The notes beneath the pieces were generated by a model that saw nothing but the letters and a program-made list of their open reading frames with translations, ran no database searches and was not told the DNA's origin. DNA of 64,000 nucleotides, taken from contig CAVUWV010000014.1 of the NCBI GenBank assembly GCA_963745075.1, positions 292,344-356,343 of the forward strand. Direction: 5' to 3'. Below are positions 1 through 64,000 of this stretch, one piece after another. The position numbers and the translations under genes are program-made. The DNA comes from Candidatus Hydrogenedentota bacterium (GTDB taxonomy: Bacteria > Hydrogenedentota > Hydrogenedentia > Hydrogenedentales > SLHB01). Numbering within the stretch: position 1 is the stretch's first letter; every line of letters begins with the position of its first letter.

Positions 1-162
1 TCGACTCCTTGCGTGACGGTTTCGATGGCATCGCAGAGCGGACCGCTATCCAGATCTTGAAAAAGCAGATCACCGGGACACAGCGCGAAACTCGACTGCT
101 GCGCAGAGTCCGTCGCGCAACCGGATACCGTCACAATCAAACCTAGAAGCAATGTTGTCAGG

Positions 163-816
163 TTATTGACGCACTTCAATCGTTCTATCCTCCGCTTCGA
201 CTATGATCTCAACCGCTACCTTAAAGACTTCTTCGAAGAGCCCGCGCTTTCGTAGCCCACCCCAAATGTCCGTAGAACTCGGGCGTCGGAGCAGCGCATG
301 AATCGTCACCGTATCATGTCCTCGCCTCACGCGAAACCCGCACACCGCCGCATCGTGCGCGCGATCCAGACCATCGGCGATCCGGAGCACGGCCGATAGA
401 CGGGAAACCAGCGCCTGGCCGGTTTCGTTCAAATCGCGGAACACCTTGTGATGGGGCCGCGGATGTGCCTTGCGATGGTAGCGCGCCACACAGGCGATGA
501 TGGACCGTTCCCGCTCCGAAAAACCGGTCAGTTCGTAACTCAGGATCAAATCCCTGGCGTGCTTGTGATGACCTTGAACGCTGATCGTGTGACCGATGTC
601 GTGAAGCAGCGCCGCCGCGGTCAATAGCCGTCGGGCCTTTTTATCGAGCCCGTGCAATTTGGCGGTCCGATCGAATAGCTGTTGCGCCAGCCGGCACACC
701 TGAAACGCGTGGGACGGTTCCGGATCTACTTCGCGCGCGAGACGCCGAACCGCGGCAAGAGCATGGTCCGTTCCTTTCCGGCTGGGCGCCGCACTTTCTT
801 TCGATCCTTCGTCCAC
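163..816 (-). CDS. HD-domain phosphohydrolase (Ppx/GppA C-terminal-like)
   Basis: Motifs HAFQV..LA, AALLHDIGH, HHKH, ARYHRK and LRIADGLDRAH match the C-terminal HD domain of exopolyphosphatases. Start moved to GTG 816, which follows GGAGG. Confidence 0.8.
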   Translation of the reverse strand: MDEGSKESAAPSRKGTDHALAAVRRLAREVDPEPSHAFQVCRLAQQLFDRTAKLHGLDKKARRLLTAAALLHDIGHTISVQGHHKHARDLILSYELTGFSERERSIIACVARYHRKAHPRPHHKVFRDLNETGQALVSRLSAVLRIADGLDRAHDAAVCGFRVRRGHDTVTIHALLRRPSSTDIWGGLRKRGLFEEVFKVAVEIIVEAEDRTIEVRQ

Positions 817-830
817 GCAATCCTCCGCTC

Positions 831-3800
831 TTACTCTTTCGTGAGGACCGTCAGGCCGAGATCGACGAACTGACCGCCACGGGTCTGGTGACAATGCATC
901 GCGATGGTGTTTTCTTTTCCCGGCTTGAAGAGGGCGCGCTGGGCATCGGTCAGGGAGACGCGCTCGTAATCCTGCAAATAGCCTTTTTCTTCAAAAAGCG
1001 GTTGGCCGTTCACGTAAACCTCCATGTCTTCATCGTGGTGGAGGGAGAGCCACGCGATACCCTTTTCGAACCCTTTCAGGACATTGATTTTCGTACGCAA
1101 CCAAATGTCCGGGGTCTTCCAATCGGTCCCGACGCGCGCGTGCGGGGTGCCGGAAGTGCCAAACCCACCCTTGCCGATTTCCCAGGCAGTCATGTCAAAG
1201 TCGGGTTGCGCCCAGTCCGGACCCGGATCGCTCAGAACGTAACGCCACACGTGTCCCTTGGGTCCGGTCTCAAGCAGCGTGTGCAAACGATCGGCAATGA
1301 CGTTAACCGCCTTCGCCTCGTCTTTGGGTTTGGACGTACCGGGCGCCAGCGTCAAGAGCAGGGTCGGGTCGGCCGGGGATTGTCCCATCTCGGAACCGTA
1401 CACGGCGAGACCACCTTTGTGGGCCGCGTCGGCCGCAACTTCGACGCGGATGGTGACCGGCTGATTCCGTTCGACCGTCCGTTTCAACGCGGCCAGCGCA
1501 TCGTCTTCGACGGTCATGTTGACCACCTTTCCGTATGACCCGTGTTGATACGCGGCGACATGCGACAGCACGCCCCTCGCATCCGCGAAGTCCGAAGCAA
1601 TGGAGACGGTCTTGATCGGTTCGCCCGCAATCGAAACGGTTACATCGGTGGGCCAGGCGCGGCCATCGGTCTGGGGATAATCCTGGGGTTTGGTGCGTGC
1701 CGGCCAATCGAGCCGTTCCCGATCGGCTTTCGCACCGATCTCCGCAATGAGGTGAGCCTCTTCGATGGAATCGGCTTTCAAGTCCTTGGGCATCTGGATC
1801 TGATACTCGAAGTAGGTGTCGTTGAAGCCGTACACCTTGCCCGGATGTGGCAAGATGGTTACGCTCGACGCTCCCGACTTCGTGTCCGAGAAGGACTGAA
1901 CCGGGAACGTCACCGCGTACACATTGGGTTCATCCCACACGGCCCCATCGACGGCGTGAACCACGCAATAATTTGCGCCAATCCGCTGCCCGTCTTCGAG
2001 GATCTCCGCGACCACAAACATGAGCCCCGAAGCATTGGGGACGCTGAACGCGAAGGGATCTTGCGGTGTGACGTGGTACGAAGCGCCTTCCACCGGTCGC
2101 TCTACGGCCGGTATCCATTCGCTCCAGGAATTCCCGTCAATGCTTTTGCCTTCGACCGATACCCGAAGTTTCAAGTCGTTCCGTTCGGACCAGTGGCTGA
2201 ACAGAATCGGTACGCTTACGTCGCTGCCCGCTTTCGCCTGCTGATAGGGAGCGCAGTCAAGAACCGGATAGTCAGGGCTTTGCAGGTCGGCGACGGTGAT
2301 GTCAGCGGGGTAGTTGTAGATCTTGTCCGAGCGGTCGTAATTCATGAATCCGTTGTGTTCCCACTCGATGTCGGACAGCTCGGTGTAGATGTACCCGTTG
2401 ATGTTGTCCTGCTTGCGGAGCAGATTCGTGAGGAAAAGAAACACCCACGAGATGTCTCGGTCGCCGGACCCGGCACTCACGCCGCCATACTCGGAATTCA
2501 TCAGCGGGGCGGTACCCTGAACCCATCCGTCGGCATAGTTGAAGTCGGACCCGGGAAACGTCTTCTCGACCACCTCCGCGATATGGTCTTTGGCACGGTC
2601 AAAATTGTCGATATAGAAATGCCAGGAGTTGATGTCCGTTTCGGTGTGGTCATACAGACAGGGGGAATTATCTTCTACAAGCCGCGTGGAATCGAGTTCT
2701 TTGGTAAGCGTCCACATCGAATGCGCCCAGTCCTGCGCGGCCTTGTCGTAGCCCTTGTCGCCAATCCCCCAGGTTTCATTAAAGTCCACCCACGCGAAAA
2801 TGGCGGGATGATTGAAGTCGCGCGCAACCTGCCCGCGCAAGATGGTTTCCCACGCGCCGTAGGCCCGGTCGGATTTCTCCCAAAAGTTGGGCATGTCGCA
2901 CATCAGCATGACCCCGAGCTTGTCGGCCCAATACAACGCGCGCGGTTCCTCGGTTTTAATGTGGATGCGCAGACAATTCAGGCCGTACTCCTTCGCCTTC
3001 TCGTAGTCATTGCGGATGAAGTCGTCGTCAGGGTGGGTGTAGATGCCCTTCGGGTTGAACGATTGATGAAGGGCCCCGCGCAGATAGATGGGCTTGTTGT
3101 TGAGCAGGATGTATTCGTGGTCGCTGCCCCCATACGTACCGCGCGCGATGTTCCGCATGCCGAAGTAGGTATGCGCCTCGTCGACAACATCGTCGCCTTT
3201 GCTGAGCGTGAGGTCTACGTCGTACAGCGCCGGAAAATCGGGCGACCATAACGCGGGATTGGGTATGGGCAGGTCGGCCATTATGTAGTTTGTGCCCACG
3301 GCGAGAGAGACCCTTGTCGAATGCGAAGCGGACTGTTCCTCGTGGGTTGCCGCCAACTTCACCGTGTATTCGCCCGCTTCAGCGGCTACGATGTGGAGTT
3401 TGAACTCGGCTCGTTCGCTATCGATATCGGGGTATACGTGTGCTTGCTGCAAATAGGACGAGCCACGGGATTCCATATACACGGTCTGCCAAATCCCGCC
3501 GGTGTGTGTATACCAATGAACTTGTTTTCCTGTCGGCAGATCCGGCTCGTTACGATCCACCGCGCGCACTGTCACGGTAACGGAATCGCCGGGCTTGACC
3601 ATATCCGTCAACTCGACCTCGAAGGGGATGTACCCGCCTTCATGGGAGGTAACTTCCTGGCCATTGATCCACACCGTCGCACTCCAATCGACCGCGCCGA
3701 ACACGAGGAATACGCGCGGACCCGCGTCGGCCGGAATGGTAAACCCGCGCTGGTACCAGGCGACGCCGTCGTAGTCCACGTTGTGAACGCCGGACAACTC

Positions 3801-4028
3801 GCTCTGCCAGGGGAAGGGGACGTTGATCCGGTTGTCGAACGTATGCCCCTCAAACCAACGCTGCTGGAGTCCCTCGTCGTTAGGATCGAATGCAAAATCC
3901 CAGGGGCCGTTGAGGTTCAGCCACGGCCGGGACCAATCGGGACGAGGATGACTTTCCACCGATTGCCACGCCTGGCTCCAGGCAGGGGCGCAAATCAGAA
4001 CCAAGGGCACGATACAACGACTGCTCAT
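831..4028 (-). CDS. Secreted glycoside hydrolase family 2 with C-terminal accessory beta-sandwich domains
   Basis: Signal peptide; GH2 motifs HPRPD..R..WLNLNGPWDF, FGAVD, HEGGY.PF, GIWQTV, RIHIK and RDFNHPAIFAW..FNETWG. Confidence 0.85.
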   Translation of the reverse strand: MSSRCIVPLVLICAPAWSQAWQSVESHPRPDWSRPWLNLNGPWDFAFDPNDEGLQQRWFEGHTFDNRINVPFPWQSELSGVHNVDYDGVAWYQRGFTIPADAGPRVFLVFGAVDWSATVWINGQEVTSHEGGYIPFEVELTDMVKPGDSVTVTVRAVDRNEPDLPTGKQVHWYTHTGGIWQTVYMESRGSSYLQQAHVYPDIDSERAEFKLHIVAAEAGEYTVKLAATHEEQSASHSTRVSLAVGTNYIMADLPIPNPALWSPDFPALYDVDLTLSKGDDVVDEAHTYFGMRNIARGTYGGSDHEYILLNNKPIYLRGALHQSFNPKGIYTHPDDDFIRNDYEKAKEYGLNCLRIHIKTEEPRALYWADKLGVMLMCDMPNFWEKSDRAYGAWETILRGQVARDFNHPAIFAWVDFNETWGIGDKGYDKAAQDWAHSMWTLTKELDSTRLVEDNSPCLYDHTETDINSWHFYIDNFDRAKDHIAEVVEKTFPGSDFNYADGWVQGTAPLMNSEYGGVSAGSGDRDISWVFLFLTNLLRKQDNINGYIYTELSDIEWEHNGFMNYDRSDKIYNYPADITVADLQSPDYPVLDCAPYQQAKAGSDVSVPILFSHWSERNDLKLRVSVEGKSIDGNSWSEWIPAVERPVEGASYHVTPQDPFAFSVPNASGLMFVVAEILEDGQRIGANYCVVHAVDGAVWDEPNVYAVTFPVQSFSDTKSGASSVTILPHPGKVYGFNDTYFEYQIQMPKDLKADSIEEAHLIAEIGAKADRERLDWPARTKPQDYPQTDGRAWPTDVTVSIAGEPIKTVSIASDFADARGVLSHVAAYQHGSYGKVVNMTVEDDALAALKRTVERNQPVTIRVEVAADAAHKGGLAVYGSEMGQSPADPTLLLTLAPGTSKPKDEAKAVNVIADRLHTLLETGPKGHVWRYVLSDPGPDWAQPDFDMTAWEIGKGGFGTSGTPHARVGTDWKTPDIWLRTKINVLKGFEKGIAWLSLHHDEDMEVYVNGQPLFEEKGYLQDYERVSLTDAQRALFKPGKENTIAMHCHQTRGGQFVDLGLTVLTKE

Positions 4029-4178
4029 GACGGCTCTCCTCGACGGCGGAAAACATTCCCCTACATTGTTACGGTGTGGAACCGCTATCCTATGGGCGTT
4101 TGGCGAAAGGTGTCAACCTTCTTAGTTTGCGCACTGGTGCGCGGCGGGTGACTACGGCATGCGGGAGAGATAAGGATC

Positions 4179-5909
4179 TTGTTGACTGGAGAAAAGCTCA
4201 CGCGGTCCGAGCAGTTTCGATTGATCGTTGCCTGTTTGGCGGTGGTGGGTTGCGCGGTGGCGTACTCGCCGCATTTAACGTCGTTTCTGCATGTCAAAGA
4301 AGGGGTGTTGGCCCTGTTTACGGGCATCCTCGGCATGCTGTTGATGTTTTCGGGGCGGGTTTCACGAGGGGGGACCGTATTCCTGTCGCCGCTTCTCCTC
4401 CTGGCCGTGGTTTCTGCGTCGGAAGGTGTTTGCGGATATATACGTCTCGATCGGGCTGCCCAAGTGGAACTACTGCGCTGGGCAGTCCTCGGCGCATTCC
4501 TGCTCAGCATCTTCGATCTGCTCGAGCGCGACGTTGCGCGTCGAGTACTCACGAAGACGATCGTGGGGTCGGCCGTGCTGGTTGCCCTTCTCGGCATCGC
4601 CCAATACGCCGGGCTCGCGCGATGGATGTTCCCCGACTACAATGGAAAAGCGCACGCACTTTATTCTGTTTTCGGCAATCCCGGCTTGTTTGGCGGATAC
4701 CTTGCGGCAGCCCTGCCATTGGCGGTTTGGGGGCTGGTGAAAGCCGGTCCGAAACAAATCGTTTGGTCGATGTACACCATTGTCTTGGCCGCAGGCTTGG
4801 CACTCTCGGGTACGCGCTCCGCATGGGGGGCAGCTCTGGCCGGAATTCTTCTTGTCGTGATTCAGGGCCGGTTCTGGAATCGCCGGGCGGCATTGGCCGT
4901 AGGGATACTTATCCTCGCCGTGGTCGGCGTCGTTCTGGTCGCGCCAAACATGACGCTTGAGCGCGTACAGACCGCGGTCCACCACGCCGATCCCAGTATA
5001 GGGCTCCGCCTCTGGTTTTGGGCGGGTGCATTGCAGATGATCCGGGACCATTTGCCGTTCGGCGCTGGTCCTGGAAGTTTCGCCTATTATAGCCCGCTGG
5101 CGCTCGGGGAAGTGCTTCATCATGCGGGAGGTGACTGGTTCATACATAACGAACTTCACACCGATCATGCCCACAACGACCTTCTCGAACTCGGCGCCGA
5201 GTTCGGCATTCCGGGGCTGCTTTTGCTGTTCTGGTGGGGACTACGACTGCTCCGGTGTTCCGGGCCGGAATGGGGAGGACTGATTGCGCTTCTTGTGTTC
5301 TCGTGCTTCTATTTCCCGTTCTACAGCGCTCCGCACGCGCTCGTCGGGTTGTTGCTTGCCGGCATGCTGTTTGCCCGGCATAGGGAGCGCATCGTTCTCG
5401 CAGACACCGCCGGCTCCCGGGCCGGCCGCTGGGGCGCCATCGCGATTGGAAGCGGCGCCCTGTGTGTGGCGCCGCTGGTTTTCTGGATGGTGTTGCTTCC
5501 CAGCTTCCGACTGCGCGCGGCGGAGGATATCCACGTGGCGAACGGCGATCCCGTGCCGGCGTACCAACGCGCGTTGCGCTGCGATTGGGCGCCCGCGGAA
5601 GTCCACGAGAAGCTCGGCCTCGCCTTGTTGCAGGCGAGACATGCCGCCGGCGCGGAAGAAGAATTCCATCGTGCCTTGGAAGGTATGGACACCGGATCCG
5701 TCTACTTAGGGTTGGGTGTGGCACTCCTCCAACAGGGGAAAAACTCCGAAGCGCGGGATGCATTCGAGGCGTGCGTATACCGCTGGCCGTCTTACCAAGA
5801 AGGGTGGGAACTGCTGCTACGCGTAACGCCAAAGGAGGGGCGGGCCAACGTCGTCCGGCGTGCGGAACGATGGCTCGGTCCCGGTAAACTGAACGCGAAG
5901 GAAGAGTGA
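4179..5909 (+). CDS. O-antigen ligase (Wzy_C)-family membrane protein with C-terminal TPR
   Basis: Many TM segments; SVFGNPG, LSGTRSAW and HAHNDLLELGAEFG motifs; TPR-like helices at the C-terminus. Confidence 0.8.
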   Translation: MLTGEKLTRSEQFRLIVACLAVVGCAVAYSPHLTSFLHVKEGVLALFTGILGMLLMFSGRVSRGGTVFLSPLLLLAVVSASEGVCGYIRLDRAAQVELLRWAVLGAFLLSIFDLLERDVARRVLTKTIVGSAVLVALLGIAQYAGLARWMFPDYNGKAHALYSVFGNPGLFGGYLAAALPLAVWGLVKAGPKQIVWSMYTIVLAAGLALSGTRSAWGAALAGILLVVIQGRFWNRRAALAVGILILAVVGVVLVAPNMTLERVQTAVHHADPSIGLRLWFWAGALQMIRDHLPFGAGPGSFAYYSPLALGEVLHHAGGDWFIHNELHTDHAHNDLLELGAEFGIPGLLLLFWWGLRLLRCSGPEWGGLIALLVFSCFYFPFYSAPHALVGLLLAGMLFARHRERIVLADTAGSRAGRWGAIAIGSGALCVAPLVFWMVLLPSFRLRAAEDIHVANGDPVPAYQRALRCDWAPAEVHEKLGLALLQARHAAGAEEEFHRALEGMDTGSVYLGLGVALLQQGKNSEARDAFEACVYRWPSYQEGWELLLRVTPKEGRANVVRRAERWLGPGKLNAKEE

Positions 5910-5916
5910 GGGGATG

Positions 5917-7360
5917 CTACGACGCCTTGCTGACGGGTAGCAGTCCGCGCACCGTGCCGTGAATCGTCTCGTTCTCCGGCGCGGCAACGCGAACCGTATA
6001 ACGGGAACCTGGAATGATGTCGGTCACGATTTCGTATGGCGCCTGCTCAACGACTTTAACAACCGTTTCGCCGGATACCAATTGCGCGCGGAGCGGGGCG
6101 TCTGCGCGATCCGCAACAATCGCGATAGCGGCTTTGCCACAGAGCGCGTCCAGCCACGGGGAGCCGGTCGTCGCCCAGATTAGCGAGTACTGAAACGGCG
6201 CAGTTCCCGGGGGAAGCGGGCTGGCGTGGTCTTGGGACGTTGAATTCGCCGCGAATTTCTCAATGGCCGGCCACTGCCGGGTCGGTTCCATTCCCACCAA
6301 CGTCAGCCAAAGGGCAACGCCGAGAAGCGTAGCCAGGACGGAATGAATGGCACAGACCCCGATCAACCGTCCCAAGTGACCTCCCGGTAGGAACAGTAAG
6401 GCAACGACCGTTGACGCAGCAAGCGGGCCAACGACCGCGTAGCGCTGATACGGGATGGGCATCCACAGGAGGAGATACGACACGCAGGCCACCAGGAGTC
6501 CCGCGCCGCATGCATCAATGAGCGACATCCCGTCGATGCGGAAAACACGGAAGAGCCCCCACAAGACCACGGGGCAGCAAAGGAGCAAGCCCCCGCCAAT
6601 CGCCAGACGCGGCCAATAGAGGACTCCCGCCAATGCAGCGTATACGGAAGCCGGGAGCGTTTCGCTGGTCGATTCCACCGGAAGATAGCGTAGTCCGATG
6701 TACACCGCCCCGGAGAATGCCATGACGGAAAGGAGCCCCCCCACCAATGGCCGCGCCCACGTTGCGCCAGAACGTCGTACGTTCGGGCAACGGTTTTACG
6801 CTGAGAGGCGTGTGGGGATGTGCGAGGGAGGCGTGGCATTGCCAACACCGGTCGAATTCCTCGCTGTTTTGAGCGCCGCAGTTCTCGCAGATGCGTCCGC
6901 TGCGCAAGTTGATACCGCTGTCGCTGTCGGCGAGGTGCAGCTCATCCTGGGGCGTATTGGCCGGTGTCGATCGCAGCCGCTGGACGGAACGGCTGGCAAT
7001 CGAGTGGTCCGGATCGAGCCGCAGCACCCCTTCCCAGGCGGTCGCGGCTTGTTCGGCATGGCCGGCCACTTCGTGCACCTTGGCAAGCTGCTCCCATACC
7101 GGAATCTCCGATGGCCACTGCGCGAGGATTTGTTCCAGCTCCGTTACCGCCTCATCGTACCGGCCCAACCGATAGTACGTGGCCGCAAGATACCGAAGTA
7201 TGTTGAGCTTCCGGTTCCACTTCTTCTTCAGGATTTGAAGGTGCTTCAGAGACTCGTTGTACTCCCAGGCCATATACAACTTCTTGGCCAGACGCCACCG
7301 GTATTCGTAAGCGTCGGGATGATTCACGACGTAGTCCGCCAAATCCTTGAGATCATTCAT
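5917..7360 (-). CDS. TPR + zinc-ribbon + multi-TM membrane protein (apparent frameshift at 6736-6742)
   Basis: ORF 6515..7360 has TPRs and CENCG..CWQC; ORF 5917..6747 has TM helices. Removing one base from the C7 run joins them as ...GAAIGGGLLSVMAF... Confidence 0.65.
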
Positions 7361-7420
7361 GGATGCTACTCACCGGTCATCGCAGGCGCGCGGCAATGTA
7401 TCGACATGAGCCGAAACGGG

Positions 7421-7681
7421 TCATCGTTTCTTCGCCTTCTTTCGGGTTTGTGCGTGACGCCGTTTCGACCGTACCTGAAGCGCCGTATTGACGATCCAGG
7501 TGACGATTCCCGAAGCGAAAAAGGCAAGCAAGACTCCCAACCCGAACGGGATCGGCCACTCCTGATCTTCCCGCACGACGTGCCAGGACAAGTATATAGC
7601 CGGAATCAGAAGAATGGCGAATACGACCACCAAAAACACCCAACCCACGCTATCAATCGGACTGCGGTCTTGTTTTGGCAT
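7421..7681 (-). CDS. Small two-TM membrane protein
   Basis: 86 aa, two hydrophobic helices, basic tail; AAGGAG upstream; same strand as neighbours. Confidence 0.65.
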   Translation of the reverse strand: MPKQDRSPIDSVGWVFLVVVFAILLIPAIYLSWHVVREDQEWPIPFGLGVLLAFFASGIVTWIVNTALQVRSKRRHAQTRKKAKKR

Positions 7682-7693
7682 AAGCTCCTTCGA

Positions 7694-8944
7694 CTACTCC
7701 TGCGGTATGACGATTCGAAACAACGCGCCGCCTTCCGGAGAGTGCGACACGCTCAATTGGCCATCATGTTCTGCGACGATCTTCTGACAAACGGCCAACC
7801 CGAGCCCGGTTCCTTGCGACCCCTTGGTCGAGTAGAACGGATCGAAGATCCGTTTCGTGTCCTTCTCGGGTATCCCTGGGCCATTGTCCGATACCTCAAT
7901 AACCAACGCGTTCTTCTCGACGTTTCTCGCTTCGATGCGAACTGCACCGCCTTCGTTCGGCAGCGCCTCCGCTGCGTTCAGGACCAGATTCAACAAGCAA
8001 CGATACAATCCACGAGGATCCACGCGGCTTTCCCCGGTCAGTGCTTCCGATGTAACGGTCAACTCAATCTTCTTGCGCGAAAGCATCGCCCAGAATGTCT
8101 GGGACACGTCCTCGATGAGCCCCTGAATATCCGTCAGTTCGCGATGGGGGACGCGCGGCTTGCTGAAGGCGAGCATATCTTCCACGAAGTTGGCGATTCG
8201 TTTCGTGCTGCGTTTGAAAATCGGCCAACTACGTTCCAGAAATTCCGAATTGTTTCGTTCGAGCCCCTGGTCGATCAAGTCTACACTGCCGCTCATCCCG
8301 GTGATGATGTTCTTCGTATAATGGGCCAATCCGGCCACCGCTTGGCCCAGCGCGGCCAGACGTTCGGCCTGAAGATTCTCTTCGATAAGTCGGGCGTTTG
8401 CGATGGACGTTGCCACGAGACCTCCGAAGATCTCCATCACGTGGAGGTCGGTGCTGGTGAAGGGGCCGCCCCCAACTTTGTTCACAACCTCGATGACGCC
8501 GATGAGATTCTCCCGATCCAAGAGCGGAACCGCCAACAACGATCGCGTCTCAAAGTGGCTGGTCTCGTCTGCGGACTGATAGAAGCGGCGATCCTCGCGC
8601 ACGTCGGGCACGTTCACGGACTGGCGGGTTTCCGCCGCGACCCCGGCAATGCCCTCGCCCTTGCTCAGCCGGACCTCGCGCTTGAGGGCCTCCTGATCGC
8701 CCGACTCACCGAGGGCAACTTCGAAGTAGAGTTCTTCCGTGGCGGCGTCATACAGCATGAGCGAGCAGGCTTCTGCGTGAGCTATCTGCTTGCTTTCCTC
8801 CATGATGCGGGCCAGCAGGGTATTGAGATCGGTAATGAGCGCGATAAACCGATGAACTCGGTATAGAACATCCACGATGCGCCGCAACTCATCGGGCGAA
8901 ACGTCATCGAGCCACGCGGCATTTTCCGATATGTTGGAGGTCAC
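7694..8944 (-). CDS. GAF-domain sensor histidine kinase
   Basis: GAF domain (ACSLML, GEGIAG, RSLLAVPL), H-box LAHYTKN, N-box NLVLNA, DNGPGI and GTGLGL. Start GTG 8944 lies just after the M28 stop. Confidence 0.9.
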   Translation of the reverse strand: MTSNISENAAWLDDVSPDELRRIVDVLYRVHRFIALITDLNTLLARIMEESKQIAHAEACSLMLYDAATEELYFEVALGESGDQEALKREVRLSKGEGIAGVAAETRQSVNVPDVREDRRFYQSADETSHFETRSLLAVPLLDRENLIGVIEVVNKVGGGPFTSTDLHVMEIFGGLVATSIANARLIEENLQAERLAALGQAVAGLAHYTKNIITGMSGSVDLIDQGLERNNSEFLERSWPIFKRSTKRIANFVEDMLAFSKPRVPHRELTDIQGLIEDVSQTFWAMLSRKKIELTVTSEALTGESRVDPRGLYRCLLNLVLNAAEALPNEGGAVRIEARNVEKNALVIEVSDNGPGIPEKDTKRIFDPFYSTKGSQGTGLGLAVCQKIVAEHDGQLSVSHSPEGGALFRIVIPQE

Positions 8945-8945
8945 G

Positions 8946-9995
8946 TCAGTCCCGCGCCTGCCGGTCAAGATAGGCATCAATCTCTGGAAGGGCATCATAG
9001 ATCACGTCGCCGACGACCTGCAAACTATCCGCGCTTACGTGGTCGATGGTGTCGTTGGCCGTATGCCACAGGTTGCTGTGATCCAGGCGGGAGCCGCCGT
9101 ACTCGAAATCGATGACTTCCAGCGACGAAACGCCGGCCAGACGGAACGGCATATGGTCATCCTGAATCGTCGTGGATTGCGACAGGAAATGACCGGAATA
9201 CCCCTGGCTCGCCGCAGTAGTCCAAACGATATTGCTCAACCATCCCGGAGCGCCCGCATCGCGGACGATCCCAAGGTACTTGTCGCCGATCATGTCGACG
9301 TTGATCATCGCGTCCACACTTTTGAGCTTCCCTTGATGGCGCAACGTTCGAACGAATTCCCGGCTTCCGTACAAACTGTCCGTGTCCGACCAGTCCTTGA
9401 AGGCCTCCTCGCCATCGAACCACACCAGCCAAACGCTCCGTCCATCGCGCCGAGGTCCCAAGGCGCGCGCCATTTCGATCGTCCACGCGGTGGTCGACCC
9501 GCCGTCGTTTGCGCCCACAAACCGAAAGTCCGGGAAATACTTCGTGTCGTAATGATTTCCCAAAAGAATCACACCGTCCTGCGACCCTTGAATGGTGCCC
9601 ACCACGTTTACCATGCGCCGCTTCCCCAAGGGAGTTTCGACTTCGAAAGGGTATTCCTTTACCGGAATGCCGGCCTTATTGAGTTCTTCCCGGATCATCG
9701 ACCGCGTACGTTCAGCTTCCGGAGAACCCGGGGGCCGCGGCCCGAGTGCGCAGATCCGCTCCAAATCGGCATAGGCCCGCTTGCCGTCGAAAGGAGAACG
9801 CGCACCGGCCTGGTTTGGGATTTGTGCCTTGTCGCGATAGGCCATCTGGTGCATTCCGGCGCTGAACAGGAGGAGCAAGATAAAGGTACTGACCCCGCCA
9901 GCGACGATGACTTTCAAGGCCGTTTTTCCGAACGAGGCCCGTCGTCTCGGCTTACGAGGAGGGTTGGACGCTTTCTTCGTGCGTTTCTTGCTCAT
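8946..9995 (-). CDS. M28-family peptidase / glutaminyl cyclase-like protein
   Basis: N-terminal TM; GNHYDTK, GANDGGS, FDGEE, NVDMIGD, QDDHMPF and WHTANDT motifs. Confidence 0.85.
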   Translation of the reverse strand: MSKKRTKKASNPPRKPRRRASFGKTALKVIVAGGVSTFILLLLFSAGMHQMAYRDKAQIPNQAGARSPFDGKRAYADLERICALGPRPPGSPEAERTRSMIREELNKAGIPVKEYPFEVETPLGKRRMVNVVGTIQGSQDGVILLGNHYDTKYFPDFRFVGANDGGSTTAWTIEMARALGPRRDGRSVWLVWFDGEEAFKDWSDTDSLYGSREFVRTLRHQGKLKSVDAMINVDMIGDKYLGIVRDAGAPGWLSNIVWTTAASQGYSGHFLSQSTTIQDDHMPFRLAGVSSLEVIDFEYGGSRLDHSNLWHTANDTIDHVSADSLQVVGDVIYDALPEIDAYLDRQARD

Positions 9996-10043
9996 GTCGG
10001 AATTATGCGGTTGTTCGCTGGTAGCGGCAAGTGTCGGGTCCGG

Positions 10044-10775
10044 CTACGGGGTTGGGGCCGGAGCAACTCGGGTCGCACAATGCTGCACGAAGGCCGCCAT
10101 TAGCCAATTGGGAGGAGACGGTTCCCGTTCCGGGTGCCATTGCACTCCGATGACAAAGTCGCGGTCTGGACGCTCGATCGCTTCGATAATCCCGTCATCA
10201 CTCGATGCGGCAAGTCGAAATCCCGCCGGGACTTCGCGAATGGCCTGATGGTGGGATGACGTAACCGTGTGGCATAGGCCCGGGGCGAGGCCGGCCAATT
10301 TCGTTTCCTCGACCAACTGCACTTCATGCCGCAGCATTCGGCTTTCGTCGCCGTGCAACCGGGCGTTTGGGCACGCGGTCGGGATGTCCTGTATCATCCC
10401 TCCGCCGGCAACGACGTTCATCACCTGCATTCCCAGGCAAATACCCAGGAGCGGCATGTCGACAGACAGAGCCCCCTTCAGCCACAGACATTCGCTCTCC
10501 CAACGTTCCATCGGCAGGGGTACGGAGGCCGGATGTTGGGGTTCCCCAAGTACCGACGCGGGGATATCGTCGTTTCCACCCGACAGAATTAATCCGTCCA
10601 ACCGTTGCAGAGTCTGCTCTACGTTGGGGGCATCCGCGGTAGGCAGGATGACCGGGAGGCCTCCGGCATTGGCGACCCCCGAGCAGTAACTGGCCAAAAT
10701 CGAGTTGGCATTCCAGGGGCGCCCCTGGAGGGTATTGGGTAGAAACTCGCTGGTTATTCCAATGATGGGTTTCAT
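10044..10775 (-). CDS. Gamma-glutamyl-gamma-aminobutyrate hydrolase family (peptidase C26, class I glutamine amidotransferase)
   Basis: MKPIIGIT start, LDGLILSGG, LGICLGMQ (catalytic Cys), SSHHQ and QWHPE. Confidence 0.88.
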   Translation of the reverse strand: MKPIIGITSEFLPNTLQGRPWNANSILASYCSGVANAGGLPVILPTADAPNVEQTLQRLDGLILSGGNDDIPASVLGEPQHPASVPLPMERWESECLWLKGALSVDMPLLGICLGMQVMNVVAGGGMIQDIPTACPNARLHGDESRMLRHEVQLVEETKLAGLAPGLCHTVTSSHHQAIREVPAGFRLAASSDDGIIEAIERPDRDFVIGVQWHPEREPSPPNWLMAAFVQHCATRVAPAPTP

Positions 10776-11168
10776 CGAGCGTATCTCCGGAACTGGCAAT
10801 AACTTAAAATGAGCGAAGGGCGTCCAGGTATATCCATCCCTCTCGGATACCCTTTCTTGATTTGTAAGATAATAAATAACAGTACTTTACATGGAATTCG
10901 ACATACGTCCTGCCAGCCGTTGGCTAGACCCTGGACGGGGGAGTATACCACGGTCCATTGGGCGCAATGCGAACTCCATAACTTTTTGTGGGTAACCCGT
11001 GACATTTGCGAAACCTGTGCATTCCGAGCCGGGTCTAATTTAGTGACTTGGAGTGCGTCGCGGGGATGCGCACTACTCTAGTAGGTGCAGAAAACGTTCG
11101 GCTCAGTCGCGGGATCTCCGTAGTCAAAACGAGCGAAAGACCTTTCTTGAAAGTGGTATGGAGGACAT

Positions 11169-12413
11169 ATGCGCAAGGCATTGACACTAGTAGCCATCGT
11201 GACGCTGGCGGGACTCGTCTCTGGTTGCCCCGGAAGTGAAAAGAGCGCGTCCGACGATAAACCGGAAGCCAAGGCTCCCGAGAAACGGACTTCCATTCCG
11301 GTGGAGGCGCAACTTCCAACTCGAGGGGAAATCTCGGAATACTTCGAAACCACCACGCGCGTCGAGGCGGAACGAAAGGTTACTGTCACCTCCGAAGGCA
11401 TGGGCAAGTGCATGAAAGTCTACGTCGATGAAGGGGATCACGTCCGCGCAGGGGATGTCTTGGCTGAATTAGACAAGCAGGAGCTTGACGCTCAGCTTCG
11501 ATCGGCCAACGCCCAGCTTCAGAAGTTGAAGAGCGACTACGGCCGGTCGAAGGAAATGTTTGACGAAGGGTTGGCGGCCAAGGCCGAGTATGACAACGCC
11601 CGCTACGCCTACGAACAGCAACTCGCGGTCGTCAATCAGCAACAGGTCCAGTTGAACAATATGACAATTCGGGCGCCCATTACCGGCGTGATTACCGTCA
11701 AGAACATTCAGCAAGGCGATTTGGTTTCGTCCGGGTCGCCGGCATTCGACGTGGTGGACACCAATTCGTACATCCTCACGATCAACCCGCCGGAGAAACT
11801 CTTGCCGCGTTTGAAGAAGGGGCAAACCGCACTCGTGAGTGTGGACGCCGCCCAGGGCGATGAGTTCCAGGCCAAGGTTCGCCGCATCAATCCCGCGGTG
11901 GACCCCGCCAGCGGGACCATCAAAGTAACGCTGGATTTCAAAAAGGATGCGATGGCGCAGTTGCGCGAAGCAGCCTTCGCGCGGGTACGGTTGGTCATGG
12001 ACACCCATGAGGACGCCCTGCTCGTGCCCAAAGATGCACTTGTCGAAGAAAATGCGCGGAAATATCTCTTCGTCGTGGAGCCAAAAACCGAAGCGTCCCC
12101 GGAGAAGACGACAACCGCGTCGACAGGTGCTGAAAAGGCTGCGGATGCGGAGGTTCTCGTGGCCAAGCGGGTCGAAGTAAACACCGGCCTGGAGGACAAT
12201 GCGAACGTCGAGATCGTCGACGGTATCGATGCAGAGTCGCCTATCGTGACCGTGGGGCAGCAGACTTTGAAGCCGGGTTCGGAAGTCAAGCTGACCACGG
12301 CCGAAGACGAGCTGATGGCGAAGGCCGATATGAGTGCGGAAGAGGCTCTGAAAGCAGCGGAAGCGGAACGCGCCCGTGGCGCGAAGACGGTGGATCGCCG
12401 CCAGGGCATGTAA
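11169..12413 (+). CDS. RND efflux periplasmic adaptor (MFP), lipoprotein
   Basis: Lipobox-like VSGC; V.EGD.V.AGD.LA.LD, coiled hairpin, IRAPITGVI and LLVPKDAL; GGAGG upstream. Confidence 0.92.
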   Translation: MRKALTLVAIVTLAGLVSGCPGSEKSASDDKPEAKAPEKRTSIPVEAQLPTRGEISEYFETTTRVEAERKVTVTSEGMGKCMKVYVDEGDHVRAGDVLAELDKQELDAQLRSANAQLQKLKSDYGRSKEMFDEGLAAKAEYDNARYAYEQQLAVVNQQQVQLNNMTIRAPITGVITVKNIQQGDLVSSGSPAFDVVDTNSYILTINPPEKLLPRLKKGQTALVSVDAAQGDEFQAKVRRINPAVDPASGTIKVTLDFKKDAMAQLREAAFARVRLVMDTHEDALLVPKDALVEENARKYLFVVEPKTEASPEKTTTASTGAEKAADAEVLVAKRVEVNTGLEDNANVEIVDGIDAESPIVTVGQQTLKPGSEVKLTTAEDELMAKADMSAEEALKAAEAERARGAKTVDRRQGM

Positions 12414-12477
12414 GCCCTGTCGCGGACGAACGGCGTCATGTGTGTTGTGGTGTTGACCTACTGCGGATTCAATCTCT

Positions 12478-15400
12478 ATGTCTGAGCCTCTTTCTGACCC
12501 TTTCGAGCACGAGAAACAGTTCAGCCTGCCCATTCGGCGGCCGGTCACCATGGCCATGGTGTTTCTCACCATCGTGGTGTTCGGGTGGAAGTCCTACCAA
12601 GAACTTCCCATCAATCTCATGCCGGATATCTCCTATCCCACCCTCACCGTGCGCACCGAATACGAAGGCGCCGCGCCGGAAGACGTGGAAAAACTCGTTA
12701 CGCGCCCGCTGGAAGAACAGCTCAGTATCGTCAGTGGCCTCGTAGAACTCAGCAGCACCTCTTCCGCGGGCCTGTCCGAAATCGTCATGGAGTTTACCTG
12801 GGGCACGGACATGAACGTGGCCCAACAGGACGTGCGCGACCGGCTCGACCTCTTCGATCCCCCCAAGGAAGTCACGGAGAAACCCGTGATCCTTCGCTAC
12901 GACCCGACCTTGGACCCCGTCATGCGCGTCGCCATCACCGGCGCGGACGTCTCCGATATCGCGGATCCCGCCGTGCGGAAGGAACGCAACCAGAATCAGT
13001 TGACCGCCATCCGCGAAGCCGCCGAGCGCTACGTGAAGAGCGACCTCGAAGCCGAAATCGGCATCGCTCAGGTCCTGGTAAAGGGTGGCCGGGAACAGGA
13101 AGTGGAAGTCCTCGTCGACGCCGCGGCAGTCAAGAACAAAGGGCTGTCGGTCGAAGGAATCGTGCAAGCCCTGGCGCAACAGAATATCAACCTGTCCGGC
13201 GGTATCCTGCGTGACGGCAAAACCGAATATCTTGTGCGCACCTGGAATGAGTGGAAGAGTGTCCGGGAGATCCCGGATTCCGTCATCGGCAGCGTCGACG
13301 GCCGGCCCATTCGCTTGTCCGACGTGGCCATGGTGCGCATGGGGGAAAAAGACCGGGAGTCCATCGTCCGCATTAACGGGAACGAGGCCGTCGAACTCGA
13401 CATCTTCAAGTGGGGTGACGCCAACACCGTCCGAACGTGCAACACGGTCAAGGATCTCCTGGGATTCGAACGGGATAAGAGCACGCTCGAAAAGCTGCGC
13501 GACTACATGAACGAGGCCTCCAAGCCGCCCACTGACGCGAACGTGCCCACCATTATCGTCATGCAACAGCTCCAGCAGGAGATGCAGAAGTCGCGCACCT
13601 TGCGGGATAAGCTGCCGGAATACTCGCATTTCTACATCGTCAGCGATCAGTCACGCTTCATCTCGTCCGCGATTAAAGAGGTCCAGTCGGCCGCGATTAA
13701 CGGGGGTATCCTCGCGATCATCGTGCTGTATTTCTTCCTGAGGAAACTGAAACCGACGTTTATCATGGGCGTCGCCATCCCCATTTCCATCGTGGCAACC
13801 TTTATCCCCATGTTCATGCAGGATATTACGCTCAACATCATGTCCCTTGGCGGGTTGGCCATGGGTGTCGGGATGCTGGTCGACAACTCGATCGTCGTCA
13901 TGGAAAGCATATCGCGATGTGCCGAAGAGGGCGACGATACGTCGAACTCTGCGAACCGCGGGCGCCAGGAGGTTTTTGGCGCGCTGATTGCCTCGACTCT
14001 GACGTCCATCGCGGTGTTCTTGCCGCTCGCATTCGTCCAGGGGGTCGCGGGGCAGCTCTTCAAGGACCACGCGCTGACGGTCACGTATTCGTTGCTCGCG
14101 TCGCTGCTCGTCGCACTTTACCTGGTGCCGATGGTCGCCTCGCGAAACAAACTCTCGCTCATCGCATCCGGCGACGTGGTGTGGCTCCTGAAAGCCTACC
14201 ACCAGTCCCGGGTGGACGAGGGGAAAGGACGGCTGGAATCCGCGTTAATGATTCCGCTGAACGCGGCACTGGCCTCGGCTCAGTGGCTCATCGATCAGGC
14301 AACACTGAACTACGCTCCCGCACTGGCCCGGTTCCAGAAGGCCTTTGCGGGCGGCGAGGGCACGTCTCTTATTCGCCCCATCCATCTGGTGTGGAACCTG
14401 CTTACCGGGGCCGTTCTCATCTTCCTGGTCACGCTGCTCTTCAGTATTCAGTGTGCGCTCCAGGTGCTGTTGCAAACGATCGTGACGATCTTCTTCCTGA
14501 TTAGTGTCGTATTTGGCGGGGCGTTCAGCTTGGTCGCGGGAATCCTGCACGTCGTGCTCTGGATTCCACTGTGGTTGTTTGACACCGGGTTTGAAGCGTT
14601 CCGCAAGAGTTATACGATATGGCTGCGCTATGCGTTGCGTTGGAGTCCGGCCGTTCTGGTCCTGGTGGTTCTGCTGGCGTTGCACAGCGCATCCCTGGTG
14701 CCGAGCTTGGGCCGCGAATTGATTCCCCATATGAACCAGGGCGAGTTTGGCATCCGGCTGGAGGAGCCCCCGGGCACCCGGTTGGAAGAAACCGAACGCC
14801 GCGCGCGTGAAGTCGAACGCATCGCCATGGCCGTGCCCGAGATTGATAATGTGGCCGTCGAAATCGGACAGGAGTCGCAGAAATCCACCGAGGAACGGGG
14901 CGAGAACGTAGCCGAGTTTTCCATCACCCTGAAAGATCCCAAGAAGAACGTCGTCAAACAGGACGAGATCATGAACAACTTGCGCGTTGCCATTCAGCGC
15001 GCAACCAGCGGCGACGTGACGTTCTCTCTCCCGAGTCTTTTCAGCTTTAAGACCGCCATTGAACTCCAGATTCGCGGAGACCAATACGACGAACTCGAAC
15101 GCATTGGAAAACGCGTGGTTGCGGCCATCGGCTCCGTGCCCGGCGTCAAAGACCCCGAGTTGAACATGAAAGAAGGCTCTCCGGAAGTCATCGTGGCGCT
15201 GGACCGCGATCTCCTCGCGGCGAAGGGCATTGCTCCGGAAACGGTCGCGCAGCGCTTGCGCACCGAGGTTCAGGGTGAGAAACCCACCGAACTGAACCGG
15301 CAAGGCGAAAAGATCGACATCCGGGTGCGGACCGATCGCTCGATGCTTGCCAGCGTCGACGATCTGAAACGCTTGTCCGTCGTGGATGGCTATCCGCCGA

Positions 15401-16116
15401 TTCCGTTGGAGTCCGTGGCCCGCATTTCCGTGCAGGAAGGGCCAAATGAGATCAAGCGGATCGACCAGCGGCAGGTCGCGCTGGTGACGGCCAACGTGTC
15501 CGGCCGCGATCTCGGTGCGGTTATGGACGACGTGTTGGCGGCGGTGAATGACGTGGACGTGCCCCGTGGTTACGAGATCAGCCCCAGCGGTCAGGACCGC
15601 GAATTGCGTACCGCCTATTCGAGCCTGCAATTCGCTCTGATCCTTGCGGTGTTTCTGGTCTACGTCGTGATGGCGTGTCAGTTCGAATCGATTCTCCATC
15701 CGGCCCTCGTGATGACGACCGTGCCGCTCGCGACCATCGGGGTGATTTATACGTTGTCCGCCATGTCGGTCAGCATCAGCATCCTGGTCTATATCGGCGT
15801 CATCGTTCTCGCCGGAATTGTGGTCAATAACGCCATCGTTCTCGTCGATTACATCAATCAACTGATCGAACGCGGCATGCTGCGCGGCGACGCGGTCGTC
15901 GAGGCGGGCCGCGTGCGGCTGCGCCCAATTCTGATGACGACCTTGACGACCATTCTCGGCCTGTGGCCCATGGCCGTGGCTACCGGCGAAGGTGATGAAA
16001 TCCGGCGTCCCATGGCGGTGACGATTATGGCCGGCTTGGCCTCGTCAACTTTGTTGACCCTCGTCGTCATTCCCATGGTCTACTACCTCTTCGGCGGACG
16101 GGGCAAAAAAGCGTGA
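12478..16116 (+). CDS. RND efflux permease (AcrB/D/F family), subunit 1
   Basis: IRRPVT, LPINLMPDIS.P, GAAPEDVE, GMLVDNSIVV.E, GIVVNNAIVLVD and RLRPILMTTLTT. Confidence 0.93.
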   Translation: MSEPLSDPFEHEKQFSLPIRRPVTMAMVFLTIVVFGWKSYQELPINLMPDISYPTLTVRTEYEGAAPEDVEKLVTRPLEEQLSIVSGLVELSSTSSAGLSEIVMEFTWGTDMNVAQQDVRDRLDLFDPPKEVTEKPVILRYDPTLDPVMRVAITGADVSDIADPAVRKERNQNQLTAIREAAERYVKSDLEAEIGIAQVLVKGGREQEVEVLVDAAAVKNKGLSVEGIVQALAQQNINLSGGILRDGKTEYLVRTWNEWKSVREIPDSVIGSVDGRPIRLSDVAMVRMGEKDRESIVRINGNEAVELDIFKWGDANTVRTCNTVKDLLGFERDKSTLEKLRDYMNEASKPPTDANVPTIIVMQQLQQEMQKSRTLRDKLPEYSHFYIVSDQSRFISSAIKEVQSAAINGGILAIIVLYFFLRKLKPTFIMGVAIPISIVATFIPMFMQDITLNIMSLGGLAMGVGMLVDNSIVVMESISRCAEEGDDTSNSANRGRQEVFGALIASTLTSIAVFLPLAFVQGVAGQLFKDHALTVTYSLLASLLVALYLVPMVASRNKLSLIASGDVVWLLKAYHQSRVDEGKGRLESALMIPLNAALASAQWLIDQATLNYAPALARFQKAFAGGEGTSLIRPIHLVWNLLTGAVLIFLVTLLFSIQCALQVLLQTIVTIFFLISVVFGGAFSLVAGILHVVLWIPLWLFDTGFEAFRKSYTIWLRYALRWSPAVLVLVVLLALHSASLVPSLGRELIPHMNQGEFGIRLEEPPGTRLEETERRAREVERIAMAVPEIDNVAVEIGQESQKSTEERGENVAEFSITLKDPKKNVVKQDEIMNNLRVAIQRATSGDVTFSLPSLFSFKTAIELQIRGDQYDELERIGKRVVAAIGSVPGVKDPELNMKEGSPEVIVALDRDLLAAKGIAPETVAQRLRTEVQGEKPTELNRQGEKIDIRVRTDRSMLASVDDLKRLSVVDGYPPIPLESVARISVQEGPNEIKRIDQRQVALVTANVSGRDLGAVMDDVLAAVNDVDVPRGYEISPSGQDRELRTAYSSLQFALILAVFLVYVVMACQFESILHPALVMTTVPLATIGVIYTLSAMSVSISILVYIGVIVLAGIVVNNAIVLVDYINQLIERGMLRGDAVVEAGRVRLRPILMTTLTTILGLWPMAVATGEGDEIRRPMAVTIMAGLASSTLLTLVVIPMVYYLFGGRGKKA

Positions 16117-19100
16117 AGCGGTCCCTTCCAGGCATAGCGCTCAGCCGCCCGATCACCGTAATCATGCTCGTGCTGACGGTGATCGGTTTGGGTATCATTG
16201 CACGCTATCGAATTCCCCTCGAGTTCTTGCCGCCCATCGATCTCCCCTTCATCTTCTGCCAGATTCCCTATGTCGGCGCGACGCCCTCTCAGGTGGAGAA
16301 GGAAGTCGCCATTCCCGCCGAAGGCGAGTTCCGCACGCTATCGAACTTGAAACGAATCCAAACCACGTCCGACATGAACGGATGCGTCGTCCGCATCTTC
16401 TTCGATATGGGTACCGACATGTCCCTGGCTACGGCCGAGGTTCGAGATCGGATCGAGCGGCTAAAGCTGGACTTGCCGGATGAGATCGAGCGCATCGCGA
16501 TACGTAAGTTCAGCTCCAATTCCATGCCGATTATGGCATTCGCCTTATACGGTCCCGGCGATGACGAGGAACTCACCTACCTGGTGCGAACCGTGCTGCA
16601 ACCTCGCATGATGCGCCTCGAAGGGGTCGCGGACGTCAGCGTATTCGGCAAACCGGAACGCGAAGTGCTGATTGAGTTCAATCAGTCCGAGTTGCGCAGC
16701 CGTGGCTTGAGCCTCTTTCAGGTCGTGTCCGCGCTGCGGCAAACCAGTATCAACATGACCGTCGGCGACATGGTAGACGGAAATACGCGCTATTACGTCC
16801 GGGCCCTCGACGAATTCACCACTCCGGAAGATCTCGGGCAACTCGTGGTCGGTCCAAACGCGTTGCGCTTGCGCGACGTCGCCGACGTAGGTTACCGCAC
16901 CCGCGACGTGACCTCCGGATACGCCATCGATGGGCAATCCGGCACGTTCTTGTTGGTCCGCAAGGAGTCGGAAGCCAATACGATCGCCACGTGTAAAGCG
17001 GTTCAGGACGAACTCGGACGCATGGAGACCGATCCCCAATTCAAGGGGGTCCAGTACTTCATGTTCTTCGATCAGAGCGATATGATTCTCTCCGCCCTCA
17101 ATGGGCTGGTCGCCGCGGGCAAGTACGGCGGCACACTGGCGGTCATTGTCCTCTTTCTCTTTCTGGGGCGGATTCGGCCCACGCTCATCGTCGCGCTGGC
17201 CATTCCCGCGTCGATCGTGGTGGCGCTGGTATTCATGTTCTTCATCGGCATGACGCTCAACGTCGTGACGATGATCTCGCTGATTATCGGCCTCGGCATG
17301 CTGGTGGATAATTCGATCGTCGTCATCGAAAACATTACACGTCACATCCAATTGGGATGCTCCGCCAAGGAAGGCGCGCTTCGCGGCGCTGCGGAAATGG
17401 CCATGGCAATATCCGCATCCACCTTGACGACCTGCGTGGTATTCATCCCCATCGTCTACCTTGGCGCGGGGGAGATGTCAACGTACATGCGCGCTTTCGC
17501 GATACCCATCACGGTTTCCCTGGTGGCTAGCCTCGTTATCGCGTTGACGGTCATTCCCTTGGCGGCGAGCCGTATGAAGCCGCGGCATGAACTGGCATTG
17601 CTGCGAGTATTCAGCCGGCCCGCGATGGCGCAGACCCCCGGCTCGTCCGCGTCGCTCCCCGGCAAACGCCGGTTTCGTTTTCCCCGGTTCATGCACCCCA
17701 TCCACTATTTGATTGATTCCTACATCCGATGCCTGGACTGGGTCTTGCGCTGGCGACTCGCCACCGCCGTCGTGATCCTTGCGGTTATTGCCGTGACGTT
17801 TGCAATCCCCTTCATGCACCTCAAACGGCAGGGGATGCCCACCGTCGATACGCGGCGAATTTCCATTGAGGTGCAACTCGATCAAGGCTTTACGCTTCAG
17901 GAAGCGCGCAATACCTTCGATGAAATCGAGGGGGTTATCGACGAACAACGCGACGAACTCGGCATCAAGAACGTCTTTGTCCGCTACGACACAACAGGCG
18001 GCAGTGTGGACGTCTACCTCTACACCGACGAAGACCTGGAAGAGAGCGGGGGTACGCTTCCGTACACCACCGACCAGGTGATGGACATTCTCTGGCAGCG
18101 GATGCCGGCTCGGGTGCCGGGCGGTGAACTCCGCTTCTCCATCGCCGAGGCGAGTGAAACGTCCTCACGCTCATTCGCGCTGCAAGTGCGCGGCGACGAC
18201 GCCCAAACGTTATCGAAATACGCCGAGCGCTTGAAAGTCCTGATGAAGGAGAACATCCCCGAGATTCAGGAGATCACGACGGATTCGGACCGCGCCAAGC
18301 AGGAAGTGCAGATCGACGTCAATGAAACCTTGGCGGAGTTCTACGGGCTCACGCCCCTCGCTATCGCTCAGACCGTTGATTTTGCCCTGCGAGGGATTCA
18401 GATCACCAAGTTGAAGCAGGGGGGACGGGAGATTCCGGTTTGGGCCCAATTCCAGGAAGAAGATCGCAAATCACGGAGCAACCTCGAAAACGTGACCGTG
18501 TACGGATCCAAGGGGCAACCGGTGCCCATCGAACGGGTCGTCGAATTCTCGAAAGACAAAAGCCCCCAGGCGATCGTCCGCGTCAACGGCAAAAACGTTG
18601 TCTCGCTTACCGCGAAAATCCGCGGAGAAGACTTGGGCGGCGTGTTGGACAAGCTCAAGACGCTCCTGAACGACTTCGACCTTCCGCGAGGGTATACCGT
18701 CGAGTTTGGAGACGAATTGCTCGCGCTCGACGAAAACATGTCGAACTTCAGCACCGCGTTCTTTCTCGCACTGGTCCTGATCTATATCGTCATGGGCGCC
18801 GTCTTCGAATCCTACTTGTTGCCTTGGTCTATTCTGACCACGATCCCGTTGGCCGGCATCGGCGTAGTCTGGTCTCTCTACATTTTCGATTCGCCTGTCG
18901 ATACCGTGACCATGATTGGGATCATCCTGCTTCTGGGAATCATCGTAAACAACGGGATCGTGTTGATCGACTACATCAACCAGATGCGCAAGTCCGGCAT
19001 GGACCGTCACGACGCCATCATCGGCTCCGGACGCGACCGGTTCCGGCCCGTCATGATGACGGCGTTGACGACAATTCTGGGGTGCGTTCCTCTCGCCCTG

Positions 19101-19283
19101 GGCGGCGCCATCGGCGGCGAAGTTTCCTTCGGCGGTCTCGGGCGCGCCCTCATCGGCGGCCTTACCACGGGCACGATCCTGACCCTCTTCATCGTACCCG
19201 TCACCTACACCATCTTCGACGATATCCGCATCTGGTTCCTCGAGTTCTTTTCAAACGTCGCCTCTATCTTCCAGCGCGCGTAG
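16113..19283 (+). CDS. RND efflux permease (AcrB/D/F family), subunit 2
   Basis: GTGA overlap with the previous gene; GMLVDNSIVVIE, GIIVNNGIVLID and RFRPVMMTALTT. Confidence 0.93.
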   Translation: MKRSLPGIALSRPITVIMLVLTVIGLGIIARYRIPLEFLPPIDLPFIFCQIPYVGATPSQVEKEVAIPAEGEFRTLSNLKRIQTTSDMNGCVVRIFFDMGTDMSLATAEVRDRIERLKLDLPDEIERIAIRKFSSNSMPIMAFALYGPGDDEELTYLVRTVLQPRMMRLEGVADVSVFGKPEREVLIEFNQSELRSRGLSLFQVVSALRQTSINMTVGDMVDGNTRYYVRALDEFTTPEDLGQLVVGPNALRLRDVADVGYRTRDVTSGYAIDGQSGTFLLVRKESEANTIATCKAVQDELGRMETDPQFKGVQYFMFFDQSDMILSALNGLVAAGKYGGTLAVIVLFLFLGRIRPTLIVALAIPASIVVALVFMFFIGMTLNVVTMISLIIGLGMLVDNSIVVIENITRHIQLGCSAKEGALRGAAEMAMAISASTLTTCVVFIPIVYLGAGEMSTYMRAFAIPITVSLVASLVIALTVIPLAASRMKPRHELALLRVFSRPAMAQTPGSSASLPGKRRFRFPRFMHPIHYLIDSYIRCLDWVLRWRLATAVVILAVIAVTFAIPFMHLKRQGMPTVDTRRISIEVQLDQGFTLQEARNTFDEIEGVIDEQRDELGIKNVFVRYDTTGGSVDVYLYTDEDLEESGGTLPYTTDQVMDILWQRMPARVPGGELRFSIAEASETSSRSFALQVRGDDAQTLSKYAERLKVLMKENIPEIQEITTDSDRAKQEVQIDVNETLAEFYGLTPLAIAQTVDFALRGIQITKLKQGGREIPVWAQFQEEDRKSRSNLENVTVYGSKGQPVPIERVVEFSKDKSPQAIVRVNGKNVVSLTAKIRGEDLGGVLDKLKTLLNDFDLPRGYTVEFGDELLALDENMSNFSTAFFLALVLIYIVMGAVFESYLLPWSILTTIPLAGIGVVWSLYIFDSPVDTVTMIGIILLLGIIVNNGIVLIDYINQMRKSGMDRHDAIIGSGRDRFRPVMMTALTTILGCVPLALGGAIGGEVSFGGLGRALIGGLTTGTILTLFIVPVTYTIFDDIRIWFLEFFSNVASIFQRA

Positions 19284-19306
19284 GCTGAAACATAAACAGG
19301 CTGACG

Positions 19307-20593
19307 TTACTTGCGCAACGCCTGCAGCTCGTACTCCGGCAGCTTCTTCTCCGCAAAAATTGGTTTGAATCGGGTGAAGCGCTGGCGCCCATTGACGACC
19401 GGCACGCTTGCCCAGTCTTCTCCGATCAGCGGTTTTGCGTAGCGCACGAAATCGTCCGTGACGTCGATCTTGTTCGAGGCGAGCCATTCCTTCGGGAACG
19501 TGCGCTCCGAGTTGGCGACCTTCTCCAGCGGCACCTGGTCGTACCGCACGTTGTAGATGGGACCCGGCTCGCGCAGAATCGTCGCCATCCAGCCGTTCTC
19601 GCCTTCGTGCGCGATCAGGGCGGCTTTCTGACCCACCTTGTAGGCTTCGTCGAGGTCGGGAATGGACGCGTACAAACAGGTGTCACGCTGATCCGTGCCG
19701 GAAACCTGGCCCCGGGCCGCGCCGGGCACGGGCAAGCCCCGTTCGTTTAACATCGTCACAACTTGCTGAGCGACGGTCGTCTTAGACGCGCTGAACTGGG
19801 TATGGCCGAAGCTGTCTTTGGTCGCGCCGATATCGCCGACTTCAAACCCTTCGCTGACCACGATGATGCAGCGGCCGTCCCGCTTGAGTCGATCGTTGAC
19901 GTTGTCGCACATCTCCTCGGCGGTGACCGCGGACTCGGTCAGGTAGATCTGCAAGGGGATTTCCCGTTTCGGATCCGCGAGTCGTGCCGCGGCGGGGATG
20001 TAGCCGATTTTGCGCCCCATGGCTTGCAGCACCAGTACGGGGTCGGCGGGGGACGAACCGGCATTTTCCTCATTCGCGTTCTGGACGATGCCCATCCAGT
20101 ACCGCGCGACCGACCCGTACCCCGGCGTGTGGTCGATAAGTTTGAACTCCGAATCGCCCACGTCGTTGTCGATAGTTTTCGGGACCCCGACAGCCACCAA
20201 ATCAAGTCCTCGTTCGTGCGCGAGCACACTGATCTTGTGGGCCGTGTCCATCGAATCGTTGCCGCCGTTGTAGAAGAAGTAACCGATGTCATGGGCCTTC
20301 ATGACCTCAATGACACGCTCGAAATCTTCATTCTGGTTCTTCTTCAACTTGTACCGGCACGTGCCGATGGAACCCGCCGCGGGGGTGTAGCGGAGCAGCG
20401 CGACTTCCTCTTCGTCCTGGGCGGAGAGGTTCAACAGTTCCTCTTTCAACACGCCCTCGATGCCGTGCCATCCCGCGTAGATGGTCCCGAAGGTGTCCGG
20501 AAACATTTTGCAGGCGTCAATGACGCCGCGAAGCGAGCTATTGATAACCGGGCTTGGACCGCCCGATTGTGCCACGATAACGTTCTTTGGCAT
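19307..20593 (-). CDS. pfp: Pyrophosphate-dependent phosphofructokinase family protein
   Basis: AQSGGPSPVIN, GTCRYKL, GGNDSMDT (Asp type, PPi-preferring), PKTIDND and MGR. ATG 20593 follows AAGGAG. Confidence 0.82.
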   Translation of the reverse strand: MPKNVIVAQSGGPSPVINSSLRGVIDACKMFPDTFGTIYAGWHGIEGVLKEELLNLSAQDEEEVALLRYTPAAGSIGTCRYKLKKNQNEDFERVIEVMKAHDIGYFFYNGGNDSMDTAHKISVLAHERGLDLVAVGVPKTIDNDVGDSEFKLIDHTPGYGSVARYWMGIVQNANEENAGSSPADPVLVLQAMGRKIGYIPAAARLADPKREIPLQIYLTESAVTAEEMCDNVNDRLKRDGRCIIVVSEGFEVGDIGATKDSFGHTQFSASKTTVAQQVVTMLNERGLPVPGAARGQVSGTDQRDTCLYASIPDLDEAYKVGQKAALIAHEGENGWMATILREPGPIYNVRYDQVPLEKVANSERTFPKEWLASNKIDVTDDFVRYAKPLIGEDWASVPVVNGRQRFTRFKPIFAEKKLPEYELQALRK

Positions 20594-20648
20594 CCCCCTG
20601 TTACTCCTTTCTAACGATAAAATGAATGGCGTCGCAAATACGCCCCCT

Positions 20649-20728
20649 GTCATCCTGAGCGCCAGCGAAGGATCTCATTACGCCTGCGCTTCTCTATCTG
20701 GAGATCCTTCGCTGGCGCTCAGGATGAC
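20649..20728. repeat. REP-like palindrome with perfect 28-bp arms
   Basis: GTCATCCTGAGCGCCAGCGAAGGATCTC (20649-20676) and its exact reverse complement (20701-20728), with a 24-nt spacer. Confidence 0.9.
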
Positions 20729-20774
20729 GGAGCTGTGTCTCCTGGCAGAACGGGCGCCAGGCCCCGTTGATCCT

Positions 20775-22061
20775 CTAACCGCCAACCACGGCAGGCCGTC
20801 GCGGTTCTGGATTGCCCTGCCTTAATCGATACAATACCTCGCCGGCCCGTTCGACGCGAAGCAGCCCTTCGTCTTTACGGTTTCGCCAGTCCTCCGGATC
20901 GATCGAAGCGGGGTCGCGATAGCCGAGGTTGATGGCTTTACACTCGTCCTCGGGTATCGATGTGGCCAGCGTCACCTGCACGCGGCACTTCTCCACGCCG
21001 TCCTCATAGGTGCCAATCCCGCGCACATGCGTCGAGTGGGCGAGAATGCCGCCGGGGATGTCCCGGAAACGATCCATCTGGGCGAGGAAATAGTCGCGCG
21101 TGTGATACCCGATCTTCTTGATGAGTTCACCGTGGGTCACGCTTACTTCTTTAATATGCGGACCGTAGATGATCAGCTCGCCGCCGTCGGCCACAACCGG
21201 CTCCAGTTTGTACATGCACTTGCCCGCAACCCAAATCTCGTCATACATCTCGGGCGCCATGGCCAGCACGCTCTTGAAGGGGCGGTCCATATAACGGATG
21301 TGCGTCTGCGCGGACAGGTCCGCCGCAGCATCCCAGGCCTCTTCCGGCGTTCCGTAGAAGATACCCTTGCAGTCCTTGCCCATGACGTTCAGGCAGAAAC
21401 AACGTTTCTCGATATGAATCATGGACGCGGCCGTGTCCACCACTTTGCGGACCGGCGTGTGTTTCGTCCCATTGATCATGGGATTCGTAATCAACGCGCC
21501 GAGCCAATGGAACACGTTTAAGATCTCAGCGCCCGCGATGCCGGGGAAGAAGTACTTGTTGCCCCCGCTGAATCCAACGACCTCGTGAGGGAATACCGGA
21601 CCTACAACGCAGATCAGATCGTAGTCGAAGATGCGTCTGTTGATCGTGACGTCGACGCGCTCATGCAGCAAACCCTGCGAAATCTCGCCGAGCATGTCTT
21701 CGGTGAGGGTGCCGATTTTCATCAGGGCGTGGGTGTTCTTCCATTCGTGGTTGAAGATGCCGACGTTGCGATACTTGCCCTCGCGTTCCTCACGGGAGAT
21801 CCCCACGAGTTTCCGGATTGCCGTCTCAGGCATCGGGGGATGGGTGCCAAGCGCGATCAGAAAATCCATCTTTGCCACGCGCAGGTGCAAGGTGTCGTGC
21901 AATGCACGGAACATCGCGGGCATGGGCATGCTGCGAGTCGCATCGGGTATGATGAAAAGCACGCGTTTTCCCTGGACGTGCTCCTTGGCAAAGGCCTCGC
22001 GCACATAGCGATCGAGCTGGTCGTCGGTCAGGTACCCCGAATCTTGAACGCGTTGAATCAT
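20775..22061 (-). CDS. LarA / lactate-racemase-domain (DUF2088) protein, possible sugar-acid 2-epimerase (GntE-like)
   Basis: IIPDATR, IALGTHPPM, FNHEW, PHEVVGFSGGNKYFFPG and GKCMYKLEPVVADGGELIIY match nickel-pincer racemases/epimerases. Substrate is inferred from context only. Confidence 0.82.
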   Translation of the reverse strand: MIQRVQDSGYLTDDQLDRYVREAFAKEHVQGKRVLFIIPDATRSMPMPAMFRALHDTLHLRVAKMDFLIALGTHPPMPETAIRKLVGISREEREGKYRNVGIFNHEWKNTHALMKIGTLTEDMLGEISQGLLHERVDVTINRRIFDYDLICVVGPVFPHEVVGFSGGNKYFFPGIAGAEILNVFHWLGALITNPMINGTKHTPVRKVVDTAASMIHIEKRCFCLNVMGKDCKGIFYGTPEEAWDAAADLSAQTHIRYMDRPFKSVLAMAPEMYDEIWVAGKCMYKLEPVVADGGELIIYGPHIKEVSVTHGELIKKIGYHTRDYFLAQMDRFRDIPGGILAHSTHVRGIGTYEDGVEKCRVQVTLATSIPEDECKAINLGYRDPASIDPEDWRNRKDEGLLRVERAGEVLYRLRQGNPEPRRPAVVGG

Positions 22062-22082
22062 CGTATGCCCGCTCTCTGTCGA

Positions 22083-22451
22083 TTATTCTGCATCGGGGTC
22101 CGGTTGATGAATGCTGAACAGAATTCCCTCCGGATCCTTGCAGGAAGCATTGTATCCCACACCGGGAACGGCTTTCTTGGGGGCGACAATTTCGCCGCCG
22201 CTTCGTTCGATCTTCGCACAAAACGCGTCGATGGAATCCACGAGAATTGTGCTCACGACGTGCGGTGCGCCGTCGCCGCATTTCATGACGCCGCCGTCGA
22301 TGCCAGGTTCGTCATCCGGCCCGGTGCTCAGAACCCAATAGTCCTCCGGTCCGCCGCAGGGATGCGCAATCCAGCCAAACACTTCCGAATAGAACCGGGC
22401 CATGCGCGCCGGATCTTCCGCGTGTATCGCGAAGTGGACTACTCGTGGCAT
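22083..22451 (-). CDS. VOC / glyoxalase family protein
   Basis: MPRVVHFAIHAEDP.R...FY..VFGW, PGIDGG and DPEG. Confidence 0.88.
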   Translation of the reverse strand: MPRVVHFAIHAEDPARMARFYSEVFGWIAHPCGGPEDYWVLSTGPDDEPGIDGGVMKCGDGAPHVVSTILVDSIDAFCAKIERSGGEIVAPKKAVPGVGYNASCKDPEGILFSIHQPDPDAE

Positions 22452-22486
22452 TTCAATTCTCCGTGATGCGCTCGAACTCGCCGCGC

Positions 22487-23629
22487 TCAGGTCGTCCGAA
22501 AACCGAGACCCCTGAGACAATCCAGCATCTCGGAATTCTCCGGTTGCACCGTTACCCGCGTATTGTGAAACTCCCGGCGACGCGGGTATTCCTTGCGCAG
22601 TCGGTCAAAATAAGCGCCGCGTTCTTCCGGCGCCTTGTGTATTATAGCGCGCAATTCACGGTCGTCGTTCCGGATGTCGTATACCGCCGAAACGGTCTTC
22701 AGAATGGCTTCCTGCAGCGGCAGGGAGCCATTCACCGTATATTCCGGGCAATCGGGTGCCGGCAAGTCGGGTGCGGGATCCCATTTTGGCGTGACACCCA
22801 GATGGTGGCATGCCGCCTCATACACTTGCCGGGTGCCGTTCACTTTGCCATCGAAGGAATAGCCTGCGATGTGCGGCGTCGCCAGAGCAAGATTCGCCAG
22901 CAAATCGAGATCGATGTTCGGTTCGCCTTCCCAAACGTCCAGGACGCTCGCGCCCACTTTGCCGGATTCGAGCGCGGCGCGCAATGCATCGCCGTCGACC
23001 ACGGAACCGCGCGACGTATTGATGATTATCGCGCCCGTCTTCAACCGCTCGAAGAAGGCGGCGTCCAGCAGGTGGTACGTGGCGTCGGGACCGTCCTTGG
23101 TGAGCGGTACGTGTACGGTGATGATCTGGCAATCGAAGATCTCGTCCTTCGGGCGGTACCGGTCGTCGCCGGTTTTCCGTGCAAGGGGCGGGTCGTTCAA
23201 CACACACTCCATGCCCAAGGCGCGTGCCTTTTGTTCGACACGCTTACCCACATTGCCGTGGCCGACGATGCCGAGACGACGGTCCGGCAAGTTGAACCCG
23301 CGGGTTTCCGCAAGCACCAGCAGCGCTTCGGCCAGGTATTCGCCGACGCTGTTCGCGTTGCAACCCGGCGCGCTCGAGAATCCAATGCCCTGCTCAGCGA
23401 GATAGGACCTGTCCACGTGGTCTTCGCCGATGGTTGCGGTGCCGACAAACTGAACCTTGGTCCCGTCCAGAAGGTCGCGGTTCACCTTGGTGATGGAACG
23501 AACAAACAAAAGGTCTGCGTCGCGAACCAGGTTGCGGTCCATGGCGCGGCCGGACGCGGTGACGACCTCTCCCAGCAGGCCAAATGCTTCGCGCGCGTAC
23601 GGTATGTTTTCGTCTGCGACAATTTTCAT
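22487..23629 (-). CDS. pdxB: 4-phosphoerythronate dehydrogenase
   Basis: MKIVADENIPY, VRSITKV, GTATIGEDH, APGCNANSV.EY, GIVGHGNVG, LDVWEGEP, TPHIAGYS and the C-terminal FD.LRK.YP.RREF. Confidence 0.92.
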   Translation of the reverse strand: MKIVADENIPYAREAFGLLGEVVTASGRAMDRNLVRDADLLFVRSITKVNRDLLDGTKVQFVGTATIGEDHVDRSYLAEQGIGFSSAPGCNANSVGEYLAEALLVLAETRGFNLPDRRLGIVGHGNVGKRVEQKARALGMECVLNDPPLARKTGDDRYRPKDEIFDCQIITVHVPLTKDGPDATYHLLDAAFFERLKTGAIIINTSRGSVVDGDALRAALESGKVGASVLDVWEGEPNIDLDLLANLALATPHIAGYSFDGKVNGTRQVYEAACHHLGVTPKWDPAPDLPAPDCPEYTVNGSLPLQEAILKTVSAVYDIRNDDRELRAIIHKAPEERGAYFDRLRKEYPRRREFHNTRVTVQPENSEMLDCLRGLGFRTT

Positions 23630-23639
23630 GAGGCGCTGC

Positions 23640-24530
23640 TCAGGATTTCCAGGGCGGCGTTTCGGGAAGGAACGAGTCAAATTCCTTGATCAGCGCCTCC
23701 TCGTATGAGCCCGAGTAGGTCCCGCCGAAGAACTTATCCAGGGCTTCGTCGTGAAGCCGTTGCCAGGACACTTCCTCCTGACCCGGATTGATGGGGAAGA
23801 AAAGCGCGTTGTTGGCCCGCGCGGCCTTCATGTCGCCGGGAGCGTCACCGATCATGAGCATCTTCTCATTCTCATACCGGCCTTCGGCCGCGAACGCGAT
23901 ATGTTCCGCTTTCTTACCCATTTCCTGGCCGGCGATGGCGAAGACATACTGCGCGATACCCTGTTCGGCCCACTCGCGGGTCAGGGCTTCGGTCGGCGTC
24001 TGCGAACAGACCAGCATGTCCGCGCGATCCTTGGCCTTCTCCAGCGATTCACGGACGTGGGGGAAGGGAGGGAGCCCATCTTTGACGATTTCCGACACGG
24101 TCACGTTCACGGCCTTGCTCCAATCAAGGGTCCGGAGCATATCGGCTTCATCGTGGCTCTTGCAGTAAGCTTCGAGGGCGGGGTTCCCCAGCTTGGACTC
24201 GGTCTCCACCCACTTCTTCAAATTGGGGATGTCCGGCGCCTTCCACCCGCGCTCCTGCACCTTGTCCCAGTCGCTGAGCAGGTCGAAGGTCAGCAGCAAG
24301 GCGGGAAAACGATTCACGCCGCGCCACTTGGAATACAGGTTCACAAACTCGGCCGCAGCCCGCGCGAACTTCGAAATCGGTTGCAGATTCCAGTGCTTAA
24401 TAATGTTCGGTATAAAGCACTCCTTGTGCTTCACCTCCATGGTGTCAAAGGCGCAGCCATCGGAGTCGATAGCAATAAGAAAGTCTTTATTAGGCGTATG
24501 GTCCTTCAATGCTGCGACCGGATCACTCAT
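23640..24530 (-). CDS. HAD-superfamily hydrolase
   Basis: Motif I IDSDGCAFDTM; motif IV MIGDAPGD. Confidence 0.85.
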   Translation of the reverse strand: MSDPVAALKDHTPNKDFLIAIDSDGCAFDTMEVKHKECFIPNIIKHWNLQPISKFARAAAEFVNLYSKWRGVNRFPALLLTFDLLSDWDKVQERGWKAPDIPNLKKWVETESKLGNPALEAYCKSHDEADMLRTLDWSKAVNVTVSEIVKDGLPPFPHVRESLEKAKDRADMLVCSQTPTEALTREWAEQGIAQYVFAIAGQEMGKKAEHIAFAAEGRYENEKMLMIGDAPGDMKAARANNALFFPINPGQEEVSWQRLHDEALDKFFGGTYSGSYEEALIKEFDSFLPETPPWKS

Positions 24531-24626
24531 GGTTGATACCTTTCCAATTCTAAATCCTATGTGTATTTTATATTTTACAATTTTGGGCTGTGTTTGGGAC
24601 CGGTGCCTCCGCCGATCAAGCGACTG

Positions 24627-25460
24627 CTACACCCCTGCGAACGCCGAGAATCCCCCGTCAACCGGAACGGCAATCCCCGTCACAAACCGGGAGGCATCCG
24701 ACGCCAGCCACAGGGCCGCACCGATGAGATCTTCGCCCACGCCGAAATCGCCCATGGGCGTATGGTCGATGATGGCCTGCCCACGTTCGGTCAGATCTCC
24801 GGTTCGGTCGTTCGTCAGGAGAAACTGATTCTGTGCCGTGAGGAAGAAACCCGGCGCGATGGCGTTCACACGAATCTTTTTGCCGCAATCCTTGGCCAGA
24901 TGCACGGCCAGCCACTGCGTGAAGTTGTTCACGGCACCCTTGGCCGCGCTGTACCCCACGATACGGGTCAGCGGCCGAAGAGCGGCCATGGACGAAATAT
25001 TGATGATCGAACCACCGTGCTCGTTGTCCAGCATTCTTTTCCCAAACACCTGGCAAGGCTTGACTACCGAGGAGAGGAAGTTCAGTTCCATCACCGTGCG
25101 GATGGCGTCGATGGGGAGGTCAAAGAACGTTTGCTCGGGGGTGGTGGTGGCATCTTTAAGATTGCCGCCGACGCAATTTACGAGGATATCGACTTTCCCG
25201 AATTCCTTGTAGATCTCATCACACAGCTCCTCGACCGCGCCTTCCTTCATCGCATCGAGTTCATAACCCTTTGCATGCCCGCAACTTTCCGCCAGGATGC
25301 CGGATACGTATTCGGCCTTATCCATCGTGATATTGGTCACGGCGCATTCGGCGCCCGCACGTGCGAACCCGCAGGCGATGGAACTTCCGAGCGCCCCACC
25401 TCCACCGGTGATGACGGCCACTTTGCCTTTCAGGTTGTAGATGTCGGTACCTTCTGACAA
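24627..25460 (-). CDS. SDR oxidoreductase (D-mannonate/fructuronate reductase UxuB-like or gluconate 5-dehydrogenase-like)
   Basis: TGGGGALG, NISSM, PLTR...YSAAKGAV.NFTQWLAVH and NAIAPGFFLT.QN. TTG 25460 follows AAGGAG. Confidence 0.85.
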   Translation of the reverse strand: MSEGTDIYNLKGKVAVITGGGGALGSSIACGFARAGAECAVTNITMDKAEYVSGILAESCGHAKGYELDAMKEGAVEELCDEIYKEFGKVDILVNCVGGNLKDATTTPEQTFFDLPIDAIRTVMELNFLSSVVKPCQVFGKRMLDNEHGGSIINISSMAALRPLTRIVGYSAAKGAVNNFTQWLAVHLAKDCGKKIRVNAIAPGFFLTAQNQFLLTNDRTGDLTERGQAIIDHTPMGDFGVGEDLIGAALWLASDASRFVTGIAVPVDGGFSAFAGV

Positions 25461-25833
25461 GGCAATGCTCCTTTCCGAGAAATCCTGCGTTTGGCGGCGG
25501 GATTGGTTGAGCCCGTGGTGGGGATTACTGCGCGAATACCCCCTAACCACACAGCCTATGAACGTACCATACACGTCGCGGGGATTCAAGAATCGGGCAG
25601 AAAATCGGACGCAATTTGTCGCTGTCCGTACGATTCCGGGATTCCTTGGCGCCTTCACCATCCAGGAGTGTCGGTTTTCGCACAACTTTGGACCGGGCCG
25701 CCCAAGCATCACGCGCTCCCAGTGGGGCCACAATCAAACCTCAAAGGGGCATGGCCGCCTATCTTGTGGTATCCTGGACTTCAGGCAGATTCGGTGGATC
25801 TTGGGTAGATATTCACTTCGGCAACAATACGAG

Positions 25834-27839
25834 ATGATGACGTTAAACACCCGCACGCTATGTTTTCTCATCGCCATCCTTCTTTCGCTGGACTTAAGCG
25901 CCGCGTGGGGAGATGGCGTGTCGCCAGAAGTTGCGTCGTCTGCCCTGGAATCCGCCGGCTATCCCGCCTTGGATTACGCCGTCAGGCTTGCTTGGCGCGA
26001 ACGAGCACCGCACGTGCCCCCGACGTACGTGAACGGATACCATTTGCAGCCGATTACCGGCGGTGACACCTTCGACGTATACCTCTCGGATTCCGGAGAA
26101 CTGCTCACGGAATCTACGCTGGCGGTGTTGGGGATTCAGCCGAAACAGTGGGATCGTCCCCCGGTTGAACAGCGGGCAGAATCGATCCGGCCCACGACCA
26201 AGGCCCTTTCACATCATGTAATTGCGGTGGGGCCGAAATGGGCAGTTCCCATCAGCGGAGCCGCCTTGCTCGACGAGGTGAACCTCGATGAGGTGCGTGC
26301 CGAGGATGCCAACCGCGAGGCCGCGTCCGGCAAGGGGCCGGAACGAATTGGCGTGATTCAAGAGCTTTCTGAGGCCGTCACCGTAAATGGCAATATCCTG
26401 ACGCACGGATTCTGGCAACCGGTCCCCAGCGGAGGCTATCTGTGGTCGGTGGCCCTGTATTCTCCCGACGCGCTCGGGATTCGCGTCCACTTCGAGGAAA
26501 TCAAACTTCCGGTGGGTGGCACGGTGGTCGTGTACAACGCGAACGATCCGGACGAAGCGCACGGGCCCTATCCAGCATCGGGCACAACCGCCAACGACCT
26601 GTGGAGCGCAACCTGTTTCACGGACATAGTGGTGGTCGAGTGCTTTGTGCCCGCGGACGCGCCGCGCGATGCGGTTCGGATCACCATCGACCGAATCGTC
26701 CACAACTACATTCCGTTCGGCGAACTGACTTGGACGAAGTCGGCGGGGACGTGCAACGTAGATGTGTCCTGCTATCCGGATTGGGCCGACGCGGCCACGG
26801 GGGTCGGGGGCGTCGGCAGCGTTGGGTACAACGGCAATTTCTTTTGTTCGGGTTGCCTGCTCGCGGATACGGACACGGATACTGACGTTCCCTACTTCCT
26901 GACGGCGAACCATTGCGTGAGCACCGAATCCCAGGCGAGCAGTCTCGAAATCTATTGGCTTTACCAGACCCCCGCGTGCAACGGCGTACCGCCGAATCCC
27001 GCAACCGTTCCGCGTACCACGGGCGGTGCGGCGCTATTGGCCACGACAACGGCCACGGACGGAACCGATTTCTGCCTCCTCCGTCTCAACAACATCCCCC
27101 CGCCGGTTTGACCGCCATGGGGTGGTCGTCGGCGCCGACCCCGCTCACGACCAACACCGTCTGTATTCATCACCCCTCGGCCGATTTCAAACGAATCACC
27201 TTTGGCGTCGTGACGGATGCGAATGAGGCGCTGCGCGATCTACGTCCCGCGACACGGTTTTACCAATCCAGTTGGACACTCGGGACTACGGAACCCGGCT
27301 CGTCGGGAAGTCCCCTGTTCATCGCATCCACGCAGCAGGTGATCGGCCAGTTGTGGGGCGGGCCGGGATCGTGTACGACAAGCACCAATCTCGACTACTT
27401 CGGCCGTTTTGACGTGGGGTTCCCGCTGATGGCGGCGTATCTTGATCCCGGTATTACTCCCACGATTACCGTCGCCACGCCGGACAGCGCGAAGAATTGG
27501 CCCCTTGGCGAACGGCGTCGCATTCGCTGGACGTCAACCGGCGACGTTGGTCCGAAGGTGCAGATCGAGTTGTGGCGGAATGGCGGGGTGATTCAGGTCC
27601 TCCGCAGCAACACCAATAACGACGGCAAAGCGGGCTGGAACATCGATCCGGCCCTGGATCCCGGCGACGGGTATTCGATTCGGATTCTTTCCAAGTCGAA
27701 TCCTTTCATTTTCGACGATAGTGACATGCCGTTCAGTTTGTACGATCCCACGCCCGATCCACCGGTCGACCCGGGCAACACCACGCCGCACCGGTGGTCC
27801 CTGTTGTGGTTCATCTTGAAATTGCTTGGGTTTGTCTAA
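25834..27839 (+). CDS. Secreted trypsin-like (lysyl endopeptidase-like) serine protease with propeptide and C-terminal Ser/Thr-rich-type domain (apparent frameshift at 27096-27101)
   Basis: CNVDVSC, FCSGCLL, LTANHC (His) and DFCLLRL (Asp) are in the first ORF; IHHP and TEPGSSGSPL (Ser) are in the second. Adding one C to the C6 run fuses them as NNIPPAGLT. Confidence 0.82.
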
Positions 27840-27868
27840 CGACTACTAAGAAATACCAAGTCGTCAGA

Positions 27869-27936
27869 TTGTGGTGCGGCCATCTTGGCTGCGCTTGGAC
27901 CGATGGCGTTGGCAGGCAGGAATGCCCGCACCACGA
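27869..27936. repeat. Imperfect GTGG-type REP-like palindrome
   Basis: TTGTGGTGCGGCCATCTTGGCTGC ... GCAGGCAGGAATGCCCGCACCACGA; shares its TTGTGGTGC end with the element at 33269. Confidence 0.7.
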
Positions 27937-28083
27937 CGGTCGGGGTGGATATGGGTTCATGTTAGAAGTTCTAAAACGCTGACTCGATGTATTCGGTCCT
28001 TCTTCGGCTTGCATCCCGTTTCCCGATCCCCCATGCTACCCGTCGAGTTTTCATGTGCGAATGCAGACCGGGAGAACCTCCTA

Positions 28084-30624
28084 ATGCGCGCTGTACGTAG
28101 TCAGAAACGAATCTTCCATTTCCATCGGATCATCGTGTTTTCTGCGGCCCTCCTGACCGCATTCGTCGCGGTACCGCAGGAGCGCCAGCGAAGACCCGGT
28201 GAATTCGCGCCCAATCGCATCCTGCTGCCCAATCAGTGGTATCTCGATCCCGTCGGCGACGACCGCCCACTCGGACTCTTCCCCATGAACATGCAGTTCT
28301 CGCCGGACGGTCAATTCCTGGCCATTGTCCACTGTGGCGCCGGAGAGCACGAGATCATGGTCTTTCGCACGGATGGAAACGTACTGATCGGCAAAATCGT
28401 CTTGCCGAACATCTATTACGGGCTCGCATTCTCACCCGACGGGTCGCGGTTGTTCGTGAGCGGTGGGGAAGATGAGGTCGTCCATATCTTCGACTTTAGC
28501 GAAGGATACCTGTCGAACCCCAAGAGCATTCGGATTGCGCCGGAAAAAGAACGGCATGTGCCGTGCGGCATCGAAGTGAGCCCGGACGGCGCCTGGATCG
28601 CCGTCACGGAAACGTGGGGGAACGCCGTGGGCGTGTGGAACGTCGAAACGGGCGACCGGCGTTGGCGGCACGACTTCGGCACGGAATCGCGGCCCTATGA
28701 CTGTGCCTACAGTCCCGACGGCGCCCGTTTGTACGTGAGCCTGTGGGGACAGGCCAAGATCGCGATGATCCCCCTGGAAGGCGCCGGATTCGGGGAACCG
28801 GTCTTCGTGGCTACCGGGGATCACCCGAACGAACTCTTGCTCAGCGCGGACGGATCCCGTCTATTCGTGGCGAACGCAAACGTAAATACCGTCTCGGTAA
28901 TCGATACCGCCGCGATGCGGGTGACCGAAACGTTGAACACGGCCTTGTACCCCGACGCGCTCGAAGGAAGCACACCGAATTCACTCGCCGCGTCGCCCGA
29001 TGGCCGTCGCTTGTTTATTGCCAACGCGGACAACAATTCCATCGCAGTTTTCGATATCGCGGAAGCCGGTGACTCCCGGTCTCTGGGCGCGATCCCTGTC
29101 GGGTGGTATCCCACATCCGTACGCGTTTCCGTAGATGGAGGGACCATCTACGTCGCCAATGGCAAAGGATTCTCGTCCAACGCAAACCCGCGCGGGCCGA
29201 ACCCGTACATGCGGGACGACATCCGCCGCACCTACGAGCAACACGCCAAACTCATGGAGCCGGGAACGCTGTCCATCGTGCCGATGCCATCCGATGACCA
29301 GTTCCCTGCACTGACGGCCCGGGTGCGTGCCTGTTCGCCCTACCGGCAGGACAAGACGCCCGCCGACGTGCCGAAACCCGGTTCCCCGATACCCGCGCGG
29401 GTCGGTGAGAAGTCGCCTATCAAACACTGCATCTACATTATCAAGGAGAATCGCACCTACGACCAGGTGCTGGGGGACATGTCCGAAGGGCAGGGCGATC
29501 CGGCGCTGTGCCTTTTCCCCGAGAAGTACACGCCGAATCATCACGCCCTCGCGCGCGAGTATGTGTTGCTCGACAATTTCTACGTGGAGTCCCAGGTCAG
29601 CGCCGACGGCCACGAGTGGAGCACGGGCGCCTACGCGACGGACTTCGTGCAGAAGACCTGGCCCACGTCGTACGGTGGCCATGGCCTGACCTATCCGTCT
29701 GAGGGACGGTGGCCGATTGCCTATCCGGAGGCGGGCTATATCTGGGACAAATGCAAGGAAGCCGGCGTCTCGTACTTCAGTTTCGGCGAGTTTGTCGACA
29801 ATCCCGAGCGCAAGGAGGCCGAACCCGGACAGGAACAAATCGGCACCATCGAAATCGGCGATTTGGAGACGCATTTCGAACCCGCCACAACGCCGGTCAA
29901 GACGTTGGAAGGGCATTTTGACCCCTATTTCAACGGCTGGGATTTGGGATATCCGGACGTCGAACGCGCCAAGCGCTTCATCTCCGAGTTCAACCGTATG
30001 CAGAACGAAGGATCGTTACCCCAATTCATGATTGTCCGCTTACCGAACGACCATACCGCGGGGACAGACAAGGACAGCTACACCCCGCGCTCGCTGGTTG
30101 CCGATAACGATCTCGCGCTGGGCATGATTGTGGAAGCCGTGAGCAACAGCCGCATCTGGCCCGAAACGGCCATCTTCGTCGTGGAGGATGACGCCCAGAA
30201 CGGTCCCGACCACATCGACGCACACCGCACCGTGGCGCTGGCGATCAGCCCCTACACGCGCGGCCGCGGCGTGGACCGCACGATGTATTCCACGGCCAGC
30301 ATGTTGCGCACGATGGAATTGATTCTGGGACTGCAACCCATGAGCCAATACGACGCCGGTGCATTGCCCATGTACAATACCTTCCAGGCCAAGGCCGACA
30401 CTTCCGCGTACGCATGCCGTCCGGTGTCGGAGGCGATGCGCACCGTTAGGAACGATCCCGACGCCTGGGGCACCGATCTGTCCGCGAAACTCGATTTCGA
30501 GAAAGAAGACGCGGCCGACAACGTCCTTTTCAACGAAATCATCTGGCGTTCCATCAAAGGCGCCAACAATCCCATGCCCGCACCCGTGCGCGCCGCCTTC
30601 GTATTTCCGATGGAAGAAGATTGA
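28084..30624 (+). CDS. YVTN/YncE beta-propeller + phosphoesterase (alkaline phosphatase-like) fusion protein
   Basis: Signal peptide; repeated SPDG..L.V propeller blades, IPVGWYP, YIIKENRTYDQVLGD, SADGHEW, LPNDHT and EDDAQNGPDHIDAHR. Confidence 0.9.
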   Translation: MRAVRSQKRIFHFHRIIVFSAALLTAFVAVPQERQRRPGEFAPNRILLPNQWYLDPVGDDRPLGLFPMNMQFSPDGQFLAIVHCGAGEHEIMVFRTDGNVLIGKIVLPNIYYGLAFSPDGSRLFVSGGEDEVVHIFDFSEGYLSNPKSIRIAPEKERHVPCGIEVSPDGAWIAVTETWGNAVGVWNVETGDRRWRHDFGTESRPYDCAYSPDGARLYVSLWGQAKIAMIPLEGAGFGEPVFVATGDHPNELLLSADGSRLFVANANVNTVSVIDTAAMRVTETLNTALYPDALEGSTPNSLAASPDGRRLFIANADNNSIAVFDIAEAGDSRSLGAIPVGWYPTSVRVSVDGGTIYVANGKGFSSNANPRGPNPYMRDDIRRTYEQHAKLMEPGTLSIVPMPSDDQFPALTARVRACSPYRQDKTPADVPKPGSPIPARVGEKSPIKHCIYIIKENRTYDQVLGDMSEGQGDPALCLFPEKYTPNHHALAREYVLLDNFYVESQVSADGHEWSTGAYATDFVQKTWPTSYGGHGLTYPSEGRWPIAYPEAGYIWDKCKEAGVSYFSFGEFVDNPERKEAEPGQEQIGTIEIGDLETHFEPATTPVKTLEGHFDPYFNGWDLGYPDVERAKRFISEFNRMQNEGSLPQFMIVRLPNDHTAGTDKDSYTPRSLVADNDLALGMIVEAVSNSRIWPETAIFVVEDDAQNGPDHIDAHRTVALAISPYTRGRGVDRTMYSTASMLRTMELILGLQPMSQYDAGALPMYNTFQAKADTSAYACRPVSEAMRTVRNDPDAWGTDLSAKLDFEKEDAADNVLFNEIIWRSIKGANNPMPAPVRAAFVFPMEED

Positions 30625-31023
30625 GCCTTCTCTAACAGACGATGGGACTCGCGGTCAGCACGTTACGTGAAACAGGCCGACCGTCTTCCCTTTTGCGATA
30701 TTTCAATCCGAGCGTTGGGCCTCGGCCCCTGTTGGATCGCGGCGGACAACAAGCCTTATGGCGAGACCTTTCGCAAAATGTTCGCTGTGCTTCAAGGCGG
30801 TAAGTATTATCGCGATTGGCGACACGGAGGAGGATCCCCATCCGCCGAAGCGTCCGTTGGACGCGGTGCTTCACTCGGAGCACTTTTCGCGGGATACCCG
30901 CGGCTCCGGGCCACGGCGCGCGGTCTCCACCCACTTTGGGAATCCTCCACCTAACGAAATCGAGGGCGGCGGTGAGAGTAGGGTATAGTCAATCGTCAAC
31001 GAGCCCACACCGGAGATTTCGTC

Positions 31024-32985
31024 ATGGTAGCAGCCGACCAGGTGCTTCTCGGCCGGTGGATCGCGAGCCGCGATGCCCAGGCCTTCAAGACCCTCACCAC
31101 AAAGTACTGCAGGATTGTCTACGGGACTAGCTTGCGAATTCTAAGGAGTGCCGCCGATGCGGAGGAGGTTACCCAGGATTGTTTCGTCGCGCTGGCTACG
31201 GCGCAAACCGGTCCGCAGGGGTCGCTGGGCGCATGGCTGCACCGCGTCGCGACTCACAAGTCCCTGAACCGTCGCCGCTCGGACAGCCGGCGCCGCGAAC
31301 GCGAGGATGCCTATGCGCGAGCGCGGGCCACCACGACGGAGGCCCAATGGGATGACATCAGCCAGTTTATCGATCAGTCCATCGAAGCACTGCCCGACAA
31401 GATACGCATGGCGGTCGTCGCACACTTCATCGAAGACGAATCGGTAACGTCCATTGCCTCGCGCGAGTCTGTAACCCATGGCGCCATCTCGCAACGAATC
31501 CATCGCGGCGTCGAAATGATTCGTGAACGGATGCAGCGCAACGGAATTCCCATCGGCGTGGCGGCCATTGCAGCGATGTTGTCGCAGCGGGCGTCGGCGT
31601 GGCCGGCGGTACCCGCCAGCCTGTCGGCGCGCCTCGGGAAGCTGGCCCTGAGCGGCGGCAGCACCGGGCGTGTTGCCGCGTCGGCGTGGTTTGGTGCAAA
31701 GTCACTAGCGGCTATTGGCGCGGCGCTTATTATGGCCGGAGTCGTCGCGGTGCACGCGACCGTCTCGCGGACTGAGCCCATTGCCAAAGCAGAGGTCGCT
31801 AACTCGCCGGCCGCTGTTACCGCAAGTGTACCCGTATCGGCCGAACCAGCATCGGCGGCAACATCCGAACCCGCGCCGGCAAGTTCGACGGCCACGACCA
31901 ATCCGCCGCCAGCCGCTACAGAAACGGAGGCCCCGGAGCTTTCGACCTGGCGGGAGGTTGTGGACGCCTACAAGACGCATCAGGATCGCATTCGCCGAAT
32001 CCGCTTCGACTATACGAACACCACGAAAGGGGCGTACTTCTTTCAAAGCTTTTCGCCACAGCCCGGTACCCATAATTATTCCGAGCGTGGCTCCTTCGCT
32101 ACAGACGGCGAACGCTGCGCCATGAAGCACTATCGCTGGGGCCGCCATTTTGCCGACGACGTGCCAGCGGATAAGCCCAACTACTCAGTCTGTGCCTATG
32201 ATGGCGACACCCTGGTGCAGTATGACGTCGGGGGCGGCGAGTTTAGCGGCAAGCCGGGATTGATCCAGATACACCCCGATGCCATCAACTCGGCCGTGCG
32301 ACAGAGCGCGTTCTGCAATGGCCGGGTTTTCCTCCTCCATTCGCTGTACCCCGGCGCCGAAATGCTGGGATTTCCTGTGACAATGTGCGGCCTGCGTATG
32401 GAGGAGATCCTCTACGGCGCTCGGCAGATTTCATTGCGGCCCGCGAAGGAACCCATCGGGGGTATGGAATGCTACGTCGTCGACGCGGACACGGACTATG
32501 GCGTATTCACCGTATGGTTTAGTCCGGGGCGGGATTATAACGTCGCCAAGTCCGTAATCGTGCTCGGCCCCGGCGATATCTACGAGACATTCCCACTCCA
32601 GCCGGAGACTTCCGCGTACTTCGAGTACTCGGTGGATAGGTTTACCAAGGTGAGTGGCTGCTGGGTACCGACGGAATCGACATCCCACAATATCGCGAGG
32701 CTCCGGAATAACAACGGCTTTGACATGACGAGCCACCACAAGCGCAGCAACATCAAGCTGCCGGCAGTCGGTGAGGACAACAACGCCTACGTTGTCTACG
32801 GCGACGACATTCCGAACGGCACCCACCTCATGCCCGGAATCGGCGAATGGCGAGCGGCTGGGGATCCCGAGTGGACTTGGCAGGATGGGCAATTCGTCCT
32901 CATGGCCGATACGCCCGGCGCAAAGCCGATTCGACGATCGGGCGCCAGCGGTTTTGGAAGCGGAATCCTCACCGGTGCGCAATAG
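31024..32985 (+). CDS. ECF sigma-70 factor with TM segment and large C-terminal extension
   Basis: Region 2 (DAEEVTQDCF, LGAWLHRVA) and region 4 (LPDKIR....HF.E..S...IA......GAISQRI), then a TM helix, a Pro/Ala/Thr linker and a C-terminal domain of over 300 aa. Confidence 0.85.
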   Translation: MVAADQVLLGRWIASRDAQAFKTLTTKYCRIVYGTSLRILRSAADAEEVTQDCFVALATAQTGPQGSLGAWLHRVATHKSLNRRRSDSRRREREDAYARARATTTEAQWDDISQFIDQSIEALPDKIRMAVVAHFIEDESVTSIASRESVTHGAISQRIHRGVEMIRERMQRNGIPIGVAAIAAMLSQRASAWPAVPASLSARLGKLALSGGSTGRVAASAWFGAKSLAAIGAALIMAGVVAVHATVSRTEPIAKAEVANSPAAVTASVPVSAEPASAATSEPAPASSTATTNPPPAATETEAPELSTWREVVDAYKTHQDRIRRIRFDYTNTTKGAYFFQSFSPQPGTHNYSERGSFATDGERCAMKHYRWGRHFADDVPADKPNYSVCAYDGDTLVQYDVGGGEFSGKPGLIQIHPDAINSAVRQSAFCNGRVFLLHSLYPGAEMLGFPVTMCGLRMEEILYGARQISLRPAKEPIGGMECYVVDADTDYGVFTVWFSPGRDYNVAKSVIVLGPGDIYETFPLQPETSAYFEYSVDRFTKVSGCWVPTESTSHNIARLRNNNGFDMTSHHKRSNIKLPAVGEDNNAYVVYGDDIPNGTHLMPGIGEWRAAGDPEWTWQDGQFVLMADTPGAKPIRRSGASGFGSGILTGAQ

Positions 32986-33268
32986 CGCGCGAGCTGTGTG
33001 GGGGGGGACTACGGGTAGCGCCCTTTGCATACACGTAATCGGCCTCATCGAACAGTCCCCATAGCGCGCCCGCTCCTCGATTAAGTCTACATCGCTCGGA
33101 ACGGCGTAACGGTCCTTCCGTTAGGATATACGCAAATCGCGGAGAATTGGGCGGAATTCTGTCTGGACTTACGCGTTTCTCGGTCGCTCTCTAAGTGCTC
33201 ACCAGTTCTTCCGTGTTGGGCGCTAGGTCCACAACTGGGCGAGTCCGGATGAGAAAAAGGGGTACTCA

Positions 33269-33325
33269 ATTGTGGTGCAGGCTTCCAGCCTGCGAAGAGG
33301 ACAGGCTGGAAGCCTGCACCACAAT
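33269..33325. repeat. GTGG-type REP-like palindrome with perfect 24-bp arms
   Basis: ATTGTGGTGCAGGCTTCCAGCCTG (33269-33292) pairs with CAGGCTGGAAGCCTGCACCACAAT (33302-33325). Confidence 0.88.
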
Positions 33326-33615
33326 ACAACCGCATTTGGAATTCCACCTCCAGAATGGCTATTGATTGTGCTTCCTGGAAAACTGGGGAGCACTGTCGGT
33401 CGCTGTTGCCTGAATTGCGGCGGCGCGCTAAACTAAATGCAACGGGGGAGGGCGGAGTGATCCGCCCGCAGCAAACTCCCACCATTATGTCGTCCCGGAA
33501 ACGGGGGATGGGGCGGCCGGATGCCTGCCTTATCTGTGTGGATCGTCCCTTGTTTTGTCGGAGGACGTTCGGTGGACACGGGGCCTGAGGTCCGCCTCGG
33601 CCCAAGGAGGTACCG

Positions 33616-35050
33616 ATGTGTCCTTGCGTGAGCCGACGGGAATTCTTGGGATGTAGCATGGCCGGCGGGGTGCTGCTCGCCTCGCAGATGGCGAGTTACG
33701 CGCGTACGCCCGCGTTCGATGATGAGCGCTGGCCCAAACCGGCGCCCATCAAGATTCACTCGGTCTTTGTGGGCCGCACGGGCGGCATCTATCTTTCCAG
33801 GCCGGAAGCGGAGATCGGGAAGTTCAGAGAGTATCTCGGGCAACTGGAGAATCGCCTGGGCGACGTACAGTTCGTCGGCGGTGAACTGATTCCACCCACC
33901 GAAGTGGCGGCAGTCCTCGAACAACTGCCCAACGCCGATGGCGTCCTGATGTTTCACCTGGAAGGACATGGAGGCGGCGCGCCTTGGGAAGCCATGCAAC
34001 AGATCGTGGCCGCCGATTTGCCCACTGCGGTGTTCTCCCAACCCTACAGCGGGCACGGCTGGATGCGATTCCCGGAGTGGCAGAAGGAAGGCAAGAAGGT
34101 TGTGTCCCTGCCCACCAGCGATTGGAGCGAAATCGACCGCGTGGCCGCACTGATGCGGGTGCCGTCGCGTATGCGGCAGACGAAGATTCTCGTCGTTCGT
34201 GGTCCCCAGGGATCGCCTGCCGCCTGTGACGGCGCGCAACTTAAAGAGCGCTGGGGTGCGGAGATGATCCCGATTACGGTCGATGACACCCTCGCGGCGT
34301 TCAATGCAGTCGACCCCACCGTAGCGGAAGCCGAAGCGGAAGCGTATTGGCTTAGTCCGGCGAAGAAGATCGTGGAGCCGTCCCGTCAGGAGATCATCGA
34401 CGCGACGCGGCTCTATCTCGCCATGAAAGACCTCATGATTGCCCACGGGGCGCAAGCCATCACCAGCTCCAATTGCATGGGCGAACCCGCGAAGGGGTGC
34501 CTGGCCTTCAGCAAGCTGAACGACATGGGCCTCGTCGGCGCCTGTGAAGGGGACATGGACTCGACGTTAACCATGCTCATGTTCGCGTACGGATTCGGCG
34601 TGCCCGGATTCATCACGGACCCGGTCTTCGACACGTCCCGCAACGCGCTGATCCACTTCCACTGCACTTCGGCCACGCGCATGGACGGACCGGATGGCGA
34701 GCGCCTGCCCTTCACCATCCGCACCCAGAGCGACAGCGATCGCGGTGTGTCCCTCGATGTGGAGAACCGCGATCGGCCAGATGGTCACCTGCGCCAAATT
34801 CATCAACCTCGACACGATGTTGCTTTCCACCGGCAAGATCATCGACGTCACCCACGACGAACTGGGGTGCCGCACCCAGTTCTACACCGAAGTCGCCGAT
34901 GCACGCAGCATGTTCCAGAATTGGGGCGCCGGCGTCCTCCAAGGCGATACGATGACCATGCTCCACCGCGTCGTCTTCTACGGTGACCACAGTCAAAGCA
35001 TGAACGATCTCGCCGCCCTTATGGGCTTCAAGGTCGTGCAGGAGGCGTAG
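33616..35050 (+). CDS. Tat-exported L-fucose/L-arabinose isomerase-like protein (apparent frameshift near 34770)
   Basis: Tat motif SRREFLG; GACEGDMDSTLTM, GFITDP and HCT. The reading continues in ORF 34694..35050 (IGQMVT...GCRTQ...HRVVFYGDH) if one base is removed from AACCGCGATC. Confidence 0.7.
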
Positions 35051-35060
35051 GAATACGAAG

Positions 35061-35092
35061 GGGCGGTCCGGCATTGCACCGCCGGACCGCCC
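35061..35092. terminator. GC-rich hairpin between convergent genes (possible bidirectional terminator)
   Basis: GGGCGGTCCGGC, 8-nt loop, GCCGGACCGCCC: a perfect 12-bp stem with no clear U-tract. Confidence 0.55.
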
Positions 35093-35095
35093 TGA

Positions 35096-36895
35096 CTATT
35101 CCGCGCCTACAGGCCAGGCGTTTTGTCGCGTTAGCAGCAACACCCAATCTTCCGCTGCTTCACCCGGCGGTGCTCCGACCACAATAGCGGTCCCGCCCTG
35201 AACCGGGCTCGGGTCTCCGACGAACTCTCCGGATCGTGGATTGAACCAGCGTTTCGTAAAGCTCCCCGGCGCTTGGGTCATATCTAGCGTCCCGGTATCG
35301 CTCGCCACGGGGAGGTAGACCGCATAGATTTCCCCGTCCTTTGCGAAGACTTGGCCCTCGACCACGTTGTTTTCGCCGGTAAATTCCGATTCGCCAGTGA
35401 GGAGTTCGTCGCGCGGTTCCATCTCCCTGAAGGGGAGATGGGTTTCCATGAAAGACCGCGCGTAGGCCATGTATTGCCAGAGCGCCCGGTACTTACGGAA
35501 ATCCTCCGTCTTGAGCAGGTCGTCGAGGATGAATTCGACGTTGCCTCCGGAGAAGTAGATGGGCCAGAGGTACTCGCGGCGTTGCCGATCAATGTTATTG
35601 GGGTTGGTTTTGTCGGGGAAAAACTCGTCCATGCCGATGACTTGTGGGAATCCAGCTTCCCGGGACTGCTTGCGCCAGGCCTCGACTACGTCCAGTTTGT
35701 TGACCTGAAACGACGTAACCTGGAAACGGTTGTCTCCAAGAAAGGGCGTCCAGGCCTTCTGCCATTTCCCCGCGTGGTGGACGGTGACAGGATGATCGTA
35801 GGGATCCACATCGCGGATGTATTGGGCGAAGCTTTTGACGACTTCCGGATCGAATGCGAAACCGAGGTTGTACTCCTCGCTCAGATTCCACTGGAGCGCA
35901 GGAAAATGGCCGAAGCGGGCGACAAGTTCCCGGTAGTACAGCTTGCGTTCGACGCCCAATTGCCCATCATCCAACTCGCGTTTGTTTGGCTCTTCCGCCT
36001 CGTTCAAGACAAAGTGGAGCATGATGCCCTTACGTTGCGCGTGGTCGAATACGATGCCCCACTGGCGGAGCTTCGTTACATCAAAGTGCAGATCGTCGTT
36101 GTTCGGGCTGCCGCCACCGTCGATATCACCGAGATACGGCCAGACATTCTTCCCGTCGCCGCCGATGTTCATGACCAGGAAATAGATACTGTTGACCTTC
36201 ATGGATGCGAGGTAATTCAACGCGCCGATGATGCCTTTGCCCTTGCCGTCGTCCCAATCGGGATCGCCCTGGTTCCAGTCCGCGACATGGGCGTCGTAGC
36301 GATGCGTAGCGCGCGGCGTATCTGCAAAACCGTTGTATGCGAGGAAATCTTCCGGGCTGTCCGTACCACCTTTAATCCAATAGTCACCATCCCGGAATTT
36401 CAAATAAAAGCCGCCTGCGTACTCCAGACGCCCCCAGCGATAGAACCCGGGGGCTTCGTCGTCCTGCGGTGCGACCGTGAGCGTTCCCACCGTTCCGTCG
36501 AACGCAACGGGCTCGCCGGCGTCGGGTTCCAACTGGATCGCGACTTGGTCACCCTCACGAAAGGACGCCCGAAAGGCCCAGTCTCCGGTCTCATCGGGCG
36601 AAAACGCCACGCGCCATACATCGCCCGAAAGTCCCCCGTCCCCATCGCCGTCGTAATAACCGGGCACGTCATATTCGACGCCGTCCGGTGACCTGAACCG
36701 AACCTGAAGCCGGTAATCGAGAAAGGGGTTCGGCGCGTCGTTGGACGCGCTGGTCACGGGACCGCGAAAGTCGATGACGACGGGCTGCCACTTTTGCAGG
36801 TTTCCCCCGAGAGAATAGTCTGTTTCCGTCGCGTACGAACTCAGCGTCGCGAGGAGCCCGGCTCCGATAAGAACGAGGAATGACTTTACACGCAT
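35096..36895 (-). CDS. Secreted DUF5060 / putative glycoside hydrolase with C-terminal collagen-binding-like domain
   Basis: Signal peptide; NPF.DY.L.V.F.SP...Y.VPGYYDGD and W...F.PDE.G.W; TIM-barrel motifs YYRELVARF and WNLSEE; C-terminal WFNPRSG...EDWVLLL. Confidence 0.72.
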   Translation of the reverse strand: MRVKSFLVLIGAGLLATLSSYATETDYSLGGNLQKWQPVVIDFRGPVTSASNDAPNPFLDYRLQVRFRSPDGVEYDVPGYYDGDGDGGLSGDVWRVAFSPDETGDWAFRASFREGDQVAIQLEPDAGEPVAFDGTVGTLTVAPQDDEAPGFYRWGRLEYAGGFYLKFRDGDYWIKGGTDSPEDFLAYNGFADTPRATHRYDAHVADWNQGDPDWDDGKGKGIIGALNYLASMKVNSIYFLVMNIGGDGKNVWPYLGDIDGGGSPNNDDLHFDVTKLRQWGIVFDHAQRKGIMLHFVLNEAEEPNKRELDDGQLGVERKLYYRELVARFGHFPALQWNLSEEYNLGFAFDPEVVKSFAQYIRDVDPYDHPVTVHHAGKWQKAWTPFLGDNRFQVTSFQVNKLDVVEAWRKQSREAGFPQVIGMDEFFPDKTNPNNIDRQRREYLWPIYFSGGNVEFILDDLLKTEDFRKYRALWQYMAYARSFMETHLPFREMEPRDELLTGESEFTGENNVVEGQVFAKDGEIYAVYLPVASDTGTLDMTQAPGSFTKRWFNPRSGEFVGDPSPVQGGTAIVVGAPPGEAAEDWVLLLTRQNAWPVGAE

Positions 36896-37015
36896 GAATA
36901 CCACTCCAGTTTCTAGACCGTGGAATCCCACCCCCACCCGGTGGATGTGAACTACATCATCCACATATTATGGGGGAGAATCGAGTTGACTCGGGCCGTG
37001 GAGCTGGAGGGGATT

Positions 37016-37024
37016 TGGTATACT
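37016..37024 (+). promoter_or_regulatory. Candidate extended -10 promoter element
   Basis: TGGTATACT (TGn + TATACT) about 65 nt upstream of the DUF2442 start; no convincing -35 at the standard spacing. Confidence 0.3.
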
Positions 37025-37089
37025 GTTAGCAAGCCAAGAATCAGATGAAGAAAGACTCGGTGCACTTGACAATCTTGGGAGAGCCTCTA

Positions 37090-37374
37090 ATGCGTAAGAT
37101 TATCTCCGTCTGTGTATTGGACGGATACCGCCTCGAACTCGTCTTTGATGATCAGGAGCGAGGTGTTGTCGATCTCTCCGCCGATGTAGGGAAGGGAGTG
37201 TTTTCCCTTTGGCAAGAATATCATGTTTTTCGCAACGTTGAAGTTGGGTCTAGCGGTGAACTCAGATGGGGTGATGCCGTTGACCTCTGTGCGGATGCCC
37301 TTTACTTGCAGGCAACCGGGAAGAAACCAGAAGATCTGTTTCCCGAACTGAGGCGAGAGAACGTCAATGCCTGA
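37090..37374 (+). CDS. DUF2442-family protein (putative antitoxin)
   Basis: V..LDGYRLELVFDD...G.VDL, F..V....G.L.W....DLC.DALY. Confidence 0.8.
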   Translation: MRKIISVCVLDGYRLELVFDDQERGVVDLSADVGKGVFSLWQEYHVFRNVEVGSSGELRWGDAVDLCADALYLQATGKKPEDLFPELRRENVNA

Positions 37375-37627
37375 GATCGCCCGCTTCTATGGGATCATCA
37401 TCAGAATGTATTTCAACGATCATAATCCACCGCACTTTCATGCGATCTACAACGAACAGGAAGCCCTAATCAATATTCGTACTCTATCGGCTTTCTCGGG
37501 GCAACTTTCTCCCCGTGCATTGGGTCTCGTCATTGAATGGGCAACCCAGCACCAGCAGGAGCTGCTCGCGGACTGGGAACGCGCGCAATCGCGTCAGCCC
37601 CTTGCGCCAATCAAACCACTTTCTTAG
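37367..37627 (+). CDS. DUF4160-family protein (putative toxin, HicA-like fold)
   Basis: MPEIARFYGIIIRMYFNDHNPPHFHAIY...G.L...ALGLV.EWA..H..EL...W; overlaps the DUF2442 stop. Confidence 0.88.
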   Translation: MPEIARFYGIIIRMYFNDHNPPHFHAIYNEQEALINIRTLSAFSGQLSPRALGLVIEWATQHQQELLADWERAQSRQPLAPIKPLS

Positions 37628-37643
37628 TCGGGATTCTGGCATC

Positions 37644-38627
37644 GTGAACACGGTAGTGAGAACTGGAGCCAGTAAACAATTCCTGCTCGATCCGTTCGAG
37701 CCGGCCTACCTCACACGGCATCGCAACGGCGAGCTCCAGGATCGGGCCGTAGCAGCACTGAAGGAACTCGAAGATTGCTGTGCGTGCCCGCGAAATTGTC
37801 ACATCAATCGGACGGTAGACGATACCAAGGTGTGCAACACCGGCCGGTACGCGCGGGTCGCCAGTGTCTTTCCCCACTTCGGGGAAGAGGACTGTCTGCG
37901 CGGTTGGAAGGGATCGGGGACCATTTTCTTCAGCCTGTGCAACCTCCGTTGCGTCTTTTGTCAGAACTGGGATATCAGCCAGAAAGCATCGGGCCGGGAA
38001 TGTTCCCCGGGCGCGATTGCAGAGATGATGCTCGAACTCCAGGCGCTCGGTTGCCACAACATCAACTTTGTGACAGCGGAGCACGTCGTACCCCAGGTCA
38101 TCGAAGCCATCGCCGCGGCGGCGCCCATGGGATTGCGCCTGCCCATCGTCTACAACACCAGTGCCTACGATTCGATGAAATCGCTGCGGCTCCTTGACGG
38201 ACTCATCGACATCTACATGCCGGACTTCAAATTCTGGGAGCGGGAAACGGCCAAGCGCCTGGCAAAAGCCAAGGACTACCCGGAACGTGCCCGCGACGCG
38301 ATCGCGGAAATGCACCGGCAGGTGGGTCCGCTCCGGTTCGGTACTGATGGTCTGGCACGGAGAGGAGTGCTGGTACGCCACCTCGTCATGCCTGGGCAAT
38401 CTGCGGAAGCGGCCGCAATCTTTCACTGGCTTGCCGAGGAATTATCCCCCGATACGTACGTGAACATCATGGGACAGTACCGGCCCGAATATCAGGTGGG
38501 CGAAATCGCGCGCGATGGCTCGCGGAAGTACGGCGACGTTCAACAACGTCCGGTTCCGACGGAGATGGAAGATGCGTACGCCGCGGCATGCGGAGCCGGA
38601 CTGTGGCGGTTTGACGAGCGGCGATAG
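37644..38627 (+). CDS. Radical SAM protein (PflX-like)
   Basis: C..CPRNC N-terminal motif, PHFGEE..L.G..GSGTIFF, CNLRCVFCQN (CxxxCxxC), DIYMPDFK, VRHLVMPG and NIMGQYRP. Confidence 0.88.
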   Translation: MNTVVRTGASKQFLLDPFEPAYLTRHRNGELQDRAVAALKELEDCCACPRNCHINRTVDDTKVCNTGRYARVASVFPHFGEEDCLRGWKGSGTIFFSLCNLRCVFCQNWDISQKASGRECSPGAIAEMMLELQALGCHNINFVTAEHVVPQVIEAIAAAAPMGLRLPIVYNTSAYDSMKSLRLLDGLIDIYMPDFKFWERETAKRLAKAKDYPERARDAIAEMHRQVGPLRFGTDGLARRGVLVRHLVMPGQSAEAAAIFHWLAEELSPDTYVNIMGQYRPEYQVGEIARDGSRKYGDVQQRPVPTEMEDAYAAACGAGLWRFDERR

Positions 38628-38696
38628 CCCCAACTTTCGGTGATCGGCGTGTCGCTGGCGTCCTTGATGTCTCTCGAACGATCCAAAATCCCGCAA

Positions 38697-39917
38697 CTAC
38701 ACGCAGAGATCGAACCAGCGTGCCAACCGCTCCGCAAGCCCAAGACGGTTCAGATAATCCGAATCCAGATAGGCGCCGCCCAGGATGTCGCCCATGCCCT
38801 CGCGGTCCGCACAGAAATAATTCGCAACATGCACGGCGGTCAGCGACGTGAAATGGTTTTCGCTGCCGTCGCCATAGAGTTGCTCCGGCAGCGCGGACGG
38901 GTAATCGTAGTACGTCACAGCCTTCACAATGGCATCCGGCAACCCCCATAGATCAAAGAGAAACCCGCCGATTTCGCCGTGGGTCGCTCCAAAGCAGTCC
39001 CGTTCCGCCGCGCTCAGGGTAACGCCGGTGGAGCGAACGCGATCGACAACATTCACGAAATCGCGGGTCATTTTGGTGGCCAGGATCAGCATGCCCACCT
39101 TGTGCAGCAGCGCGGCCGTGAACGATTCCTGGGCTACCGGGATGCTTTGCGTTTCGAATTCGGCGATTCGCATGGCGTAATCGCCGACCGTCAAACTACG
39201 ATGCCAGAGGAAATCCAGGCTGATCCCTTCCGGCATGTCCTGGTCTTGCATGGGCGCAAATACTTCCACCATGAGCACGAGACTCTTGATGTTCTCGAAA
39301 CCCAGGAGCTGAACCGCCTCGGCCACGCTCGAAATCTGTCTTCCCGTGCCCACGTATTCCGAGTTGACGATTTGAAGCAGCTTCATGCTCAATCCCGCGT
39401 CCTTCTCGATGATGCCGCCGATGCGGGCAATGGACGGGGTCGGAGACTGCATTTCGTTGACGATTTCCCGGTGTACGACGGGCATGGACGGCAATGCGCC
39501 CATTTCGAGCAGCGCGCGTTTGATTTTGGACCCTTGCAGCGAATCCGTCAGCGAGAATGCGCGTGCCAGCAGGTTGTGCAATACCTGCGGATCGCACGGC
39601 TTCGTCAAGAACTGATGGGTCACGGTCGATGCGCTGAGTAGGCTGGCCGTGTCGGTCTGCCCGGAGAGGATAAAGCGGACGGTCTGTGGATATTTCTTGT
39701 TGATTTCGGTCAACAACTCGACGCCGTTCATTTCCGGCATGGTGAGATCGGTTACGACCACGTCGAACGGGCCTTCCTGCTGCATAAGACCGAGGGCTTC
39801 GGTCCCGCTTTCGACAAAGGACATATTCCAATCGCGGCGAATACTCAACAACATGCGGCGCAAGCCGCGGAGCAGATTCGGTTCGTCATCCACAAACAAC
39901 ACGCGTTTCACAGGCAC
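38697..39917 (-). CDS. Response regulator with HDOD output domain
   Basis: REC (LFVDDE, VVTDLTMPEMNG, FLTKP); HDOD (LPSMP, KLLQIVNS, ALLHKVG, THGEIGG.L..LWGLP). Confidence 0.88.
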   Translation of the reverse strand: MPVKRVLFVDDEPNLLRGLRRMLLSIRRDWNMSFVESGTEALGLMQQEGPFDVVVTDLTMPEMNGVELLTEINKKYPQTVRFILSGQTDTASLLSASTVTHQFLTKPCDPQVLHNLLARAFSLTDSLQGSKIKRALLEMGALPSMPVVHREIVNEMQSPTPSIARIGGIIEKDAGLSMKLLQIVNSEYVGTGRQISSVAEAVQLLGFENIKSLVLMVEVFAPMQDQDMPEGISLDFLWHRSLTVGDYAMRIAEFETQSIPVAQESFTAALLHKVGMLILATKMTRDFVNVVDRVRSTGVTLSAAERDCFGATHGEIGGFLFDLWGLPDAIVKAVTYYDYPSALPEQLYGDGSENHFTSLTAVHVANYFCADREGMGDILGGAYLDSDYLNRLGLAERLARWFDLCV

Positions 39918-39959
39918 TTACCTCAATTCCCGGAGACCTTCGACCCCGGAACGATCCAC

Positions 39960-41081
39960 CTACCGGAAATTCGCCGCTCGGATATCTTCGATTTCATCCT
40001 GCACACGCTTGAATGCCGCATAAATAGCAGGATCGATGTGAGTTCCAGCGGACTCCTCCATGATGCGTGACGATTTTTCCCGATCGAAAGCTTCCTTGTA
40101 CGGGCGGGATGAACGTAGCGCATCGTACAAATCGGCTACGGCTACAATGCGTCCAACAATGGGAATATCTTCGCCGCGAAGCCCCTTGGGATAGCCGGCG
40201 CCATCCCACCGCTCGTGATGAGTCATGGCGATCATGGCGGCAAACTCGCGAATCGGCTCGATGGCGTCTAATGCCGAGTTCTCGCGGTTGGACAAGTTGC
40301 TGAGAAAACATTCGGCGCCTTTGGGCAACTCGAGGAGGATCGACGCCCCAATGTCGCAATGGCGTTGCACGTACTCGCGCTCGTGGCCGTTCAGCTTGCC
40401 CTGTTTCAGCAGAATCCCATCCGGAATTCCGATCTTGCCGATGTCGTGAAGGGGGCTTGTCAGGAAGACGGTCTCCACGAGTTCTTGCGAGAGCCCCATC
40501 TGGGACGCGAGTATCCGGCTGGTGAGGGCCACACGAATCACATGGTCCCCCGTATCCTCGTCGCGGAACTCGCCGGCCTTCGCCAACCGCCAGATGATGT
40601 CTCGACGGGAGAACTCAAGCTCGCGAGTCCGTTCCCGCACCCGGTATTCCAGGAGTTCGTTGTGGGCGCGCAGTTCATCCTGATACCCCTTGAGACGAAG
40701 CACGCTGCGCAGTCGTGCGATGAGATCTTCACGCGCGATAGGTTTGTTAAGCAGGTCCGTAGCGCCAAGGTCCAGCGCCTTGCGCTTGAGATCGCCTTCA
40801 GCGTTGCCCGTTAAAATAATCACGGGAACTCCGGCGGTCTTGGGATTCGCTTTTAGTTCCTTCAGGAGTTCGAGGCCGTCTTTTCCGGGCATCGTAACGT
40901 CCGAAACGACCGTATCGAATTCCGTCGAGGCTGTCATGGCAAGCGCCTCGTCCGCACTGACCGCGAACGACAATTCCCACTCGAAAACTTCGTCGCGGAG
41001 CATGCGGCGGATCCCGGAGAGGAAATTCGGTTCGTCGTCCACGAACAAGATTCTGGCCTTGCGGCCACCTAACATGTGCAT
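39960..41081 (-). CDS. Response regulator with HD-GYP cyclic-dinucleotide phosphodiesterase domain
   Basis: REC plus RDEDTGDH, LHDIGKIGIPD, HHERWDGAGYP and ADLYDALRS.RPYK. ATG 41081 follows GGAGG. Confidence 0.92.
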   Translation of the reverse strand: MHMLGGRKARILFVDDEPNFLSGIRRMLRDEVFEWELSFAVSADEALAMTASTEFDTVVSDVTMPGKDGLELLKELKANPKTAGVPVIILTGNAEGDLKRKALDLGATDLLNKPIAREDLIARLRSVLRLKGYQDELRAHNELLEYRVRERTRELEFSRRDIIWRLAKAGEFRDEDTGDHVIRVALTSRILASQMGLSQELVETVFLTSPLHDIGKIGIPDGILLKQGKLNGHEREYVQRHCDIGASILLELPKGAECFLSNLSNRENSALDAIEPIREFAAMIAMTHHERWDGAGYPKGLRGEDIPIVGRIVAVADLYDALRSSRPYKEAFDREKSSRIMEESAGTHIDPAIYAAFKRVQDEIEDIRAANFR

Positions 41082-41132
41082 CGTCCTCCACGGCTGGTCC
41101 GATCCCGATCGGACTCCCTGCACTTCCTCAAC

Positions 41133-42341
41133 CTACCTATTCTCTTGCAGATGGTTCGGAAGCCGAACCACAAACGAAGTACCGTGTCCCAGTTCCGACT
41201 CGAAGGTAAGAGCGCCCTCCAAGCGTTCCATTACCAACGCCCGAACGATTGCGAGGCCCTGGCCGGTTCCCAGCCCCGGACGTTTCGTCGTAAAAAAAGG
41301 CTCGAAAATTCGAGGCCGAATGGACTCCGGGATCCCGGGCCCCGTGTCTTTCACTTCAATTTCGATCTGGTCTCCCGTCCGGCGCGTAATCACGGTAATT
41401 GTACCGCGATCTTTCGATCCGTGCTGGCGTGCTTCCCCGATCGCTTGCGCGGCGTTGACGAGAAGGTTCAATACCACCTGGTTCAAGGCGCCGGGAACGG
41501 TCAGGATCTCCGCAATGCTCGCGTCGAACTGCGTCTTGACGTCCGCGACATACTTCCACTCGTTGCGGGCCAGGGCGATGGTGTTTTCGATTGCGTGATT
41601 GACGTCGAGCGGCACTTTCTCTTCCAGGTCGGGATGGACAAATTCCCGCACCGCGCGAACGATCGCCGCGACTTTTCTATTCCCCTCGAGGGATTCGGTC
41701 AACGCCGAAGGTATCTCGTCGACCAGAAAGTCCAAATCTGCCGCCGCGCTCAACTCCTCCAGGCGTTTCCGCTCGGGGGCATCGGTCGCTTCGGTGAGTC
41801 GGTTGGTCACGACGTCCCGATACGCGCGCAGGAGCGGCTTGAGCTTCTCGAAAGATTCTTTCAGGAATTGGAGATTGTCCCCGATGTACTGGGTCGGGGT
41901 ATTGATTTCGTGGGCGATTCCCGCCGCCAGCTCGCCGATGGCCTCCATCTTCTGCGCCGTGTAGAAGCGCTCGATGTCTTTTGCTGTATTGTCGGCGGGC
42001 CGCATGATGCTGAGGTAGTGGCGTTGTCCCGGGCCGGAACCGGCGATGGGCGTGATGGTCTCTTCTACTTCGAAATAGGATCCATCCTTGCTTTTGTTGA
42101 ACAGGCGGCCCCGCCACACGTCTCCCCGTTGGATGGTTTGCCACATTTCCACGTAGATGGTGTCGGCGTGCTTGCCGCTCTTGAAAATTCGAGGGTTCTG
42201 TCCGACGAGTTGTGTACGGTCGAATCCCGACACCCGCTCGCAGGCGGAATTCGCATAGACTATGATGCCGTCCCCATTCGTTACAAACACGGCGTCCGAT
42301 GCCAGTTCAACAAAATCCCCGAGATCGTGTCTTTCTATCAT
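41133..42341 (-). CDS. PAS-domain sensor histidine kinase
   Basis: PAS (GQNPRIFKSG, WRG...N.SKDGS.F), QKMEAIGELAAGIAHEINTP, NLLVNA, DTGPGI and GTGQGL. Confidence 0.92.
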   Translation of the reverse strand: MIERHDLGDFVELASDAVFVTNGDGIIVYANSACERVSGFDRTQLVGQNPRIFKSGKHADTIYVEMWQTIQRGDVWRGRLFNKSKDGSYFEVEETITPIAGSGPGQRHYLSIMRPADNTAKDIERFYTAQKMEAIGELAAGIAHEINTPTQYIGDNLQFLKESFEKLKPLLRAYRDVVTNRLTEATDAPERKRLEELSAAADLDFLVDEIPSALTESLEGNRKVAAIVRAVREFVHPDLEEKVPLDVNHAIENTIALARNEWKYVADVKTQFDASIAEILTVPGALNQVVLNLLVNAAQAIGEARQHGSKDRGTITVITRRTGDQIEIEVKDTGPGIPESIRPRIFEPFFTTKRPGLGTGQGLAIVRALVMERLEGALTFESELGHGTSFVVRLPNHLQENR

Positions 42342-42653
42342 ACCGCGCTTCCTTCCGTGTCGTGGAAGTGCGCCGCGGAATTCCCTCCGACGTGGGAGAT
42401 GGGATCCCCCGCACCAAAAGCGTTGTAGGGGGTAGTGAGGGTCAACCGTCGAAAGGGGTCACGCCACGACATGCGAATGCAGTATGCTCCCATGGTTCGG
42501 TCCCGGCGTGCGTCGTATCGGTTCAGCCGACGGGGGCAATCGTTGACCCCAGGTGCCCCTGTCGGTGCCATGCTCGAACCGACCGCGCGTGCTGCGATGA
42601 TAATCCGATGGACCGTTCGTGTCAATTCAGCGAGTTTGACATCTCAATCCCGC

Positions 42654-44039
42654 TCAAGGCGATACGGAATCCTGTAACTTCGGCACGCTCAGATCGGCGA
42701 GAAACTCGGGCCGGATGATTTTGCCGAGCAGAAAGAATTTTCGCTCCGGGTGCCATAGCACATTCTCGCCGTTGTGTGTTGTAAAGCTGGTATACCCCCC
42801 AATGTCGACGCGTTTCAAGGGTCCGATTCCCTGGCCGTCGTTGTCCATGAGCATCTTCGATTCGCTGAACCAGATGGGTTGTTCCGCGCCGGGCCGGTAT
42901 TCGCCCACCGCGATGTACGCGGGCCTGCGGTTGCTGTCCAGGCCGCCTGACTTGCCCGGATCCGTGCCGCCGAACGCGGGATGATGGACCAGCAAGTACC
43001 GGCCATCGGCCATCGAATAGATGGGGCAGCAGAAGAGCGGTTGGAGGATTGGCAAACCATGATCGTTCCGCAGGAGCGGACGCGGCGCGCACCACGTTTC
43101 GCCGTCGTCGTCGGAAATGCTGTACCAGATGTATGCCGTCATCGTCCGTATCGTACAGACGAGACGCCTGTCGGGCAGTCGAACAATGCTGGGTTCTTGA
43201 GCAACGCTCAGCAACGGATTCGTGTAATGCGGGACTCGCAGCGCCCGTTCATCCGAAGCAAACCAGGACATCGTGATATCCGCGGGCTCGGGATTGTCGT
43301 CGATATTCTCGAACCGCATGAACTCGACCACAGACTCGGCCGAGGTCCAATCCTTCGTGTGCGGGGCGGTCCGCACCGCCGGGCTGACCCACCGCGTGAA
43401 CCCCGTGTACCAGCGCCCCTCTAAATCCTTGATGGGTTTCTGCCATACGATCCAGTTCGACGGGTATTTCGGGTCCGGGTTGTCATAGATGCTGCGTTTC
43501 ATCGGAATCGTGCCCGGTGAAGACCATGTTAATCCGCTATCATCACTGTAAATCGCATCCATGGTCCCCGTGATCTGGTGGTGATAGTCGGCAATGCCTT
43601 GGTACTGGTTGTAGACAACGTAGATGCGACCCGATTGCGATATCAAGGGAAAGGCCCAGCTCGCTTGAAGTCCTTCGCCTTTCCGGGGTGAACCAGCGAT
43701 GCGTTTGGGGGCGGACCAGGTCTTGCCCTCGTCCTCTCTCCGCACAAACATGATGCGGTGATCGCCCGCGCCTTCGTACGTGCTTTGAGTCCACACGGCC
43801 ATTAACGAACCGTCCGGACCGTCGAACACCAGAAAATGCTCGTTGCCGGTATCGAGCGTCGAGCCGTCGACACTTTTGGGTACATACACCACGTAGTCTG
43901 GCTGGCTCCGTTCCATCTCCCGTTGCAGGAGGGGCTGCACGTCTTCCGGTGTCCCCGCTTCCTGAGCGCAGGCGAGTAGTGACGCCGCAAACGTCAGCAG
44001 CGTGAATATCTTGTGTCGAAGACCATTGCGTAGATTCAT
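42654..44039 (-). CDS. Secreted sialidase-like (BNR/Asp-box) protein
   Basis: Signal peptide; Asp-boxes REDEGKTW, SDDSGLTW and SDDDGETW; QEPSIV.L.D. Confidence 0.78.
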   Translation of the reverse strand: MNLRNGLRHKIFTLLTFAASLLACAQEAGTPEDVQPLLQREMERSQPDYVVYVPKSVDGSTLDTGNEHFLVFDGPDGSLMAVWTQSTYEGAGDHRIMFVRREDEGKTWSAPKRIAGSPRKGEGLQASWAFPLISQSGRIYVVYNQYQGIADYHHQITGTMDAIYSDDSGLTWSSPGTIPMKRSIYDNPDPKYPSNWIVWQKPIKDLEGRWYTGFTRWVSPAVRTAPHTKDWTSAESVVEFMRFENIDDNPEPADITMSWFASDERALRVPHYTNPLLSVAQEPSIVRLPDRRLVCTIRTMTAYIWYSISDDDGETWCAPRPLLRNDHGLPILQPLFCCPIYSMADGRYLLVHHPAFGGTDPGKSGGLDSNRRPAYIAVGEYRPGAEQPIWFSESKMLMDNDGQGIGPLKRVDIGGYTSFTTHNGENVLWHPERKFFLLGKIIRPEFLADLSVPKLQDSVSP

Positions 44040-44061
44040 TGGGACCCCTTGTGAATCACTC

Positions 44062-45345
44062 CTACTTACCGGGATAGTCGCGCCCGTCGCGTTCGGCAAC
44101 TTCCAAGGACTTGCTGTTCGAATAAACCTTCGTCTCGTACGGTTGCATGCGGACCACGATTTCACCATCGGACACGGTCAGCGTCTCCTGACCGTACAGC
44201 AACGACACTTCTCGTCCTTCCAACCCATCCAATCCGGAAACCTCGACGCCCATGTGCCGCTCCGAGTCGTCGTTGACCAAAATGACAAGCCAGTCGTCGC
44301 CGGACCGCCGCACCGTGTAGGCTACACCACGCCCCTGGCTCTGCTCCGGAAACTCGACGAGACGCACCGCGGTGTCGGGCACTTCCGGCGCTACCAGGAA
44401 TGGTTGCAACGCCGCCAGTTCCGCCGTCAGCGCATACAGCGACTGCCGAAACTCGTCGGACTTCAGGTAATGGGAACCCCAATAAAGAATCCCTTTTGCT
44501 CCGTGGGCGATGACGTCGTAGGCCATAAACCGCGACTCGGCGAAACTCGGATAGGCCGTGCCCCGCGACTCGTATCGTTCGCCCAGTTCGTCCCAGGAGA
44601 AGGCCTGCAAGACCATCCACACTGGCATGCCGTCTCCGACCATCTTCCAGCGCTCGACGCCTTCGCCCATGTGGGGAAGGTCCCGTTCCTTCGCGCTGAC
44701 TGGGTAGATGTCACACCCCGTGATCTCGGCGAATTTCAGGTATTGCCGGACGAACCGCGCGTCGCTGCGCTGCGCCTCGTTGAACCATACTTGCCGGTGC
44801 TGCGGATCAACGGACCGAATCCACTCCACCGCGGCGCGCATGTTGGGGATGATCTCCGCTGCCTTTTCGTCGGAGTACGCGATGGCCTTCGGGGTCTGCA
44901 TCCACCATTCGTCCGGGTGCTCGTACACGCCCATATCGCGATGGAGCCCGCTGTAGGCCGTAAAGTTCCAGACCACCTCGTCCGGTCCTTCCCAGATCGC
45001 GAGCGCGGGATGGTCTTTCACAGAGTCGACTTTGGCCCTGAGGTCGTCGGTGAGACCGTTCTGCAGTGGAAGCGGCATCCACCCCAGCACGCCCAGCGCC
45101 TGCGCGCGGTCGAGATCGGTTTTGTCCCCACATCGAACGAGGTTGACGCCCGCGTTTGCCATCGCGGCCAAACCCGCGTCGTCGTCGGGTAGTTCGTAGA
45201 ATCCGATGGGGAAGAGGGTCGCACCGTCGCGCTGGATGAAGCCGGCTCCGGCGGCGATCGACTGGTTGACGAATAGCACCGGGAGAAACAGCAAAGCAAG
45301 GTAGCTTGGAATTCCGAATTGACCCGTGGACGGCCTGAATCGCAT
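44062..45345 (-). CDS. Secreted putative glycoside-hydrolase-like TIM-barrel protein
   Basis: Signal peptide; FPIGFY, AGVNLV, DHPALAIW...DE, DIYP, PVWMVLQAF and HGAKGILYW. Confidence 0.6.
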   Translation of the reverse strand: MRFRPSTGQFGIPSYLALLFLPVLFVNQSIAAGAGFIQRDGATLFPIGFYELPDDDAGLAAMANAGVNLVRCGDKTDLDRAQALGVLGWMPLPLQNGLTDDLRAKVDSVKDHPALAIWEGPDEVVWNFTAYSGLHRDMGVYEHPDEWWMQTPKAIAYSDEKAAEIIPNMRAAVEWIRSVDPQHRQVWFNEAQRSDARFVRQYLKFAEITGCDIYPVSAKERDLPHMGEGVERWKMVGDGMPVWMVLQAFSWDELGERYESRGTAYPSFAESRFMAYDVIAHGAKGILYWGSHYLKSDEFRQSLYALTAELAALQPFLVAPEVPDTAVRLVEFPEQSQGRGVAYTVRRSGDDWLVILVNDDSERHMGVEVSGLDGLEGREVSLLYGQETLTVSDGEIVVRMQPYETKVYSNSKSLEVAERDGRDYPGK

Positions 45346-45524
45346 AGGTGATTTCCCCCTTGTTCGCCATTCGTACGGTGCCGGCCTGAAATCACGCACC
45401 CTCATGTCGCATTATGCCGATTCGGGTATGTGTCTTTTCAAGACCGCACATTTCAGCTCTTGTCTTGTGTGGGGTCCACCCGGTTGGTATTGTTATCTCC
45501 GATGTAACGTGGGAGGGGATTGGC

Positions 45525-46475
45525 GTGCATGTGCGTAAAGCAGTAATCACGGCGGCGGGGCGTGGGGTCCGTCTCTATCCGGCGGCCGATACCGTTCAGA
45601 AGGCCATGTTGCCCCTGGTGGATCGGGACGGACTCGCAAAGCCGGTCATTCAGATTATCGCCGAGGAAGCGCTGGAAAGCGGAATCGAAGAAATCTGCGT
45701 GGTGTGCGCGCCGGGGGACGAGGACGCGTACCAGCGCCAATTCGCTTCGCTCCACGAGAACCTGCTCGCCTCGTACCGTGGCGTGGACTGGGCCCAGATG
45801 CAGGCCGAACGCCTGAGTAGCGTGGTGAACCGGCTGCGGTTCGCACCGCAGCACGATGCCCTGGGGTACGGTCATGCCGTGTATTGCGCCCGCGAGTTCG
45901 TCGGCGATGAGCCGTTCCTGCTGTTATTGGGCGACCACCTCTATGTATCGCAAGTCGAAGGCAGGCGCTGCGCCCAGCAGTTGATCGACCTCGCCGTTCA
46001 GGAAGAATGCTCCGTTGCGGCCGTCCAGGCCACACGGGAACACCTGGTCGGGCGCTACGGGACCTTGTGCGGCAAACGCGTTCCACGTCACACCGGCGCC
46101 TACCAAATCGAGCGGATTATCGAAAAACCTTCCGTCAGCCAGGCGGAACTCGAACTCTATACGCCGGGACTTCGCGCCGGGTATTTTCTCTGCTTTTTCG
46201 GCATGTACGTCCTCACACCTTCCGTGTTTGCCATTCTCGAAGAGGCGGTGGAACACGCGGAGGCGGGGCAGGGGGACGTGCAATTGACGACGGCCCTCCA
46301 GGATCTCGCACTGCGCGAACGCCACTTGGCCCTCGAAGTGCGCGGGGTGCGCCATGACATCGGTTCGAAATTCGGACTGCTGCAAACCCAACTCGCCCTC
46401 GGCTTAGCGGGGCAGGACCGGGACGAAATCCTCACATCACTGGTGGAACTGCTCGTCGAATCCGGGAAACACTGA
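45525..46475 (+). CDS. GalU-like sugar-1-phosphate nucleotidyltransferase
   Basis: KAVITAAGRGVRLYP....QKAMLP, Q..ALGYGHAV, FLLLLGDH and IEKP. GTG 45525 follows GGAGG. Confidence 0.85.
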   Translation: MHVRKAVITAAGRGVRLYPAADTVQKAMLPLVDRDGLAKPVIQIIAEEALESGIEEICVVCAPGDEDAYQRQFASLHENLLASYRGVDWAQMQAERLSSVVNRLRFAPQHDALGYGHAVYCAREFVGDEPFLLLLGDHLYVSQVEGRRCAQQLIDLAVQEECSVAAVQATREHLVGRYGTLCGKRVPRHTGAYQIERIIEKPSVSQAELELYTPGLRAGYFLCFFGMYVLTPSVFAILEEAVEHAEAGQGDVQLTTALQDLALRERHLALEVRGVRHDIGSKFGLLQTQLALGLAGQDRDEILTSLVELLVESGKH

Positions 46476-46501
46476 CGTGTACGCGTTGTAGTGAGGACGC
46501 T

Positions 46502-49500
46502 TTGAACCCATTCATTGAAACGATCGCCAGTCCCGATCCCGTCGTTCGCAACCGACCCCTTGCGTCGCTATGCGCGGGGCAGCCCACGGCGGCGCTTCTC
46601 GATTCGTCCCGGGAATTGGAAGCCTTCCGGCGCGCCTCGAACAACCTCTACGAGCGAGTCCGTGCAACCCTGTTCCTCCACAACATCCTCCGTTTTCATT
46701 TGCAGGAATCCTGTGATATCCCGGCGGCAGGTGCGATTCCGTACGCGGGGTTCTGCGATCTCCTCGAACGGCGCTTTGAAGAAGCCATTCGGTGTTTCTT
46801 GCGTGTCATCGACGACAGCGGGCCCAGCGCAGCCCTCTTGAGCGCCCTTGCGGCGTGCTACCACCACCTCGCGTTCCAAACGCTCGCCGATCAGGTGCGC
46901 AAGAGCGTTCGGTTCAGCCGGGGCAACCAATGGATGTTTCGGGTCGGCCACGCGGAGGACCATCCGCTCCGGATTCGGTCCGAAATGCTGCGCCGACCGG
47001 AAGGCGCGATGCTGTACCCGGTCCTGGCCGAGAAGACGCCGGTGCGCCTCGACCTCAGCCACAGCGGCTGGTCCGACATCTTTTTCCTGGGCATGGATTA
47101 TCCCGAAGGCGCGCGCGTCCTCAATATCTCCGTCGATCTCGGCGTTTACGGCCGGGACGCGGACGTGCGGCCGCCGGTCGAGTCGTTCGTGCGGGTGATT
47201 CCGGAACCCGTGATTCGGCTTACCAGCATTGACTTGGGCGTGACCAAGGACGTTGCCGACCTCAACGACCTCTTCAATTTTGGAAACGACTACCTTAGCC
47301 TGTTGAAGGCCGGCGTCATCGCATCGGGAGTGGTGCCGCCTTCGCTGGAAGGCACCGAGCATTCCCTGGCCGACGTGCTCGCACGCGTGGTCTCCCCGAA
47401 CATGGGCCTCGAACTGATCACGAAAATCAACGACATTCCCAAAGGTTCCCGCCTCGCCGTATCGACCAACCTGCTCGCCGGGATCATTGCCGCCCTCATG
47501 CGCGCGACCGGACAAACCAGCGCGCTGGAGGGATCGTTGCACGAGGAGGAACGACGGCTGGTCGCGTCTCGCGCGATCCTGGGCGAATGGCTGGGCGGCT
47601 CCGGTGGCGGCTGGCAGGATTCCGGCGGAATCTGGCCGGGCATCAAGGTCATCGAGGGCGCGCGTGCGGAAGAGGGCGATCCCGAGTTCGGCGTCAGCAA
47701 AGGGTGCCTCTTACCCCGTCACCGATTGCTCGAGGGCGACGATCTGCATCCGGAGATCGCAGACCGGCTTGCCCAATCCCTGGTGCTGGTTCACGGGGGC
47801 ATGGCGCAGAACGTTGGTCCCATTCTGGAGATGGTTACCGAAAAATACCTCCTGCGCGCCTCCGCGGAATGGACTGCACGCCAGGACATGCGGAGCATTT
47901 TCGACAACATCCTCTCTGCCTTGCGAGATGGGGACGTTCGCACGGTCGCAGCCAACACCCATACGAATTGGGATGGCCCGCTGAAAACCATCATCCCCTG
48001 GGTCACGAATCACTTCACCGAGACCGTGATCGCGCGGGCGCGTGCATCGTTGAAAAAGGACTTCTGGGGATTTCAGATGCTGGGCGGCATGTCGGGCGGC
48101 GGGATGGCCATGTACGTGGCCCCGAAATGCCACGCCCGATTCCGCGATGAAGCGTTGACCATCATGCGCGACGTTAAAGGCAGCATGGACGATGCGCTCC
48201 CCTTTGCCATGGAACCCGTCGTTTACGACTTCCGCATCAACAGTGTGGGGACAACGGCGTGGGTCCACGAGGGATCGGACGCGCTGTTGCCGCCGCGTTA
48301 CTACGCACTGCAAGTTCCGGAACTGGTTCGCCGGCAAGCCGACGAAATTCCCTATCTGCGCCGCGCGGAACTCGACCACTTCACCGCCCGTTCACGCGAT
48401 TATGGCGAAACCTTCGGCCTATTGCGCACCGTCGTGAGCAGCTTGTTCCGTGTGTCCGACTCGGCCACCTCGTCCGAGCGCCTGGAATGGGATCGCGAGT
48501 CGGATGCCGTCAAGCGCGCGAACGGGTTCGACACCGTGCAGCACGAGCAGTATCGTAACGATCTCCGTGCCGGGCGGATCGGACTTTCCCACAACCGGCT
48601 GTCGGTTGAAACGCGTATCGAAGACGTGCGCGACACGGATGTAGTCCAACTCGACACCGGCACGAATCATCGAGCGCGTGCCGTGAAGGCCCTTCAAGAA
48701 GGCCGCGTGGCCGTGTTGTCCCTTGCCGGTGGCGTAGGGAGTCGCTGGACTTCCGGCGCCGGCGTCGTGAAAGCGGTGAACCCCTTCGTGATGATGGCGG
48801 GCAAACACCGGGCCTTTCTCGAACTTCATCTCGCCAAGTCGCGACGCGTCGGCGAACGGTTCGGCACGGTGCCACCGCATCTGATATCGACCAGCTTCCT
48901 GACGCACGCCCCCGTCGAACGCCATCTTCGCGCAAACGACAATTTCGGATACACGGGAACGTTGCTCCTGTCGCCGGGCCGCTCCATCGGACAACGGCTC
49001 GTACCCATGACCCGGGACCTGGTGTTCCTCTGGGAAGAGACGCCACAAGAGACATTGGACGAACAAAAACAGAAGGTTCGCGAGTCCGTACGTGCGGCAC
49101 TGATGGACTGGTCGCGGGCCGTGGGGGAGGGGACGGACTACGCGGACAACCTTCCCGTACAACGTTTCAACCCGCCGGGACACTGGTACGAAGTGCCGAA
49201 CCTTCTGCGGAATGGCGTACTCGCCGCGTTGCTGCGCGAACATCCGCAGGTCGAAACCATCATGCTGCACAACATCGACACCCTGGGCGCAGACCTCGAC
49301 CCTGACGCGCTGGGGGCACACTTGGCTTCGGAGAATATGCTCACGTTTGAAGTGGTGCCGCGCCGCATACAAGATCGGGGCGGCGGACTCGCACGGGTGA
49401 ACGGCAAAGTGCGTCTGTTGGAAGGTCTCGCGCAACCCCGCGAAGAGGACGAACTGAAGCTGCGGTTCTACAATTCCATGACCACGTGGATTCAGATCGA

Positions 49501-49834
49501 TCCGCTGCTTCAGTTGTTCGGCCTGTCGCGCGAAGACTTGGACGGACCCGAAGCTACAATTGCCGAGTCCGTCCGCGCGGTGGCCCAGCGGGTGCCAACC
49601 TACGTGACGATCAAGGACGTCAAGCGGCGTTGGGGTCACGGGCAGGAAGACGTGTACCCCGTAGCGCAATTCGAGAAACTTTGGAGCGACATGACCGCCT
49701 TGCCGGACGTGCCATGCGGATTCCTTGCCGTCCCCCGCATGCGCGGGCAGCAACTCAAAGACCCCGACGAACTCGATCCCTGGGTTAATGACGGGAGTAA
49801 GGATTACGTAAAAGGGCTGTGCACGTTTGCCTGA
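46502..49834 (+). CDS. GHMP-type sugar kinase fused to UDPGP-family (UTP-hexose-1-phosphate uridylyltransferase-like) domain
   Basis: Kinase part: PVRLDLSHSGWSD, IPKGSRLAVS, GGGWQDS and LGGMSGGG. Pyrophosphorylase part: LAGGVGSRW...K, NPPGH, HNIDTLGA, GGGL and AQFEK. Confidence 0.78.
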   Translation: MNPFIETIASPDPVVRNRPLASLCAGQPTAALLDSSRELEAFRRASNNLYERVRATLFLHNILRFHLQESCDIPAAGAIPYAGFCDLLERRFEEAIRCFLRVIDDSGPSAALLSALAACYHHLAFQTLADQVRKSVRFSRGNQWMFRVGHAEDHPLRIRSEMLRRPEGAMLYPVLAEKTPVRLDLSHSGWSDIFFLGMDYPEGARVLNISVDLGVYGRDADVRPPVESFVRVIPEPVIRLTSIDLGVTKDVADLNDLFNFGNDYLSLLKAGVIASGVVPPSLEGTEHSLADVLARVVSPNMGLELITKINDIPKGSRLAVSTNLLAGIIAALMRATGQTSALEGSLHEEERRLVASRAILGEWLGGSGGGWQDSGGIWPGIKVIEGARAEEGDPEFGVSKGCLLPRHRLLEGDDLHPEIADRLAQSLVLVHGGMAQNVGPILEMVTEKYLLRASAEWTARQDMRSIFDNILSALRDGDVRTVAANTHTNWDGPLKTIIPWVTNHFTETVIARARASLKKDFWGFQMLGGMSGGGMAMYVAPKCHARFRDEALTIMRDVKGSMDDALPFAMEPVVYDFRINSVGTTAWVHEGSDALLPPRYYALQVPELVRRQADEIPYLRRAELDHFTARSRDYGETFGLLRTVVSSLFRVSDSATSSERLEWDRESDAVKRANGFDTVQHEQYRNDLRAGRIGLSHNRLSVETRIEDVRDTDVVQLDTGTNHRARAVKALQEGRVAVLSLAGGVGSRWTSGAGVVKAVNPFVMMAGKHRAFLELHLAKSRRVGERFGTVPPHLISTSFLTHAPVERHLRANDNFGYTGTLLLSPGRSIGQRLVPMTRDLVFLWEETPQETLDEQKQKVRESVRAALMDWSRAVGEGTDYADNLPVQRFNPPGHWYEVPNLLRNGVLAALLREHPQVETIMLHNIDTLGADLDPDALGAHLASENMLTFEVVPRRIQDRGGGLARVNGKVRLLEGLAQPREEDELKLRFYNSMTTWIQIDPLLQLFGLSREDLDGPEATIAESVRAVAQRVPTYVTIKDVKRRWGHGQEDVYPVAQFEKLWSDMTALPDVPCGFLAVPRMRGQQLKDPDELDPWVNDGSKDYVKGLCTFA

Positions 49835-49923
49835 CCCGCACCGTCATGCTGAGCGCGGACCTTTATCGAGGTTGTTGGCGGCGAAAACAGTCGAGCATGG
49901 TCGCGACGTGTATTACTCGCGAG

Positions 49924-49983
49924 ATCGAAATCGGGATCGAAATCGAGATCGAAATCGGGATCGAAATCGGGATCGGGATCGGA
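49924..49983. repeat. Hexanucleotide tandem repeat (ATCGRR)x10
   Basis: atcgaa atcggg atcgaa atcgag atcgaa atcggg atcgaa atcggg atcggg atcgga, between convergent genes. Confidence 0.9.
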
Positions 49984-50120
49984 ATTACTTTGCACTTGAC
50001 GCTTCGATCCCGATCACGATTACAGCCACGACAACCAGAATTCGCGACGATGCCCCAATTCGCCATTCTCGCCAAATCGGGGATCCATCTTAAAGAACAG
50101 AACGATCCGAGTCCGTATTC

Positions 50121-51632
50121 TTATTGCGCCACGCTCAGCGCCAGATACTTATTCACCGCGCTCAAATACGCCTTCACTGCCGCCTCGATAATGTCCGTGC
50201 TGGCGCCGGTGCCGTAGTACATCTTCCCGTCCAGCAACACCGTCACGTGGGCCTCGCCAAGAGCGTCCTTTCCGGGGGACGCAGCACGGATATTGAATTC
50301 CTGCAAACGACCGCTCACACCGACCACGCGCTCGATGGCTTGACAGGCCGCATCGACGGGACCATCGCCGACGGCCGTGTCGAGATACTCCTCCTGACCC
50401 CGCTTCAACTTCACGAGCGCCATCGCCGGGTCGTTGCCTGAGGTCCGCAATTGCTCCAGCGAATACGTCTCGAAACTCTCGTTCCGCATCGTGGCCAAGA
50501 GCACGCGAAGGTCGTCCTCGAAGATTTCCTTCTTTTTGTCAGCGAGTTCGCTGAAGCGTTGGTAGAGTCCGGCGGTTTCCTCGTCGTTCAATTCGAAACC
50601 GAGGTCGGCGCAACGTTTCAGCAGGCCGTGTTTCCCGGAATGCTTGCCCAGGATCAGTTCGTTGCTGCTCCGTCCCACGGATTCCGGCGTCATGATCTCA
50701 TACGTGATGCGGCTCGCGATGACGCCGTGCTGGTGGATGCCCGCCTCGTGGGCGAAGGCGTTGCGACCCACGATCGGTTTGTTGTACGAAATGGTCAAGC
50801 CCGTCAGGTTCCCCAACAGGCGGCTCGTGTTAATGATCTCCTCCGTCACGATGCCCGTATCGAAGGGGTAGACGTTCTGGCGCGTCTTCATCGCCATCAC
50901 CACTTCTTCCAGCGAGGTGTTTCCCGCGCGCTCGCCGATACCATTCACGCAGCACTCGATCTGCCGCGCACCACCCCGGACGGCCGCCAGGGCGTTCGCC
51001 ACCGCCAGTCCGAGATCGTTGTGGTTGTGACAGGAGAACACGACCTTGTCCGCACCCGGCACATTCGCAATCACAGTCCGGAACATTTCCTCGATTTCCC
51101 CCGGCGTCGTGTAGCCAACCGTGTCCGGCAGGTTGATCACATCCGCGCCGGCCTCAATGGCCGCCTTCGTAATCTGCGCGAGATACGCGGGGTCGCTCCG
51201 CGTCGAGTCCTCGGCTGAGAACTCCACCCGCTCCACCAGGCTCTTGGCGAGGCGCACCGCTTCCGCGGCCTTCTCCAGAACCTGCTCCCGCGTCATCCGC
51301 AACTTGTGTTCGAGATGGATGTCCGACGTTGCGATAAAGGTGTGCAATACGGGATGTTGCGCCTTCTCGACGGCCTTGGCCGCCCGTTCGATGTCGGCCT
51401 TGTTCGCGCGAGCCAATCCGGCCACCCGCGGCTTCTTTACCGCCGCCGCGACTTTTTGCACCCCTTCAAACTCTTGATCCGATGCGATGGGGAACCCCGC
51501 TTCGATGATATCCACCCCGAGTCGTTCGAGCTGCAACGCCATCTGAATCTTCTCTTTAACGTTCATGCTCGCGCCCGGCGACTGCTCACCGTCCCGCAGG
51601 GTGGTATCGAAGATCTCTACTCGCTCAGCCAC
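50121..51632 (-). CDS. leuA: 2-isopropylmalate synthase
   Basis: FDTTLRDGEQSPG, LPDTVG, HNHNDLGLA, GERAGN, FAHEAGIHQ and regulatory-domain GDGPVDA; AGGAGG before the GTG. Confidence 0.96.
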   Translation of the reverse strand: MAERVEIFDTTLRDGEQSPGASMNVKEKIQMALQLERLGVDIIEAGFPIASDQEFEGVQKVAAAVKKPRVAGLARANKADIERAAKAVEKAQHPVLHTFIATSDIHLEHKLRMTREQVLEKAAEAVRLAKSLVERVEFSAEDSTRSDPAYLAQITKAAIEAGADVINLPDTVGYTTPGEIEEMFRTVIANVPGADKVVFSCHNHNDLGLAVANALAAVRGGARQIECCVNGIGERAGNTSLEEVVMAMKTRQNVYPFDTGIVTEEIINTSRLLGNLTGLTISYNKPIVGRNAFAHEAGIHQHGVIASRITYEIMTPESVGRSSNELILGKHSGKHGLLKRCADLGFELNDEETAGLYQRFSELADKKKEIFEDDLRVLLATMRNESFETYSLEQLRTSGNDPAMALVKLKRGQEEYLDTAVGDGPVDAACQAIERVVGVSGRLQEFNIRAASPGKDALGEAHVTVLLDGKMYYGTGASTDIIEAAVKAYLSAVNKYLALSVAQ

Positions 51633-51794
51633 GACTCCTCCTTTGAACTATCCCCCGGAATTCGCCGGGGATTGGTTAGCGAATAACCTTACCAAAGCGC
51701 CGGGAACGGGTCAAAAACGAACGCGTATACCTTCTGGAATGGAATTCCCCCAAGCCAAACCGCCGCGAGTAGTCGTCCACGGGGCCGGCATCAA

Positions 51795-52298
51795 TCACTT
51801 GCTTTGCGTTACGCCCATTTGCGACCAGTCGATTTGCCGCGTGTGGAAGAAGTACGTGCCCGTCTTCTTGGACCTGAACCCGTGACCGAGATACAGTTTC
51901 AACCCCGTCGCGCCGCGGTCCACCAACGACTGAAATTTTGGTAGCATGTCCGGGTCTTCCGGGTTGACCGTCGGCCACGCCTCGAACCGCCCGGGATACC
52001 GCTCCACAATCCGCAACAACGCCGCGTTGTTCTCATCGTACCGGGTAAACCCCACGTCCTCGTTCAACGTAATTGTGAACCACGAACTCCCTACCAGCAC
52101 CGTCCGCTCGATCCCCAACTCATCCATCACCGCCAGCAGCTTCGGCACTTCGGTGTCGGACTGAATGTGCTCGTGGATATTGATCGTTTGAGCCGCACAC
52201 GGCAGAAGAATGCTTGCAAGGAGCAATGCGACAGTTACTACCGAAAGACACGCCGCTCGCAAATCACGCAAGCCGTCCCAACCCACGGTGCAATTCAT
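51795..52298 (-). pseudogene. Amidohydrolase copy 3 with in-frame 570-bp internal deletion
   Basis: Matches copies 1 and 2 from AQTINIHEH to YFFHTR, then jumps to QIDWSQMGVTQSK. The 190 missing codons include the FHVNP, CPH and GTD catalytic motifs. Confidence 0.85.
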
Positions 52299-54316
52299 CG
52301 ACGCTTGAACCGGAGTGCAACAACCATCGCGAGCACGAGGACGATTGCCACTCCCGCGACGATGTAATACCCCACTCTACTGGAAGGAGTTGAACCCGTC
52401 TCGGAAGGATCTACCGAAGGCGTTTCAACGTTTGGTTCCGATGTCGTTGGAGTGGGTTTTGGCGGTTCTTCTTTGGAGACCTGAGGAGGTGGCGCGGATT
52501 TCACCGCTGTCACCCCGTGCGGTGGTTCGCTCACCGGCGGTGCAGAGGAGGACGTAGTTTGCGTTGTTGTCGGCGATTGCATGCGAGGCCCTTGCGCGGC
52601 CATTTGTAATTCCCTCCGCTCCTCGTACGACATTGGATACAGCGAAGTTGTTCCGGAATTCTCTTCCTGTACCAAACCTTCCACGTGGAAGGAGAAGTTT
52701 CCGATTCCCGGATACGATCGATCACTGAATTCAAGGTCGTATGCCTTTCCATATCGGCCTGAACTACTATGATGTAGGAAGAGTGCAAGATTCTCCGTTG
52801 TATCGAAGTGGAGCTCCGAAACGTAGCCCGACTTAGGTGCGTAACGCATATTCGGGTCGTTCTTCTCGCCTGATGGCGCGGGCGGACCAGGGGCAATTTG
52901 CCATCCATGAAGAGCGTAAATCGACATACTCCAGTTGCGCCTTACCTGCGCCGGATCGTCGTCGTCGCTCGTCACCGATCTTGGCCGCGCTAACGCGTCG
53001 TCAGTCGTTATCTCAAACCAAAGATCGGACTTGTCGCGTTCTTCGGTGACGTTGAGTTTGGTCGGTGGTGCCGGCGCGATCGACACGCCAAAACTGAACT
53101 GGTCTCGCCATTCCTTCCACCACGCGGCTACCCTCACCCACTCGAACATTGGAACCGCTTGTGGTGCACGTTTCATGGTGATGGTCACGGGGCTTTGCGG
53201 TACCTGTCCCCGCCCCCAATAACGAGAAATCGGGTAATAGCCCGTGGCCCTTATTCCGATTGTTATCGACGAAGGAGTACTTTGCGAAAACTCACCGTTT
53301 GCATTGGTTGTTCCGCGAAACGGGCTAACCCCATTCCCCGTACTTGACCAGCCCCGACTGGAACTCCAGGTTCCCGTCACTCTAGCGCCCGCAATCGGAT
53401 CACCGTCCTCGTTCTCCACAATGATTGACAGCAACTTCTCTACCGCTGCAAGTCTACGCCCTTCCTCTCGTTTCTGTATTTCTTTCTCGGTACGTGCCTG
53501 TGGACGTTCCACGACGTGTCGATACGTGTTGCCGTCATAGACAAATCGGGCTTCCTCATTTCGTTTTCGGGAAATCTGGACTATGTCGTTAACGGCTCCG
53601 GTTTTCGGAGGCACAATGCGAAAGGCCCGAGGCACTATCTCGAAGGTCCGTTCCAACGACGGCCCGATAATGATCTTGTCGCTACACGCGCTGAAAATCT
53701 CCGCAAAATCTGGAACTCGCAGAAGCCGGAACATACCGGGTCCAATAAACTCGCGCGGATCGTCCGCAGCGTACAACGCCTCCGACTCGACCAGGAGTTG
53801 CAGAGATCCATCGCCGATTAAATCTCCCACTTCCACGTGAGAGATGTCGTTCCAGATTGCGTCCGAGTCAGGTACATAACGAAGCGTCTTCTCGGGCCCG
53901 TCCTCGGCCACCAAGAGTACCGCGTCTTTGATCGTGGCGGCTTTGGGTGCCGGTCCGCCTTCCAGATAAGTTTCCAGGTCGTCTTGGTCCCAACCCGGTT
54001 CGCGTCGCGTAAACCTATATACCGACCACTTCGGTGAATCTACGTTCTTCACCCGAACGGGAGACAAAACAAATTGCACATCACCGGCTTCCGGCCGTGA
54101 GATCGTGCCTCGAACTGCTGAACTCTTCGGATCGATGGTCGAAAGGTCTATCGTGAGACCGGGATATAACGTACGGACAAGCGTCCTTGCCATAGACTCA
54201 TCCTGGCTCAGATTTCCGGGATCCGTGACGGCCAGAGCACTTAAACTAACAATGATATAGAGCGTGGCCACACCCCATCTGTGCGCTGTAGGAAGCTGCA
54301 AGTTCTTTTCAGCCAT
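52295..54316 (-). CDS. Exported, C-terminally membrane-anchored protein with carboxypeptidase-regulatory-like domain; candidate immunity protein (paralog of 61968..63971)
   Basis: N-terminal hydrophobic signal; V.NEDGDPIAGARV..GTTNANGEF..GYY module; P/T/S linker, TM and KRR tail; TAATG overlap with the upstream hydrolase. Confidence 0.65.
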   Translation of the reverse strand: MAEKNLQLPTAHRWGVATLYIIVSLSALAVTDPGNLSQDESMARTLVRTLYPGLTIDLSTIDPKSSAVRGTISRPEAGDVQFVLSPVRVKNVDSPKWSVYRFTRREPGWDQDDLETYLEGGPAPKAATIKDAVLLVAEDGPEKTLRYVPDSDAIWNDISHVEVGDLIGDGSLQLLVESEALYAADDPREFIGPGMFRLLRVPDFAEIFSACSDKIIIGPSLERTFEIVPRAFRIVPPKTGAVNDIVQISRKRNEEARFVYDGNTYRHVVERPQARTEKEIQKREEGRRLAAVEKLLSIIVENEDGDPIAGARVTGTWSSSRGWSSTGNGVSPFRGTTNANGEFSQSTPSSITIGIRATGYYPISRYWGRGQVPQSPVTITMKRAPQAVPMFEWVRVAAWWKEWRDQFSFGVSIAPAPPTKLNVTEERDKSDLWFEITTDDALARPRSVTSDDDDPAQVRRNWSMSIYALHGWQIAPGPPAPSGEKNDPNMRYAPKSGYVSELHFDTTENLALFLHHSSSGRYGKAYDLEFSDRSYPGIGNFSFHVEGLVQEENSGTTSLYPMSYEERRELQMAAQGPRMQSPTTTQTTSSSAPPVSEPPHGVTAVKSAPPPQVSKEEPPKPTPTTSEPNVETPSVDPSETGSTPSSRVGYYIVAGVAIVLVLAMVVALRFKRR

Positions 54317-55326
54317 TATGGATTACCTGTTACAGTTTTGTTCAAGTATGTGAAGAAATCGTAGAGTATTTGGAGCGGCCTATCTTTCATGTCACTATGC
54401 TCGTACACTCCAAGGCCCAGCGTGTTGACTTGCTTGTTCTCATTAAAAACCAACACGAAAGGTGTGTTGCCCGTAGCGCGCCTCCGGGCCGGAAAGCGGT
54501 AAGCCAACCATGATTGTTCAACGGAGTGTGGAGGAGCACTACCTTCGTCCACATCATCTTCAACTGTTAAGGTCTTGTAGGCCTCGTTCCACGGCCATGC
54601 ATCTTCAACACCATCTGGCCCAAGTACCTCGTCAGCTCCGGACCACGTGTTAAAAAGCTCGGACTTATTTAGTATGGGTGCAAAATAGTCAGCCCACACG
54701 TCGTCTTGGGGCAATACTGGGCCATATCCGCCGAACGTGCCGAGCTGCCAAGGCTTGAGATTTAACATTCCAGCTTCAAATATGGTCTCATAGGAAAGAA
54801 CCTCGAGTGCATATGCTATCGACCGGTCTTCGCCCGGTTCCCCTGTGAATCTCGGTAGTGCGTTCCGGTACTGAGCTTCACCCGGGTCCCAAAGATAATC
54901 CCACATTGGTGTGTCCTTATCATACGCGCCCGAAGGCACGGCAGCTTCTGCGAGGACATATCTCCGTACGGTTCCAGGAGGAGAAAGCTCGATAGCTTTG
55001 CTCACAATCATGTTCCCGAGGCTATGCGCCACGACATTCACAGTCCCTTCACTTGCTAAGCTCTGCAAGAACGTCGCAACCCTACTCGCTTGTTCCATCG
55101 CGTTAAACACATTTCCATCGTACCATCGCAAAAAGCCCGACTCATTTCCATACCATGTTAACCCAACGAAGTTGCCTCGATATCCTGCCCAGTATAATCG
55201 TTTATACATAGTCGGAAACCACATATTTAGTGCCGCGTCCTCTGTTACGTTGAACCCATGAACAAAGACCAGTGTGGAGGACGCGTCCAGATCCAGGTTG
55301 TTGAAGACGTTGATACCAAACTTCAT
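54316..55326 (-). CDS. Alpha/beta-hydrolase (DUF900/lipase-like) variable domain; probably the frameshift-separated C-terminus of 55202..56548
   Basis: VFVHGFNV, nucleophile elbow VVAHSLG, candidate Asp (SGADEVL) and His (YEHSDM); visibly AT-richer than the flanking repeat. Confidence 0.72.
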   Translation of the reverse strand: MKFGINVFNNLDLDASSTLVFVHGFNVTEDAALNMWFPTMYKRLYWAGYRGNFVGLTWYGNESGFLRWYDGNVFNAMEQASRVATFLQSLASEGTVNVVAHSLGNMIVSKAIELSPPGTVRRYVLAEAAVPSGAYDKDTPMWDYLWDPGEAQYRNALPRFTGEPGEDRSIAYALEVLSYETIFEAGMLNLKPWQLGTFGGYGPVLPQDDVWADYFAPILNKSELFNTWSGADEVLGPDGVEDAWPWNEAYKTLTVEDDVDEGSAPPHSVEQSWLAYRFPARRRATGNTPFVLVFNENKQVNTLGLGVYEHSDMKDRPLQILYDFFTYLNKTVTGNP

Positions 55327-56548
55327 CTCCCTGAATCCTGAATTCGAGATAGGCACCTTCGGGCAAACCGCCGGGAATGTCACCAATTGAGATGCTCATC
55401 ATTGCGAGGTCTTCCAGATCGCGGATACAGGTAATCACCGCCGGTTGGCTCCATTCCGCGTCGGCACCTTCCGTATCGGTCGAGTTCTCTTCTTCCAAGT
55501 ATTCGTCATCGCCATTTACCCAGAATCGGAATGGCGTAGTTTCCTCGATTTCATCATCCAGCGCGTCGAGAGCCAGATCCGCGTTGCTGTCCACCCGCAC
55601 ATTGAGCACATCCTCGGCCAGGTGCGGGCGCGTTAACGTTTTCTGGAGTACCCGGGGCACACTTGGCGTGGCAAGCGTTGCCGTAACCCGGACGGCTTGG
55701 TGAGTAGGCCCGTTCGCGGTGGTCTCGATCACGTAGTCGGCCGTGACCCCCTCGGGGAGTTCCGGTTGGATTTCGTACGTGATTAGGTCCTCCAAGTCTT
55801 CGCCTGGCAAGAGATAATCCCTACCGTTGGTCGTACCCAACACCAATTCATGAGTCCGGTAGTGGGCGGTCAACGTCAAGTTGGGAGCTTGCGGGTTGAC
55901 CGTAGCGGTTCCCGCGTAGTCGGTGGACTCGGTACCGTCACTTCCCGTCCATTTATAGAACAGGGTTGCCTTCTCGGCGGGCGGAGGGGCCGTAATCAGG
56001 CAAATCTGGTTGGGACTCTCGGCCTCGAAATCCACAATGAAATCGGTGTCCACAGGCAGGTAACCGCTGTAAGTCCAGTTCTGGCAGCAGTATCTGAGCC
56101 CGTTCGCCGGGTCTTCGCCCGCCGGATACCCGCTCGCGTAAGTCGCGGAGATGCCGTGGTAGTAGCCGTACACGGAAGCTCCGTTCGCGGGGACGGAAGA
56201 CGTGTAGTCCGGCGGCAGGTCGACCACCGATGGCCCTACGACGGAATAGTGGTACACGACGACTTCCGTTTCCCCTTCGCCCTCGGCTTCGGCTTCGGCT
56301 TCGGCTTCGGCTTCCGCCTCGGCTTCGGCTTCGGCTTCGGCTTCCGCCTCGGATTCGCCTTCACCACCTCCGTAGACAGTAAAGTTCACGGAACAGTCGT
56401 CGGAAGCCGTCACATCGTCCACCGTCCATTCCGCGACCATGGTATGGTACGTGCCCGGCGGAAGGGCGGTCGCGCCGTAAATCTCGACGTGCCTGCCCGA
56501 CGGCCGATTGGCGTTCATGAGCGGGACCGTCGTGCCGGCTTCAATCAC
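55202..56548 (-). CDS. Cassette protein 2: constant stalk with (EA)n linker + acidic VD.N.D/FRFWVN/RDLED region; leaves frame near 55330
   Basis: The first ~300 aa are near-identical to 59169..60839 apart from the linker; GTGA overlap with the amidohydrolase stop; no signal peptide. Confidence 0.62.
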   Translation of the reverse strand: MIEAGTTVPLMNANRPSGRHVEIYGATALPPGTYHTMVAEWTVDDVTASDDCSVNFTVYGGGEGESEAEAEAEAEAEAEAEAEAEAEAEGEGETEVVVYHYSVVGPSVVDLPPDYTSSVPANGASVYGYYHGISATYASGYPAGEDPANGLRYCCQNWTYSGYLPVDTDFIVDFEAESPNQICLITAPPPAEKATLFYKWTGSDGTESTDYAGTATVNPQAPNLTLTAHYRTHELVLGTTNGRDYLLPGEDLEDLITYEIQPELPEGVTADYVIETTANGPTHQAVRVTATLATPSVPRVLQKTLTRPHLAEDVLNVRVDSNADLALDALDDEIEETTPFRFWVNGDDEYLEEENSTDTEGADAEWSQPAVITCIRDLEDLAMMSISIGDIPGGLPEGAYLEFRIQGDEVWYQRLQQPGSGRVLHTGLCSWVQRNRGRGTKYVVSDYV

Positions 56549-57510
56549 TTGGTTTGCGCTACGCCCATGTGCGACCAGTCGATGGTGCGAGTGATTTGGG
56601 TACTGGTGGGTTTCCTGGCGAGGAAGGTTTCGTAGTTGGCGTGGAGGATGCGGTCAAGGAGGTCGGGCGCCAAGTTGAGACCGTGGAGGGTCTGGCGCGG
56701 GAGGAGGGAGGACTGGTAGGTCTCTTTCCGGAGCATGTCGAGGTAGGATTGGTATCGCGCGCGGATCCAAGTCTCGTCTTTCCGGTCGTTTGCGGTGATC
56801 ACGCAGTCCGTCCCGAACATGAACCGGTCGGGATACTCCCGGAACAGCCCCCGGAACTTGCCGGGGTCGCGCGAAACCCGTTTGAGACCCGCCTTCAAGT
56901 AGTCGTCATGGCCGAAGCTGATGTCGGAGTAGAGGTTGGGGAAGGTATCCAGGAACTCCCGCAGCCGCGAGTCTTTAATGGACGACAGCATGAAGTGGGG
57001 GCAGATGACTTTCAGGTCCGGGAACTGCGTCAGCACCGAGATAAATTCTTCGGCAAACCCCGGCGTCTTTGGGCCGGGGTTTACGTGGAAACAGATCGGA
57101 ATGAAGCGTTCCTCACAATAGGCGTACAACGGCAGCATCGCCGGATCGTCCAAGGGCCGCGTGTGGAAGAAGTACTTGCCCGTCTTCTTCGCCTTGAACC
57201 CGTGGCCGAGATACAGTTTCAACCCCGTCGCGCCGCGGTCCACCAACGACTGAAATTTTGGTAGCATGTCCGGGTCTTCCGGGTTGACCGTCGGCCACGC
57301 CTCGAACCGCCCGGGATACCGCTCCACGATCCGCAGCAACGCCTCGTTGTTCTCATCGTACCGCGTAAACCCCACATCCTCGTTCAACGTAATCGTGAAC
57401 CACGAACTCCCCACCAACACCGTCCGCTCGATCCCCAAATCGTCCATCACCGCCAGCAGCTTCGGCACTTCGGCCTCGGACTGAATGTGCTCGTGGATGT
57501 TGATCGTTTG
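55647..57510. repeat. Long direct repeat copy 2 (amidohydrolase gene + constant stalk)
   Basis: Aligns by eye with 59929..61801. The offset shifts from 4282 to 4291, and the 9-bp difference lies in the EA linker. Confidence 0.92.
56273..56371 (-). repeat. Low-complexity GAAGCC/GAGGCG repeat encoding the GEGES(EA)nGEG linker
   Basis: Tandem TCGGCT hexamers on the + strand; 33 codons. Confidence 0.85.
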
Positions 57511-57618
57511 CGCCACGCACGAAATAGGACCGCTAACCAGGAGAAACAAGATGACGCCACCGCAGACTCCGCGATGCGGTGTCGAGATTGTCGCTATTGA
57601 TCCCTTGCTGTAGGGCAC
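56545..57618 (-). CDS. Exported amidohydrolase (Amidohydro_2 family) copy 2
   Basis: INIHEH, GLKLY, FHVNP, CPHF and FMFGTD; hydrophobic leader. Start is uncertain (GTG 57618 chosen; the ORF is open to 57720). Confidence 0.82.
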   Translation of the reverse strand: MPYSKGSIATISTPHRGVCGGVILFLLVSGPISCVAQTINIHEHIQSEAEVPKLLAVMDDLGIERTVLVGSSWFTITLNEDVGFTRYDENNEALLRIVERYPGRFEAWPTVNPEDPDMLPKFQSLVDRGATGLKLYLGHGFKAKKTGKYFFHTRPLDDPAMLPLYAYCEERFIPICFHVNPGPKTPGFAEEFISVLTQFPDLKVICPHFMLSSIKDSRLREFLDTFPNLYSDISFGHDDYLKAGLKRVSRDPGKFRGLFREYPDRFMFGTDCVITANDRKDETWIRARYQSYLDMLRKETYQSSLLPRQTLHGLNLAPDLLDRILHANYETFLARKPTSTQITRTIDWSHMGVAQTK

Positions 57619-58007
57619 GATAGGCTGCGCCAGTTCAGCAATTCTGAGCTTGGTTCGTGAAGTATTCAAAACGAGTTCAGTGCACGATTGTGACCTTGAC
57701 GAGGTTGCGCACGCCACCAACGAGAATTGCGCTTGTATGTATGACAGCCACTCAAACTTGCATCCTCGAAATGCGGATACAAGAGAAGGTCAACGAAAGT
57801 CGGTCGGCGCTGCATAGATCCGTGCCCTGTGGTCATTATCCGTTGAGGCAGTCCCGGTTGTATGTTGGGCAGATACAACACAAACTGCACCGATGCGTCC
57901 AGCCATTGGCTCACTACAATGAGACTTCCGCAACAATTGATTGTCACAAAGTCTTCCTGGCGGGTCTGGTGAACTGTCCCTCAGCGAGAAGTGTCGGTTA
58001 TCCGGAG

Positions 58008-59150
58008 TCATTGTGTTTTTCGTGAATGCATGGCGAGGAAACGCAACGCATCGGCTGCTCCTTTAGCGACAAATGGTTCACTATTCGATGTGTACGAACT
58101 CAGAAAGTGTTCCAGACTGTCGTCGTAGTTTGATGCGAACGGTAGTTCCATTAATGCTCTTTTTCGTACCGTAGATGGCAAATCCTCGCTTGCCACAATC
58201 TGTTTTAAGGCATCGACGTATTCTGGATCTCGCGTATGGTGCGCAACACGCGAAAGCGTTGAGGCAGTTCGCTCCCTCGTCTGCAGTTGCTCGTCAGGAT
58301 TCCTAATTGCACGCATCAATGCTTCCAGCAACCCTGCGGGGGGGGTATCTTGCATGAATTCACTTATGCCACAAAGAATCACTGCGCGAAGACGAACGTA
58401 GGGGTCGGGATCCTCCAGTCGTTCGATGATGATTTCTTGAATCGCGTCAGGAACTCGATGAATACGGTAAACTGCATCGATTGAAGCGGCGCGCTTGAGC
58501 GGATCGGAATGGGAAAGATACGAAGTGAGTATGTCGCGGGCTAGCGGAAACGTATCATACTTGCCAGCCACACAACGCAGAGCATCCACAAGCGATAGGG
58601 AAGTTGTTTCTTCTTCAATTAGCGGGACGATTTGAACGATCGTATCATCAGACAATGGCTCTATTATGGCTAAAGCGGCGAGTCCATCTCTGCGTACGAA
58701 TGGGTCGATGTCGTCCCGGGCGATTTCGCGAACAATGGTGGATTCCGCCGATTTGGCAAGATCTGGATCGTCTTTCCCGTAGATTCGGACGATGCTGATG
58801 AGTAGATCGGAAAGGGAATTTGATGTCTCCGCACTTCGTCGCGTCGCTAGGGCGTTCTTTAGGGTAGGGAGAAGTTCCGTCTTAAGAAAGGCAGTTTCCG
58901 CCGGTTCGCCACCCCCGTTCATCTTAGCGTCGGACACACTCGCGAGAAACTGACGCAGGTGCTTGACTGCCTGTGCCCTGGCCGTGTCGTCCTTCTCGAT
59001 TAAGTGTGTAAGGCTTTGACGTGCCGTGTCCAACTTGGGAGGGTTTTGGGACCCTGTTTGTGCAGCAACGAGTGGACTCCACAGTACGCCGCTACAGAGT
59101 ACAGCGGAACACAAGCATCGGCCGAACGTTGCAAAGAATCGTTTCGTCAT
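58008..59150 (-). CDS. Exported HEAT-repeat protein; candidate immunity/partner of cassette protein 1
   Basis: Signal peptide; repeats such as D.DPFVRR...AL, HSDPLKRAAS.DA, LEDPDPYVRLRAV and EPFVAKGAADAL; AAGGAG upstream. Confidence 0.75.
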   Translation of the reverse strand: MTKRFFATFGRCLCSAVLCSGVLWSPLVAAQTGSQNPPKLDTARQSLTHLIEKDDTARAQAVKHLRQFLASVSDAKMNGGGEPAETAFLKTELLPTLKNALATRRSAETSNSLSDLLISIVRIYGKDDPDLAKSAESTIVREIARDDIDPFVRRDGLAALAIIEPLSDDTIVQIVPLIEEETTSLSLVDALRCVAGKYDTFPLARDILTSYLSHSDPLKRAASIDAVYRIHRVPDAIQEIIIERLEDPDPYVRLRAVILCGISEFMQDTPPAGLLEALMRAIRNPDEQLQTRERTASTLSRVAHHTRDPEYVDALKQIVASEDLPSTVRKRALMELPFASNYDDSLEHFLSSYTSNSEPFVAKGAADALRFLAMHSRKTQ

Positions 59151-59168
59151 AAGACCTTCTCCTTTGCA

Positions 59169-60839
59169 TCACAGCGGTTCAATTATACCATCCGCTGGCG
59201 CTATGGTTTGATAAACGAGCAGGCCGGCAAGACCGACCGGCGCATTGAATGGCGGTTGAAATAGATGTAGCGTTTTGGTCGTGCCGTTCACGGGCACATG
59301 AAGATACATCTCGTACCAGGGGAACTGATCCTGCTCGCCGGACAAACTCCACGTTGTAAAATCGGGATTTGAAGCGTCCAATTCTAATCTAAATCTGTAA
59401 TCAATACTGGGCATTACCGTGCCATAAACCCCCAGACAACCAGCCTTGGCTTTAATCTCGAATACGTACTCCTTGACAGTACTCGACACAGCATTAACAG
59501 AAACTGTTGGGGTGTTATTTATGGATCCTTGCTCTTCACAATGTTTTAGGTCACAATCTTCAAGGGAGCTATCGTCCTTAGCCACTTGGGTGATTCTGTC
59601 GTCACTTCCAAGCGAGTTTTCCTGGTACACACGTGATGTGCCCGTATTTTGAAAATATGAACCCTCTATATACCCCTGGGAATTGTCTGGATTGGCGTAC
59701 GTAGTATCGGGAGCAAGACGAATCTCTTGTACCGTGCGGTATGATTCAAACGTCATACTGAAAGTACGATCGTCCCCGCCGCCGTACAAAACCGAATAGA
59801 CAGGACCCTCGGGGGGCGTACTGTAATCGCTAACACAGGAGAGGCCGGTGTTGAAATTATTTACGGAGATAAAGGTCTTGATTTGAAGATCAAATACTCC
59901 CCAATAGGACAGGTCCAGCGTTTTGACCAGTACCCGGGGCACACTTGGCGTGGTAAGCGTTGCCGTAACCCGGACGGTTTGGTGAATAGGCCCGGTCGCG
60001 ATGGTCTCGACCACGTAGTCGGCCGTGACTCCTGAGGGGAGTTCCGGTTGGATTTCGTACGTGATTAGGTCCTCCAAGTCTTCGCCTGGCAAGAGATAAT
60101 CCCTACCGTTGGAAGTGTCCAACACCAATTCATGAGTCCGGTAGTGGGCGGTCAACGTCAAGTTGGGAGCTTGCGGGTTGACCGTAGCGGTTCCCGCGTA
60201 GTCGGTGGACTCGGTACCGTCACTTCCCGTCCATTTATAGAACAGGGTTGCCTTCTCGGCGGGCGGAGGGGCCGTAATCAGGCAAATCTGGTTGGGACTC
60301 TCGGCCTCGAAATCCACAATGAAATCGGTGTCCACAGGCAGGTAACCGCTGTAAGTCCAGTTCTGGCAGCAGTATCTGAGCCCGTTCGCCGGGTCTTCGC
60401 CCGCCGGATACCCGCTCGCGTAAGTCGCGGAGATGCCGTGGTAGTAGCCGTACACGGAAGCTCCGTTCGCGGGGACGGAAGACGTGTAGTCCGGCGGCAG
60501 GTCGACCACCGATGGCCCTACGACGGAATAGTGGTACACGACGACTTCCGTTTCCCCATCGCCCTCGGCTTCGGCTTCGCCTCCGCTTCCGCCCGTGCCG
60601 CCGGCTTCGGCTTCGGCTTCGTCCCGCTTCCGCCTCGGCACCTTCGCCTTCACCGCGCTACCGTAGACAGTAAAGTTCACGGAACAGTCGTCGGAAGCCG
60701 TCACATCGTCCACCGTCCATTCCGCGACCATGGTATGGTACGTGCCCGGCGGAAGGGCGGTCGCGCCGTAAATCTCGATATGCCTGCCCGACGACCGATT
60801 GGCGTTCATGAGCGGGACCGTCGTGCCGGCTTCAATCAC
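59169..60839 (-). CDS. Cassette protein 1: constant stalk + variable C-terminal DUF3238-like domain
   Basis: Stalk is shared with 55202..56548 up to VPRVL.KTL. The unique ~250-aa tip has TFI, GDDRTF, SYRT.Q, IDY and GEQDQFPWYEMY, resembling DUF3238 from memory (not HMM-verified). Confidence 0.65.
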   Translation of the reverse strand: MIEAGTTVPLMNANRSSGRHIEIYGATALPPGTYHTMVAEWTVDDVTASDDCSVNFTVYGSAVKAKVPRRKRDEAEAEAGGTGGSGGEAEAEGDGETEVVVYHYSVVGPSVVDLPPDYTSSVPANGASVYGYYHGISATYASGYPAGEDPANGLRYCCQNWTYSGYLPVDTDFIVDFEAESPNQICLITAPPPAEKATLFYKWTGSDGTESTDYAGTATVNPQAPNLTLTAHYRTHELVLDTSNGRDYLLPGEDLEDLITYEIQPELPSGVTADYVVETIATGPIHQTVRVTATLTTPSVPRVLVKTLDLSYWGVFDLQIKTFISVNNFNTGLSCVSDYSTPPEGPVYSVLYGGGDDRTFSMTFESYRTVQEIRLAPDTTYANPDNSQGYIEGSYFQNTGTSRVYQENSLGSDDRITQVAKDDSSLEDCDLKHCEEQGSINNTPTVSVNAVSSTVKEYVFEIKAKAGCLGVYGTVMPSIDYRFRLELDASNPDFTTWSLSGEQDQFPWYEMYLHVPVNGTTKTLHLFQPPFNAPVGLAGLLVYQTIAPADGIIEPL

Positions 60840-61801
60840 TTGGTTTGCGCTACGCCCATGTGCGACCAGTCGATGGTGCGAGTGATTTGGGTACTGGTGG
60901 GTTTCCTGGCGAGGAAGGTTTCGTAGTTGGCGTGGAGGATGCGGTCAAGGAGGTCGGGCGCCAAGTTGAGACCGTGGAGGGTCTGGCGCGGGAGGAGGGG
61001 AGTCTGGTAGGTCTCTTTCCGGAGCATGTCGAGGTAGGACCGGTACCGCGCGCGGATCCAAGTCTCGTCTTTCCGCTCGTTTGCGGTGATCACGCAGTCC
61101 GTCCCGAACATGAACCGGTCGGGATACGTCATGAACAGCCCCCGATATTTTGCCGGGTCGCGCGAGATGCGTTTGAGTCCGGCCTTTAGGTAGTCGTCGT
61201 GGCCGAAGCTGATGTCCGAATACAGGTTCGGAAAGGTGTCCAGAAACTCCCGCAGCCGCGAATCTTTAATGGACGACAGCATGAAATGCGGACAAATGAC
61301 TTTCAGATCGGGAAACTGCGTCAGCACCGCGATGAACTCTTCGGCGAACCCCGGCGTCTTCGGTCCGGGGTTCACGTGGAAACACACGGGGACGAAGTGT
61401 TTCTCACAATAGGCATAGAGTGGCAGCATCTTCGGATCGTCCAAGGGCCGCGTGTGGAAGAAGTACTTGCCCGTCTTCTTGGACTTGAACCCGTGACCGA
61501 GATACAGTTTCAACCCCGTCGCGCCGCGGTCCACCAATGACTGGAATTTTGCCAGCATGTCCGGGTCTTCCGGGTTGACCGTCGGCCACGCCTCGAACCG
61601 CCCGGGATACCGTTCCACGATCCGCAACAACGCCTCGTTGTTCTCATCGTACCGGGTAAACCCCACGTCCTCGTTCAACGTAATCGTGAACCACGAACTC
61701 CCCACCAACACCGTCCGCTCGATCCCCAACGCATCCATCACCGCCAACAGCTTCGGCACTTCGGCTTCGGACTGGATGTGCTCGTGGATGTTGATGGTTT
61801 G
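59929..61801. repeat. Long direct repeat copy 1 (amidohydrolase gene + constant stalk)
   Basis: Near-identical to 55647..57510; its gene-5' part also matches ~51837..52230. Confidence 0.92.
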
Positions 61802-61885
61802 AGCCGCACACGGTAGAAGAATGCTTGCGCCGAGTAATGCGGGATTGGCAACTAAACGGCGGAACCAGGGTAACAGATATCTCAT
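60836..61885 (-). CDS. Exported amidohydrolase (Amidohydro_2 family) copy 1
   Basis: Signal peptide ending PCAA-QT; INIHEH, GLKLY, FHVNP, CPHF and FMFGTD; GAGG upstream. Confidence 0.86.
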   Translation of the reverse strand: MRYLLPWFRRLVANPALLGASILLPCAAQTINIHEHIQSEAEVPKLLAVMDALGIERTVLVGSSWFTITLNEDVGFTRYDENNEALLRIVERYPGRFEAWPTVNPEDPDMLAKFQSLVDRGATGLKLYLGHGFKSKKTGKYFFHTRPLDDPKMLPLYAYCEKHFVPVCFHVNPGPKTPGFAEEFIAVLTQFPDLKVICPHFMLSSIKDSRLREFLDTFPNLYSDISFGHDDYLKAGLKRISRDPAKYRGLFMTYPDRFMFGTDCVITANERKDETWIRARYRSYLDMLRKETYQTPLLPRQTLHGLNLAPDLLDRILHANYETFLARKPTSTQITRTIDWSHMGVAQTK

Positions 61886-61967
61886 AATGTCCTCGGAGGC
61901 TGATCTTTGAGTCGTAGCCTTCGGCTCGGTCTGACCAACTTAACTATCTTAACTATTAGCCGCAACC

Positions 61968-63971
61968 CTAATGACGCCGTTTCACAACGATGATTAGTAA
62001 GAGACCGAGACCGAGCAAAGAAATAACGGACGCGAAAATCACGACGAGAAGGTTGCGGTTCCAGCTGGAACGGCTTTTTGCCGACGAGGATTGACCGCCA
62101 ACATCGCCGTCTTCGAGACGTAGGTCTTGTGGATCTCGTGCCGGTGCTTCGACGTAAGTACGAGGCGCGGCAGCCCTCTCCACACGACGGGGAATCGTTG
62201 TCTTCGTCGGTTTGGGCTCGCGACTGTCAGATGACTGTCGGCCACCTGGAGGCGATGTGTCGCCCAGCGAACCCACCGTTTGCTGCTTACCACGACGCAA
62301 CAAGGCAAGACTGGGTGAGAGGGCGTGTAGCGAGCTACTTCCTGTGCTTTCCCTTTGGATGAGGCCCCGCATTGAGAAACCTCCCTGGTCGACTTCTCCC
62401 AGAGTACTGTCTCGAAAGATGAATTCAGTTATCTTTCCGTATCGGTCTCCATCATCGTGTCGCAAGTAGAACAATCGAGCTGGCTCCCATTGGCCCTCAA
62501 ACTCCAATTCCGTCACGTATCCTTTTTGGGGGGCAACGGTCATAAGAGAATCCGCAGTTCCGCCCTGCACCGGGTCCGGGCCGGGCGCAAGACTCCATCC
62601 GTTTCGAGCTTTGATGCGAATGCGCCATTGGGAAGTGTTGTATTCAGGCACAGTTTCCGATGTCGGAACGTCCTCCTCTCGCCGAACGGTCGTACCCGTT
62701 CTCGAGAACTCGAACCATAAATCAGCGTCTTGTTCGTTTTCGACTACCGGATAGTTGGAACCTACAGTTTCTTTGATTTGAACCCCGACATCCAGGCGAT
62801 CACGCGATTCCTTCCACCAGCCCGAAGCCGCGGTCAATTTGAACATCGGTACCGCTTCGGGCGCTTGATCTAAAACGATTTCAGTCGTGCCCTTTGGGAC
62901 ATCGCCCGCCCGCCACTTCCTCATAAGAGAGAAATAACCCTCTGCCTCAATCCGGATCAATACCGATCCAGGTGTTTCAATTTCGAACTCGCCGTCCCCG
63001 TCCGTCATTCCATCGAATCGTTTGAAGGCTGGCTCCAAGTTCATCATCGTCGTGGGTTCGCGGACCTCTCCCGAGACTATCGCGTTCGGAATAGGGACTC
63101 CCGCATTATTTACTACTCGAATCTTGAGCGTTTTGCCTCGAAGTAGCGCGTTCTTAGCGCGTACACGTTCCTGAAGTTTGGTGTCGTCGCGCACGCTAGG
63201 GGCCACTGGTTCATGCACGTAGCGTTCACCATTGTAAGAGTACACCACCTCGCTCCCGCTATGGGTAGCGGTTACCACGATGTCATTGAAGTCCCCTGAA
63301 ACGGTCTTACGAAAATCCAATTTACATCGTGGAGTTTCCACATAGACTTTCCCTGTAACGTCAGTAATTTCTTTCGACAATATACACCTGAAGGGTAGCG
63401 CAAGAGACGGTATTTGATACAGATCTGCCACGGTGCATGCAATGACCTCCCGGGGCGCGTCTACGTAATAGACTGCCCGGTAGGTCAAAAGAAGCTGCTC
63501 GGCTCCATCGCCGATCATTGGTTCAAATTTCGCGTTCGATAGGTTTACCGTCACTGCACCGCGACCTATCTCAATATGATCTACGGTGTTGGTGCTGGTC
63601 CTGTCTGCAATAATAAGGGTGGGTGTTATGATTTGTTCTGGCAATTGCTCTTTTCCAGCTAGGTATGAGCGAATCCACGTAGAGTCGATTTCGTCAGGAT
63701 TTGGCGTCAGGACAAAGAATGACCACTTTGGATGTGTCTTTGTTCTTGGTAACACACTTCTTAGGAAGAAACCGTACTCAGCGGGCCCAATGTCTCCAAT
63801 TTGCCCTTCATAGGAGCCCTCTGAATCACCATACCGATTAAGTGAAATTGTCGAATCTGGATAGATTTGGCCAAGCACACATTTTGCATATTCTTCGCCA
63901 TCTGACTGCTCATTGAAATGGGCGGCACCCAACATCACACAAATGACGCTATAGAACAAGGGCAATTTCAT
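61968..63971 (-). CDS. Exported, C-terminally membrane-anchored protein with carboxypeptidase-regulatory-like domain; candidate immunity protein (paralog of 52295..54316)
   Basis: Signal peptide; shares PKWS, IGDG..QLL, AP.AVPMF, WWKE.RD, DLWFE, GW..APGP, AP..GYV.EL.F and RYGK with its paralog; TM and KRRH tail. Confidence 0.65.
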   Translation of the reverse strand: MKLPLFYSVICVMLGAAHFNEQSDGEEYAKCVLGQIYPDSTISLNRYGDSEGSYEGQIGDIGPAEYGFFLRSVLPRTKTHPKWSFFVLTPNPDEIDSTWIRSYLAGKEQLPEQIITPTLIIADRTSTNTVDHIEIGRGAVTVNLSNAKFEPMIGDGAEQLLLTYRAVYYVDAPREVIACTVADLYQIPSLALPFRCILSKEITDVTGKVYVETPRCKLDFRKTVSGDFNDIVVTATHSGSEVVYSYNGERYVHEPVAPSVRDDTKLQERVRAKNALLRGKTLKIRVVNNAGVPIPNAIVSGEVREPTTMMNLEPAFKRFDGMTDGDGEFEIETPGSVLIRIEAEGYFSLMRKWRAGDVPKGTTEIVLDQAPEAVPMFKLTAASGWWKESRDRLDVGVQIKETVGSNYPVVENEQDADLWFEFSRTGTTVRREEDVPTSETVPEYNTSQWRIRIKARNGWSLAPGPDPVQGGTADSLMTVAPQKGYVTELEFEGQWEPARLFYLRHDDGDRYGKITEFIFRDSTLGEVDQGGFSMRGLIQRESTGSSSLHALSPSLALLRRGKQQTVGSLGDTSPPGGRQSSDSREPKPTKTTIPRRVERAAAPRTYVEAPARDPQDLRLEDGDVGGQSSSAKSRSSWNRNLLVVIFASVISLLGLGLLLIIVVKRRH

Positions 63972-64000
63972 TTGCTCGAATTCCTGTTTCTGATTCGTCT

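Follow-up and report, generated by a model that had tools for sequence, protein, structure and literature searches.

The window, by which we mean the whole 64,000-nucleotide stretch of DNA analysed here, stops at the end of contig C14, and an array of minus-strand genes occupies this end. Read along the minus strand, the genes are A1, an amidohydrolase, a stalk with tip 1, a HEAT protein, a second amidohydrolase, a stalk with a hydrolase, A2, a shortened amidohydrolase and leuA; the ORF coordinates bear out the order given by the initial annotation. The features are as follows.

61968 to 63971, minus strand: partner A1 (667 aa), with a hydrophobic N-terminus and a C-terminal membrane anchor; putative immunity protein of the A type
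60836 to 61885, minus strand: amidohydrolase copy 1, intact, with a hydrophobic leader; Pfam Amidohydro_2 at E 2e-17
59169 to 60839, minus strand: ORF of stalk 1 and tip 1
59922 to 60839, minus strand: orphan stalk 1, apparently a 5'-truncated carrier fragment, with an EA/EG-rich linker and no signal peptide
59169 to 59921, minus strand: tip 1 (250 aa), with a homologue at the end of an RHS protein in genome G120
58008 to 59150, minus strand: HEAT-repeat partner of tip 1 (380 aa), with a hydrophobic N-terminus; Pfam HEAT_2 at E 1.5e-14
56545 to 57597, minus strand: amidohydrolase copy 2, mature part intact (56545-57513), start codon uncertain; Pfam match at E 6e-16
55640 to 56548, minus strand: orphan stalk 2, which matches stalk 1
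55308 to 55639, minus strand: pre-hydrolase domain in the frame of the stalk, cut near 55308 by a putative out-of-frame deletion
54316 to 55302, minus strand: tip 2, an alpha/beta hydrolase of the DUF900 type, out of frame with stalk 2
52295 to 54316, minus strand: partner A2 (673 aa), with a hydrophobic N-terminus and a C-terminal membrane anchor; putative cognate of the hydrolase tip
51795 to 52298, minus strand: amidohydrolase copy 3, with an internal in-frame deletion of ~570 nt
51784 to 51797, minus strand: remnant of junction sequence at the array end (repeat family D6), the same sequence that stands after the stop and ahead of stalks 1 and 2
59929 to 61812, no strand assigned: repeat block copy 1 (amidohydrolase and stalk), from pairwise alignment
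55647 to 57521, no strand assigned: repeat block copy 2 (amidohydrolase and stalk), from pairwise alignment
50121 to 51632, minus strand: leuA, a flank outside the system, with orthologues in congeners

The contig breaks 27 nt before A1, and nothing upstream of A1 was readable because the window stops there; the tip cognate to A1 would lie past the contig end. At the other end, the leuA orthologues are 89-92% identical in all five congeners, and in all four of those with readable upstream DNA the gene upstream of leuA is a different one from here. Stalk 1 has a possible GTG start that overlaps the amidohydrolase stop.

A full-length version of the stalk gene that bears a signal had been predicted, and one was found on contig C21 of the assembly, its signal peptide being a hydrophobic N-terminus judged by eye. 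Its unit consists of a gene for a TPR-like protein, a carrier with InlB B-repeats, a partner and an amidohydrolase, and it carries a third tip/partner pair; decayed forms of the unit are present in three congeners. Orphan stalk 1 matches residues 510-813 of the C21 protein at 56-58%, and both window stalks begin near residue 510. Judged from these alignments, both stalk and tip ORFs of the window are 5'-truncated copies of a full-length gene of the C21 type. The head of the C14 array was not found in the assembly, and the other contigs hold no second TPR-like gene, no additional stalk and no gene that flanks leuA in congeners.

A search of 1.84 billion representatives with the stalk gave six matches, of which one is the protein of the window itself, one is a true relative (P0005) and four are noise from sequences rich in repeats; no homologues were seen in metagenome contigs, nor outside the phylum in one further search. 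The TPR-like gene is present in 39 of 135 genomes of the phylum, and a carrier of the B-repeat type is the next gene at 28 of 35 readable loci. Three of the 35 have no carrier, one of them with a radical-SAM cluster instead. In the complete genome G051, the TPR-like gene is followed by a B-repeat/RHS protein of 4423 aa and then by Imm26 (E 5e-14), while the carrier behind the TPR-like gene in G119 ends in the adhesin-like domains PKD, Calx-beta and CARDB. For the upstream gene and the carriers, Pfam gives Flg_new_2 and TPR, and NCBIfam a weak BamD in 2 of 20; the TPR-like protein itself resembles generic TPR look-alikes and nothing closer, and a scan with this single protein had matches in two congeners only. 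The undescribed family suspected by the initial annotation does exist, with the difference that it is marked by the TPR-like gene and the B-repeat carriers, which lie outside the window. The accompanying statement that there is no Rhs hallmark is correct for the stalk, as Pfam scans of the window ORFs and of the C21 carrier detect no RHS repeats, and incorrect for the family: the protein with the tip-1 homologue and several carriers behind the TPR-like gene contain them (G051, G111:C482, G013:C267 and G120).

The same stalk is found with tip 1, the hydrolase, a lysozyme-like domain, a deacetylase and one unnamed tip (G000, G003, G057 and G107). Two congeners illustrate the different tips in relatives that had been expected: G107:C509 and G112:C606 are 91% identical through the TPR-like gene and the N-terminal half of the carrier, have unrelated tips and partners, and are again 87% identical in the next gene. 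The 496 comparisons among 32 tip/partner pairs revealed 10 homologies between tips and 8 between partners, and all eight partner homologies coincide with a tip homology, which none of 10000 label shuffles reproduced, a result that overstates the case because the pairs are kin-related and hand-picked. This co-segregation supports the proposed polymorphic tip/partner architecture. Lone or tandem partners without a toxin occur in G005:C417, G111, G112, G133, G047 and G037, and orphan arrays are also present in G057, G058, G026 and G002. These loci have three features of a polymorphic toxin system, a constant N-terminal carrier with unrelated C-terminal tips, a downstream gene that co-varies with the tip, and orphan cassettes with spare immunity-type genes. 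Pfam leaves most tips without a match: of 24 pieces, 5 have any at E<=0.1, all weak. Lipase-like, lysozyme-like and murein-peptidase-like types dominate, and from their domain types the tips are predicted to be toxic to other cells.

The carriers could instead be surface proteins that vary, enzymes or adhesins with a role in feeding or attachment, with the downstream genes as tip-specific chaperones, anchors or regulators and the array as a reservoir of surface variation. The adhesin parts of the carriers (B-repeat, Ig, PKD and Calx-beta domains) and the tip that is a polysaccharide deacetylase agree with this, as do the partners A1, A2 and that of G003, which are membrane-anchored and rather large as immunity proteins go. 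We nevertheless consider it unlikely, as the same family includes RHS cores and an Imm26 gene, and as partners persist, singly or in tandem, where the tip has been lost, which is sensible for immunity proteins and not for chaperones. In addition, the one partner of the cytoplasmic type, Imm26, which has no hydrophobic leader, follows an RHS tip, whereas most other partners have such leaders.

In the first cassette of the window, tip 1 has a homologue at the end of an RHS protein of G120 (36%, E 8e-27), and the next gene there is a homologue of the HEAT protein (24% over 360 aa, E 1e-11), a recurrence that supports the toxin/immunity reading. Tip 1 had been described as DUF3238-like. Its top fold match is PDB 3C5P (BAS0735), which we take to be the DUF3238 structure, with a VIA Z of 7.9 (next 5.0) over 141 of 194 residues and an rmsd of 4.0; the same entry ranks first in Foldseek with an E of 0.095, both from a low-confidence model with a pLDDT of 34, and the single-sequence model, with a pLDDT of 31.6, was unusable. 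The PF11579 (DUF3238) HMM gave no match at E<=10, so the label is retained as a weak fold resemblance and lacks support from the HMM. The best Atlas score for tip 1 was 0.84. A two-sequence protein search returned nothing, no match was found among PDB sequences, and no named toxin family was matched in Pfam scans.

In the second cassette, Pfam DUF900 matches tip 2 above the cut-off (E 4e-7), and Ser, Asp and His motifs are aligned in its homologues. The initial annotation treated stalk and hydrolase as one protein; they do not form one ORF, as stalk 2 and the hydrolase lie in different reading frames. Two motifs are 50.3 codons apart here, compared with 168-177 residues in three homologues, which suggests an out-of-frame deletion of roughly 120 codons near 55308. 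The frame change is not put down to a one-base insertion, since ~120 codons are missing. A contig of run X1 is exact over 55308-55514 and then unlike for 141 nt. An intact stalk-hydrolase fusion exists in G107, where hydrolase and A-type gene recur downstream of the same stalk; A-type genes also stand behind the hydrolase or its remnant in G002 and G005. A1 and A2 share 29% identity; G005:C417 has three A-type genes in tandem, and the product of one of them is 49% identical to A1 over the C-terminal half. The A-type partners have no PDB match and match no named immunity family.

The initial annotation took the repeated amidohydrolase as a characteristic of the family, which its distribution does not support. 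The gene was found in 29 of 61 relatives searched; of the 9 loci in this genus it adjoins a carrier or partner at 4, of the 38 in other genera at none, and tandem repetition was seen in this genome only, among those read. Copies 1 and 2 match Amidohydro_2 above the Pfam cut-off, copy 3 has no match, and the nearest structure is an uncharacterised protein. Its distribution marks the amidohydrolase as a passenger, which may also act as the downstream homology arm and whose enzyme role is probably unrelated to the system. It is very improbable that it is a functional part in this genus, for example in salvage or detoxification of attack products, with copies kept for dosage. Four genomes of the genus do have it behind the partner, a hydrophobic leader is seen on every copy, and the two intact array copies are under purifying selection (dN/dS 0.10) and keep metal-ligand-like motifs; this selection may, however, stem from single-copy loci of the donors. 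Against such a role are its absence from all of the other-genus carrier or partner loci, the unrelated neighbours around it at 16 of 16 other-genus loci (1.5-kb flanks), the internal deletion in copy 3, and genus g45, in which another gene occupies its place.

The two copies of the repeat block, 55647-57521 and 59929-61812, are 93.6% identical over 1887 columns, and a third piece in amidohydrolase copy 3 (51836-52230) shows 94% identity. The ~1.87 kb repeat is therefore real, while the near-identity ascribed to it is not uniform, with 83-89% in the middle of the amidohydrolase and 98-100% around the joint, where the amidohydrolase stop leads into mid-stalk. Across the first 420 nt after the linker, stalks 1 and 2 have no mismatch, and 7 of the 100 mismatches between the copies fall within 720 nt around the joint, a value reached by none of 20000 shuffles. 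Amidohydrolase copies 1 and 2 are 91.7% identical at the nucleotide level over 310 codons, and their dS of 0.31 rules out a fresh duplication. The dip in divergence at the joint is what two-arm exchange predicts for the C14 array and supports that model; the amidohydrolase now seems to be a handle for swapping cassettes in this array, although the identical core could partly stem from assembly consensus or gene conversion. The joint is present twice and a third time as a remnant. The joint shares a 6-nt word with the amidohydrolase flank and the stalk of C21, too little for a site-specific recombination site, which was rejected. The claim that the intervening modules are richer in AT is confirmed by the composition profile: GC is 0.48-0.55 and GC3 0.49-0.60 in the variable modules, compared with 0.58-0.61 and 0.73-0.83 in amidohydrolase and stalk. 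The low GC3 fits a foreign origin of tips and partners.

In the run contig sets searched, no read or contig piece spanning the repeats was found; an exact piece in run X3 (51741-51887) bridges the joint of the copy-3 deletion. That the tandem array is an assembly chimera of alleles of one locus from co-occurring strains is very improbable: the genome is metagenome-derived and 89.7% complete, the break lies just before A1, the copies share the exact 420-nt stretch and the X1 variant departs at 55308, but alleles of one locus do not explain the joint or its remnant, contamination is 0.8% and the contigs are long, the junction of A1 with amidohydrolase 1, as well as the copy-3 deletion and its end towards leuA, is covered by exact pieces in independent contig sets, which come from one study that may itself be the source, and orphan arrays also occur in four other genomes.

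Of the known systems, the Maf locus of Neisseria, with mafA-mafB-mafI and mafB-CT cassettes, is similar in several respects, as far as its description in PMC4287609 (Jamet et al. 2015) goes. Both have a signal-peptide toxin (here with the signal judged by eye) with a constant N-terminal part, a variable C-terminal tip and a cognate immunity-type gene, orphan cassettes downstream, no homology to a known secretion machine, and a lineage-restricted accessory gene directly upstream. Unlike Maf, Pfam scans of carriers and upstream gene show no DUF1020, MafA or BIL; the carriers are built from repeats (B-repeat, Ig, sometimes RHS), whereas MafB is described there as having none; the accessory gene is helical and TPR-like, most partners are predicted from hydrophobic leaders to be exported, and the cassettes are separated by copies of a passenger enzyme gene.

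The T2SS/Sec-dependent polymorphic toxins, as outlined in PMC3482391 (Zhang et al. 2012), likewise have the immunity gene behind the toxin gene. Also in common are tips of the alpha/beta-hydrolase, metallopeptidase and URI-fold kinds, immunity proteins of the HEAT and Imm26 types, tandem immunity genes and, as trafficking signature, the signal peptide, which here is a putative one judged by eye from the hydrophobic N-terminus. For this class, Table 1 of that paper contains neither a signature neighbour gene nor, among the repeats, the InlB B-repeat (its supplements may list related architectures), whereas here the carrier stands behind a conserved TPR-like gene, and stalk and A-type partner match nothing named. 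The genome has 7 secretin matches, which are candidates for the secretin route of that class. Orphan modules of CDI and Rhs systems, in the account of PMC3150448 (Poole et al. 2011), likewise are 5'-truncated toxin fragments that keep variable carrier lengths, each with an immunity gene, arrayed and exchanged between strains; their arrays are often interrupted by IS elements, and that account describes no whole unrelated gene repeated between modules as seen here. The window stalk also differs from Rhs in its lack of RHS repeats. Pfam scans found no haemagglutinin repeat in the carriers, and CdiB/ShlB had no match in the genome, with the ShlB control also silent. The VipB/TssC sheath of T6SS and WXG100 of T7SS were without match in the 89.7% complete genome, with positive controls.

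Taken together, we favour the view that the array is the orphan tail of a polymorphic toxin/immunity locus of a Maf-like, Sec-class family, with the amidohydrolase as passenger, and regard this as probable. The intact unit of the genus would consist of the TPR-like gene, the carrier, its cognate exported partner and the amidohydrolase, and the carrier would comprise, in order, a Sec-type signal, InlB B-repeats, the EA/EG linker, the stalk and the variable tip. The carrier would be exported and displayed, its tip attacking the envelope of neighbouring cells, while the exported partner would neutralise the matching tip. A single non-homologous join of the amidohydrolase 3' end to mid-stalk may have duplicated the segment of stalk, tip, partner and amidohydrolase, and later copies may have reused that joint. 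Incoming DNA of related lineages could then have replaced tip and partner by crossing over once in the stalk and a second time in the amidohydrolase. The orphans would provide extra immunity now, together with spare tips that stalk recombination could load onto the full-length carrier.

A more far-reaching proposal, which we put forward tentatively and consider doubtful, is that the phylum has its own delivery route, free of T5SS, T6SS and T7SS. The conserved TPR-like protein would be a dedicated export or display factor for B-repeat carriers, which range from 300 to 4400 aa and in part contain an RHS core; tip and partner would be swapped between the carrier and whatever conserved gene stands after the partner; building the passenger into the repeat unit would yield a self-extending two-arm array, and tip 1 would be an antibacterial toxin. 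If this were true, the 3C5P/DUF3238-like fold would acquire a first function through tip 1.

Literature searches, in which most subscription journals were not covered, returned no paper on polymorphic toxins or interbacterial weapons in Hydrogenedentota, none linking a polymorphic toxin with the InlB B-repeat, and none on DUF3238, BAS0735 or DUF7689 as a toxin; the portion of bioRxiv 10.1101/2023.11.21.568195 considered here does not mention the phylum. The locus points to an apparently undescribed, putative family of interbacterial weapons in an uncultured phylum. As a single marker, the TPR-like gene leads to dozens of new tip/partner pairs, most without a named domain, and the array offers an example, at the level of sequence, of how a bystander gene may be recruited as the second arm for recombination of a toxin cassette and multiply together with it.

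In agreement with the initial annotation, the minus strand reads A1, amidohydrolase 1, stalk 1 with tip 1, a HEAT gene (the partner of tip 1), amidohydrolase 2, stalk 2 with a DUF900-type alpha/beta-hydrolase tip (cassette 2), A2, amidohydrolase 3 and leuA, A1 and A2 being A-type putative immunity partners. The block 55647-57521 is 93.6% identical to 59929-61812 over 1887 columns, and the third amidohydrolase copy (51836-52230) is shortened, as had been described. The intervening modules, which had been called AT-richer, indeed have a GC3 of 0.49-0.60 in tips and partners, compared with 0.73-0.83 in the repeated parts; that of leuA is 0.79. The window ends with contig C14, 27 nt before the A1 start. 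As leuA has another upstream neighbour in four congeners, and that gene is missing from this assembly, the array lies at a rearranged site. Pieces identical to parts of tip 1, HEAT, hydrolase and A1 are present in three low-depth contig sets, all from one study, which may be the source. These sets also span the A1/amidohydrolase 1 junction and the copy-3 deletion; no piece in them bridges a repeat, so that the unit order is a putative one taken from the assembly. The intergenic DNA between leuA and the next gene beyond carries a dispersed repeat (49840-49985) that has a 12-nt tandem core and is also found on at least seven other contigs. A nucleotidyltransferase-like gene and a 1110-aa ORF (45414-49834) are conserved beside leuA in congeners, the ORF resembling, by eye, a sugar kinase with a fused UTP-glucose-1-phosphate uridylyltransferase-like domain.

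One further copy of the stalk and of the amidohydrolase is present in the genome, both on contig C21, in the order IS transposase, 411-aa TPR-like gene, 1327-aa carrier, 334-aa partner and amidohydrolase. With an N-terminus that is hydrophobic as read by eye, this carrier is the full-length, apparently signal-bearing gene with the same stalk that had been sought. InlB B-repeats make up five stretches of it (Flg_new_2, E 3e-29), followed by an EA/EG linker; its stalk is 56-64% identical to the window stalks, and its tip gives a weak lysozyme-like match (E 0.02-0.09). Relative to this protein the window stalks start at about residue 510, which makes them orphans truncated at the 5' end. Their translation could begin at a GTG that overlaps the amidohydrolase stop, without a signal peptide. 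An orphan carrier remnant behind an A-type gene in a congener (L050, G002:C255, 3545-3740) stops near residue 505 of the C21 carrier, no more than a few codons away from where the window stalks start, by chance or at a breakage hotspot. Some 5 kb away from the C21 toxin locus is another LeuA-like gene, shorter than leuA (G000:C21:96426-97619), which, with the C14 array abutting leuA, is probably a coincidence; 7 kb downstream of the locus there is a pilMNOPQ-like cluster that includes a secretin (G000:C21:118066-125222).

In cassette 2 the stalk frame differs from the hydrolase frame, and a conserved motif of the pre-hydrolase domain precedes the hydrolase start by 50.3 codons, compared with 176 (G107), 177 (G008) and 168 residues (protein P0001) in homologues. 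Judged from its sequence, cassette 2 is broken. A 348-nt contig of run X1, which fits 55308-55514 exactly and then continues with 141 nt unlike the window, is read as an undeleted allele. The hydrolase domain retains its Ser, Asp and His motifs.

One of the 134 other phylum genomes has a homologue of tip 1, which forms the end of an RHS-repeat protein; a homologue of the window's HEAT gene comes next. Hydrolase homologues were found in three of 134: G107 holds an intact fusion to the same stalk with an A-type gene next, G002 has a hydrolase remnant followed by an A-type gene, and the gene after the hydrolase of G008 was not recognised as A-type. In G005, too, the A-type gene has a short hydrolase remnant in front of it (E 6e-4). 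Of 135 genomes, 9 carry A-type genes, with three in tandem in one case and several alone. Among 32 carrier/partner pairs assembled by hand, 10 of 496 comparisons link tips and 8 link partners. All 8 partner links coincide with tip links, which was reached in 0 of 10000 shuffles, a test inflated by kinship among the pairs; of these links, tip or partner searches yielded four and a stalk search one, while three were found solely through gene neighbourhood. The cleanest case of a swap of tip and partner is G107:C509 versus G112:C606: identity is 91% from the TPR-like gene through the N-half of the carrier, tip and partner are unrelated, and identity returns at 87% in the gene that follows and at 89% in the flank. 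At both loci (L138, L141) a 173-aa membrane gene follows the partner, where the genus of G000, the genome under study, has the amidohydrolase; in G112 a spare partner lies behind it, 42% identical to that of G107.

A transposase-like element with ~180-nt repeats, present in many copies in G000, interrupts the toxin locus in three congeners:
L010, 4650-6390, transposase-like element
L035, 10557-11463, transposase-like element
L050, 1-700, transposase-like element
Between the TPR-like gene and this element, L010 (G003:C57, 5668-6033) has a 121-aa ORF with no Pfam match, which looks like a small cytoplasmic immunity protein. Two RHS-fragment arrays of G000, with tips and then signal-bearing genes (C10:396361-402851 and C27:213433-217601), are ordinary-looking Rhs orphan loci.

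The amidohydrolase, found in 29 of 61 relatives, follows the partner gene in G000 (two loci), G003, G004 and G005. In other genera it was beside a carrier/partner in 0 of 38 loci, and it is thus a genus-specific passenger; at the 16 other-genus loci read with 1.5-kb flanks, all 16 had unrelated neighbours and no carrier match. As its tandem repetition was seen in one genome, the repeated enzyme does not stand as a family trait. With a dS of 0.31 (dN/dS 0.10), below the 0.52-0.64 to congeners, copies 1 and 2 are not a fresh duplication and look more like alleles from close lineages. Mismatches between the repeat copies are uneven: of 100, just 7 fall in the 720 nt that surround the amidohydrolase/stalk joint, a stretch as clean being reached in 0 of 20000 shuffles. 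Such a pattern would result from a joint of single origin that was copied while double crossovers replaced the DNA lying between a stalk and the amidohydrolase after it; a clean core could also be left by gene conversion or assembly consensus. The repeated enzyme itself is a local accident, probably with a mechanical role.

As far as the consulted parts of these accounts describe them, the array would work like Neisseria Maf islands (PMC4287609), here without Maf membership features, and like CDI/Rhs orphan arrays (PMC3150448), and it fits the Sec-dependent class of Zhang 2012, for which the consulted part lists no signature neighbour gene (PMC3482391). Membership features of Rhs, T6SS and T7SS are absent from this locus; in this genome (89.7% complete) TssC and WXG100 gave no match and secretin seven. 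No published account matching the family's specific terms was found in the literature searched. Both the polymorphic toxin/immunity reading and the two-arm homology idea of the initial annotation hold up well on sequence evidence. Architecture, truncation, tip/partner co-segregation, allele swap in congeners and mosaic identity were all observed. The carrier would be exported by Sec, its tip would attack the envelope of neighbouring cells, and exported partners would neutralise the matching tips; tip and partner would be exchanged via the two homology arms, and orphans reloaded onto the full-length carrier.

The stalk is rare (4 of 135 phylum genomes); the TPR-like gene, the conserved upstream neighbour, occurs in 39 of 135 at 60 loci, of which 35 were read with usable downstream DNA (9 end at a contig edge, 16 were not fetched). 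The gene after it has a Flg_new_2 match in 23 of these 35, 20 above the cut-off; for scale, Flg_new_2 is found in three genes of this genome. In a further five the next-gene N-terminus is homologous to Flg_new_2 carriers, another one, which lacks B-repeats, combines a hydrophobic leader with a DUF7689 tip, three are decayed and three are without a carrier. At one of these last three, L103 (G054:C13, 3114-8848), the TPR-like gene is followed by a 314-aa ORF, Cys-rich and with an EG tail, and by a radical SAM gene, possibly a modified-peptide cluster using the same TPR-like accessory protein. Among the tips of carriers that follow the TPR-like gene, or of B-repeat carriers related to these, are Peptidase_M74, Peptidase_M15, polysaccharide deacetylase, HExxH peptidase-like, DUF7689 and RHS-borne ones. 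In the complete genome G051 a 4423-aa B-repeat/Ig/RHS protein precedes Imm26; its tip has no Pfam match and looks URI-like by motif, and Tox-URI1 is paired with Imm26 in the consulted part of Zhang 2012 (PMC3482391). Several carriers have adhesin-like terminal domains or run off the contig, which counts against a uniform toxin reading. From its fixed position, our guess is that the TPR-like protein is an export or display factor. The TPR/B-repeat family is the more general discovery behind the repeated enzyme.
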